64,000 bases of DNA, taken from Balanoglossus misakiensis (lineage: Eukaryota > Animalia > Hemichordata). The first letter of the stretch is position 1, and each line of letters begins with the position of its first letter. A program made the translations under genes and the position numbers. Below, one piece after another: positions 1-64,000 of this stretch. The notes beneath the pieces were generated by a model. That model was not told the DNA's origin, ran no database searches, and was given only the letters and a program-made list of their open reading frames with translations. The stretch lies in NCBI GenBank assembly GCA_040954595.2, contig JBECUI020000026.1, positions 310,001 to 374,000 of the forward strand. Direction: 5' to 3'.

Positions 1-976
1 TTGTCCATTCTTTTTAAGAGAAGGCTGGCTGCTGTAGAAAAATGTTGATCTCAAATTTATCATGTCCAAAAAGCCAGACTTCCAGCCCTATTGGTTAGGC
101 TGGCATTAGGTAAGTACATAATTAATGAGGCAAGACATAATACTCAATCAAATAGTTCCATCACTCCAAGTGTCAAGGTTGTATCTGCTCCGGATGCTAA
201 AATATAGGAATGTAGGTCAAAGTTTACCCAAGATCACACAAATGTTTGTCAAAAGATTTTGACCCCGAAGTTGTCCATGTCCAGGTTTCTACTTCAGCTG
301 AATAGCCTAGAATTAGATATGCACATATTTAACGAGGTTACCATTGCTCAGGGGGGTCTTAAATTAACCATCAAATTTTAGTTTCATATTAATGCATATT
401 AATATAAAACACTGTATCTCTAACCCTACAGGTAAGCCTAGAATTAGGTACATGTACATGCGTAAGTTTTTGACAAGACAGTTAAGCTGTAATATATGTA
501 CATGAACCTTGACAATTGACTTAAAATAACATAAAGGCAGAACTGATACTGATTGGAGATAGATATTACTAATGACAGTGATGTTAATTACACCAGGAAT
601 GTTTGTCTTAGTATACGGTAGCTAACCGACTGCTTGAGGTTAAGTAATGAAAGTGCCCACTTGCGATTCACCTTCAAATAGCTACTTAGTCTTTGGTACA
701 TGTACATTGTTTTTCCAATGATTAGACAAAGGATATACATACGTGTAATTAAGGTTGGGTAGCATTTTCAATGTAATAAGCCCTGCCTTCACTATAATCT
801 TACACCAAATCAACACTGTTCAGTAATGTGATAGGCTTCAAAGCGACGCTAGTTACATCATAATTCCCAGCAAGGGGTATTAGTTTATTGGGCAAGTGGC
901 ATGAGTGAGGCCAGACATTAGTTTTGGAAGCAAAGCGGACAGAACACTGCCGGGCATAGACTAGGTAGTTCTGAAT

Positions 977-2364
977 AGTCATGTTTCATAAGTCAGGTCC
1001 ATGACATATGTACCGACATCTGTGATTGGTCCATCTGGTAATCTTAGGTCCACTTGAGGCACGGTGATTGGAGGGACCTTATGTGTTAGGTCTTATTATT
1101 ATGTATTATTCACTAGACCTTGTAGGTTAGGTCTTATTACTATGTATTATTCACTTTACAGCTCCCTGATTGGTTAATGTGTAGGTCTCCAATTTTCACT
1201 GCCTCGTTATGCAAAGTCTTTTGTCCTTCTGAATACAGTTGTCGTATTCTGTCTGGCATGCTGCCTGCGCGTTGTCGAAGCTCGATCCCAGTGTATAAAG
1301 AAAGGCACTCATATAATGATTGGATTTAACCTTTCCTTCACTATTCATGGCATTTTTTTGTGATACTGTGAACTAGATACTCGAAATAAAAATTGCCAGG
1401 AGAATTTTTTTATTTTATTTCCAGTGGCGGTTTGTTGAAATGGGCTAGTGTTTTGTTACGTAATGCTTTTCAGCGCATCACTTCGTGTAACACCTGGCTG
1501 AATACGAAGTGTGTGCTATTCATTCGAGCAAACCAAAAATATCTTACAATAGAACTGTTTAGAATAGCATTGCATTTCTTTAATTGGGATACCTCATTAG
1601 TTGCTTTACAGGTATGATTACTTTTATTGTACTTCTTTCACGAAGCTGCACCGTCATAGTTCCATTTTTATGAAAACAATATACGAATGTATAAACGGAC
1701 AACGTACTCCTTTTCACAACATCTACGTCAAAACAAATTTACTTTAAAATAGTAAAACAACAATAATAATATTGATGATGAGAAGTAGGAGGGTGATTTA
1801 AGAAAATATACAACTGTTAGCAAAAATGCTTAGATGTGTTAATCAGATTTTCAAAGTCCATCTAAAAATCATTTAATCTTTCCAGGGTGCGGTTTATGTT
1901 GGAGATAGTATCAGTCAGGCTATTTCTCAGAAAATTAATGAATGATCTGCGGACATCCCGAATAATGTGTTACCACAACGCTAGCCAGGAAGCACATGGG
2001 ACATTTCACAATGAGGCAGTGAACACTGTGAGACCAGACTGACACGTTAACCAATCAGGGAGCTGTATGGTGAATAAATACATATTAATATGACCTAACC
2101 TACAAGGTCCTGTATTATGAGGCAGTGAACACATGGGGGACCAGACTGACACGTTAACCAATCAGGGAGCTGTAAAGCGAAAAATGCATAGTAATAAGAC
2201 CTAACCTACAAGGTCTAGTGAATAATACATAATAATAAGACCTAACCTACAAGGTCCCTCCAATCAGCGTGCCGCAAGTGGACCTAAGAGAAGCGGATAA
2301 ACCAATCAAAACATGCAATACATGTGTATAGGACGTGTAATGTAGGTCATTTTGAAACAGGACT
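977..2364. mobile_element. Non-autonomous TIR element, 1388 bp, 3-bp TSD AAT (second copy 48549-49936)
   Basis: Termini AGTCATGTTTCA / TGAAACAGGACT with about 230 bp of inverted repeat and a tandem duplication inside the right TIR. AAT at 974-976 and 2365-2367. The empty site is present in the inverted arm near 14862-14872. Confidence 0.85.
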
Positions 2365-3375
2365 AATGTGACCATGGACGTTACCACATTAGACTCTGTA
2401 TTGTAAGTTTCTGAAGAATCGCAAAAAATCATCAACAGTCTACATGTACTTCAACCTTGTGAGAAGTACTGTATAACACACAGGATATACTAGTCACTGT
2501 TGGTCAGGTTATTACACACTGTGGTCCCATCTGGGGATTACACAAAATTAGGTATGTCTGTGTTCATGGGAAAAATCATGTGACATTGGCAAGCAGATAT
2601 GACCTTCTGTAAGAACATTTCAAAGGAACCAGACAAGTATTTTAGGGAAAACAACATTCAACAATGACAAAAACTGCCTCAAACCACATCTATCCAACTA
2701 TCAACAAATTGTATAATATCTACTTCAATCACCACGCCTACCAAAGTTGAAAGCAATCTGACTAGTAGTTTCAAAGAATACAAATTGCAAAAATTGCCCC
2801 AAGACCACAATATGTAAATTTCACCAAAATGATATACAACATTACTTGGGTTACCTCTTGGAACAAGCATACCAAAATTTAAAAGCAATCTAAGGAGTTT
2901 CTCAGAAAATGAATTTTGACCAAAAATGACAGATTACAAATTCTGCGACAATTTAAACAAAACCAACTATGATCACCTACCGGAAGTGTCATACTAAATT
3001 CTAAAGAAATCAGCCAATCTCTTTAAGAGGAAAAGATTTTTTTTCAAATGGTAAAACAAGACAAAATAATTGCATAAAAAATAGACAATTCACGATATAA
3101 ACTCAAAGTATATCAGGTATGATGACATTACCTACATGCATACAAATGTTCAAAGCAGTCTAACCAGTTGTTGAGTTTTGATCAATTCCACATATTTCAC
3201 AGGTTATTTGCGTATTTTTGCAATGACAACTTCATTTAAGCAAAATCCCATCTTCACACCAAAATAAAAAAAGCGTGGTTTCATGTTTTGGATCAGGGCA
3301 GACATACATCCATATATACATGTAACATGCAGACACACATGTACACACACACACAAACACATGCATACATGGCTG

Positions 3376-3427
3376 CATACATACATACATACATACATAC
3401 ATACATACATACATACATACATACATA
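3376..3427. repeat. (TACA)n microsatellite in a HINE-like segment (also about 50948-50995)
   Basis: Direct read; explains the YVCM-type ORFs. Confidence 0.95.
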
Positions 3428-3475
3428 GGGAAACGGTCTGGTAATCAATGTTGTGACACTAGCATTAGGCCTTAA

Positions 3476-3930
3476 ACCCCGGTGCGGAAAGTACTGGGGT
3501 TCGGATTAACGTGTGTTTGTACAGTTGTTTATTTGGGAGTGGTCGTCGTGCATAATAACTGTGTAATTGATCTCATGTACATAGAAAATAATTGAACACT
3601 TTACACCTCTATGCGATTGACAGCTGTTTGAATGGCGTGGTTATTGTTTCCCAGGGATGCTTCTGAAAAGCACTGAAACCAGATTTCTCCCAAAATCATC
3701 GTTGTTTCAAAAGCTCGTGTACTTTTTCATCGATAACTTTATGTTGTGTGTGTTTATAAAGCCAACCACTGTCGTTGTGTGGTGTAATTCTTTATGCTTG
3801 GATCTGTTTGGGCCGATTTTCATAGAGCCAAGATCGTTAGAGCCAAGATCGTTGGTGTTGTCTGTTGTCAGTCAAACGGCATTAAGATTCGCCACTGATT
3901 TGGGGGGTCTTTTATACCACGCATCGGGGT
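3476..3930. mobile_element. MITE, 455 bp, TTAA target-site duplication (second copy 51044-51498)
   Basis: TTAA-ACCCCGGTGCG...CGCATCGGGGT-TTAA. A single TTAA occupies the empty site in the inverted arm near 13755. Confidence 0.88.
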
Positions 3931-6629
3931 TTAATGTTTACGATATCAGGACAATTTATATCATATGAAGTTTTATGTATTCATAATTATTCAGAGAAGC
4001 AAATTTTTAAAAATGTGAAATTGTTATCAATCGGATGTGCACTGACAGCATGCTTATATGGAATACAGGTACTCTAACACAATCAGTCATAACACTTTTG
4101 AATCATCAATAAATAACATATAGAATAATTTTACAGGATTTAATTATTTATATTTGAACGCAAAGCGTAAATTCCCTTGTGCCATGGAATTCACAATCTG
4201 CAACTGGTGGGGTCCTTCTGCCAGTAAGAAGCATCAGATAAATTCTGCATGCTCATCACCGAGGCAATTTAGGTGTACTTTTGTACTTTGAGAACTGTCG
4301 GTTTTCGCAACTGAAACTCTGCTCACAGGACGGAGGAAAAACTAGAATGACAACAGCTATGTAAGCTAACAAAAGAAACACAGAGCATAGTTCTCCATAC
4401 TCATATTTTAATGCAATAATTTTTGCTGAAATTGGGGCGTCCGTGGGCAGGCAAAGGCAGTTCTAACTCAACTTGCAAATCAGGCCCATGTCTCTTGTTC
4501 CCTGAGACTGTCTGGTTCTAATAATAGCTGTAAGAACATAATCGTTGACCAAAGGGTTGGTTCAATTTTGCAACATTTTATGATTTCAAGCTGTGCAATA
4601 TTTGCAACTCTGTTTCAACTTTGGTTGGAGGGATGATGATGAAGCCATTTCACTGACAAAATAGCACTACTAACTGACATCCATATTTGTTTACAGTCAA
4701 ATGCATTGCCATCAGAAAAATGCATACGAAAAAATTCTTATGTGAATAATACACACTTTCTTGCACAACTGCAAACTCTGTCACATTTGTGAAATTTTAA
4801 GGAAATTCATTCATTGGGTAGCTTTATGAATTCTTAAACAAACTTAGTCATGAAACCTAAATGGTTACCTTACACATCTGGCGGCTCGACTTCTGTGATA
4901 TGATAGTCTTCAATTAATGTGTATGTGATTCCATACAAATCCATATGATTACCTGAACGTACAAAATAAATAAAAAATAAAAAATAAATTAAAAATAAAT
5001 AAGTATCTCATACATATGCATAAGTGCTTGTGATAAATATATCCTGTATTTAAATAAACCTGTCATTTATTGACCTCGTTTTCCTATTAACCCAAAGGAC
5101 TAGATTGCACTGTAATATTATTACAGCTTCATTTCAATGCAACAGGTACACTACATCATATTGGAGCAAATATGCCAGCTCAACATTGATATAAAGAGTG
5201 TCAAAATATTGGTGGCTACAAAAGCTTGTGTCCCTTCAATCCATCCTCGCACTCAGGTGAAAACGAACGTCATTAGTTTTTGGGAAAAAACCTCTGAAAT
5301 CAATTTCGGTGAGGCCAAATGTGTTCCAAAGGCAAACCGTTTCTGGTAAACAAATCAATGGCAAATAATTACTTCGGCGACATACCAATCAGTCAACATG
5401 GCTGCCTAATCGTTGGATAGCCCGGTTTCATCTCGCGATCATTCTGTCTTCCGATATGGCGTTGCATGGTTAAATTCGTCTCTTCTTTGCCGACATAGTC
5501 AGGCGACAGCGGTCCAGAAGCATAGGCAGCGACGCCATCTTGTTTACAATGTGAAGTATCGACTGCGCATGCTCAATAATTTTCCGCGTTTTTTTTTTTT
5601 GCCAACGGCGCGCGCGCGGTGTCTGGTATAGAGAAAATAACAAGCAAGTGCGCGATTATTCATTTGTAAAAAATCAGTTATACATTTGTCATCAACGTTT
5701 GAAAACTTTCAATGATCTTACCTCGGTAAGCATTTCAAATAGGTACATTTTTATTTAGAACCATCGTATGTGGAAAATAATAAAACACAGAGTGGGGATT
5801 GGCCCTATGTTTGACTTGATCATACCCAGCTCGGTTTGCGTTTTGTCATTGACGAGGGTGTCAGACTTTTGCTGAGAGAGTGAGTTTCTATAGCGTAAAC
5901 GTTTATCGACTGGACTTTCTGTGCGCCAACAATTACATTATTTGTGGCCGGGGAACACGTGCAACTTTTGATGACTGTTTTTCTAGCGCCGTGTTTTTAT
6001 CTTACGACCTAGAATACCTGCTTTCGTCACCATGGTCTGCTCTGCACGTACTATGCTTTCCAGTTTATGTAGCTTGAAGTTGTACCACATTTTGGTTTCC
6101 GAGCTGTAGCGAACATAAAACCGAAACTAATAGCTACGTGTTGACCGCAGCGACTGCGTGTTTTTTTGTTGTATTCCCAACCTACAGTTTATTCTCATGC
6201 AGCTCAGACTGAGGTCGCTTCTAAGAGAAAAAACAACAACATATTTTGGCTGCTGCCAGACCAGGAATGGAAAATCTTGAGTGGCGCTGGGCTGCATTTC
6301 TCTGTAGGACTGTAGTTGTATTGTGCAAGGGTTCGCCAGCATCGCCTTCAGACTTGTTGTCATAGTCACTGGTGGCGGTTTGTCCTGCACTACTCGTCGT
6401 TCTATTTGATGCGGTGGTATTATTCCCAGATGTCTGTGCCGAGGATCCTGCCCGTTTTCCGATTCTCTTCGTTTTGTCGGCCATTTGCTTCACTTTTTCT
6501 GTCATTGTTGCGACGTCAGTCTCTGTTGTTGTTCGAAGGAGGCGAAAGTCCATTCACCATTAATAGCCGAATTTCCAAGATCGTCCGTTAATTACAATGC
6601 GACGTCACGCTACCATGTCCTAAGAAAGA

Positions 6630-6810
6630 CTACAGGGCACATTTTTTTATCTCGTGCGCACGACTTACGTGTGCATGTGATATTTTCTCGTGAACACGAG
6701 TGCGCTCGCAATTTTCTCGTGCGCACGAGATATGCACGAGATAGCATGTTTCTCGTGCACACGAGAAAACATCTCGCTGGAACAAGATACTATCTCTTGC
6801 ACAAGAAATA
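6630..6810. repeat. Cluster of palindromic TCGTGCGCACGA-type short repeats (copy at 54197-54377)
   Basis: About 7 variants of ctcgtg(c/a)(g/a)cacgag spaced roughly 20-25 bp apart. Confidence 0.75.
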
Positions 6811-9315
6811 GAATAACTGGCAGCCACTATGATGTCTGCCACAGGCAAATTTAAATATTCCACTCTGGATCTTCTTTCAGCCCTTCGGAAAACATGAGCA
6901 TTTATGAAATCCGGCTCTCAATTTTTCGAGAAGTTCCAGCAGTTGTGGTGTCGCCAAAAACGAATGTATGCCATTCCTGGCGGAAAAAAATATGCAAGAG
7001 ACGCTTGCAATACACTGCCATCTACCTGACCGCCCTACATGCCTTAATGTAAGGTAGAAGGTCGGGCGGTAGGAAGAGTTCACCAAAAGAGGGCGCATTT
7101 TATCATCCATTGATTTATACTGTGTACGAGCAGAGAAGCCTCAGTGTTCGCGGTTAGAACCGTATCGGTAAGACAAAGACAGAAGAGTTGACAGACAACA
7201 AACTTATTCAGTTTATATCATATAATTCTTACTGTAAAACGTTCCCTGAATAAAGCCTTGTGCTCATAAGAACATTGAAGATTGTCGCATACAGACCGAC
7301 ACCCTTTTATCTATTGTAGGTATTGAATAGAACGCTAAATACCTGTGTATTTCTTATTCATTAAGCAATGATGTAACACAACAAGTTTCGGACAGTGTGA
7401 AGAAAGGGCCAAAGCACTCTTGCAAGTTAGTGTTGTGTACTCTTTTCCAACACTGCTGCAAGCTGTTCAGCACCTGATGCTGCTTGTATCTCCGATGACA
7501 AATGGACAGTCTGTGTGCTGTCAAAGTAAATCCATCAATTTTGCGGAGCTGAAAGGAAAATGACAGCTTGTCAAACTCAAATCTGCCAGACGAAATAGGG
7601 AAAGAAATGCATAACAGGTAATCCACCATAGTATGAATTTTAGCCAGCATCCTATGAAATGCGGTGAAACGGAACTGCAATTAATTTTAAATGAATTCTG
7701 CTCAAATTGTTTTGTTAGTTCTCAACATTGGATTGGAACCGTTAAATATATTGTACCGTATAACATTATCATACAGGTTAGTATGTCAAATATTTTTCCA
7801 TTTGGCATTTTCTTCTTGAGGTCATTTCAACAGTATGCACACCACAGTTTGTGAGATATGGACAGAAACAAACAGGAATCTATGCAATGTTATAATAGTA
7901 TATTATTGTTAACAAGAAAGCGGCAACTCTCTGCCTGGCAGAGAATAATGATAGTCTTTTTGAAAAAAAGGGCGTGCTGAGGATATGGTCAGTCAAAAAC
8001 ATACATGTATAAGGTATGCCTGAACTAATTTTTAACATGGTGTACATAAATATTTATGCATTGTCACAATGACTGGAGGTCTTTAAATGACCAAGCTGTA
8101 TGGACACCTCATTCAATGTTACATATATTTGTTATTACATGTTTATTGAAATTGCCAGTTGTCTGTTTTAATTCTGGCAGTTCTGCTGTGTCTTTTGTCT
8201 TGCCCTGACAGAATGCAGTAATATTTGCAGTACAAGAGGAGTGTCAGTAAATAGTGGAGCAATATCTTTCTACGAATGTACTCATGCATTGCTCCAAAGT
8301 GAAGTACATTCGCAAAACCAGTTTGGGAAATCGGGACTCTTTTCAAGATAATACCACATTTTTGTGGATGTCACATGACATGGAAACACTCTAGAATCAC
8401 GATTGAGATAAGGTTTCGGTTTGATATACCACTTCCTTGTTATTTCAATCTGTATGTTTTCTTAACCCCCTCCCTCGAAAAAAGGTAATTGAGGTAATTG
8501 TAAAATTACCTGAAAACAAACAGGCTACTCTAGCCTCCATTTTATGAGGTTTGTGATGTAACATATTTTGAATTTCGTGAATCGATCAAAAGTTTCCGTG
8601 CACTAACTATCAAAACTATACCAAAAAATAATTTGGGCAATTCATAAGGAGAATCTAGTGGGTCAGCGGCTATAGAACTGACGTAAGTGTAAGTATCAGA
8701 GGATTGTGGGTACGAGGCTGGGAAGAGCAAAACTCGAACACTCATGAAATCTACACGTGACGCCAAATTCTTTGTAATATGAACAGTGGAAAACTGCCAT
8801 GCCATCCCTCTAAGTGCAAACTTCCAAAGATTTCAATCTGGTAATATTTAAAAAAAAATATTTTATTCAAATTCATGTGGTGATATTTAAAAAAAAATAT
8901 TTTATTCAAATTCATGTTATAAATTAAACTTGCATCTATGATATAGAAATGACTCTGTCTTATATAACAAAAATACAAATAACTTGGTTAGATGACCAAA
9001 GATTTCCCATCTCGAAAAGTTTCTACCAAAATGACTAACTCCAAATCTGCTAAGAGAGCCCTAGCAAATTTAATCACTGCACATTACTCTCGATAAAACG
9101 AAATATTGCGCATTCATTTTGTCCTTGAATTGAAATGCATGGCCAGTGTTCATAGACTTCACACACACAGGATGTTTAAGGAGTTGAATTGTTATTGACA
9201 GCGACCAGGTCGGTAGATTCTATAGGATGAAGAAAAAATGAAAAGACAGTCAGTACATAGCTAAATTCTCCTATACAAGGGCGTCTTCAATTGGTACAGT
9301 GACTGACTGAATGGA

Positions 9316-9403
9316 TGAATGAATGAATGAATGAATGAATGAATGAATGAATGAATGAATGAATGAATGAATGCATGAATGAATGAATGAATGAATGAAT
9401 GAT
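9316..9403. repeat. (GAAT)n microsatellite
   Basis: Direct read. Confidence 0.97.
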
Positions 9404-10290
9404 GAACGGATGAGTCGTAATAATATGCTTCAATCATAGGGGCTTTGAAAATTATTAAAATAAAATAAAAAATAATGTACTCACAACCGACATTTATACA
9501 ACAGACAGCTCAAGAAACTCCTCCATGTGTACAATACTTTGCCAATTTAGTGACAACATCAGCTTGCAGAGCACGTGAGCACCGCTTTCGCCAGCCTGTG
9601 GTGCCCGCATATCTTTTTTGTTCAGCAGTAACATGCACGACACATGCAGAGACACAAACGTCCATGTTGCAAATTGTAGATGAAAGCATCAGCTGCGCTG
9701 GTTTTATGGTCAGCATCACTGGCTGTTACATGAAAACTGTTTGTCACATACCTTAACCAACATATACGTGTATCTGTATGGAAAGAAAGTAGGCTCACCC
9801 CGGTACAGTATTATTTTTTTTGCATGCACGCAATGGCCTGAATTTGCTAAACTGGGATCATCTGCGCGCATTTCAAAACGTGCTCGTTGCTTAACTTCGC
9901 GTGCTTTACTACTCACAATTATTCCACTTGTGAACGAACACGTCACCCAATTTTACAGTGTAGCCATGTGGAAAACTGGTGACAAGGTAATATTTCATTC
10001 GAAGATCAACCTACGTTCAGAAAGTTTGCATTGTGGTGAATTCTCACTGCTCTCGCAATGCGGTCTGTGGCGCACTGCCGCAGACCGCATTACACGTAGA
10101 AATAAATTCTGTACGTCACAGTTCGTAGGTCGCATAGGTCATGGAGTTAATCCATTATACATTGCGGCTTACAATTTCTCGTGACCCTCTTATCATGCAG
10201 CTTGTGTGTTACTGACCACTGACGCATGTCAAAACACTCAATATTTTTTTTAATTTGCAAAATCTTTCATTTTAAAGTTGTGATACTCAC

Positions 10291-10438
10291 TGCAGATAGC
10301 ATTCTTTTCAGTAGGAACTATTTCTGCTGCCATTTCAATATTGTCTGTATTCCATGTAAATATATTTCCTCCAATTGAACAGTCCCCCGCCACAGCTGCA
10401 ACCTCTTCTGCAGTCAGAACTTTTGACCACATGTATGT
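10291..10438 (-). pseudogene. Orphan, 5'-truncated pentraxin-domain C-terminal exon
   Basis: Translates YMWSKVLTAEEVAAVAGDCSIGGNIFTWNTDNIE, matching the pentraxin C-terminal pattern W-x-x-V-L-x-x-x-E-I/V...C...G-N-x-x-x-W. Ends at a GTGAGT donor; the rest of the domain is not upstream. Confidence 0.72.
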
Positions 10439-13400
10439 CATTTAGTCAAGACAATTTGGGAGAACTGTAGTTTAAAGCCTCCAAAGCTGCCACTTTTTGC
10501 ATTATTTTCATGATTTTATTTTCCAACTTAAATTGGTTCATCAAAATAAGCTTACTGATAGGTATACATAAACATCTTATCGATGCCCGATTGTGACTGC
10601 ATGTTGCAATTGGAACATGCTATGTATTAAAACGGTGCCTCACCGATTTAATCAGCCTTCATACAAACAATAGCAGCTAAGCAGCTATCGTGAAATGCGA
10701 CGCCAAGTGATGACAAACCAATGCAAATGCAAGTAATATGGCTTAATGGTCACGGGTGAAGATTTTAGGGAATAGGGAATATACATATGAAGTATTTTAC
10801 TCTGGAAAAAAATATGCCAATTTTAGCAGCTATAGGGTTTTTAAAGCGCGGGCGAAGTATGAACAGATGCAGTAAATATCGATACATTGTATTTTGGAGG
10901 TTTCTCATAACCATGATTGGTTGGCTAATTATGCGGCGTTTTCTAAATAAAAGGAACAATATTAATTTATTGTTGGGGCTCACCTCCGTTAACATCTTGC
11001 CGTCTCTGCTGAGTTTTGGCCTCTTCCAGCGGCACGTGTTTGTCCTTTAGGGCATGCTGTAAAATATTTAGAATAGCGCTGCCATTTGATCAAAGGATAA
11101 GCTGGCTTCGCGTGTTAGGGATGTGTGTCTGACGACTATGCCTCGAAGCAAAAGACACAGCCGACCCTGCCACGCAGATTCATTTGTTGTGTCACACATT
11201 TTGGATCCAAGAAGAGAATATCAACCTTGACGTTGCGAAAATGACAAGAAACTTTCACTCATATAGGTTGTGTGATTACTTACCCGCAACTTGTTGGGAA
11301 TTGCTGTCACCAGAGGTGCCCACAGCGTGAAAGCCAGAATGACTGCGACGCCTGCATTGGAGTTCGTCATGAATGGAAACATCGATGAACACGTTCGGTC
11401 TTCGATGAGGCTAGTGTCCACAGAATAGGCATTCTTTTATAACGCAGCTGGGAGGTGGTAAATCCATTGTGATCACCATGCTATTAGTAGCCCAAGCAGT
11501 CAAACTTTGCGAAAAATATATAAATATGGAAAAATATATCAATGGGATCAATAGTTATTAAGCACTTTTTAAAAACAAATGACACCGTAAGATCAATTAT
11601 CTTGTTTTCCGCGACAAGTTTCAACATGGTATGTCAGCGCTACCAGTGAATAATATTATTAGAAACTATGACAGCTGTAACCGTGCGATTAATGATTTGA
11701 TCAATTTTAATCATATACTTGTAAATATTTGCGCGGGTGCTGGTTTAATAAACTGTGTTGATATATAGGTGGAAGACTGTTTAGTTTTCCAGTCAATTAT
11801 GTGATGTATTACGCCTGACGCTTAAATGATTTGGTCCAGGGAGAATAACCGCGTTTGGCCGGTCAAGCGAACCCTGGATCTTGCAGGCTCTGCCCACTTT
11901 CCAATCAACAACCATTGAGCATGCGCAGTTGATACTTCACATTGTAAACAAGATGGCGTCGCTGTATATGCTTCTGGACCGCTGTCGCCCGACTATGTCG
12001 GCAAAGAAGAGACGAATTTAACCAAGCAACGCCATATCGGAAGATAGAATGATCGCGAGATGAAACCGGGATATCCAACGATTTGGCAGCCATGTTGATT
12101 GATTGGTAAGTCGCCGAAGTAACTATTTGCCATTGATTTGTTTACCAGAAACGGTTTGCCTTTGGAACACATTTGACCTCACCGAAATTGATTTCAGAGT
12201 TTTTTCCCAAGAACTAATGACGTTCGTTTTCACCTGTCTGTCCCGAAGTTGCAAACGTGTTGTCTCTGAGAAAATAAATGTGATTTGTACCCGCGATAAT
12301 CATAGTTCGGATTTCAACCCACAACATCAACGCCAGCCATTCACCAACATGTGCCAGATAATGTTTATCAGTCATATTTTCTCAGTCTGAATTTACAAAA
12401 GACTAATTGTATATTATGCACATTGCAATTTTAATATGTAACACGTTTGACCTGAGTGGGAGAATGGATTGAAGGGACACAAGCTTTTGTAGCCACTTAT
12501 ATTTTGACACTGTTTATATAAATGTTGAGCTGGCATATTTGTTCCCTTATGATGTAGTGTACCTGTTGCATTGAAATGAAGCTGTAATATTAAAGTGCAA
12601 TTTAGTCCTTTGGTTTACTGGGAAAATGAGGTCAATAAATGACAGGTTTATTTAGATATATGATATATTTCTCACAAGCACGTATGCATATGTATGAGAT
12701 ACTTATTTATTTTTAATTTATGTATTTATTTTTAATTTATTTTGTATGTTCAGGTAATCATATGGATTTGTATGGAATCACATACACATTAATTAAAGAC
12801 TATCATATCACAGAAGTCGAGCCTCCACATGTGTAAGGTAACCATTTAGGTTTCATGACTAAGTTTGTTTAAGAATTCATAAAGCACGAATTCTACCTAA
12901 TGAATGAATTTTCTTAGAATTTCACAACTGTGACAGGGTTTGCAGTTATGCGAAAAAGTGTTATTATTCACATACGAAACTTTTCGTATACATTTTTCTG
13001 ATGGCAATGCATTTAACTTTGAACAAATATTGACGTCAGTTAGTAGTGCTATTTTGTCAGTGAAATTGCTTCATCATCATCCCTCCAACCAAAGTTGAAA
13101 CTGAGTTGCAAATATTGCACAGCTTGAAATCATAAAATGTCGCAAAATTGAACCAACCATTCGGTCAACGATTATGTTCTTACAGCTATTATTAGAAGCA
13201 GACAGTCTCAGGGAACAAGATACATGGGCCTGATTTGCAAACTGAGTTGGAACTAACCTTGCCTGCCCATGGATGCGCCAATTCAGTGAATCTTATCGTA
13301 TTAAAAATGAATATGGAGAACTATTCTCTGTGTTGTGATTGTTAGCCTACATGTATACATATGTACCTTGAGTGATTCCACTTTCTTCAGTGTCCTGTGA

Positions 13401-16400
13401 ATTCAGTTGCCATAACTTGCGCTTCACACAGCGCATACATGTAGGTCTAATCAATTGGGCAACTGGGTCTTACAATATTATCTGATGCCTCTTACTGGCC
13501 GAAGGACCACAAGTTGCATTTTCACATCGCATATAAATAGAAAACCCATTAATTTCTACTGTATGATTTTATTGACGATTCAATAGTTTCATGACTGTTA
13601 GTGTTAATTACAATACCTAAATTCCCAAATGAAAGCATGCTGTCAGTTTTCATGTGATTGATATTAATTTTACAATTTCAAAATATGCTTAGCTCTGAAT
13701 GATTATGAACATATCAAACTTCATGTTAAATAAACTGTCTTGATATTGTATACATTAAGGCCTACTACCAGTGTCACAACATTGATTTCCTGCATTTTTG
13801 CTCATGCCTTCTGACCAGTCAGTTGCCTCTGTATGTGTGTATGTAGTATGTATGGATGTATGTATGTCTGTCCACATCAAAAACTTGAAAACCCCTTCGC
13901 GTATCCCCTTGATATTTGGTGTGTAGATGTAGGCCAGCCTGTAAATAGGATTTTGTTCATATTAAGAAGGTTGAAGTATTTTCATGATTGGTTTTATTTG
14001 ATTACTCCAGAAACATACAATACAGAGTCTGTGTGGTAAGTCTTGATATTGGGTTTTTAGATGCAGGCACGCCTGTTCAAATGAAATATGCTAATTACCT
14101 GGAGCAATGTGAAATTGATCAAAACTCAGAAACTCAACAACTGGTCAGATTGCTTTGAACATTTGTATGCATGTAGCTTATGTCACGCCTGATATACTTT
14201 CAGCTAATATCGTGAATTGTATCTAGAATTTAGTATGCTATTTCCTATAGGTAATCTTTGTTAGTATTGTTTAAATTGTGGCAAAATTTGTAATTTTTGG
14301 GAAATATAATTTTGTCATTTTTGGTCAAAAATCATTTTCTCTGAAACTCCATGTCAGGTCAGGTTGCATTTAAATTTTGGTTTGCTTGTTCCATGAGGTA
14401 ACCCAAGTAATGTTGTATATCATTTTGGTGAAATTTGCATATTTGTGGTCTTGAGGCAATTTTTGCAATTTGTATTCTTTGAAACCGCATGTCAAATTGC
14501 TTTCAATTTTGGTAGGCATGTTCCTTGTGGTGATTGAAGTGAGATATTGTTGGATTTGTTGATATCTGAATTTTTGTGGTTGAGGCAGTTTTTGTCATTG
14601 TTGAAGAAATGTTGTTTTCACTGAAAATACTCCGATTCCTGTGAAATTGTATTAGGTTACCTGGTAGGTCATATCTGCTTGGCAATGTCACAGCGGTGTA
14701 CACACCTATTTTTGTGTAATCCAAAGTGTGTAATAAGCTAGCAAATATTTACTAGTAAATCATGTATGTTCTACTTCTTACAAGGTTGAAGTATGTTGAT
14801 GTCTGGGTTAAATGGGATTCTTCAGAAACATACAATACAGAGTCTGTGGTACAGTTCATGGTCACATTCAGAATTACCTAGTCTATATCCAGCCGTGTTC
14901 TGTCCGCTTTGCTTCCAAAAGTATCGTCTAGTGTCATGCATGCCACTTGCCCAATAATCTGACACCCCTTGCTGGGAAATTTGATGTAACAAGTATCCCT
15001 TAGTGAAATTATTAACATAAATTGAACAATGTTGATTTGGCGTAAGATTATAGTGAAGGCAGGGCTTATTACATTGAAAATGCTATCCAGCCTTAATTAC
15101 ACATTATGAATATCCTTTGTCCAATCATTGGAAAAACAATGTACCGTAGACTTGCATAGCACTTTGAAGGTGAATCGCAAGTGGTCACTTTAATTACATT
15201 ACCTCAAGCAGTCTTTTACATGTAGCTATAATAAGACAAGCATTCCCGGTGTAATTAACATCACTGTTGTTATTAGTATCTATCTCCGATAAGTATCAAG
15301 TCTGCCTTATGTTATTTTAAGTCAATTGTCAGGTTCATGTACATATTTTACAACTTATCTATCTTGTCAAAAACTTTCGCATGTACCTAATTCTAGGCTT
15401 ACCAGTAGGGTTATAGATACAGTGTATTATATTAACATGCATTAATATGAAACTAAATGTTGATGGTTAATTAAAGACCCCCTTGAGCTATGGTAACCTC
15501 ATTAAATATGTGCATATCTTATTCTAGTGGATGTGGTAACCTGGACATGGACAACTCTGGGGTCAAAATCTTTTGACAAACTTTTGGGTGATCTTGGGTA
15601 AACTTTGACCTACATTCCTATATCTTGGCATCCGGCACAGATACATCCTTGACACTTGGAGTTATGGAACTATGTAATGGAATATTATGTCTTGCCTCAT
15701 TAATTATGTACATACCTAATGCCAGCCTAACCAATAGGGCTGGAAGTCTGCCTTTTTTTGGACATGATACATTTGAGATCAACATTTTTCTACAGCAGCC
15801 AGCCTTCTCTTAAAAAGAATGGACAATATAAAGGCTTTGCTGGTATACTGAACTTTGGACTCCCTCCCTGAGACTGTGTGCCAATGACGGGATAGCCTAC
15901 TCAGCGTTGGGTAGATCCTAAGAAGGCCTCAGCCAGGCATCAGATACAAAAAGCGGAAATCCAAGCTTTAATGGTGGGTTACATCGTTAACTTCCCTGCA
16001 GAGCTGATTTCTCAGACTGTGAGCCAATGACGGGTAAAGCCCCTAGGTAGGGGCCACCTAAGACAGGCCGGTCATGCTTTAGTCACAAAGAAGGGCAAGT
16101 TCAGTCATACCATAACTTTGTCTGCTGTATATGCTTCATAATGATTGCATGGTATTTTGAGAATACATTGTCTTAAGGCAGTGTGACCAGCTAAAAAGTA
16201 CTGGCAAACACAGCCAATGTGTAATAAAAAACATCTAATTTGGCTGAATAAAAGACATAAAACACAGCAAAAGCACTGTGACTAGCTGAGACATAATACT
16301 CCATTATGCATTTCCATCACTCCAAGTGTCAAGGTTGCATCTGCTCTGGATGCCAAGATATAGTAATGTTGGTCAAGGTTTACCCAAAGTCACCCAAAGT

Positions 16401-17348
16401 TCTGTCAAACAATTTTGACCCCAATGTTGTCCATGTTTAGGTTTCTCCCTCCACTGGATAGCCTACAATTAGATATGCAAATATTTAATGACATTACCAT
16501 AGATTAAGGCGGTCCTAAATTAACCATGAAATTATAGTTTCATGTTAATTCTTGTTATTACAAAACACTGTATCTATAACCCTTCTGGAAGCCATACTTT
16601 GTTTCATGCTACCCAATATGTGAAAGTAGGTAAAAAATCAGCCAAGGTTATTTGAAATTTTGCTGAAAAAAATCCGGTCCCTGACATTTGGTAAAGGGGT
16701 CAAGACACTTGGCAACAAATTGTTGTCCCAGATTAGAACATATTCATAAAAAACTCAGGGAAAGAAGGAAGTTTTTCACAGCTTTGGTGCTTCAAATAGT
16801 AGAGAGGTTCCCAAGTTATTTCAATGAAACCTTAATGTCAACATTACATCGTTAGACTCGAAACTCATCTGGCATAAAGCTGCTAGTTAAAGCCCTAAGG
16901 GTTGTGCCACTTTTTCATTATTTTCATCTAAGATTTGTCAATCTAAATAAGCTTACTGCTAGGTATACATCTACATGAACATCTTGTTGACTGACGATTG
17001 TGGCTGTAATTTAAAGAAGTCAGATATTTAACAGGTACCACACCTGTTTAATCTGCCTCTATACAAAGGGTACACATCTATAGTGGTATGCATCACCTAG
17101 ATATGACAAACATAAGCACTACAAGTAATATGGCTTTATGGTGGCGATTTTGAAGGATGTGGAGAAGATTTGAAAAACACTCTTGAGGAAAAAGATGTGT
17201 TAAATCTTTGAAATGTGTTTTATTCTTTGGTTCCCATTTCGTATATGTCTATCTACCACTGGGACCAATGTGAAATTGGTGGAAATTGGTCAAATTGCTT
17301 TAGAAATTGGTGTGTATTCATTTTGAGACCTCATGGATTTTTTTTCAT

Positions 17349-19700
17349 TTTTAGCTCACGTGAAAATCACGTGAGCTTATGGTTTAGCGATGTCTGTGTG
17401 TGTGTGTGTATGTATGTATGTGTGTGTGTGTCTGTCTGTATACCCGATATCTAAAGAACCGCTGAACCGATTTCAACCAAATTTAGTACACAGGTTCAGA
17501 TATCATATGGCAAGAACTGAAAAGGTTTTGGTGCGTGTGGCTTTGATATTAATGAAGTTATTTAAGTTTTAATTTTTCTATTACATGATTGTCTATGTGA
17601 GCTTTCGTTAATGCCGCATATATGACCAGTGGAAACGATAGTTTGAGGAGATCGACAGTTTGAGGGCGCTGTGAAATGAGACATTCCTGGCGATATTGCC
17701 GTGGTTCTGTCCATGCTCAGACGCTGTACCCGTCGTTACGAATAACTTCCCTACGTGAATCCACAAGGAAGCTAACGTTGTTTAGTTGCTTCATAGAGCG
17801 TAAATTGTTAATCTACAGGACCGTCAGACGAATACTCTTTTCAAATGAAGTTTGAAACTACTTACAAGTAAGTTAGTGGAGACAATATGGCGGATAGTTG
17901 GCGTGCAGCCGAATCCGCGTTATGACTATGACGTGACCCATTCATCAAGACAAACCGTAAATGATTCACGCATATTGTGGTCCTCACGCAGTCAATCTCA
18001 AAATGTCACCAGGCTTTCTATTTGTCTATTGTTCAGAGAAAAATAACGTGGCGGTTGATCACACTCAACAGTAAAATCCGTTTTGTGAGTTTATAGACAG
18101 TCTGTTATCGCCAATACTATATAGCGATTGCTAGATGGCTTACCCAATATGTGATCGAGCGAGAATGATAACATTGAATGTCTGTTCAGATCTCATTCCG
18201 TACGTCATACGTCAACATTTCGATTTCGATTTAATCCATTCATAAAGAATTTAGAGAAAGTCGTCTTGAATTGTGACCCCGACTATCAATTTTACGATGA
18301 TTTTTTGGCGACGGAATACACGAGACGCCATTGCATAACTACGTCAGCTGGACTTCCAAGGTTACCATTTTGTGTGTATGGAATCTTATCACAGAGACTA
18401 CGTACTTTGACAATATGCTTGGTATATCAATGACGCCCCAGAAAATTTGTCGAAAAATGAATTTGTCTTCTCATGGTGGTGCAATATATTTTAATGTCTA
18501 TTTTGAGGTTGATTTTGGTTTTTGGCTAACATGTATATCAATGTCAGCTTATAGCATGAGTTGGTGTCCGTCGTCTATGTATGTCTGTATGTGTGCCTCA
18601 TACAGAATTATGTATTTTGCGAATGGATCAGTTTCGTCTAAATGTATTGATGTATGTATGTGTATGTCCATCAACATCAAAAACTTGAAACTACTGATAT
18701 TTAGTGTGTACATAGAAATTGTTATTGCGAAAAAATGCATACTGGTATTAACTGGAAAAATGTTCAAGTAGTCAAAATTGAAAAACTTAATAACAGCGGA
18801 TCAGATTCAGTTAAAAATTGGCGTGCATTGGTGTGCAAGTACTATGGGAAGACCTCGTATGATTTTGTTCAGGTGGAGACAGTATCTGGCGTTTGCTATT
18901 TTTTATGAATTTTGGGGGGAATTTTCTGCAGTTTTGTTAAAAAAAATTCTTCTCTGAAATTACATGTCCAATTGATTGGAAACTTGGTATGGAGGTTCAT
19001 AGGGCTTACCTGAATCACATTTGTGCAAACGGTGGTGAAATTTGCAAAAATGCATTTTTGGGCAATATTTCCTGTTTTTGTCAAAAAATCAAATCCCGTG
19101 AAACTGTAAGTGCAATTGTTTTGATACTTTGTATTTGGGTTTCTAGGGGTGATCTCAGTCAAATATGATCAAATTGTAAAGAAATTTGCATAATTGTATT
19201 TTTTGGGAATTCTGCAGGGTTTGGCCAAATAGTCTTCAGTAAAACCACAAGTCCAATTGATTGGAAACTTTGAATGGGAAATCATATATGTGATATCAGT
19301 CAGATTTGTCTGAATTACCTGTTGTTTGCCAAAATGTCTTCCTTATTGAAACTTGTTAAAGAGGTTCTTAGGCATGAACAGAAATCAGATTTGTTGAAAT
19401 CTGGTGAAATATTCATACTTTTTGGTATATTTCTTGCCATTTTTGATCAACGAGTTTTAGAATTCCATAGACTTATCTTTTTATGCAGTTCAGGATGGGG
19501 TACATGACTCATAACCCCTTACAAAAATTGACAAGGCAACAATTCCACAAACATGTTTACATTTCACAATGGTGCAACACACAACCCTTACACCATATAC
19601 ACTATAAACCAAATTGGTTTAACACTGGTTTTTCTAATCTTGTTATTCTGTCAACCAATCACAGTACTGCACGTGAGCATATTCAGTTAATATCTGGTTT
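17349..19700 (+). mobile_element. HINE/DINE-1-like (Helentron-associated) non-autonomous element inserted in the right arm
   Basis: Starts TTTTAGCTCACGTG with hairpin gctcacgtgaaaatcacgtgagc, then a GT/GTAT microsatellite and degenerate internal repeats. Ends with subterminal cacgtgagc, a short palindrome and ctggttt. Arm homology stops before it and resumes at 19701. Confidence 0.75.
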
Positions 19701-20820
19701 GAAGTATATTTTGGGGGTGATTTTGGTCAAATACTCAAAAACCTCTACTCACAGTTCTTTGAAATTTGGTTTGCAGGTTCCTAGGTGTGTTATCACGACA
19801 TTTTAACAAATCCTATGATGGAAGTGTCAATATAGTTTTTGTGGACAGTTTTTGCCATTTTTGTTTGATTGCTTTGCAATTTTTTGTTTTGCAGTTTCCA
19901 GGGGATTTTTTTACTGTGATATATCATAAATGTTCTGAAAATGAAAAAATTGTATTTTGGGGGCATAAAAAAAATTCTCAGAAAGTGCATGGTTGATCAC
20001 TTTAAAAGTTTAGTTGTGAGTTAATGATATGTGCTTCTTTAGAATGATAATTGAATCAAATCATAGCTGAATTAGTTTTTTTGTTTATTTTGTTTGATAT
20101 TTTTTCCTTATACCTCAAAAATTGTTATTATAAAAGGGAAATTACCATTACATAGTTGTTTGCAATTAAGGAGGACCCCCTCCCCCACTGAAAATCGTAT
20201 ACACCTTGATCTCTCTATGTCTGTATTCATGTCTGTATGTATGTTTTACAAATGTATGCTCCCAATAAGAGTGAAATGATTTTTTTTATCGTAATACTTC
20301 TAAAGTGATTATTTCCTATGAGATAAGCAGTCTTATTACCTAATCGTTTCTGAAATTCTACCTCATGCTGTGTATGAAAAGTCTAATATATGTCATTGTC
20401 AAGATCCCCAAAACAGGCTGATATAGTATCACATAACATTTGATAAAAGTATCCCAAACAGTGTGGCAATTTTGGTATACAGAAAAAAACACTAGAATGA
20501 CAACAGCTACATGTATGTAGGCTAGCAATAGGAACACAGATAACAATTCTCCATATTCATTTTTAAATACGATAAGATTCGCTGAAATTGGCACATCTGT
20601 GTGCAGGCAAAGTCAGTTCCAACTCGGCTTGCAAATCGGACCAATGTCTCTTGTTCGCTGAGACTGTATGGTTCTAGTAATAGCTGTAAGAACTTGATCA
20701 TTGACCAAACTCTTGGTTCAATTTTGCAACATTTTATGATTTCAAGCTGTACATATTTAACTCCGTTTCAACTATAGTTGGAGGGATAACATTGGAGCCA
20801 TTTCACTGACAAAATAGCGC

Positions 20821-21657
20821 TTAGGGACCATTCAGTTTTTACGGTGGGGGGAGGCTGGCAAAATCCAGGGGGTCACTTAAATTTTGAAATCCAAAAGAGG
20901 GAGTCATCTTTTTTTCAAACGTTTAGGGGGGATGTCATATACATGTACCCACCGATGCTAACTTTGAGTGGAGTGGCAACAGTAAAATTGGTCCTTTCAA
21001 ACATTGAGATACATGTAATTTGCTTTTGACTTCATTAAAATGCAACTTTGAGCTACATATTTTACAAAGTTTTCTTATGTGGAAGGAGGACATCCCCTCC
21101 CACACCCATCCCCTTATTTCTTCGCCACATATAGTGTACCAGGGCAGAATACTTGCCATCCCACCCCCACTGATGTTAACTTTGAGTGGCAAAAGTCAAA
21201 TTTGTCCTCCCCAACATTAAGTTAATTTGCCTTTGAGTTCATTAAAATGCATTAATTGTATTTTACAAAATTGTCCTACGTACACCCACCCCTTCCACTT
21301 TTCTTGTTTTACCAATTCTACCAACTATTGTATTGACGTGTCCTTTTAATTTATCCATAGACCTTCTTTATTGCAACGCTATACTATTATACACTTCAAA
21401 TTATAAATTTCTTTAAGAAATTTAGAATTGAGGTGTGAGGAGACCCTTTACCTTTATTGCATACAGTCAGTGTACATAAGATAAGGATGGCGAATGTTTT
21501 CGGGGTGGGAGGAGGGTCATCATATTTTGGTCCTGTCAAAGGGGGGGGGGGTCATCATTTTTTTGGTCCTGGTTGAAGGGGGTGTCGGCCTGATTTTGAA
21601 AACCAATGACACAAACTTTTGCCTCCCCCCCCTCCACCAAAACTGAACAGTCCCTTA
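20821..21657. mobile_element. TIR MITE with T(A/T)AGGGAC termini inserted at a TA in the right arm
   Basis: ttagggaccattcagttttt...aaaactgaacagtccctta. The empty site (atagcgctact on the minus strand) is at about 44950-44960. Confidence 0.85.
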
Positions 21658-22254
21658 CTAAAGGACGTCAATGTCTGTTTACAGTCAAATGCATTGCCAT
21701 CAGAAAAAAAAATGCAAACAATTTCTTATGTTTGTAGTACGCACTTTTTGTATATCTGTAAACTGTGTCTCAGTTGTGAAATTCTAAGGAAATTTGTTCC
21801 TTGGGTAGAATAAAGGATTCTTAAACAAACTTAGTCCTGAAAGCTAAATGGTTACCTCAGAGAAACTGTGTTAAATTTGGTCATCATTGTTTTAAATCAC
21901 ACAAGACATTCCCACAGCTAAGTTACTGCAGCAGTCAGTTTCAACTCAGCTTGCAAATTGGGATCATGTCTTGTGTTCATCGAGACTGTCTGTAGTCGAG
22001 TTGACAGTCACTACAACTGTATTGCAAATATGGCAGGGTTGGGCAACTCTTCCAATTTGCATTTGAACACCTTTTCTGTTTGCGTCAAAATGATGAATAA
22101 TGTTTCGTTTTCAAGAATGCCTTAATATGGGCACCCAATACAAGACAACTGCATTGCAAATGGCATTTTCATTCAACTCTCCTGGGTACCTAAAACAATT
22201 TCAACATGGTTGACATGGCAATATTAGACAACTGTTCTAATTTGCATAATCCTG

Positions 22255-25200
22255 CTGACCTCATTAATTATGTGCATAGCTAATTACAGGCGAACCAATA
22301 GACCTAGAGGTTTTCTTTTTGTTGGACAGGACCAGTATGGGGTCAAATGTTTTTACCCAAATGTTGGGTGACCTCTGGTGACCTTTGACCTACTTTCGCA
22401 AATCTCAGCATCCACAGCAGATACAGCCTTGGCGTTTGGAGGTATGGGGCCATAATGAAAAGCCAAAGTTTTGGGTCACCTGTGACACCTGCTTAACTCA
22501 TTATTTATGTGCATACCTAATTCCGGGCTAACCAAAAGGGCTATGGGTCAAAATTTTCTGCCGAAATTGTGGGTGACCTCTGGGTGACCTTTGACCTACT
22601 TAACACTATATCAGCACTAAACATAGATATAATCTTGATATTTCATGGGATAAAACACAACATTATGTTTCTACTCATTAATTATGTGCATATCTAATAA
22701 TCAGATCAGATAATAGAGCTTGGGCCCGGACAATGCTGCTTGCAGCTTTAATTCTTTCTTTCTTTCTTTATTCTTGTGTCATTTCTTTGTCGCTCTAGAT
22801 CTCAGACACCGCTGCAGGTACACTTCTCAAACTTGCTACAGTGGTCAAGGTCAATGGGTAGTCGTGCATTGAACTCTTGAATTTTTAATTAGTCACGTGA
22901 CATGGCGGCCATATTGGATTTTCTGAAAAAATGCAAATCTCAGATCTCAGAAACTACAAGTCAGATTTACTTCAGATTTGGTGTGCTGGTAGTGTACCTT
23001 CTGCCCATCATTTTTGTAATTGGATATTTTGCTGTCAATGTTGCAGATTTTTTGCTACAGTTGTTTTTCTGAAATCTGGTCAAAATTTCAAAAATCTTCT
23101 TCTCCAGAACCGGCGATAACCGAGTCACGCGGTTTGGGGTATGTGGTCACCAAACTGAGGTCTATCAAGTTTGCGAAGATCATTGTGATTGGTCGAAGAT
23201 TAAGGCGGCCATATTGGATTTTCGAAAAACCCTAGTAAAATTTCAAAAATCTTCTTCTCAAGAACCGGCGATAACTGAGTCACAAGATTTGGTGTGTGTG
23301 GTCATTAAACAGATGTCTATCAAGTTTGTGAAGAGGAATGTGATTGGTCGAAGATTATGGCGGCCATATTGGAGTTTGTGAAAAACGATTAAAAAGTAAA
23401 AATTCCCTTTCTAGCCTAAATATTGATAGCACAGAAATTCTTTTTATGGATATGACTCATCATATGACAAGAATAAGCTATAAATATTTTGGTAATTTTG
23501 GCAATGACCTTTGACCTACTTTTGATGCATCATTTTTCGGCATATCTAATTACAGGCTAACCAATAGGGCTATAAGTTTGGTTTTGGATGTATGTGGATT
23601 TGTATCTGATCAAAATATTTTGCTACTTTTCATGACCCCTTTGACCTCTGCTGACCTCATTAATTATGTGCATAGCTATTTACAGGCGAACCAATAGAGC
23701 TAGAGGTTTGGTTTTTGTTGAACATGGACCAGTATGGGGTCAAAAGTTTTTGCCCAAATGTTGGGTGACCTCGGGTGACCTTTGACCTACTTTTGCATAT
23801 CTCGACATCCACAGCAGATACAGCCTTGGCGTTTGGAGGTATGGGGCCATAATGAAAAGCCAAAGTTTTGGGTCACCTGTGACACCTGCTTAACTCATTA
23901 TTTATGTGCATACCTAATTCCGGGCTAACCAAAAAGGCTAAAGGTCTGGTTTTTGTTGGATATGGACCACTATGGTTCAAAAAAATTTGCCCAAATTGTG
24001 GGTGACCTCTGGGTGACCTTTGACCTACTTAACACTATTCAACACCAAACATAGATATAACTTTGATATTTCATGGGGATAAAACACAGCATTATGTTTG
24101 TTCTCATTAATTATGTGCATATCTAATAATCAGATCAAATAATAGAGCTTGGGCCCGGACAATGCTGCTTGCAGCTTTAATTCTTCTTCTTCTTCTTCTT
24201 CTTCCGAGAAATTCGGCCAGGTAGATCTGGAAAACCGCTGCACCTTGGGGGCTGAAACTTGGTAGGGTGATAGGGGCCAATGAGTAGACGTGCAGTGGCT
24301 CGTGAATATTTAATTAGTCACGTGACCTGGCGGCCATATTACATTTCCTGACAATCGTTAAACGAGTCCTTCTCAAAAACTACTGGGCCGATCGAGTTCA
24401 AATTTGGTGTGCAGGTAGCCTACCTTCTGTCCATCATTTTACCCCATTGAAATCATGACGTCACACATAAAGTTTTTTTGCTACAATTGATTTTCTGAAA
24501 AACTACTTAAAACTTTAAAAATCTTCTTCTCCAGAACCAGCGATTGCCGAGTCACAGGATTCGGGGTATGTGGTCACCTAACCTATGTTTATCAAGTTTG
24601 CGAAGCGCACTGTGATTGGTCGATCATTATGGCGGCCATGTTGGATTTTCGGAAAACCATTGAAAAATGACAATTCTGTTTTGTAGCCAAAATGTTGACA
24701 GCACGTAAATTCTTTTTTGGATATGAGTCATCATATGACCGGAAGTTGTTACAATTTTTCGGGGCAATTTTGACATGACCTTTGACCCAGTTTTAAAACA
24801 ACTAATTATATATGCATATCCCCATACCTCCTCTTGTAAAAGCACCACAGTCATGAATTTTGTGGACATGGGTACCAATGCTGCCAGGACATGACACAAC
24901 TATTTTGGTAATTTTGGCAATGACCCTTGACCTATTTCTGAAACATCATTTTTCTGCATATCTAATTCCAGGCTAACCAATAGGGCTAGAGGTCTGGTTT
25001 TAGTTGGACATGGCCCACTCTGGGGTCAACATTTTATGCCCAAATTTTGGGTGACCTTGGATGACCTTTGATCTAATTTCCCATATCTCAGCATCCACAG
25101 CAGTTAGAGTCCTGGCTTTTGGAGGGCCGATGGAGCAGATATGGAGTCTTACACAAGACCTCATTAATTATGCGCATACCTAATTCTAGGCGAACCAATA

Positions 25201-25391
25201 GGGCTAGGTGTTTGGTTTTTGTTGGACCTAGACTAGTATGGGGTCTGATTTTTTTGCCCAAATTTGGGGTGACCTCAGGTGACCTTTGACCTACTTTCCA
25301 ATATCTTGGTATCCACAGCAGATACAGCCTTGGCATTTGCTTGTTACCATGGGAACCGCTTGTGCCCCGCCAACGCTGCTTGCAAGTTTAA
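22255..25391 (+). mobile_element. Tandem array of HINE-like elements with TGACCTTTGACC internal repeats
   Basis: A shared 3' end (gg/gc)ccg..caa(t/c)gctgcttgca...ttaatt occurs at about 22721-22753, 24151-24182 and 25364-25391; the first two are followed by CT-rich runs. 22255-22755 is duplicated at about 23650-24182. Confidence 0.7.
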
Positions 25392-25630
25392 TTGTATTTT
25401 GCATTTTCTCACGGTGGCGACCATATTCCTTTGCGGCGAAGATTTATTATTTGTCTGGTTTAAACTTGCATATGCACTCATACTTAGGGTTCATAATACT
25501 TGTACATAGTTCAGTGCATACTTCTGTATGGGCTAAAGGTGGTGCAGTTTGAAAAAAGTGTGATAATTTCCCAAAAGTACCAGCTGATGCACCGATTTAT
25601 GTCTAATCTCTGTTTTGAATTTCTTGGCAG

Positions 25631-28600
25631 CTTAACCCAAGTTGATAGTACCCTTCTTGTCCTGGACAGAAGTCTATCTGTCAGTACAAATGGTGTAACC
25701 GTATCAGTAGATGACAACTCGTGGCATAATGTTGTCATGGTAATTGAAGAAGGCATTGTGGCAGTTTACTTGAATGGTGTTGCAGTAACATCACCCCTTC
25801 CATCCTGGACAGGTATCGATGACTCAGAAAAGTAAGTTGCTAGTGGAACTCCGAACATTTTTAACTCCTACAAAGCCATAGAAAATTGTCATCATCACAT
25901 GTTAAAATTCTATATTTTCCTATACTGTCAAGTTTTCCCAAGCCTCAAGAGAAGTGAACCATTTATTTGTGAAGCAGTTATCTTGTTTATAACTTATCTG
26001 CTAGGTAGCTTGTCTTACTCCTACATGACAATACAATATCATCATAACATGTTGCGACTTACAACAAAACTGGCCAAAAAAATCAAGGGAGCAAACTATG
26101 GACATCAGCAAAGCTATCTTCGTGGCACTTTCAAATTCAAACTTATGCGGAACGATACTGATTTTCACAGTTTATTTTTGACAACTTCTTACCAGCACTT
26201 TTAATGAATTCATTATTCTCTTGTTTTTCAACAGCTGTATGGTAATTCTTGGTCAAAGCTATGACGAAAATGGACTCCTTGACAACTATTTTAGCTTCCA
26301 TGGTGATGTTACACAGATGAATGTATACGATTATGTATTGACTCCTGTTGAAATCCAGAGTCTGGCTTTGAACTGTTCACAAAGTCCACTTGGCAATCAT
26401 GTCATGTGGGTTGAAATGGATCAAGAGTTATTGGGTAGTGTGGTCAAAATCCAGCCATCAGCTTGTGGAAGTACCAGGTGCCCAATTGGTTACTCTGGTT
26501 CACCATGCACACCTGTTGGTAAATAGCCTTATTCATTACTATCAAACAATTTTATGCATAATCTGACGAGGAGAAATTGGGTCATATTCACAGAGTTGAT
26601 TAATCCTAAATCCTTACTTTAACACAGCTCTCCTTGTAATGTTGTGTCTGTCCAGGGAAAACTGTGTGAAATTTTGAGTAGTTTTTCCTGTGTACATTCA
26701 CCAGCCCCTAGCTGCTGTGTGTTGTACTCCAATCACACAGCCTGCAATCTCCCTACTTTAGGAAGTATAGGGAATCATCATCTGCCCATGCCTGTATCGC
26801 TCACTCTTTTTGTTTCTACCGTACATGTATTTAACACTGAATGTAATGATACTATTCACAACCACCATCACCATCATCATCATCATAATCATCATCACCA
26901 CCACCACCACCACCATCATCATCATCATCGTCATCATCATCACCATCATCATCATCAGTTTCTGCTGTTCCAAGAACTAGGCTTATCATGAGTGTAATTG
27001 ATCATATCAGTTATTATGCCTATGGATACCATCTCATGACTCCTGTCCTATCTTGTAGTGTTTCTTGACAGTGATCTAGTCTATTCACATGTATCAGAAA
27101 ACAAGCACTTAACAATATCTGGATTTCTCATGAATATGTGACAGATATTAACATCTAGTAGTGCATTTACCTAAATGTACCAGTGTATGCATAGGGGGTG
27201 TGGACCAGTTGTTTAATTTACAAACATTTGTTATTCTTTCATTTTTTTTTTCTTCAGATAAACACGCTCCTGAAGTCATTTACTGTCCTAATACGACCCG
27301 TATAATTAGTCCTAATAGCTTGACAACAGGAGTATGGCAGGAGCCTATATTTACAGATTATGTCGCCATTGCCAATGTGACACAAACCTACACAATGGGT
27401 AAGTTTCCTATAAAATATCATTTCTGATTATAGATAATATATAACATTCACACTAACTAAGTTTTTTTTATCGGGGTGGGGTGGGGAGTTGATCTAAACA
27501 GAAACCAACAAGCTGAGACAACTTTCCTAAGATTATGGTCAGTATGAAGCATACTGGTACAGTTTATTCTTGTGGCCGTTACTCATATATGGCTAGCACA
27601 TCCTATGTGCGACAGATGATCTTGCTTCCAAGTATTAAAGCCTCAATTGCTGATACTATTACCATATGTTTATAGGCCCTTTCCTCGATCCCAGGGCAGT
27701 ACAATGAAGTTAAAACTCGAAAGCATTTGTGTTTGCACGTAATTGTTTATAGGAAACAAAAGATTTGACCAACTGTTGAGCAAGGCCTTTAATCAGTAAA
27801 GTACTTAATATTCTCCACTACTACTGGGGATACCCATACCACAAATGTTGTGTTCTCTTACAATGGGCAGTTGAATAAACGTGTGCGGCACCATATCTGT
27901 TTAGTATACATATCTTGTTCATGTTTATATGTACAGTCACAATCAGGAGTTGATAATATGCCTGTGTATACCCACCAGATAGCTCACTTAAATGGACCAT
28001 TCTAAGTTTGAAAAGAAAATCATGAAAAACATTCAAGAAACGGAAGCTATTTTGGCTTTAGCACCCATGCCTGTAATGATGTGCATAATTTTGTTCTTAC
28101 AGGTGACACCTTTTCCTGGGGAACCTACCAGATCAGCTATGTTGCTTCAGATACAGCTGGCAACAATGCACAGTGCAACTTTTTACTCTATGTACTGCGT
28201 GAGTGAATTTTTTTATCATTCATACATAAACTTTACAAATTAATTAATATCTTGACAAATTGTCATCTCTACCCCTTGTTATGTCTTGTCACATACTGTA
28301 AAACGGGACATTTTCGTGACAGAAAATATTTTGCAATATATCAAAAGAGGCAACTGTGACACGAGAATTAAATTTCCGCATTCTAGTATTTTACTAACTA
28401 CTCTGTTATCTCTGAAAAACATTTTATGCGACTTTATTTTCTTCTTTTTTTTTGCCGAAGTTTGGGAAAATTTGCCGTTTTACAGTAATATGATTGCATC
28501 ATTATCACTTTTGTCCCTATGTAACTATCAAAAATTATAACAACATCATTCAGAACATACAAGGACACTCAAACCCGTCTAAAACAAACCCTGTCTAATC

Positions 28601-31600
28601 GGGAAACCTCTCTTCAACCAACAGCTTTTCCTAGTCCCTTTTACATAGAAACATGTTAATGTGTTGGTGTTCTGTTTAAAAGATTTGACTGTGTAATAAA
28701 TATGGGTGTCACACATACACCATTAAGACAGTTCTGAAGCATCTCAGAATTGATACTGTCTTAAAAAAACATGTGTGGACGGTGTAAGTGGTCCTGAAAC
28801 GTCTCAGATTTTAGACGGCTCTGCCAGCCAGACCTGAGCCGGTGTAAGGATTAACACCTCTCCGCAACCCATTGTCTATGGGGCCGAGCCTCAGCGCCCA
28901 TACATAAACTTTGTGTGTGTGGACACAACATGACTCAAAGGATTAATGCTCTGTGGTTAGCACTGGCAAATAGTGTCTCAAATTTTACCCTGTGTGAACC
29001 TGGTAAAAGAGGCATTGTGCCCTAGTGGCTAGGGTTGTGGGTTCGTTACCTAGACCTGGACATTTGGGTAGTATTTGCCTGTTGGATGATATATGAGACA
29101 CAGACATTTGGGTAGTATTTGCCTGTTGGATGATAGATGAAATAAAATTAAAAATATATATATAGACAAATAAACTGTGTTCTCCTTTCTTTTACATCAT
29201 TTGATTGTGAAAAGCCAGCACCACCAGTTAAAGGTATTTCCATCTGTAATGAGTTTGAGTCGGGTGTGTTCTGTCAGGTGGATTGTTTACCAGGATACAA
29301 GTTTGCAAGCCTGCCAGCACCTTACTATCTCTGCCATAGTGAAGGATCTTTTAATCCTGAGAATCCAGACGAGGAATTCACCTTCCCTGGATGTTCAGGT
29401 GAGAAAAAAATGATTTGGTATCAGTAAAGAAATATAATCAGGTTGCACATGCACATTCAGAAAATTCTCCAAAGAGAGAGAGTTGTGAGAGGGGGTATTC
29501 CAGCATTGAGACAATTTTCTTTTAGTTATAAATGAAAAGAGAAATATGAGTAATGCAAATTCTTGCTTTACAGTATGTCAAGGTTGTGATTACAGGTAGA
29601 TAATTTGTTAACATCATATCTGCTTACCCCAATAAAAAGCTCCAGTACATTTGAGCTATTTTCTTAATATTTTGTTCTGGGTAAGCAGCTGTAACTTTCC
29701 TGATTGGCTAAGCGGTTTCGCAGTCTAAGTCAATACATCGTTCGCTAGATTGAAAATTGCATCTTTAACAAAATTTGTTTGTTTGTATTGTTCTACTGCA
29801 GCTCCTGGGAAGACTCAACGTGGAGTGAATTGTGGCGTGTCATACAATTCACGGGCTGGTACATGTAACAATGGTGTCATCCAGCAATTGAGGATCAGTT
29901 TTATGAACACTATCAACTATCTGAATGATTTGTTTGGTATTTGTGGCGGTGAATGCAACTTTGATGACCTTGAAATAACCTGCGGCGCCTCAAACCGAAG
30001 AAAGAGACAGGCTGATACTCAGCTTGTGGTTCAGTTCAGTTTCACAACCAATGCGTGAGTAGTAATTGTTATTTTTCGAGTATTTCATTCCCCTTCTGTT
30101 CTATTGAAATGACTTTGGTGACATGTCTAGGGTACTGATCCCAGGCTGTGTGAGGACCAGCTCTGTATTCCCTATACAGTTGGTGTTTGCATTATTGCAA
30201 AATATTCCATTCATGCAAGTGAAAACAAATTATTTTGTGTCTTAACACTCAAACATTTTCAGTTTTTGGCAACCCCATCATTTCTGCCCACCTTCCTTCA
30301 TGTTGCGGCATCCTGTATTCTAAAGATTCATGCATTCGAAATATACTGCAAAACGTGTTATTTTCGCGAGCAGTAAATTTCTGCAAAACATGTGCTGGTC
30401 AAAAAAACGTTAAAATAAAAAGTTGTGTAAAATGTTTTTGGAGATAATGATGCAGTTAGTGAAATACGAGAACTCGAAAATTCGTCCTCACGTAACAGTT
30501 GCCTCTTTTAATATCGCGAAAATTTCCTGTCGTGAAAACAATTCAGTTTACAGTACACACTTCTGGTTGGTATTGTAATGTGGCATATGTAAGAATTTTT
30601 TGCCTGTTGTTTTATCCATTAGCTCTGCTGATGCTGCAGTTGTAGTTATTGAAGATGCAGTCAAGAATGGTCCTTTTGATACAGCTGAATATTCGGTCGA
30701 CGCTGAGACATTACAAGTTGAAAGTACAATATTCTGTTCCAATAGTAGTGTTCTTGTTGGAGAAGAATGTGGTGAGTGCCTATACTCCTCAGTTGTTATG
30801 TACTTTAACCCTTTCACTCCCAGTTTCCTCTATAGAGGTCAAACCTTACCATAGAAAACAATTGGTTTGGACTGAACCATGGTGGTGAAAGGATTAAAAC
30901 TGTGTCCAAAATTAATATTATAAAAAGGTGTAGATGTTAATATGTTTATATCGCCTGATATGACCTGTTAGGTGGGCCGTATTGCTGTGAGTGTGGTTGT
31001 GAGTCGCAGTGTACAAATTAAAGACAAGTGTGAGTGGTAAATACAACCCAACCAAGAGGTGATATAAGGAAATAATTGATTTGATATGCTCATACCAAGG
31101 AGGGACAAAGTCTCTTTCTCGCTGCCCTTTTTCCATTAATTATGTTTGATAGAAGACACAGTTAATGTTATTCTACATGTGGATATATAGTGAATCAACA
31201 TTCAACCACACACAACTGCAATCCCACTTGTAGACACAAGAGTGAAAAACTGGCCAAAATGAATGCTGTGTGTTACAATTGTAGTTGTGTTTTAAACCAT
31301 TAATGCATAATGATCAGTACATGAACAATGTATACATCTGCCTTCAACATTTTGTATTTCCACAGTATTGTGTCCTGAAGGGTCGTACCATGACACTGAG
31401 CTGAGTCAGTGCCATCCTTGTGCAATTGGATATTATCAACCCCTTGAAGGACAAACAGCATGCAATGCCTGTCCAAATAATGGAGTCACCAGGGGAAAGA
31501 GATCATTATCCATCTTGCAGTGTTTTGGTATGTATAACAGAAGGCAATATCTCCTCCTCGTCCACAGCCATAGCCTAGTATCTAGCCGTATTCCAAAACT

Positions 31601-34600
31601 AGCGTCTAGCCTCACTCATGCCACTGGCCCGATAAAACCCCATACCCCTTGCCGGGAATTGTGACGTATATATCAAATTATTGTGGTGTGATCCAATATG
31701 GAAAGAATGACAATTGGAATGTTCATCTCTTTGGTTGAAAAAATAATTTTTCAACAATGATGTCTATTGCAGAGAGGTGCGATGTTGGTCACTACTTTGA
31801 CAACGGGACTTCTCAGTGCCAAAGCTGCCCCATTGGATTCTGGCAATCAGAAGAAGGAAAGTTTGTGTGTAATACTTGCCCAAAGGGAATGCTTACATTA
31901 GTTGAAGGAGCTACTGATGAGTCACAATGTCAGGGTAGGTACTTGTGTTATTTGCTATTCTTGACTATCAATCACATGATCTGGCCATGTGACGTACCCA
32001 TGGCGTTATCATTTGTAAGTGACAGGCAAGCAATATTTCGGCATCCAGTAAACTTTTTTCCGAGTAGGTTTTTACTTTAGAACCGCCAGATATGTAACAT
32101 ATTCAACAGTTTAACAAATTCACGTGAGTGAAAAGCAGATAATCGTGAATATCAAAAAATTAATCTTCTCAATTACAGAGGTATGTAAATCAGTGGGAGT
32201 CCAACTTAGTGTCAATGGGTCTTGTGAGTCGTGTCCCATGGGAACCTATCGATCAAATGCTGAACTTCAGCCATCTTGTATGCCGTGCCCATTTGGCTTC
32301 ACCACAAGAACAGTCGGTTCAACCTTAAGTGAAGATTGTAATGTTTGTAAGTATTATGTATACAACTTTTCATGTTGTATCTCAACTGTACTGAACTGAA
32401 GGTTGTATTATTGTGCCTCAGTTGTTCAAAATAATGATAGTCCTCCAATTTTATTCTATGCTCTTTTTCCATTCCATCAACAGCTTACTGCAATGTTGGT
32501 TGGTACTTGAATCAGGAGTCCTATAGATGTGAGAAATGCCCTGTTGGAACATATAACTTTGAATTCAACCAGGATGCTTGTCAACCATGCCCAACTGGCT
32601 ACACTACAGGCAGAGAGGGTACCCTATATGAAACAGAATGTGATGGTAGGAATAAATTTTTCATAATCATAGAACTGATAACATGCATGAAGTGCTTGTG
32701 GAGATCAACCTTAACTGTTCAATCTGACACAAACACTTCATTATAAGAAATTTTCTTCTTTATTTAGAGTATCATTTGATATGTGTGTGATCCAATATTT
32801 TTATATAATTTAATAATGCTCCTCTTTTAACACCTTTTCTGAAAATTTCACGGAAATAACAATATTGTAATACTGTTTTCTCAGAATTCTACATGTTAGG
32901 CTATGGAATGTGATAACCATGCACTGCATCTGGGTAGTCATCTAACTTAAAGGTATACAGTCACCTCCAATTTACAAACGCCCATATATGGCTGAAATGG
33001 AGTATATGAGAGTTCTAAAGAACATATGGTGGCGCTCTTTTTTGCATGTGCCACCCACTGAAAATCTGTGATTGGCTAGATCTCCTTTTGCCATGGTAAC
33101 TATAGCTAATTTTCCATAGGTGACCGTATACCTTTAACTGGTGATATGTATGAAGATCCCATAGTTTTATTTGGTGGTCAGTTAAAGACATTGCAAGAAT
33201 TTTTGTTTTCTAGATGCACATGAATGTCGTCTTGGTCTGGATGACTGTCACCCAAATGGCACTTGCAGGAATCTTGTACCAGGATATGAATGCACTTGCA
33301 AAACTGGTTTCACTGGTGATGGAATAACTTGTACAGGTATGTAACTATCTACAACTGAAATGTCAACAGAAATATGTACAGCTAAAACGTAGAAACTACT
33401 GTTGATTTAGTATCTCTCTTGCTGCCCTTTTTCCATTAATTATGTTTGATACAAGACACTGTTTATGTTATTCACCCGGTACATGTGGATATATAGTGAA
33501 TCAACGTTCGACAGCACACAACTTCCATTCCGTTTGTAAGAAATGAATCTGCAAGTGGGTTTAGTTCTTGTCTAATACAAATGGTTCGTCAGGTAGAATA
33601 ATGTGATGTGATTTTATTCTTGTGTCTAGATAAATGTGAAGGGTTCTGCTCAAACAATGCTGTTTGCATCAAGGACAGTGATGGCAATCCTGTTTGTGAA
33701 TGTACTGATGAATATCAAGGTGAAACTTGCCGCCAGAGAATACCAATGCAAGTTAAAGGTGTGTATACATTTCTTTGTCTTTTAATAACCCAAGATTGAA
33801 AAACAATATTCACTAAAGTTTACACATTTGTTTGATCTACATGATTACAGTTTACGTTGTCTTGAAAATATTTGTGAAAATGGTGAAACTGCAACATCTG
33901 CAGTATAACTAGATTTTTGGTCAACTAACCATTTTACAATAGTTAAGCATCATAATGAATGGTTGTCTTGCTTTTATCGTAGCATATCGCCCCCGTGACA
34001 AATAGAAATATTTAAACTCTTACAGATTCCTCCGTTGACACAGCTGTCATCATTGGTGGTGTTGCGGGAGGTTTAGCGGCTGTGTTAGTGCTTGGTGTAA
34101 TAATGTTACTCATGTACCAACGGTAAGTTATTTAGTACTACCAGAGTAGAATCGAGACAGCTGTAGAAATGTTGCCCATCAGAAAACTGGGAATTTACCT
34201 GTATCTTTCCATACATGCATGAGGCAACATGAAAAATAATCACATCTGTATCGTGGAAGCAAATTTATTCAAAGAGTTCATGCATAGACCTATTCGCGTA
34301 TAGGGTAACTGCAGTGCATCATGGTATAATTTGCGTTCAACATGCATGGCGGCTAACAAGGCAAAGTCACGCGACCAGACCGCAAAGTGTCCAACAACCA
34401 CCTGCGTTATTCTACAGTAGTAACAACATCACAACAAATCCCACATTGATGATGTTCAACTATTTGACATTCAGGTGTGCTCTTGGAGGAAAGAAACATC
34501 CAGGCTGGGAAGAACAAGAGGCAACTATGGATATCCATTGGTTTGATGATACAGATGATGTTGATAGCAAGGCAGGGAAAAGTGTGGAAGATGAGGAAGC

Positions 34601-34739
34601 CTTCAGAGAAATCTATCACTACAATCCCATGTATAGTGGCGACAGTGGTAGTGCCAGTGGAAGTGAGGAATGGAGACCAAGGCCTCTTAAGAGTAGAAAT
34701 GAACTATTTCATGAGAGTCACGGAGACAGATACTTCTAA
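25631..34739 (+). CDS. 3' portion of an SVEP1/Uninflatable-like type-I membrane protein (pentraxin, EGF, HYR, sushi, furin site, ephrin-receptor-like Cys repeats, cbEGF, EGF, TM, NPxY tail)
   Basis: Phase-compatible exons: 25631-25831, 26235-26518, 27258-27398, 28103-28198, 29198-29398, 29802-30054, 30623-30771, 31366-31527, 31773-31934, 32179-32346, 32484-32645, 33214-33336, 33630-33758, 34026-34122, 34475-34739. Motifs: WHNVVMV / ILGQ / FHGDVTQMNVYDYVL (pentraxin); DKHAPEVIYCP...YVASDTAGNNAQCNF (HYR); repeated C-P-x-G-x-Y/F; TM VIIGGVAGGLAAVLVLGVIMLLM. All introns are GT-AG except the acceptor at 29196-29197. Confidence 0.92.
26860..26956. repeat. (CAT/CAC)n intronic microsatellite
   Basis: Direct read; produces the spurious poly-His ORF. 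Confidence 0.95.
28296..28485. mobile_element. Tc1/mariner-type MITE with TA TSD; a related element lies at 30346-30553
   Basis: TA-CTGTAAAACGG...CCGTTTTACAG-TA. Confidence 0.75.
30809..30893. mobile_element. 85-bp piggyBac-like MITE
   Basis: TTAA-CCCTTTCAC...GTGAAAGGA-TTAA. Confidence 0.75.
31110..31265 (+). repeat. Interspersed repeat shared by introns of both genes (also about 33413-33540 and 61935-62165)
   Basis: Shared core ttccattaattatgtttgata(g/c)aagacac...tacatgtggatatatagtgaatcaac. The 62 kb copy folds back on itself. Confidence 0.85.
32951..33133. mobile_element. Kolobok-like MITE (TTAA TSD, AG termini)
   Basis: TTAA-AGGTATACAGTCACCT...AGGTGACCGTATACCT-TTAA. Confidence 0.85.
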
Positions 34740-36369
34740 TGTGCCATCTCTGTGTGTACATGTATGGTATAATTCAAATGATAACTAGAATGGTTTTCAT
34801 TTTGTGAGTTGACACAGTACTGTGATAAGCTTGGTATAATCCCATAAATGATAACAATAATAGTTATGCTTTGTCAGACGACAGTACTGTGATAAGCGCA
34901 CATTAAATTGGTTGGAGTGAAACAGATCTTTATTATTACACTCTTAGCAACATCTGAATGAAATGATCATAAATAATCATCTTTAAAGTATGTTGGTTAT
35001 AAGGCTATATATTTTACATATTTTAAAGAATTTTCCTTAAAAATTTGTTATGACTTATTATAAGGTATTGTGTAATGAAAAAGATATGATAATACGAGAA
35101 TTCCTAAACAACAACATATTTTTGTTGAATTTGGAGGACAAATTTAACAGTGTACCAATTCAGCTCTCCCTTTGCATGCTGACTTGCTTCTGTATTCATA
35201 CAAGGCAGCATTTATCCTTAACTTGATCAGATAGAAGGTCTTTTCATCCAAATGCATAGATTATGAATTATTTCTCTCAATATATTCAGTGACTACCTCC
35301 CGATGATATATATCCTCCTGAATTAGTGCTTCAAATTTTGATATTTTTCTTGATATTTTTCTTTAATTTGACTTCAACCGTCACCATTCTCCAAGACTGT
35401 AAAAGAAGGGAGATGATGATTAACTATTATCAATTTTTTTGCCCCTTGTACTGTCTTTACAACTGGCCGTATAAATCTGATATTTGTTTGGCATGCGAAT
35501 TTTGGAATATGGATGTGTATGATCACAATTATAAGATCCTCAAAATAAAAGATCCTATCATTTCATTTGGTTAATAACCAGTTCATAGGTGAATGGAAAT
35601 ATAGTTACTCACTTTGAGACCTGACATGTATATATAATAATTCAAAGTATTTATTCGCATATTTTTATATTATTCATGGTGTTATAGATCAATGGAAATT
35701 TTTCAAATTAAATTCATGTATATAAAATGTAGCAATGTAATGTCATATGTGAAACCCTTAATCTTGATATTGTAATTCATTGTAGAATATGATTATATTG
35801 TGTTATTCACTCAACTTGTGCATGTATGTTTAAGATTCATGCAAAATTACTTTTTTATACAAACTGTTCCTTTTTGTGTTGTTCGGAGGTGACAACTCAT
35901 CAACAATGAAATAAGTTTGGGAAATTTTTGAACAAAGTCATGAAGTGGAAGTACTATAAATAAGTTTAATATCTGTTTGAGTTGTCCTGCCAGAAGTCAA
36001 CATTTTTAGCTTATACAAATACTGGTGCAACTACAGAACAGTTGAAGAATTTCATCATTATATTTATGTTTTAATTACAAGTATATCAATTGTACCTTTT
36101 CCTTATATTAAAAGCATATTTTTATTATAATATTTAACTGAGTTCTTTGTCTACTTTTTTAAACTGACAATTTGTCAGTCATTACCATAACCCTGGAGTG
36201 TATTTCACTGTGTCCAGAGATTCTTCTGTAGTTGTTATAATAAGACATCAAACCAGGTCCAATAATCAATATTACTCAAGCTAAGCTAATTACCAGGTCC
36301 AGGTTCAAAAAAGAAATAAGAGAAAAACTTACAATTTCAACAGGATCATCTTGAACCACTGCTAAGTGG

Positions 36370-36825
36370 TAGTACTCGCACAGGGGGGCTGCAAACATGA
36401 AAGTTATAAAAGGCGGAGTTCCTGCATTTTCCCCCAATAAACATTAATTGATGAACAGTCTTTGTGCTTGTTTATTTTTCTGTGTTACCTCCACCTGTCT
36501 TAGCAGTTGCTAATCCAGAATACAAACTATTGCATTTCCCATTAAGCACCTGCTAACGACTTAATCTGTGTGCCCCATCCATGGATTTAGTGGATTAAGT
36601 AAACATCGGTCAGTTCTCACTTGGTAAGAGAATACCCAGTACTCGCTGACCGATGTTTACTTTATTAACTTAATCCATGGATGGGGCACACAGATTAAGT
36701 CGTTAGCAATGGGAAATGGATAGCTTTTATTCTGGATTAGCAAATGATAAGACAGGTTGGGAAAACGCAGAATGGAACGTACTTCGCCATTTATAACTTT
36801 CATGTTTGCAGCCCCTGTGGTACTA
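36370..36825. mobile_element. Foldback MITE-like palindrome, arms about 180-245 bp, loop about 30 bp
   Basis: cacaggggggctgcaaacatgaaagttataa pairs with ttataactttcatgtttgcagcccctgtg; gtaaacatcggtcag pairs with ctgaccgatgtttac. Confidence 0.85.
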
Positions 36826-39433
36826 GGTGTCGGAAATCGGTAAGCACACCCTTCCAGCATGCTACACCCGTTAAGACTGACCCAAAGAGACATATTTAAG
36901 TTGAATTTGACTTAACTAACAAATTACTGTTGCAAGTCAAATCCATATTTTGACTTTATCTCTGACTGAGCGCAGCGTTGTCTGAGAGACACTCCACGTC
37001 TTCCTCTTCACAAGCAGCCCACTTCAAGTTTCAGCAACATCCATAATAGTCCTAAAGTTGAGGTGCCAGTTAAAATTAGGTTTTTGGACCAAACTGGAAT
37101 AGCTGCCGAAGTTTGGTATTTCAAATGATTGTCAGGTCACCTGTTTATTATATGACTGTGAGGTTTCTAACAAAAGGGAGATGACATACAATCACAAGTG
37201 TAAATCCAATATTGAACATTACTTAAAGGGACAAATTGTTCAAATCCTCTTTTGAGCTTATTTGGTCAATTTTGTTTGATATGAAATGTGCCTATTATGC
37301 TGTTTGACTTCTTTAAACATGCTTAAATACTGGCCAATAAATAACTCCACTATGTTTGAAATTAAACCAGATAGTACAATAATACATTCCAAATGTCATC
37401 TGTGATAACATCATGCTTTGGACTTTTTTACTTTATATATTACATAACATGTTACGGAGGGGGGAGAGAGGTGAGAAAAGGAATGTGAGAAAGGAGAAGA
37501 AAAGCAAGAGGGCGGAAATGAGAATGTCAGGATGGAAAGGGAATGAGGGGAGGACTTTGACAGAAGGGGAGGGGAGAGACCGAATAAGTGAAGGTGAGAG
37601 AGGAAGTGGTTAGACAGGAAGAAAGGGAAATTAAAGCTCAATCACCACCACCACCACCACCACAATCATCATCATCACCATCATCATTCTGGAGGCATCG
37701 TGGCCTGTATTTGCCCATGGGCATCATGGGCCAAAAAAACTGATTCAGTGTAAATGTGCATAAACCACACTTTTGTACGAACTCCTGTAACCGGTGACGC
37801 AAGTCGTGAGTGGATTTGTGGGCGTGTCGCGACCTTTTCTGTGAACGTGATGCAGAGTGATATATTGATGACCCCCAGCCACCCCCACACCCTTTGGTAA
37901 CACACTTCTTAAACTTTCTTTACATAGAATGGACTTCTCAAACCTTCCTTACCAAAGTTCTGATTAAAGATATCTATCTTCTAGGGTACTACCAACAGCG
38001 TTTCACGTGACTGTAGACAAGCATCAAGTACCTGTACACAGACAAGGGCGTGCGCGCGTCCACAATAATTTAAAACGAATGTTTCCACCGCCGTGTGTTT
38101 TATGCACATAAACACTGAATCAGCTTTAATATTGTCCCATGATGCCCCGTGAGTTGTCAGGGTACCAAACTGACAATGCTGGAGAAAAAATGAAGTGTTG
38201 ACATGCATGTTGTTGAGGGGTTTCACAATGCATGTTACGGACGCTGGTTTCTCTTAGCAAAAGAGTAGAGGCGTAAGGATGGGTTGATCTTGTGATTAAG
38301 AATTTTGGCAAAGAAACAGAAATTGTGTCATTTAGTTTTGTATTAAACCCTATTCGCGTATTTTGTGTTAAAGCACGAAATACTGCAATAATGAGATACG
38401 GTAGTATTTAACACATATAATATATGATATAATATAGCTTTATCAATACCAGTGAATTTTGTGACGTCATTGCTGTACATTTTTTTATCTTTTATTTAAA
38501 ACGCACAATGTTACATCAACAAATCAAAAGAAGAAACGAACTGAAAACTCACATCATAGCTTCAAAATTTATTACACTTTCTGGATGGTTGCATGATTCC
38601 TAAGGTTTGTATACCTTCAACCTCAATGTCACGCGGGAGGATTGGTGTTGGGAATGTAACGGGGAATTAAACTCTATCGATGGGGATAACTCGCTTGGCT
38701 AATACTGAGAGGTACCTATATGGAATCGTGCTGACGTCCAGATACATCGACACGAACACTGGGTATTTATGGTAGCAACTGAGAATATAAGAATTTAATG
38801 AAATAAACCTACTCGACCACTTGCGTTCTGAGGACAAGAAGGACACAAATAGTCCGCCATCCAAAAGACCGTTCCAGCATTTTATTTTTACCCGCCAAAA
38901 GACGCGGAGATATATTTTTAGATGAATGATCCATGCATACTCTGATTGCATAGTACTTGTCTTCCTTGTGTTCCTTAAAACAATGAATGTATTGTATTTT
39001 CTTTTCTTTTCATCAGGAATGCGATAACTTTCTTAACACTTCAAAAGTTTCTTTACTCTTCAATCACTTCTGTCTCAACTTTTAAGTTTAACTTTTACTT
39101 CCAAATCTCAGGTCACAAACTCTATAGACTGCTAAACAATTTTCTTCCTAGTGTTGTATGCGCCACTTGTGAATTATTGCGAGTGAGATTCACGGGCGTT
39201 TGAGCACAATTTATACAAAATATGTTTATCGCCATTAGAAAAACGTTCGCGTAGAATCAATGACGTCATGGTAAATTTTAGCTGCATGCTCCAATAGGGA
39301 TGATAGGGAGACTACTTGTTGTAGAGCACCTGAAAATGTACGTATTTCGTCACTTCCTTTTCGCGAAATTTAATTCTTAACGGCATCTTAGTTTTAAGAT
39401 TTGTGATTCCTTTTTTCTTCAGTTGTACATTTG

Positions 39434-39715
39434 CATCACGGGATACTTCTTTGTAGACTATCGAACCTTGGCATCTCAGACACAGTACTAACATGGTTTA
39501 CATCTTACCTTCAATATAGATATCAAACTGTAATCATCGAAAACACTGCAAGTTCACAGTCACCTCTCGTATACGGGGTGCCACTGCCCCTCTGTTGTTC
39601 ACCATTTATATAGCCCCACTTTATAGTAAACCGATTCGTCCCCACATCCTACAATTTCATCAGTACGCGGATGATAACCAGCGATACCTCGCCTTTTCCC
39701 ATCAAGATTCAACCT
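39434..39715 (+). mobile_element. Degenerate LINE (CR1/L2-type) reverse transcriptase fragment
   Basis: HHGILLCRLSNLGISDTVLTWFTSYLQYRYQTV...YGVP, then after frameshifts PLLFTIYIAPL and FHQYADDNQ (YADD catalytic motif). Confidence 0.9.
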
Positions 39716-40611
39716 CTGACGTTCCTGTCTTCTAAGGATTGTTGAACTTTAATTCATGCAGTTTGTTGTTACGGCCGGTCGTCCTCCGGACGTTTACTTC
39801 ATCGGCTTCTGTGGGGAATCAGCCACGTCCGAAAGCTGACGGCGTACATTCTCTCCATCTCCTTCTCCACCCAACATATTCATAAAGTCCGAGAGAGGTA
39901 CCCGGCAGATCGTAAACCTTTCGTAGACAGAGACTTGCAAGAAGTTTTCCGAGTAACACAAAGTTCTGGTTTATTACTGGTCACACGTAAGAATTACACG
40001 ACTCGATCCATGCTCGTTGACTCCCATCACGGATCTCCGGTGATAAATGTGTGATCTCAAATTTCACCACACCTTATTAATACGTTAGTCAAGTATTAAG
40101 TCATAAAAGGAACACGTCATCTTGATATTTCTTAAACATGAACTTAGCGCGTGATATCTCTATCTCGTTCTGACATGTATCAATTACACAATCTTGTTTA
40201 CTCTGGGTCAAGTACCAATGTCAATACTGGACTAAAACCATATAAGTGAATGACTTCTTACGTAATCATAAACAAGATCTATGATCGTTAAAACTCAATC
40301 GTGACACTTGTATTACCGCTGGTTTCTCATGATTGTTCATGCATCGGGGAATCTGTAGCGATGAGGTAACGGGCTCTGACGAGAACCGTGATCCACGGAG
40401 AAACGAATCTGATTTACGTTCATTTATTGTCCGGAATTATTATAGTACATCAAATACGCCCAGTAAAGTACATGAGGAAGGGAACGAGCTCAGTAGCCTG
40501 AGGTACTCCCATCTCCCGTTAGATTATTCTCCCCTAACTTTGGAAACAAAGTTCTCTTATAATTACTTTTCTCAAGGCGTGGTTAACCATGTAAAATATC
40601 ACAAATACATG

Positions 40612-43074
40612 TAGTGGCCAGTGTCGTGCCCATTAATTTTGAGTGTTTGGTGGGGTCAACCTTTGCGTCAACATTGATTAACCAGGCCATGCAGAGCTAG
40701 TGGCCAGTGTCGTGCCCATTAATTTTGAGTGTTTGGTGGGGTCAACCTTTGCGTCAACATTGATTAACCAGGCCATGCAGAGCTAGTGGCCAGTGTCGTG
40801 CCCATTAATTTTGAGTGTTTGGTGGGGTCAACCTTTGCGTCAACATTGATTAACCATGCCATGCAGAGCTAGTAGCCAGTGTCGTGCCCATTAATTTTGA
40901 GTGTTTGGTGGGGTCAACCTTTGCGTCAACATTGATTAACCAGGCCATGCAGAGCTAGTGGCCAGTGTCGTGCCCATTAATTTTGAGTGTTTGGTGGGGT
41001 CAACCTTTGCGTCAACATTGATTAACCAGGCCAGAGCTTAGTGGCCAGTGTCGTGCCCATCAATTTTGAGTGTTTGGTGGGGTCAACCCTTGCGTCAACC
41101 TTGATTAGCCAGGCCAGAGCTTAGTGGCCAGTGTCGCGCCCATTAATTTTGAGTGTTTGGTGGGGTCAACCCTTGCGTCAACCTGGATTAGCCAGGCCAG
41201 AGCTAGTGGCCAGTGTCGTGCCCATCAATTTTGAGTGTTTGGTGGGGTCAACCCTTGCGTCAACATTGATTAGCCAGGCCAGAGCTAGTGGCCAGTGTCG
41301 TGCCCATCAATTTTGAGTGTTTGGTGGGGTCAACCCTTGCGTCAACCTTGATTAGCCAGGCCAGAGCTAGTGGCCAGTGTCGTGCCCATCAATTATGAGT
41401 GTTTGGTGGGGTCAACCCTTGCGTCAACCTTGATTAGCCAGGCCAGAGCTTAGTGGCCAGTGTCGTGCCCATCAATTTTGAGTGTTTGGTGGGGTCAACC
41501 CTTGCGTCAACATTGATTAGCCAGGCCAGAGCTAGTGGCCAGTGTCGTGCCCATCAATTATGAGTGTTTGGTGGGGTCAACCCTTGCGTCAACATTGATT
41601 AGCCAGGCCAGAGCTTAGTGGCCAGTGTTGCGCCCATTAATTTTGAGTGTTTGGTGGGGTCAACCCTTGCGTCAACCTTGATTAGCCAGGCCAGAGCTAG
41701 TGGCCAGTGTCGTGCCCATCAATTTTGAGTGTTTGGTGGGGTCAACCTTTGCGTCAACCTTGATTAGCCAGGCCAGAGCTAGTGGCCAGTGTCGTGCCCA
41801 TCAATTTTGAGTGTTTGGTGGGGTCAACCCTTGCATCAACATTGATTAGCCAGGCCAGAGCTAGTGGCCAGTGTCGCGCCCATTAAGTTTGAGTGTTTGG
41901 TGGGGTCAACCTTTGCGTCAACCTTGATTAGCCAGGCCATGCAGAGCTAGGGGCCAGTGGCGTGCCCATCAATTTTGAGTGTTTGGTGGGGTCAACCTTT
42001 GCGTCAACCTTGATTAGCCAGGCCATGCAGAGCTAGTGGCCAGTGTCGTGCCCATCAATTTTGAGTGTTTGGTGGGGTCAACCTTTGCGTCAACCTTGAT
42101 TAGCCAGGCCATGCAGAGCTAGTGGCCAGTGTCGTGCCCATCAATTTTGAGTGTTTGGTGGGGTCAACCTTTGCGTCAACCTTGATTAGCCAGGCCATGC
42201 AGAGCTAGTGGCCAGTGTCGTGCCCATCAATTTTGAGTGTTTGGTGGGGTCAACCTTTGCGTCAACCTTGATTAAACAGGCCATGCAGAGCTAGTGGTCA
42301 GTGTCGTGCCCATCAATTTTGAGTGTTTGGAGGGGTCAACCTTTGCGTCAACCTTGATTAACCAGGCCATGCAGAGCTAGTGGCCAGTGTCGTGCCCATC
42401 AATTTTGAGTGTTTGGTGGGGTCAACCTTTGCGTCAACATTGATTAACCAGGCCATGCAGAGCTAGTGGCCAGTGTCGTGCCCATCAATTTTGAGTGTTT
42501 GGTGGGGTCAACCTTTGCGTCAACATTGATTAACCAGGCCATGCAGAGCTACATTGTAGTGGCCAGTGTCGTGCCCATCAATTTTGAGTGTTTGGTGGGG
42601 TCAACCTTTGCGTCAACATTGATTAACCAGGCCATGCAGAGCTAGTGGCCAGTGTCGTGCCCATCAATTTTGAGTGTTTGGTGGGGTCAACCTTTGCGTC
42701 AACATTGATTAACCAGGCCATGCAGAGCTAGTGGCCAGTGTCGTGCCCATCAATTTTGAGTGTTTGGTGGGGTCAACCTTTGCGTCAACATTGATTAACC
42801 AGGCCATGCAGAGCTAGTGGCCAGTGTCGTGCCCATCAATTTTGAGTGTTTGGTGGGGTCAACCTTTGCGTCAACATTGATTAACCAGGCCATGCAGAGC
42901 TAGTGGCCAGTGTCGTGCCCATCAATTTTGAGTGTTTGGTGGGGTCAACCTTTGCGTCAACATTGATTAACCAGGCCATGCAGAGCTAGTGGCCAGTGTC
43001 GTGCCCATTAATTTTGAGTGTTTGGTACTGTCAACCTTTGCGTCAACATTGATTAACCAGGCCATGCAGAGCTA
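40612..43074. repeat. Tandem satellite, 82-86 bp unit, about 29 copies
   Basis: Unit tagtggccagtgtcgtgcccat(t/c)aattttgagtgtttggtggggtcaacc(t/c)ttgcgtcaac(a/c)ttgatta(a/g)ccaggcca(tgca)gagc. Confidence 0.97.
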
Positions 43075-43683
43075 CATGTATGTTGCCTGTAAGGCACACA
43101 TCTCCAATTGGTACATTGGGCCTATCATACTGTACATGTACAACTAGGAAAATGTACTTCATCATATTTCCATAGTCAGCAGCTTCAAGAACATGTTGCC
43201 TTCTCTATATGAATGTTTAGACTAAAAAGAAGTATAAGAAGAATAAAGTTGTCCAATTATTGTTGGCAGGGGGTGGGGATGTGTGCTCCCATACAAATGT
43301 ATATGGGTATGTACTCTTTAAGAAAAACGTTCATATGCAAGAGAAAAATGGTAAATGACAAAGAAAATTTGACTGGTATTACAATAGGTCGGGTTTTTGG
43401 CATTTACACATATTGATGTTATCAACCGGGAAGCACACTACGTCCTGAAAATAATTGGAGACCTCTCGCCCGGGGTGTCGGCCAGTGGCCACATACATTT
43501 CCAGTCCTAAACCTTGCATCAGTTCTGTGGTGCGGATTAAGAAATAAGATTGGCGCTACAATATGCCCACTTAGTTTGAAATGGATTCTGCATATATACA
43601 TGTAAACACATTGAAAATGAGATATTACACATATAATCATGGGACAAGAAGGGCAAAAATTAAATTATCCAGCAGGTGTTCGA

Positions 43684-44340
43684 ATTATGCAAATTAGAAC
43701 AGTTGTCTAATATTGCCATGTCAACCACGTTGAAATTGTTTTAGGTACCCATATTAATTAAAACCGTGAAAATGCGATATTACACACCATATAAGACAAA
43801 CCAGGGAAATTTACATGTTAGAGAAGTTTGTCGGCCATTTTGGATTATGCAAATTAGAACAGTTGTCTAATATTGCCATGTCAACCACGCTGAAATTGTT
43901 TTAGTTACCCATATTGATGAAAACCCTGCAAATGCGATTTTAGGCACCATATAAGACAAAACAGGGAAATTTACATTTAAGAAGAGTTTGGTGGCCATTT
44001 TGGATTATGCAAATTAGAACAGCTGTCTAATATTGCCATGTCAACGACGTTGAAATTGTTTTAGGTACCCATATTGATGAAAACCCTGCAAATGCGATAT
44101 TACACACTATTAAAGACAACCATAGTAAATTTACATGTTAGAGAAGTTTGTCGGCCATTCTAGATTATGCAAATTAGAACAGCTGTCTAACATTGCAATG
44201 TCAACCACGTTGAAATTGTTTTAGGTACCCATATTGATGAAAACCCTTCAAATGCGATACTACACACTATTTAAGACGACCATAGGAAATTTACATGTTA
44301 GAGGAGTTTGGCGGCCATTTTGGACTATGCAAATGAGAAG
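43684..44340. repeat. 160-bp tandem repeat, about 4 copies, at the outer end of the arm
   Basis: attatgcaaattagaacag recurs near 43684, 43844, 44004, 44164 and, degenerate, 44324. A partial inverted copy lies at 22185-22250. Confidence 0.9.
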
Positions 44341-47300
44341 AGTTGAACAAAAAATGCCATATTTGCAATGCTGTTGTCTTGTTTTGGGTGCCTATGTTAA
44401 GGCTTGAAAATGAAAGCTTATTCACCATTTTGGCACAAACAGTGGCGAGAAGGTGTTCCAATGTAACTTAGAAGAGTTGCCATATTTGCAATACAGTTAT
44501 ATTGTTTAAGGTATGAATGCAAATCCTGAATATTAGATTTATAACAATTTCATTGGAAAGAACATTTGTAGGTTCATCATTGACCCCATAGGACTGTCAA
44601 CTCGACTACAGACAGTCTCGATGAACACAAGACATGATCCCAATTTGCAAGCTGAGTTGAAACTGACTGCTGCAGTAACTTTAGCTCTGGGAATGTCTTG
44701 TGTGATTTAAAGCAATTGATGACCAAATTTAACACAGTTTCTCTGAGGTAACCACTTAGCTTTCGTGACTGGTTGTTTAAGAATCCAAAAAACATGAATT
44801 CTACCCAATGAATTCAACCCTTAGAATTTCACAACTGTAACAGAGTTTGCAGTCATGCACAAAAGTGTGTATCATACACATAAGAAATTTCTCACATGTA
44901 TTTTTATGATGGCAATGCATTTGACTGTAAACAAACATTGACATCAGTCAGTAGCGCTATTTTGTCAGTGAAATGGCTTCATCATCATCCCTCCAACCAA
45001 AGTTGAAACTGAGTTGCAAATATTGCACAGCTTGAAATCATAAAATGTTGCAAAATTGAACCAACAGTTCGGTCAATGATCAAGTTCTTACAGCTATTAT
45101 TAGAACCAGACAATCTCAGCGAACAAGAGACATGGGCCTTATTTGCAAGTCGAGTTAGAACTGCCTTTGCCTGCCCACGGACGCCCCAGTTTCAGCAAAA
45201 ATTATTGCATTAAAATGTGAGTATGGAGAACTATGCTCTGTGTTCCTTTTGTTAGCTTACATAGCTGTTGTCATTCTAGTTTTTCCTCTGTCCTGTGAAC
45301 AGAGTTTCAGTTGCGAAAACCGACAGTTCTTAAAGTACAAAAGTACACCTAAATTGCCTCGGTGATGAGCATGCAGAATTTATCTGATGCTTTTTACTGG
45401 CAGAAGGACCCCACCAGTTGCAGATTGTCAATTCCATGGCACAAGGGAATTTACGCTTTGCGTTCAAATATAAATAATTAACACCTGTTTAATTTTTCTA
45501 TATGTTCTTTAGTGATGATTCAAAAGTATTATGACTGCTAGTGTGATTAATATTCTATTTTCAAAATGTGTTTTTCTTAATGATTATGAATACATCAAAA
45601 TTTATGCTTTAAAATTAAATCATTTTACCTGAAATATTGCAAATATTTGGAGGGTTGCATTTAATTTGAAGTTCTCGATCAAAGTTTTAGGCATAAAAAA
45701 GGTGCTACACCCCCGAAAAATTGGTAGCTATGAATTCAATTCAAAGAGTGTTGTAATGTCTGTTTTGCAACAGGGTGCCAGTTCAACAAAGCGCATGAGG
45801 ATAGTAAATCACCTTTGTGAATTTTGTGCACCACAGTAAGAATTCCCTAGAAACTGCAAACTAAATTGCAAAGCAATCAGACAAAAATGGCAGTAATTGC
45901 CAAAAAAAAAAAAAAAAAAATATTGTCACTTCCATCACTGGGTTTGTTAAATTGTCATAAAATCACACCTAAAAACATGCAAACCAAATTTTAAAAAAAA
46001 TGTGGGTAGAGGTTTCTGAGTATATGACGACCAAAATCACCCCAAAATATACTTCAAAAATGAAAAATAAAATCTGTATAAAGTCTCAATAACATAAATA
46101 CACACCAATTTCTAAAGCAATCTGACCAGTACCTTCTTGAGTTTCTGAGTTTAGAACAATTTCACATTGGTCCCAATGGTATATTGACATATACAAAATT
46201 GGACCTAAAGAGTAAAACACATTTCAAAGATTTTACAATTAAAGCCTCACAAGCTGCCAAATTTTACACATCTTTTTCCACAATAACATTTTTCAAATCA
46301 TCCACCTATCCTTTAAAATCAGCACCATTGAGACATATTACTTGAATTTGCATGGGGTTTGTCATCTCTCTGCGATGTGTACCCTCCATATGGAGGCTGA
46401 TTAAAACAGGTGTGGCGCTTGTTTAATATCTGACTTCTTTAAATTGCAACATACAGGCACATTCATTAGTCAATAAAATGTTCATGTATACCTATCAGTC
46501 AGTTTGTTTAGATGAACAAATCTAAGATGGAAAGTAATATCATGAAAATACTGAAAGATTGGAAACTCTGAGTTTGAGTCTAAGGATAACAAGGGAACCT
46601 CTCTACTATTTGACGCACCAAAGCTATGAAAAACTTCCTTCTTTCCCTCAAATATTTTTTATGAATATGTTCTACTCCGTGATTAAAATTTCCCTTTTAC
46701 CAAATGTACATATGTAAGAGACGTGATTTTTTCAGCAAAATTTCAATTGGCCTACGGTGACTTTTTACCTACTTACCCATATTGGGTAGCATGAAACACA
46801 GAATGGCATACCAGTGGGTTAGAGATACAGCGTTTTATATTAACATGAATTAACATGAAACTAAAAATTTGATGGTTTACTTAGGACTGCCTTGATCCAT
46901 GGTAACCTCATTAAATATGTACATATCTAATTCTAGGCTATCCAGTTGCGGTAGAAACCTGGACATGGACAACTTTGGGGTCAAAATCTTTTGACAAAAT
47001 GTTGGGTGATCTTGGGTAAACTTTGACCTACATTCCTATATCTTGGCATCCGGCACAGATACATCCCTGACACTTGGAGTGATGGAACTGCATAATGGAG
47101 TATTATGTCTCAGCTAGTCACAGTGCTTTTGCTGTGTTTTATGTCTTTTATTCAGCCAAATTAGATGTTTTTCATTACACATTGGCTGTGTTTGCCAGTA
47201 CTTTTTAGCTGGTCACACTGCCTTAACACAATGTATTCTCAAAATACTCTGCAATCTTTATGAAGCATATACAGCAGACAAAGTTGTGGTAAGACTAAAC

Positions 47301-50300
47301 TTGCCCTTCTTTGTGATTAAAGCATGACCGGCCTGTCTTAGGTGGCCCCTACCTAGGGGCTTTACCCGTCATTGGCTCACAGTCTGAGAAATCAGCTCTG
47401 CAGGGAAGTTAACGATGTAACCCACCATTAAAGCTTGGATTTCCGCTTTTTGTATTTGATACCTGGCTGAGGCCTTCTTAGGATCTACCCAACGCTGAGT
47501 AGGCTATCCCGTCATTGGCACACAGTCTCAGGGAGGGAGTCAAAAGTTCAGTATACCATCAAAGCCTTTATATTGTCCATTCTTTTTAAGAGAAGGCTGG
47601 CTGCTGTAGAAAAATGTTGATCTCAAATTTATCATGTCCAAAAAGCCAGACTTCCAGCCCTATTGGTTAGGCTGGCATTAGGTAAGTACATAATTAATGA
47701 GGCAAGACATAATACTCAATCAAATAGTTCCATCACTCCAAGTGTCAAGGTTGTATCTGCTCCGGATGCTAAAATATAGGAATGTAGGTCAAAGTTTACC
47801 CAAGATCACACAAATGTTTGTCAAAAGATTTTGACCCCGAAGTTGTCCATGTCCAGGTTTCTACTTCAGCTGAATAGCCTAGAATTAGATATGCACATAT
47901 TTAACGAGGTTACCATTGCTCAGGGGGGTCTTAAATTAACCATCAAATTTTAGTTTCATATTAATGCATATTAATATAAAACACTGTATCTCTAACCCTA
48001 CAGGTAAGCCTAGAATTAGGTACATGTACATGCGTAAGTTTTTGACAAGACAGTTAAGCTGTAATATATGTACATGAACCTTGACAATTGACTTAAAATA
48101 ACATAAAGGCAGAACTGATACTGATTGGAGATAGATATTACTAATGACAGTGATGTTAATTACACCAGGAATGTTTGTCTTAGTATACGGTAGCTAACCG
48201 ACTGCTTGAGGTTAAGTAATGAAAGTGCCCACTTGCGATTCACCTTCAAATAGCTACTTAGTCTTTGGTACATGTACATTGTTTTTCCAATGATTAGACA
48301 AAGGATATACATACGTGTAATTAAGGTTGGGTAGCATTTTCAATGTAATAAGCCCTGCCTTCACTATAATCTTACACCAAATCAACACTGTTCAGTAATG
48401 TGATAGGCTTCAAAGCGACGCTAGTTACATCATAATTCCCAGCAAGGGGTATTAGTTTATTGGGCAAGTGGCATGAGTGAGGCCAGACATTAGTTTTGGA
48501 AGCAAAGCGGACAGAACACTGCCGGGCATAGACTAGGTAGTTCTGAATAGTCATGTTTCATAAGTCAGGTCCATGACATATGTACCGACATCTGTGATTG
48601 GTCCATCTGGTAATCTTAGGTCCACTTGAGGCACGGTGATTGGAGGGACCTTATGTGTTAGGTCTTATTATTATGTATTATTCACTAGACCTTGTAGGTT
48701 AGGTCTTATTACTATGTATTATTCACTTTACAGCTCCCTGATTGGTTAATGTGTAGGTCTCCAATTTTCACTGCCTCGTTATGCAAAGTCTTTTGTCCTT
48801 CTGAATACAGTTGTCGTATTCTGTCTGGCATGCTGCCTGCGCGTTGTCGAAGCTCGATCCCAGTGTATAAAGAAAGGCACTCATATAATGATTGGATTTA
48901 ACCTTTCCTTCACTATTCATGGCATTTTTTTGTGATACTGTGAACTAGATACTCGAAATAAAAATTGCCAGGAGAATTTTTTTATTTTATTTCCAGTGGC
49001 GGTTTGTTGAAATGGGCTAGTGTTTTGTTACGTAATGCTTTTCAGCGCATCACTTCGTGTAACACCTGGCTGAATACGAAGTGTGTGCTATTCATTCGAG
49101 CAAACCAAAAATATCTTACAATAGAACTGTTTAGAATAGCATTGCATTTCTTTAATTGGGATACCTCATTAGTTGCTTTACAGGTATGATTACTTTTATT
49201 GTACTTCTTTCACGAAGCTGCACCGTCATAGTTCCATTTTTATGAAAACAATATACGAATGTATAAACGGACAACGTACTCCTTTTCACAACATCTACGT
49301 CAAAACAAATTTACTTTAAAATAGTAAAACAACAATAATAATATTGATGATGAGAAGTAGGAGGGTGATTTAAGAAAATATACAACTGTTAGCAAAAATG
49401 CTTAGATGTGTTAATCAGATTTTCAAAGTCCATCTAAAAATCATTTAATCTTTCCAGGGTGCGGTTTATGTTGGAGATAGTATCAGTCAGGCTATTTCTC
49501 AGAAAATTAATGAATGATCTGCGGACATCCCGAATAATGTGTTACCACAACGCTAGCCAGGAAGCACATGGGACATTTCACAATGAGGCAGTGAACACTG
49601 GGAGACCAGACTGACACGTTAACCAATCAGGGAGCTGTATGGTGAATAAATACATATTAATATGACCTAACCTACAAGGTCCTGTATTATGAGGCAGTGA
49701 ACACATGGGGGACCAGACTGACACGTTAACCAATCAGGGAGCTGTAAAGCGAAAAATGCATAGTAATAAGACCTAACCTACAAGGTCTAGTGAATAATAC
49801 ATAATAATAAGACCTAACCTACAAGGTCCCTCCAATCAGCGTGCCGCAAGTGGACCTAAGAGAAGCGGATAAACCAATCAAAACATGCAATACATGTGTA
49901 TAGGACGTGTAATGTAGGTCATTTTGAAACAGGACTAATGTGACCATGGACGTTACCACATTAGACTCTGTATTGTAAGTTTCTGAAGAATCGCAAAAAA
50001 TCATCAACAGTCTACATGTACTTCAACCTTGTGAGAAGTACTGTATAACACACAGGATATACTAGTCACTGTTGGTCAGGTTATTACACACTGTGGTCCC
50101 ATCTGGGGATTACACAAAATTAGGTATGTCTGTGTTCATGGGAAAAATCATGTGACATTGGCAAGCAGATATGACCTTCTGTAAGAACATTTCAAAGGAA
50201 CCAGACAAGTATTTTAGGGAAAACAACATTCAACAATGACAAAAACTGCCTCAAACCACATCTATCCAACTATCAACAAATTGTATAATATCTACTTCAA

Positions 50301-53145
50301 TCACCACGCCTACCAAAGTTGAAAGCAATCTGACTAGTAGTTTCAAAGAATACAAATTGCAAAAATTGCCCCAAGACCACAATATGTAAATTTCACCAAA
50401 ATGATATACAACATTACTTGGGTTACCTCTTGGAACAAGCATACCAAAATTTAAAAGCAATCTAAGGAGTTTCTCAGAAAATGAATTTTGACCAAAAATG
50501 ACAGATTACAAATTCTGCGACAATTTAAACAAAACCAACTATGATCACCTACCGGAAGTGTCATACTAAATTCTAAAGAAATCAGCCAATCTCTTTAAGA
50601 GGAAAAGATTTTTTTTCAAATGGTAAAACAAGACAAAATAATTGCATAAAAAATAGACAATTCACGATATAAACTCAAAGTATATCAGGTATGATGACAT
50701 TACCTACATGCATACAAATGTTCAAAGCAGTCTAACCAGTTGTTGAGTTTTGATCAATTCCACATATTTCACAGGTTATTTGCGTATTTTTGCAATGACA
50801 ACTTCATTTAAGCAAAATCCCATCTTCACACCAAAATAAAAAAAGCGTGGTTTCATGTTTTGGATCAGGGCAGACATACATCCATATATACATGTAACAT
50901 GCAGACACACATGTACACACACACACAAACACATGCATACATGGCTGCATACATACATACATACATACATACATACATACATACATACATACATAGGGAA
51001 ACGGTCTGGTAATCAATGTTGTGACACTAGCATTAGGCCTTAAACCCCGGTGCGGAAAGTACTGGGGTTCGGATTAACGTGTGTTTGTACAGTTGTTTAT
51101 TTGGGAGTGGTCGTCGTGCATAATAACTGTGTAATTGATCTCATGTACATAGAAAATAATTGAACACTTTACACCTCTATGCGATTGACAGCTGTTTGAA
51201 TGGCGTGGTTATTGTTTCCCAGGGATGCTTCTGAAAAGCACTGAAACCAGATTTCTCCCAAAATCATCGTTGTTTCAAAAGCTCGTGTACTTTTTCATCG
51301 ATAACTTTATGTTGTGTGTGTTTATAAAGCCAACCACTGTCGTTGTGTGGTGTAATTCTTTATGCTTGGATCTGTTTGGGCCGATTTTCATAGAGCCAAG
51401 ATCGTTAGAGCCAAGATCGTTGGTGTTGTCTGTTGTCAGTCAAACGGCATTAAGATTCGCCACTGATTTGGGGGGTCTTTTATACCACGCATCGGGGTTT
51501 AATGTTTACGATATCAGGACAATTTATATCATATGAAGTTTTATGTATTCATAATTATTCAGAGAAGCAAATTTTTAAAAATGTGAAATTGTTATCAATC
51601 GGATGTGCACTGACAGCATGCTTATATGGAATACAGGTACTCTAACACAATCAGTCATAACACTTTTGAATCATCAATAAATAACATATAGAATAATTTT
51701 ACAGGATTTAATTATTTATATTTGAACGCAAAGCGTAAATTCCCTTGTGCCATGGAATTCACAATCTGCAACTGGTGGGGTCCTTCTGCCAGTAAGAAGC
51801 ATCAGATAAATTCTGCATGCTCATCACCGAGGCAATTTAGGTGTACTTTTGTACTTTGAGAACTGTCGGTTTTCGCAACTGAAACTCTGCTCACAGGACG
51901 GAGGAAAAACTAGAATGACAACAGCTATGTAAGCTCACAAAAGAAACACAGAGCATAGTTCTCCATACTCATATTTTAATGCAATAATTTTTGCTGAAAT
52001 TGGGGCGTCCGTGGGCAGGCAAAGGCAGTTCTAACTCAACTTGCAAATCAGGCCCATGTCTCTTGTTCCCTGAGACTGTCTGGTTCTAATAATAGCTGTA
52101 AGAACATAATCGTTGACCAAAGGGTTGGTTCAATTTTGCAACATTTTATGATTTCAAGCTGTGCAATATTTGCAACTCTGTTTCAACTTTGGTTGGAGGG
52201 ATGATGATGAAGCCATTTCACTGACAAAATAGCACTACTAACTGACATCCATATTTGTTTACAGTCAAATGCATTGCCATCAGAAAAATGCATACGAAAA
52301 AATTCTTATGTGAATAATACACACTTTCTTGCACAACTGCAAACTCTGTCACATTTGTGAAATTTTAAGGAAATTCATTCATTGGGTAGCTTTATGAATT
52401 CTTAAACAAACTTAGTCATGAAACCTAAATGGTTACCTTACACATCTGGCGGCTCGACTTCTGTGATATGATAGTCTTCAATTAATGTGTATGTGATTCC
52501 ATACAAATCCATATGATTACCTGAACGTACAAAATAAATAAAAAATAAAAAATAAATTAAAAATAAATAAGTATCTCATACATATGCATAAGTGCTTGTG
52601 ATAAATATATCCTGTATTTAAATAAACCTGTCATTTATTGACCTCGTTTTCCTATTAACCCAAAGGACTAGATTGCACTGTAATATTATTACAGCTTCAT
52701 TTCAATGCAACAGGTACACTACATCATATTGGAGCAAATATGCCAGCTCAACATTGATATAAAGAGTGTCAAAATATTGGTGGCTACAAAAGCTTGTGTC
52801 CCTTCAATCCATCCTCGCACTCAGGTGAAAACGAACGTCATTAGTTTTTGGGAAAAAACCTCTGAAATCAATTTCGGTGAGGCCAAATGTGTTCCAAAGG
52901 CAAACCGTTTCTGGTAAACAAATCAATGGCAAATAATTACTTCGGCGACATACCAATCAGTCAACATGGCTGCCTAATCGTTGGATAGCCCGGTTTCATC
53001 TCGCGATCATTCTGTCTTCCGATATGGCGTTGCATGGTTAAATTCGTCTCTTCTTTGCCGACATAGTCAGGCGACAGCGGTCCAGAAGCATAGGCAGCGA
53101 CGCCATCTTGTTTACAATGTGAAGTATCGACTGCGCATGCTCAAT
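43684..53145 (+). repeat. More complete copy of the left arm of the giant inverted repeat
   Basis: Inverted homology to 11914-22250; includes the direct duplicate of 1-5577. Confidence 0.9.
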
Positions 53146-54615
53146 AATTTTCCGCGTTTTTTTTTTTGCCAACGGCGCGCGCGCGGTGTCTGGTATAGAG
53201 AAAATAACAAGCAAGTGCGCGATTATTCATTTGTAAAAAATCAGTTATACATTTGTCATCAACGTTTGAAAACTTTCAATGATCTTACCTCGGTAAGCAT
53301 TTCAAATAGGTACATTTTTATTTAGAACCATCGTATGTGGAAAATAATAAAACACAGAGTGGGGATTGGCCCTATGTTTGACTTGATCATACCCAGCTCG
53401 GTTTGCGTTTTGTCATTGACGAGGGTGTCAGACTTTTGCTGAGAGAGTGAGTTTCTATAGCGTAAACGTTTATCGACTGGACTTTCTGTGCGCCAACAAT
53501 TACATTATTTGTGGCCGGGGAACACGTGCAACTTTTGATGACTGTTTTTCTAGCGCCGTGTTTTTATCTTACGACCTAGAATACCTGCTTTCGTCACCAT
53601 GGTCTGCTCTGCACGTACTATGCTTTCCAGTTTATGTAGCTTGAAGTTGTACCACATTTTGGTTTCCGAGCTGTAGCGAACATAAAACCGAAACTAATAG
53701 CTACGTGTTGACCGCAGCGACTGCGTGTTTTTTTGTTGTATTCCCAACCTACAGTTTATTCTCATGCAGCTCAGACTGAGGTCGCTTCTAAGAGAAAAAA
53801 CAACAACATATTTTGGCTGCTGCCAGACCAGGAATGGAAAATCTTGAGTGGCGCTGGGCTGCATTTCTCTGTAGGACTGTAGTTGTATTGTGCAAGGGTT
53901 CGCCAGCATCGCCTTCAGACTTGTTGTCATAGTCACTGGTGGCGGTTTGTCCTGCACTACTCGTCGTTCTATTTGATGCGGTGGTATTATTCCCAGATGT
54001 CTGTGCCGAGGATCCTGCCCGTTTTCCGATTCTCTTCGTTTTGTCGGCCATTTGCTTCACTTTTTCTGTCATTGTTGCGACGTCAGTCTCTGTTGTTGTT
54101 CGAAGGAGGCGAAAGTCCATTCACCATTAATAGCCGAATTTCCAAGATCGTCCGTTAATTACAATGCGACGTCACGCTACCATGTCCTAAGAAAGACTAC
54201 AGGGCACATTTTTTTATCTCGTGCGCACGACTTACGTGTGCATGTGATATTTTCTCGTGAACACGAGTGCGCTCGCAATTTTCTCGTGCGCACGAGATAT
54301 GCACGAGATAGCATGTTTCTCGTGCACACGAGAAAACATCTCGCTGGAACAAGATACTATCTCTTGCACAAGAAATAGAATAACTGGCAGCCACTATGAT
54401 GTCTGCCACAGGCAAATTTAAATATTCCACTCTGGATCTTCTTTCAGCCCTTCGGAAAACATGAGCATTTATGAAATCCGGCTCTCAATTTTTCGAGAAG
54501 TTCCAGCAGTTGTGGTGTCGCCAAAAACGAATGTATGCCATTCCTGGCGGAAAAAAATATGCAAGAGACGCTTGCAATACACTGCCATCTACCTGACCGC
54601 CCTACATGCCTTAAT
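47573..54615 (+). repeat. Copy 2 of the near-identical direct duplication
   Basis: Matches 1-7048. Confidence 0.97.
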
Positions 54616-55015
54616 AACACCGTGAGATATATTTTCTAAATTTGAGATTGAGTGAAAATTGAATATTTTCCAAATTAAACTGTATAAAACAGTGTAATGA
54701 TATGGAAATGGAAGAATTCAACAAAGAAATAATTTAATTTCAAATATGCCTACATACTTTGCCATTTTTTTCCAGTAGAAATAATTTTTTTCCTAATTTT
54801 CAATTAAATGACTGCCACATGATCTTAGTTTTTCCATGAAAAAATATAACAATTATTTCGCTTGTCAGTGAAAATATATTTCTAGTGGTTGGAAAAAAAT
54901 AGAATAAGTCAAATCTCTGAAAATCTGTCTTTATTCAAGAACAATAAAAACAATTAGTGGGGGAAACACCAAAAAATGAACACACACACTAAAATTGACA
55001 TTTTCTATGTATTAT

Positions 55016-56598
55016 TTAGGAGGGGATAGAATTTGTTGCCGCCATTCTTGGGAGGGGAGAAATGAGGGCATATAATTTCGTGCCGTCATTTTTGGGAGGG
55101 GAGAAATGGGGGCATAGAATTTGGTGCCGCCATTCTTGCGAGGGGAGAAATGGTGGCATAGAATTTGGTGCCGCCATTCTTGGGAGGGGAGAAATGAGGG
55201 CATGGAATTTGGTGCCGCCATTCTTGGGAGGGGAGAAATGAGGGCATGGAATTTGGTGTTGTCATTTTTGAGATGGGAGAAATGGGGGCATAGAATTTGG
55301 TGCCGCCATTCTTGGGAGGGGAGAAATGAGGGCATGGAATTTGGTGCCGCCATTCTTGGGAGGGGAGAAATGGGGGCATGGAATTTGGTGCCGCCCTTCT
55401 TGGGAGGGGAGAAATGGGGGCATAGAATTTGTTGCCGCCATTCTTGGGAGGGGAGAAATGAGGGCATAGAATTTGGTGCCGCCATTCTTGGGAGGGGAGA
55501 AATGAGGGCATGGAATTTGTTGCCGCCATTCTTGGGAGGGGAGAAATGGGGGCATGGAATTTTGTGCCGCCATTCTTGGGAGGGGAGAAATGAGGGCATA
55601 GAATTTGGTACCGCCATTCTTGGGAGGGGAGAAATGAGGGCATGGAATTTGTTGCCGCCATTCTTGGGAGGGGAGAAATGGGGGCATGGAATTTTGTGCC
55701 GCCATTCTTGGGAGGGGAGAAATGAGGGCATAGAATTTGGTACCGCCATTCTTGGGAGGGGAGAAATGAGGGCATGGAATTTGGTGCCGCCATTCTTGGG
55801 AGGGGAGAAATGGGGGCATGGAATTTGGTGCCGCCATTCTTGGGAGGGGAGAAATGGGGGCATAGAATTTGTTGCCGCCATTCTTGGGAGGGGAGAAATG
55901 AGGGCATAGAATTTGGTGCCGCCATTCTTGGGAGGGGAGAAATGAGGGCATGGAATTTGTTGCCGCCATTCTTGGGAGGGGAGAAATGAGGGCATAGAAT
56001 TTGGTACCGCCATTCTTGGGAGGGGAGAAATGGGGGCATAGAATTTGTTGCCGCCATTCTTGGGAGGGGAGAAATGAGGGCATAGAATTTGGTGCCGCCA
56101 TTCTTGGGAGGGGAGAAATGAGGGCATGGAATTTGTTGCCGCCATTCTTGGGAGGGAATTTTGTGCCGCCATTCTTGGGAGGGGAGAAATGAGGGCATAG
56201 AATTTGGTACCGCCATTCTTGGGAGGGGAGAAATGAGGGCATGGAATTTGGTGCCGCCATTCTTGGGAGGGGAGAAATGGGGGCATGGAATTTGGTGCCG
56301 CCATTCTTGGGAGGGGAGAAATGGGGGCATAGAATTTGTTGCCGCCATTCTTGGGAGGGGAGAAATGAGGGCATAGAATTTGGTGTCGCCATTCTTGGGA
56401 GGGGAGAAATGAGGGCATGGAATTTGTTGCCGCCATTCTTGGGAGGGGAGAAATGGGGGCATAGAATTTGTTGGGGAGGGGAGAAATGAGGGCATAGAAT
56501 TTGTTGGGGAGGGGAGAAATGAGGGCATGGAATTTGGTGCCGCCATTCTTGGGAGGGGAGAATTGAGGGCATAGAATTTGGTGCCGTCATTTTTGGCA
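55016..56598. repeat. G-rich minisatellite, 44-bp unit, about 36 copies
   Basis: Unit gaatttggtgccgccattcttgggaggggagaaatg(a/g)gggcat(g/a), with a few internally deleted units near 56155 and 56470-56510. Confidence 0.97.
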
Positions 56599-57517
56599 AT
56601 TACTTTGAAGAAATGCTACTCTTCAAAGCTCCATTTGCTATAACTTTGTGCAATGTTTAAAGCATTTTTATGGATCTTGTGCAAGATTATTTTTCAAATT
56701 CATGAAACAGGATAAAATGCCCAGTGTCCAGCTTATTAACACAACCTATATGTATATAGTAAGCGTTGTTATTGTGTAAAATTTGAATTCAACATTACCA
56801 ATGGCTGTTGCACCGAAACAAGTTATGTTGACAAGTGGAATCCTGGGTATATAAGCATGCTGTTTTGAGTAGAGCAAGAAACTGCATTACTGGTAGGTAA
56901 ACACAACAAAAGTCGAAATTTTAAAATCTGAACACTCAATTTTTTGTTTAAAATCCCCTTTTTAATTTAACAAGTGAACAATTAAATTAGAGACAGCTTG
57001 CAGATAATATAAATGCTGTGTTAGTAAATATTAAAACAACTTTAAAACTACAGTATAAATTATAATAGGACCCAAAAATGGAAAAAAATGCTCAAAAATT
57101 TTAACAAAACTATGGTAACTCAGATCATGAAGAATGTCTTATAAGACAAAATAAATATATTGCAAATAGAAAAAACTATATATCAGGACTATATCAATCT
57201 GACCAGTGTTTGTGGAGTTTCCGAGTTTTGACCAATTACACATTTTCTCAGCTTATTTTTGGAAATGACAACTTCATTTGAACAAACTCCCATCTACAGC
57301 CTGGCCTATATCTGTACACTAAATATCAAGGTGATATGCTAAACAATTTCCATTTGTTTGATGTGGACATCCATCCATCTATCCATACATAACAGATCCA
57401 ATAATGTCCCGTTGTATAATACACATATACCAAATGGGACCTGAAATTAATACATACATATCACTGTGTAGAGTTTACACACCCCCATAATGCGTTTTCC
57501 GTGACCCCACTCTATAA

Positions 57518-60500
57518 TCAGTCTGAGTCATCTACTTGCGATGCCCCGCTCCATCCAAATCTCTTTGTAGCTGCTGAGTAGATGTTGCCGAGCTGGTCTG
57601 CGTCGGTCTCCAAACAGATGCATGGTCTTCCTAACTGTAAAGCAGCAGTAAAGGCACTACCTGCAAACATAGTTGAGAAAAAAAAGTGAAAAAGTTATCA
57701 ATCAATCATCATCACACAAGTTTTATCAGAGTGACTTTATTTCAAATTTTAACTTATTTTTCATTTTCATTGCTTTGTTACAGTACACTCTGACCACACA
57801 TTTGTTTGCTTTGAAATAAATACTTCAGTTTCTTTAACTGAGAGGATACCTGACATTCAGACATTGTTCTAATAAGTGTTTAATTAAATTTACTGTATTA
57901 TAGGGATAATAAATAGCTTCAAAATCCTAATTATGAACAATAAAAATGCATGATTTTTTGTTTGTTTTGACCTTCCTAAGACACCAAAGACATACATAAC
58001 AAAACCATAACAATAACAATTTAAGCATGATATCTTTCATTGCAATCACTTTTGAATTTCTATACAAGTACACTTTTACAGTAATGGTGCATCAGAAAAT
58101 ATTTTACAAAAACAACATTTATAAAAAATACCTTGATTTCTTGTTACGTCAAGCATCCATCTTCTTTCGGCACAGAAAACTTTGATAAGTTCTGACAGAA
58201 AATCCTCCATCTTGTCGGCCTTTTCAATAACCCAGTGGTTATGATGGGGGCCATTGCCAAAATTTGTCTGCAATCTGTTAAACACCCCTGTCTCAGACCA
58301 GTAACCAACAACAATGCCTTTCACAGAATTCCACAAGGTCCTCGAAGCTATAAGAAGTGAAAATATGGAAGAAACACATTAGTCAAACACTGGCTTCAAT
58401 ATTTGTCAATCATTACAGCAGGAACTTTGTCATATGATGATAACTTTAATACAAGTTCATTTTTGGACTGCCACTGCATGAAAACACATTGAAATTTACA
58501 ACAAATATTATAGCACTTACAAGATTTGTTGTACTGCAGGAAGTAGAATCCTTCTTCAACTTTGCAGCAGGTCTTCCTCATTATTTTCTTTACTTTTTCG
58601 ATATCTGCTACTTCGCATAGTGCAATAACATTATAATAGGGTATGCTGCAGTCCAGATTAATTGATTTAATAGTTTTTAGCTCTTCTGTGAAACTGTTTT
58701 CACACCAGTCCTGAAAGAGATAATAGAACATAGGTTGTAACTGATAATGAGACAGACACATTACACTGAATTATGAAACAATATGGAGTCCAAGACAGCA
58801 ACTGCCTATATTGAAAATGTTGGTCAGTAAAATTGAAAGTATTGCTTTAATTGTGGATTTTGACTTCTCATGTGTATATGTAATAAAATATAGGGGTTAT
58901 TGCAGTTGTTTTCAAAATACAAGGCCGCAAATATAGCCGATAATTGAAAAAAACTGAGCTATATACTGTCAAATTTTATGAAAATGATTAAGTAGAAGTT
59001 TTCTAGCTATTCTCAATGTAATTCTATGGAAAAAGATGAATGCGTACACATTTGCACAGATTTCCCGTTTATGTTTTGCACATACATCCTTAATGACATA
59101 TTTGAGAATTTAAAGTAAACTTTCCTTAATAGAGAGTTCTTCTTAATACTACAATAGACAGGTAATATATGATTCAAGTTGTGTTACACAAATTGCTATA
59201 CGGTATATTTAAACTCACCTCAGGAATGCTGGTCATCGTCAGTTCTGCACCATTAAATTCTGGACAACTTTCCCGTATTTTATCCAATGATAATGATGCT
59301 GTCTCCACATCTAGCACACAACCTCTGATGTTGTTTTCTGCTGTAAAAATGTTGTGGGCCGTAGATTCTTCAGGGACACCACCGGAGTCCAACATGTCTC
59401 GTAACTTTTTACACTCCTGCTGGAGTTCCGGTGGTGTTCCTCTGCTGAACTTCAGGCCCACAAATCTTGACAGGTATGCCCTATCTGCATAGGCTGGCAA
59501 CTTCTCCTCCAAGACGCTCCATGGCATTTGGAGTTCCTTGATGAACGCCTCCTGAACCACTTTCATCTTGCGAACGTCTTTGGCTTCTCTGTTCATTTGC
59601 TGTAAATTAGTTTTTCCATCAACAACATCTTCCAGAAATTCACAAATGGTGTTCTCGTTTAAATGCACCAGGTAACTAAAAAGGTATACTGGTATGTCCG
59701 GTTTCACCATCAGATTTTTCTTCGTAACTTTCTGACCAGCCAGTACTCCCGTTTCATAGCTCTCGAAAATTTGATCCAGTTTCACTGTAACAGTCTCAGG
59801 CTGTTTCGCCAGATTTAAAATTGTTTCCATATCTGTATCGTTCTGCAATAAATCAATAGAAGTATTATTACAAGGACAGTACACTTAACTCTGCCATATA
59901 ACAGCAAGCCTTGTTACCTACATCCAAAATTGACAAGATACAACAAGAGAGACAGTTTGGACAATGGCAACATTCATGTGTCTACACAAAGCCTTACTAA
60001 AACATTAGTTGGATCCCCCAACCACATTTAGGTAATTCTACATTTTAACAGAGAGCTTGTCTTTGGTAATATGCATGACAGAGGCCAGATAAACAATAAA
60101 TTTCAGTGGATACTGGTTGACACAGGAGAAGGACATTTGGTAAGGTGAACCATTTTCCCATAATATTTTTTTTTGTATTTTGGACTAAGGTGTCTTAGAT
60201 CTAAATCCACTTACTATGGATTTTAATTTAGTGCAACCAATCTTGGAGATAAGAACAAAATCTGTCCATGTCATTTGCTACATTGTAATATATTGGATTG
60301 CACCCCACTAATTAAACTATGATTTTTCCCAATTAAACTTACTTGTTGTAAGATGTTTTTACAGGATCTCCTCCATTCCTCGGAGGCAGATTTAACAGAT
60401 GTCAGTCTGTCCCGACATATGTGGACCTGAAATAGGAATATGAAATAAAATTAAAATAATACAAAATCTAATTCTTGCCTTAATTGCCATGTACAATTTC

Positions 60501-63500
60501 TTTGCTCTTAATTTCTATGTAAACCGGCAAAGATTATTCTTGACACAAGACATCTTTCAAAATGAAATTTTGAAAATTATGATTAAAATGGGTCCGTATT
60601 GAAAATGAAAAGATGAATAATTTTTGAAATACGTTTTTGATACTGTGTCTTAAATACAATGGAAAACCCATGAATTGACATTTCAACCCATTAATTGCTC
60701 ACTTAACTTAAATTTAAAAATAGACCAGTGTGATGTATTAGTATTTAACTCGTTATTTCCTGAAAAATCCATGGCATAAACAACTGTTGCAAATTGTGTT
60801 CACTGTTTAATTAAGTCAATCAGATCAAGCCATTTTGGACTGTAACTTACCTTTTCTTTGGTACTGAGCTTGTGGACCAAATGTTGCATATCATTGTGGC
60901 GATTTGCAAGCCACATGGACTGTTCTTCACTCAGTGAACAATATATCTTGCATTGTCTTGACTTAAATAATTGCCTATCTTTATACTTCTCAGCAAGTTG
61001 CTTCGTTGCAGTGAAATTGTGTTGACCGCCTAGGATGGTGTACTTGTATCCATTAACCTACATGACAATTGACACAAGAAATGAAATTGAGTTTAACTAG
61101 CACACGTGAGAAATCACTAATGTCGTTTGAAAATGTTTTGTTGAACTCTAATTCTGAAACTGAAAGCCATGCAATCAAGACAATTGTGGGGGTTAGCTTA
61201 GTGATATTTCATACTCACGTTATTCTTGTTGAAGTCAGTTTTCTTAATGTCCACCATAACAACATATGGGCTGTAAGACTCATCAGTAAATTTCTCCATA
61301 CTCTCAACCAGGGTCTTCACGAAAAAGTCGTCCACTTTTCTTACTTGCTTTCCCAAGTTCAGATTACAGGTGTGAATACTGAATACACCTAAAATAAATG
61401 TAAATGTAAATGTAATTAGCTTGAGTAGTTCACATCATTGAATTCTCTTGGACTTAGCCAGCTTAATACATTAACAACCAAAATTCGTACTGACTAAAAG
61501 TTTAGGCCAAATAGTCATCCTCCCCATGTACCCAAACCAAGCTAGTCTACCTCTCATGTGACATGTTCACTGAATGCATTATGCTTCATTGGTTATTTTG
61601 AGCTGTACAATCAGTTTTAGAGAAAAAAGACAAATGTTTTCTCAAATGTGCACATTTCATTACAATTCAAACACATCTTTTTAATGTTACCACAAGGAAC
61701 CTAAACACAAAATGCCAAAGCAATCATAAGCAGTTTCAAAACAAACTGATTGTTGATTAAAACAGCAGACAAATATTCATGTACAAACATAAAATGGGAG
61801 CTAAACAAAGATGTTTAGTTGCACCCACTGCTGGAAGAGTGAATGGAGCTGAAAGTACATGTATGTCTTGTAGTATGAAAGGACTGGATCATGACCCAGA
61901 TCCTCTCATGTTTAAAGGGACAAAATCTCCTTCTCTCATTGTCCATCTTCCATTAATTATGTTTGATACAAGACACATGACTGTTTATGTTATCTACATG
62001 TGGATATATAGTGAATCAACGTTCGACCACACACAACTTCCATCTCGTTTGTGGGATATGAGTGTAAAAATCTCGCCAAAATGAATAAATGGTAGAGACC
62101 GATTATTCATTTTGGCGAGTTTTTCACTCTCTTGTGTACAAGTGGTACAGAAATTGTGTGTGATCGATGGTGAGAGAGAGACTTTGTCACTTTAACATAC
62201 ATGACATTGCTTCTCAGGCTACATGTATACAAATACAGCATCCTTACCAAACAAAACAAAGTAATTCATCTTAATATCTCACCTGGTATTGCGTGATCAT
62301 TAACAATATTAGTCATTGGATCTTCTGTTGAATTCACCGAGTCTATATGACTTCTTCTTTTTTTCCTTGTCAAATCTGGAATTACTTCACCTGAAGAAGG
62401 CCTTTTTTTTCGCGATTTACCAGCCGGGAAACTGAAATTGAATTGGATGAAATAACATGAAGATCTTCTTGAAAGGACAGTGATTCAATCTCTGGTAATC
62501 AGAGTTGTGTTTGCCACCTTGGCAAATGCTGTAAACCATACACCTTAACAAAAACTGTTTCCCAAGGGTCTATGTCTCAGCCACAGCCAACTTGCTATCA
62601 AATATTGGCCCAGCATACAATGCCCAAAGTGGGCCTGATCTAGTTTTCTGTAATATTAACATACCAGTATATCATTGAATGAACTGTAATTCTACCAGAA
62701 TCAAAATTTAGTGCTGTAGCAAGTTTGCAATGTGCACTCAGATAAACTAGTCAGCTCAGAGACAGTCATATAATCATTTGATTTCTGAATGGGTTGGAAC
62801 AAATTTTTGCAAGACAGACTGGGCGTATTTGCACAATTTTCATGGGTTATAACTGTTAACAGATGACATATTTTAAACTTTGCTCCTGATTGTTTGTCAA
62901 CTGACCCAAATTACAAACAATAGCTATGTGACACCGATCGGAAAAGGTGGGCATTTTTCCCATAATTCAAATTACAGTAAACGCCATATTGGAAATTCTG
63001 CCAACTTTCCCTCGATTTTGCAAAAAATTGCGCGACTTATACATGGCGAAAATGTTTTTTTTTTTCTGAAAGAGTGACCTCAAAGCTACAACTTACAAAA
63101 ATGTAGAAATCAGCTGGACCGGATTTTCCCTTTAATGAATTGCAACTTACCGAGCATTAGAAGAAAGCTCTGGAGATACTCTGTCACCAGATGTATTCAT
63201 GGCTGAACTGGAATCACTTGAAGGCCTTTTTTTCTGTGATTTACCACCAGGGCACCTGAAAGTGAATTGGATAAAATAACATGTAAGACTTGAAAGGAAT
63301 GGGATTAAATCGTTGGTACTCAGAGCTGGAACTGTTTGCCACAAACCATACACCCTTGGCAAAACTGTTTCTCCTGAGTAAGCACATATCATGTGTCTTT
63401 TTACAGATAATGGTCATCTCTGATATAATGTTGATTATATGTGCGAGTTAACTTTGCCTATATGTAATGATGCTATGCAATCAGCAATGGTGCTTTTGCA

Positions 63501-64000
63501 TAAGATTTACAAAATTTAAGAGAGTGGATGATTTAGTAGAATTTTATTTGATTGCACATGTATTCTAACTTAGATTGTGGTTTATACAAGCTAAGTGTAC
63601 TTACGGAGAATTATCTTCTTGACAAGACGAACTTGAAGATTCTGTATCACTTGATGTATTCATGGCTGAACTGGAACAAGATGCAGATTCTATACCAACA
63701 GACTGCATGCTTATATCTGATTCATCACTTGATTCTCCTCGGGATACACTGTTTTTGTCAACAAGTTCATTAAACTTTGCTACAAAATCGACAGCCAGTT
63801 TGATGTCACGGAAGTTGCGGCAAAAGTCATTCTGATGCCATTCAAATTCTCGGCGATAGAATGTGTGTTTATAACCTTCAAAGATAAGCTGAAAAACAAA
63901 AAAAATGTTAATGAATCATGGACATTCATCTGATTTTTTGTGAGTTTACCTGTTGAGATCGCCAATTGAATACATCGAGTTTATCTCCATGGGTAAACAA
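57518..64000 (-). CDS. Spliced gene, 5' end outside window: Ser-rich/NLS linker, ParB/Srx-like domain, helical region, degenerate beta-class N6A/N4C DNA methyltransferase-like domain
   Basis: Exons, all GT-AG and phase-consistent, 2223 nt without an internal stop: 64000-63950, 63888-63605, 63255-63151, 62431-62283, 61388-61219, 61057-60851, 60426-60343, 59842-59219, 58710-58521, 58347-58132, 57660-57518 (TGA). The gene model is well supported; domain calls are by-eye motif matches. Confidence 0.88.

Follow-up and report, generated by a model that had tools for sequence, protein, structure and literature searches.

An intact ParB–methyltransferase fusion gene of a hemichordate lacking the catalytic and cofactor motifs of its methyltransferase-like domain

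Gene structure and ParB-type domain

The window (the whole stretch of DNA analysed, 64 kb) carries on its minus strand a gene whose 11 exons join into 740 open codons and a stop codon. The 5′ end of the gene lies outside the window, so 11 exons is a minimum count. All of the introns (10/10) are of the GT-AG type, and the two alternative frames of the joined exons contain 36 and 62 stops. Open exons with canonical splice sites had already been noted in a preliminary description of this DNA; the range given there for the protein, 57518-59260, spans the methyltransferase (MTase) part only, from motif IV onward, so that the ParB box lies outside it. The features of the locus are as follows.

Exons, minus strand: 64000-63950 (partial), 63888-63605, 63255-63151, 62431-62283, 61388-61219, 61057-60851, 60426-60343, 59842-59219, 58710-58521, 58347-58132, 57660-57518
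63605..64000, minus strand: last part of a beta-rich N-terminal domain, followed by the first part of a linker that is acidic and rich in Ser; exons 1 (partial, 64000-63950) and 2 (63888-63605)
62283..63255, minus strand: exons 3 and 4, a linker rich in Ser that contains the basic clusters KKRP/RKKRRS
60851..61388, minus strand: exons 5 and 6, ParB/sulfiredoxin-like fold, from the model of paralogue P0004 and conservation
59357..60426, minus strand: region made up of helices only, following the ParB fold; exon 7 and the first three quarters (5′ side) of exon 8
57518..59356, minus strand: predicted beta-class amino-methyltransferase fold, from the last part of exon 8 through exon 11
55020..56596, no strand: 44-bp tandem array about 0.9 kb past the stop codon, associated by adjacency alone
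54586..54640, no strand: boundary at 54615 between a 7,048-bp stretch that copies window 1-7048 at 99.9% and, after it, the sequence with the gene

Both folds were modelled on Ptychodera paralogues (P0003 and P0004) and not on the window protein itself. The region of exons 1-2 is identical to P0004/P0109 at 35 of 62 positions. Residues 39-161 of the P0004 model align with four PH-type folds at Z 4.2-4.5 only, so that a PH-like character of the N-terminal domain is weakly suggested and serves as a lead; an atlas search with this domain returned no match. The basic clusters of the linker may be NLS-like, and exons 3 and 4 are, on sequence evidence, products of an internal duplication (62441-62517 against 63265-63342, 78% match).

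The ParB domain is the most conserved domain of the protein (123/137 residues identical to P0007, 101/137 to P0109). The model of P0004, which is 74% identical to the window protein over this domain, matches ParB/Noc proteins (M. xanthus ParB, E 9e-7) and PadC (Z 9.2, rmsd 3.1, 96 aligned). The ParB box reads GGQHNFTA (61030-61007), and the Arg of G-x-H-R is indeed replaced, as was first noticed in the preliminary description. The GGxH site, which we take to be in register with ParB Box II, is invariant together with R213 and HN (60910-60890) in 15-18 core rows of the family alignment and in both units of a Chara braunii homologue. Only 2 of 27 rows have an Arg after GGxH, both being isoforms of one Actinia gene, and it is missing from both Chara units although their MTase motifs are intact. 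Given the invariance of R, GGxH and HN in the core rows and Chara, we read the ParB site as a derived one and not as a dead one. Removal of the Box II Arg abolished NTP binding in other ParB-fold proteins, according to bioRxiv 2025.10.10.680097, and its absence here weakens the reading of the domain as a CTP-gated clamp. The region after the ParB fold is helical in both models and aligns with pNOB8 ParB, KorB, and Spo0J at Z 5.7-8.7, a range common for helical bundles; it is predicted to be HTH-like and to bind DNA.

The methyltransferase-like domain and its motifs

The MTase part was recognized through relatives and models. Pfam gave no N6_N4_Mtase or ParB match for nine exon stretches of the window and no relevant match for P0001, and NCBIfam and PHROGs gave nothing for P0003 or P0109. 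PF01555 matches were obtained in 10 of the 19 relatives scanned, nine of them passing the gathering cut-off (P0008, P0009, P0111, P0021, P0048, P0011, P0020, P0036, and P0037) and one, P0005, falling below it. A family profile matches solved beta-class MTases at E 1e-7, and an atlas search with the MTase part returned PF01555-bearing clusters at 0.88-0.91, as a lead only. The model of P0003, a paralogue 76% identical to the window protein, is a permuted Rossmann fold with motif IV ahead of motif I and matches CcrM (Foldseek E 1.4e-8; Z 20.0, rmsd 2.7, 196 residues aligned). The predicted fold and motif order are shared with CcrM, M1.HpyAVI, M.MboIIA, and M.RsrI (Z 17-20), the structural alignments having 11-14% identity; bdelloid N4CMT and Marchantia DN4MT1 are eukaryotic recruits of the same class. 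The window protein differs from beta-class MTases in having no DPPY/SPPY, QKP, or FxGxG, and in being fused to ParB, not to a chromodomain.

Motif IV of the window copy reads AELTMTSIPE-DW (59248-58705) across the exon 8/9 junction (SIPE-DW, 59230-58705), and motif I reads DVTRNQ-GS (58150-57656) across the exon 10/11 junction, both altered as the preliminary description had it. DKM stands where the QKP of motif X is expected, and the acidic residue of motif II is retained (CLETD, 57616-57602). Two loops are deleted. Compared with Chara, the one after motif IV is shortened by about 9-12 residues; the one that precedes motif X is shortened by about 14-16 residues compared with the Saccoglossus protein P0127, with P0137, and with Chara. 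With catalytic and cofactor motifs absent from an open frame of 740 codons, the window copy is very likely methylation-dead, which agrees with the earlier idea of a pseudo-enzyme held in an intact reading frame.

We give next to no credence to an amino-methyltransferase still active through S-I-P-E or through a relocated motif. The Ser at position 1 of motif IV does resemble the start of a 4mC-type SPPY, the acidic residue of motif II is kept, and an S-I-P-Y string lies at residue 580 (58647-58636), but the glycines of motif I and QKP are lost. The string was rejected as a catalytic site: it has no counterpart in P0109, P0127, or P0008 and is misplaced in the P0003 model, where it stands just before the next strand (residue 280; strand 283-291), presumably on the face opposite the active site by Rossmann topology. 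It is also very improbable that the dead fold reads modified bases (6mA or 4mC), as had been proposed at first. Its retention under selection in fusion with a DNA-binding fold would suit such a role, but the protein has lost the stacking aromatic along with two recognition loops, those following motif IV and preceding motif X, which disfavours modified-base reading.

An alignment of homologues, inspected for retained DPPY/SPPY and FxGxG, reveals which motifs were lost where. Chara braunii CBR_g41648 (P0048) consists of two tandem ParB-helical-MTase units and is homologous colinearly with the family (515 columns, probability 99.9, E 2.3e-35). It shares the R, GGxH, HN signature of the ParB domain without the Box II Arg and keeps DFPY/DLPY (DxPY), WCKPN, QKP, and DGFSGSG (FSGSG), whereas the animal rows lack the aromatic and the loop after it. 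The aromatic of motif IV is present in 2/2 Chara units against 0/75 non-Chara rows; the rows are redundant (cluster members, isoforms), most unnamed ones are presumed animal, and about five fragment rows are out of register at motif IV, with no aromatic by eye in them either. P0051, P0068, P0113, and P0125 were treated as unrelated hits; the first three do not enter the census, nor do the small fragments P0131-P0136, six in number, from Halichondria, and the count for motif I was corrected for P0125. Asp is kept at position 1 of motif IV in 28/75 rows and [DNS]-x-P in 32/75, while motif I, the SAM site, is intact in 16/33 non-Chara rows, across echinoderms and hemichordates (Saccoglossus, sea cucumbers). 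Ptychodera flava has both types: P0137, P0011, P0020, and P0036 keep motif I, and P0001 and P0003 do not.

The rewired motifs that had been pointed out are thus real but for the most part not special to this gene, losses of the motif IV aromatic and of the ParB-box Arg being family-wide; as read from the alignment, loss of the SAM site (QKP, DxxxGxG) is the sole subclade-specific change. As for the active paralogues once envisaged elsewhere, none of the animal paralogues among the family rows has the complete catalytic tetrad, and those with the SAM site only are common. The latter leave room for a partnership of the METTL14-to-METTL3 style, in which 6mA/4mC would be written by those family members that have D-x-P-x-x-W, QKP, and DACSGTG, and dead copies like the window gene would form dimers with these, so as to target them or damp their activity. 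The co-occurrence of SAM-site-intact and dead types in P. flava, the kept Asp and [DNS]-x-P of motif IV, the spread of the intact SAM site across echinoderms and hemichordates, the action of beta-class MTases as dimers, and the precedent of METTL14 all speak for it. We nevertheless consider it distinctly unlikely because the motif IV aromatic is found in none of the 75 animal rows. The Tyr of SPPY has been modelled stacking on the target base, and mutation of SPPY to APPA abolished N4CMT activity (PMC8885841). Nor is the Tyr replaced by the Trp two places after motif IV, which in the alignment falls not on the Tyr but where the next helix begins.

Selection, copy number and genomic setting

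The window copy and P0003 differ in 121 of 435 residues. The mean BLOSUM62 score of these changes is +0.46 against -0.49 +/- 0.15 in a simulation of neutral drift, none of the simulations being as conservative, and only 1 of 2000 neutral simulations remained stop-free. For the MTase domain alone the mean is +0.56 against -0.56 +/- 0.19 (0/1000 simulations as high), with 7/1000 simulations stop-free. This proxy is not a codon dN/dS and averages both branches to P0003, so that a very recent death is still compatible with the result. The gene, its dead domain included, is very likely under purifying selection; decay is rejected by the simulation for the MTase domain as well, in line with the early suggestion that selection may keep a non-catalytic role. 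A decaying pseudogene with a frame open by chance is hence extremely doubtful: many relatives are fragments or truncated models and the MTase domain changes faster than ParB, as decay might have it, but neither the simulations nor the ten canonical splice pairs agree with it.

Relatives of the gene occur in several dispersed copies in the genomes of a sponge, a nemertean, a sea cucumber, and an acorn worm. Ptychodera flava has 13 records on 12 differently sized contigs, Holothuria has seven gene models, and Halichondria and Lineus have four records each within single 90% clusters. Near-identical dispersed copies occur in P. flava, Halichondria, and Lineus, and none of the window copy was seen among the contigs of run X1. 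In that run, one 4,698-letter contig covers 57278-61975 with 0 differences, and no second contig was found at 80% likeness on four exon-bearing bins. The introns contain widespread repeats, and the window copy looks long-resident.

It is worth weighing that the gene is a domesticated single-copy host chromatin protein, selected for a host function, its tie to an element gone. This reading, which we regard as unlikely though the most substantial of the alternatives, draws on the ten introns, the intact frame, the intronic repeats, the one clean contig without a near-identical second, the purifying signal, and the lack of a transposase within the window. The selection proxy is, however, blind to host-level versus element-level selection, and what was selected may have been a mobile element and not the host. 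Moreover, the closest P. flava relatives comprise a near-identical trio of records, each on a scaffold of its own, and a sister pair on two further scaffolds, and the family tree consists of lineage-specific expansions, not of one orthologue per species.

Within the 64-kb window, the window copy could be tied neither to a transposase nor to terminal inverted repeats or a target-site duplication. Carriage by a transposon thus rests on copy patterns and precedent. The 2.9 kb downstream of the gene hold repeats only, and the 44-bp array among them is a widespread repeat, since many other contigs of the runs match it at 80% likeness. Position 54616 found no support as a terminus of the gene's own element: the window contains no matching inverted end, and there is no sign of many copies of 54614-55051. 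Pfam detected no transposase in 113 frames of at least 68 aa between 7049 and 54615 (an 86-bp array left out). The only Pfam families in these frames are pentraxin, LamG, and ephrin-receptor-like repeats. Related loci were found neither in viral contigs (queries P0008, P0048, and alignment A6) nor in metagenome contigs (queries A6 and P0128).

Known counterparts, proposed origin and meaning

The closest precedents come from algae and phages. The Sola1-1_Ec32 DNA transposon of Ectocarpus has an accessory gene with ParB and N4/N6-MTase domains (PMC12477816); this paper cites Iyer, Abhiman and Aravind 2011 for similar algal proteins. Red-algal Plavaka elements, according to bioRxiv 2025.02.11.637652, have PF01555 and ParB accessory genes (PAG2/PAG3) beside tandem arrays. 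The window gene resembles Sola1-1 in joining two prokaryote-type domains (ParB, N4/N6-MTase) in one eukaryotic protein and in multi-copy dispersal, the Ectocarpus protein being likened by domain description and not by sequence comparison; it resembles Plavaka PAG3 in the tandem array nearby. It differs from both in its animal host, lost MTase motifs, extra N-terminal beta domain, and lack of a transposase seen alongside. With the CTP-dependent clamps ParB, Noc, and KorB, the window protein shares a ParB fold followed by a helical region, and with ParB-N6_N4-MTase fusions a domain pair common in phages (bioRxiv 2025.10.10.680097); it differs in GGQHN in place of the Box II Arg, in a long helical spacer, and in being eukaryotic and spliced. 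The inactive MTase domains of METTL14 and DIRS1 (PMC4738411) are likewise amino-MTase folds without catalytic residues, that of DIRS1 being transposon cargo, but they belong to other MTase clades and have no ParB domain. No description of the animal family was found in the literature searched; Iyer, Abhiman and Aravind 2011 might cover it.

The explanation we favour, with roughly even confidence, is an intact protein under purifying selection with a predicted beta-class fold devoid of catalytic and SAM motifs, likely a non-enzymatic, transposon-derived DNA-binding factor. The family would descend from ParB-amino-MTase fusions such as those known in phages and algal DNA transposons and would have spread within animals as transposon cargo. 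Methyl transfer would have been lost stepwise, base stacking first, across the whole sampled animal family, and SAM binding second, in several subclades including this one of hemichordates. The ParB and helical parts would be the working end, binding DNA, probably the element's own repeats, via the derived R/GGxH/HN pocket, for which CTP need not be used. The dead MTase fold would persist for its structural role, and since ParB-type clamps need an end that dimerises and beta-class MTases are dimers (PMC10406627), it would plausibly provide that end. A homodimer prediction for the MTase-like domain of P0003, made without an alignment, scored 0.01 against a mark of 0.32, which counts neither for nor against a dimer.

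A bolder picture, improbable in our estimation, is that animals from sponges to hemichordates carry a horizontally acquired ParB-amino-MTase system on giant DNA transposons, with a ParB-type clamp, bearing a new R/GGxH/HN nucleotide pocket, on the element repeats, D-x-P-x-x-W members with an intact SAM site writing 6mA/4mC by means of a non-canonical motif IV, and dead copies partnering or damping them. If true, bdelloid N4CMT would no longer be alone as an animal source of DNA amino-methylation of bacterial type, this being the second, and animals would have their first ParB clamp. Whether animals have 6mA/4mC writers of DNA is a long-standing dispute.

Among beta-class PF01555 enzymes, we found none but bdelloid N4CMT reported in animals. 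Since it is stated to have no eukaryotic homologues (PMC8885841), the ParB-MTase family is a separate lineage: a second and much wider animal lineage of this fold, with the catalytic aromatic absent in every member examined. Automatic annotation often labels its members ‘DNA methylase N-4/N-6 domain-containing’ or ‘M.HinfI-like’; because of that absence, such annotations are not evidence of 6mA/4mC writers. The family forms a graded series from intact (Chara) through SAM site only (Saccoglossus, sea cucumbers) to fully dead (the window gene), with one invariant ParB pocket throughout, and it opens the question of what job a ParB fold does in the animal nucleus and of whether transposons bind their own repeats with it.

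Gene model, relatives and predicted architecture

The gene was rebuilt on the minus strand as 11 exons running from 64000 to 57518, with ten introns, all GT-AG, and 740 open codons followed by a stop, the start lying beyond the window edge; the open exons and canonical splice sites of the preliminary description are thereby confirmed. The three motifs it quoted are all present where it placed them, but the ParB box (61030-61007) falls outside its quoted range, 57518..59260. Exons 3 and 4 with their upstream introns (62283-63342) form an internal duplication with a 78% DNA match, which lengthened the Ser-rich linker and doubled the KKRPSS motif.

Since no individual exon scores alone in a Pfam scan, domain calls needed relatives. 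A search with exon 8 yielded one longer protein, P0001 from Ptychodera flava (76% identity), one of three almost identical records that form a cluster and lie on three scaffolds. Exhaustive searching with this protein returned 106 representatives (E up to 0.001), and two profile searches gave 15 and 5 further, partly overlapping matches. Judged from 21 proteins whose names were looked up and from the named search matches, the family occurs in hemichordates (P. flava, Saccoglossus), echinoderms (Holothuria, Apostichopus, Patiria), the nemertean Lineus, the cnidarians Exaiptasia and Actinia, the sponge Halichondria, and the alga Chara braunii. Most other matches are exon-sized fragments, many of them ending at a shared intron position that follows motif IV. 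P. flava XP_070534821.1 (P0138), annotated as 'type II methyltransferase M.HinfI-like', is actually a C-terminal fragment of this ParB–methyltransferase (MTase) family without motif IV. A 78-row tree puts the window protein with P0001-P0003 (support 0.996) and next with the relatives P0004/P0109 (1.0), so the host is probably a hemichordate.

Folds were modelled on two P. flava paralogues, P0003 and P0004, in place of the spliced window protein. The P0003 model (445 aa, mean pLDDT 89.5) matches beta-class amino-methyltransferases, namely CcrM (E 1.4e-8; Z 20.0 across 196 residues), followed by M1.HpyAVI, M.MboIIA, M.BceJIV, M.PvuII, M.RsrI, and N4CMT (Z 17-20). The P0004 model (623 aa, pLDDT 71, with about 90 in its ParB and helical segments) resembles ParB, Noc, KorB, and sulfiredoxin (E 9e-7; Z 9.2), as well as phage ParB proteins, and its N-terminal domain aligns weakly to four PH-type folds (Z 4.2-4.5), which is a lead only. 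The predicted architecture is a beta-rich N-terminal domain, an acidic Ser-rich linker with basic clusters, a ParB fold, a helical region, and an MTase fold. The Chara protein (P0048, CBR_g41648), a tandem pair of ParB-helical-MTase units with intact-looking DFPY/DLPY, aligns colinearly with the animal family across 515 columns (E 2.3e-35) and could be an active amino-methyltransferase of this streptophyte alga.

Methyltransferase motifs and the ParB box

Whether homologues retain DPPY/SPPY or FxGxG, a point raised in the preliminary description, was answered by a motif census whose rows are redundant and in a few cases out of register. DxPY and QKP are present in both Chara units, DGFSGSG in the second, and 16 of 33 non-Chara rows have an intact motif I, but the fourth-position aromatic of motif IV occurs in none of the 75 non-Chara rows covering it. 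[DNS]-x-P survives there in 32 of the 75, typically as D-x-P-[KQEN]-x-W with the next loop shortened. Replacement of SPPY by APPA abolished the activity of N4CMT (PMC8885841), and a published model has its motif IV Tyr stacked against the target base (PMC10406627). The missing aromatic and the patchy loss of motif I indicate that the sampled animal family has probably lost base stacking throughout, and SAM binding several times over.

Rows with an intact motif I, the named ones all echinoderm or hemichordate, also retain QKP or a close variant. An arrangement in which the window protein serves as the inactive partner of such a SAM-binding paralogue seems unlikely. Motif I is lost in the window protein, in P0001/P0003, and in members from Halichondria, Exaiptasia, Actinia, and Lineus; in the window protein, moreover, the loop before motif X is short by about 14-16 residues. 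This copy is very probably dead as a methyltransferase, and an active enzyme is scarcely credible. The modified-base reader suggested in the preliminary description we regard as improbable.

The Arg reported as replaced in the ParB box is indeed replaced, but this is not a rewiring peculiar to the gene: only two of 27 rows, which represent a single Actinia gene, have Arg after GGxH, and Chara lacks it as well. No variation occurs at R213, G263, G264, H266, A270, H307, or N308, either among the 15-18 core rows covering them or in the two Chara units, so the box looks like a family-specific pocket rather than decay. Because the Box II Arg absent here is required for NTP binding in other ParB-fold proteins (bioRxiv 2025.10.10.680097), classical CTP gating is doubtful.

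Constraint on the protein

As a proxy for selection, residue changes relative to P0003 were scored by BLOSUM62 against neutral simulations to equal divergence; the proxy averages both branches to P0003. The two proteins differ at 121 of 435 aligned residues with a mean of +0.46, versus -0.49 +/- 0.15 (maximum -0.02) in the simulations, one of 2000 of which stayed stop-free. For the MTase-like domain alone the value is +0.56, versus -0.56 +/- 0.19, and none of 1000 simulations scored as high. A pseudogene is very improbable. Identity is highest in the ParB part (90% to the paralogue P0007, 74% to P0109), intermediate in the helical region (76% and 60%), and lowest in the MTase parts (57-75% to P0003, 39-48% to P0109). 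Together with the proxy, this gradient suggests that the dead domain is constrained, though less so than ParB. Domestication of the gene, in which selection would act at the level of the host, is possible but rather less probable than the reading we prefer; the proxy responds alike to host-level and element-level selection.

Genomic surroundings, copy pattern and likely role

The DNA of the window is of animal origin and carries, at about 25-33 kb, exons of a pentraxin/ephrin-receptor-like-repeat gene. These exons and the tandem arrays are listed below.

25497-34739, plus strand: exons with LamG/pentraxin plus four cysteine repeats of the ephrin-receptor-like type, within the unit that may be amplified
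40612-43074: tandem array, 86/82 bp, 29 copies
43684-44345: tandem array, 160 bp, 4 copies
55020-56596: tandem array, 44 bp, about 36 copies

The exons at 25497-34739 presumably belong to a SVEP1/polydom-like gene. Repeat families found in the introns and 3′ flank of the ParB–MTase gene also occur elsewhere in the window, which speaks against contamination. In sequencing run X1, perhaps made from the source sample, a single contig spans 57278-61975 with 0 differences, and no second contig was found on four exon-bearing bins.

Positions 1-7048 repeat 47573-54615 at 99.9%. Word depth in clean contigs inside 7-27 kb is about 2,900-6,700 in run X1 and, for most, 1,700-3,200 in run X2; over the gene it is about 68-87 and 176-400, respectively, contig depth being no copy number. 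The depth step at 54615 suggests head-to-tail amplification of a 47,567-bp unit, 7049-54615, as an array or circle, next to whose exit the gene sits in unique DNA; alternatively, the gene segment may be present in few cells. The unit starts with TAAGGTAGAAGGTCGGGCGGTAGG and ends with CTACCTGACCGCCCTACATGCCTTA, which join head-to-tail at 7048; its ends (7022-7075; 54589-54615) resemble imperfect inverted termini, and no transposase was found within it. Short palindromes of the CTCGTG-x-CACGAG type cluster at 54218-54335 (and 6651-6768), directly upstream of a minus-strand frame, 53788-54120, which starts MADKTKRIGKR and has no Pfam match.

The relatives are multi-copy and dispersed: P. flava has 13 family records on at least 12 contigs and Holothuria seven gene models, while Halichondria and Lineus have four records each, each set within a single 90% cluster. 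Many of these multi-copy relatives are truncated. The ParB and MTase pair is already known from phages and algal transposons. It is an accessory gene (ParB plus N4/N6-MTase) of the 21.5-kb Sola1-1 transposon of Ectocarpus, and elements of green and red algae are reported to carry comparable genes (PMC12477816). In red-algal Plavaka elements, PF01555 and ParB genes adjoin tandem arrays (bioRxiv 2025.02.11.637652); here the 44-bp array lies 0.9 kb beyond the stop codon, but it is a widespread repeat. Neither a transposase nor an element end was found for the gene within the window, and the viral and metagenome contigs scanned held no related loci.

Dead amino-MTase domains are known from METTL14 and DIRS1 (PMC4738411), a review whose group-1 section lists no clade like the present animal family. 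N4CMT is described as lacking eukaryotic homologues (PMC8885841), and Marchantia DN4MT1 has TSPPY, with ParB unmentioned in the accessible portion of bioRxiv 2021.02.12.428880. No account of an animal ParB–MTase family was found in the literature searched, where subscription journals were thinly covered. The best reading, to which we give about even odds, is that the window protein is a methylation-dead, transposon-derived DNA-binding protein. Its function and any link to a transposon are inferences: DNA would be bound by the ParB fold and the helical region, and the MTase fold would serve as a structural module, plausibly for dimerisation.
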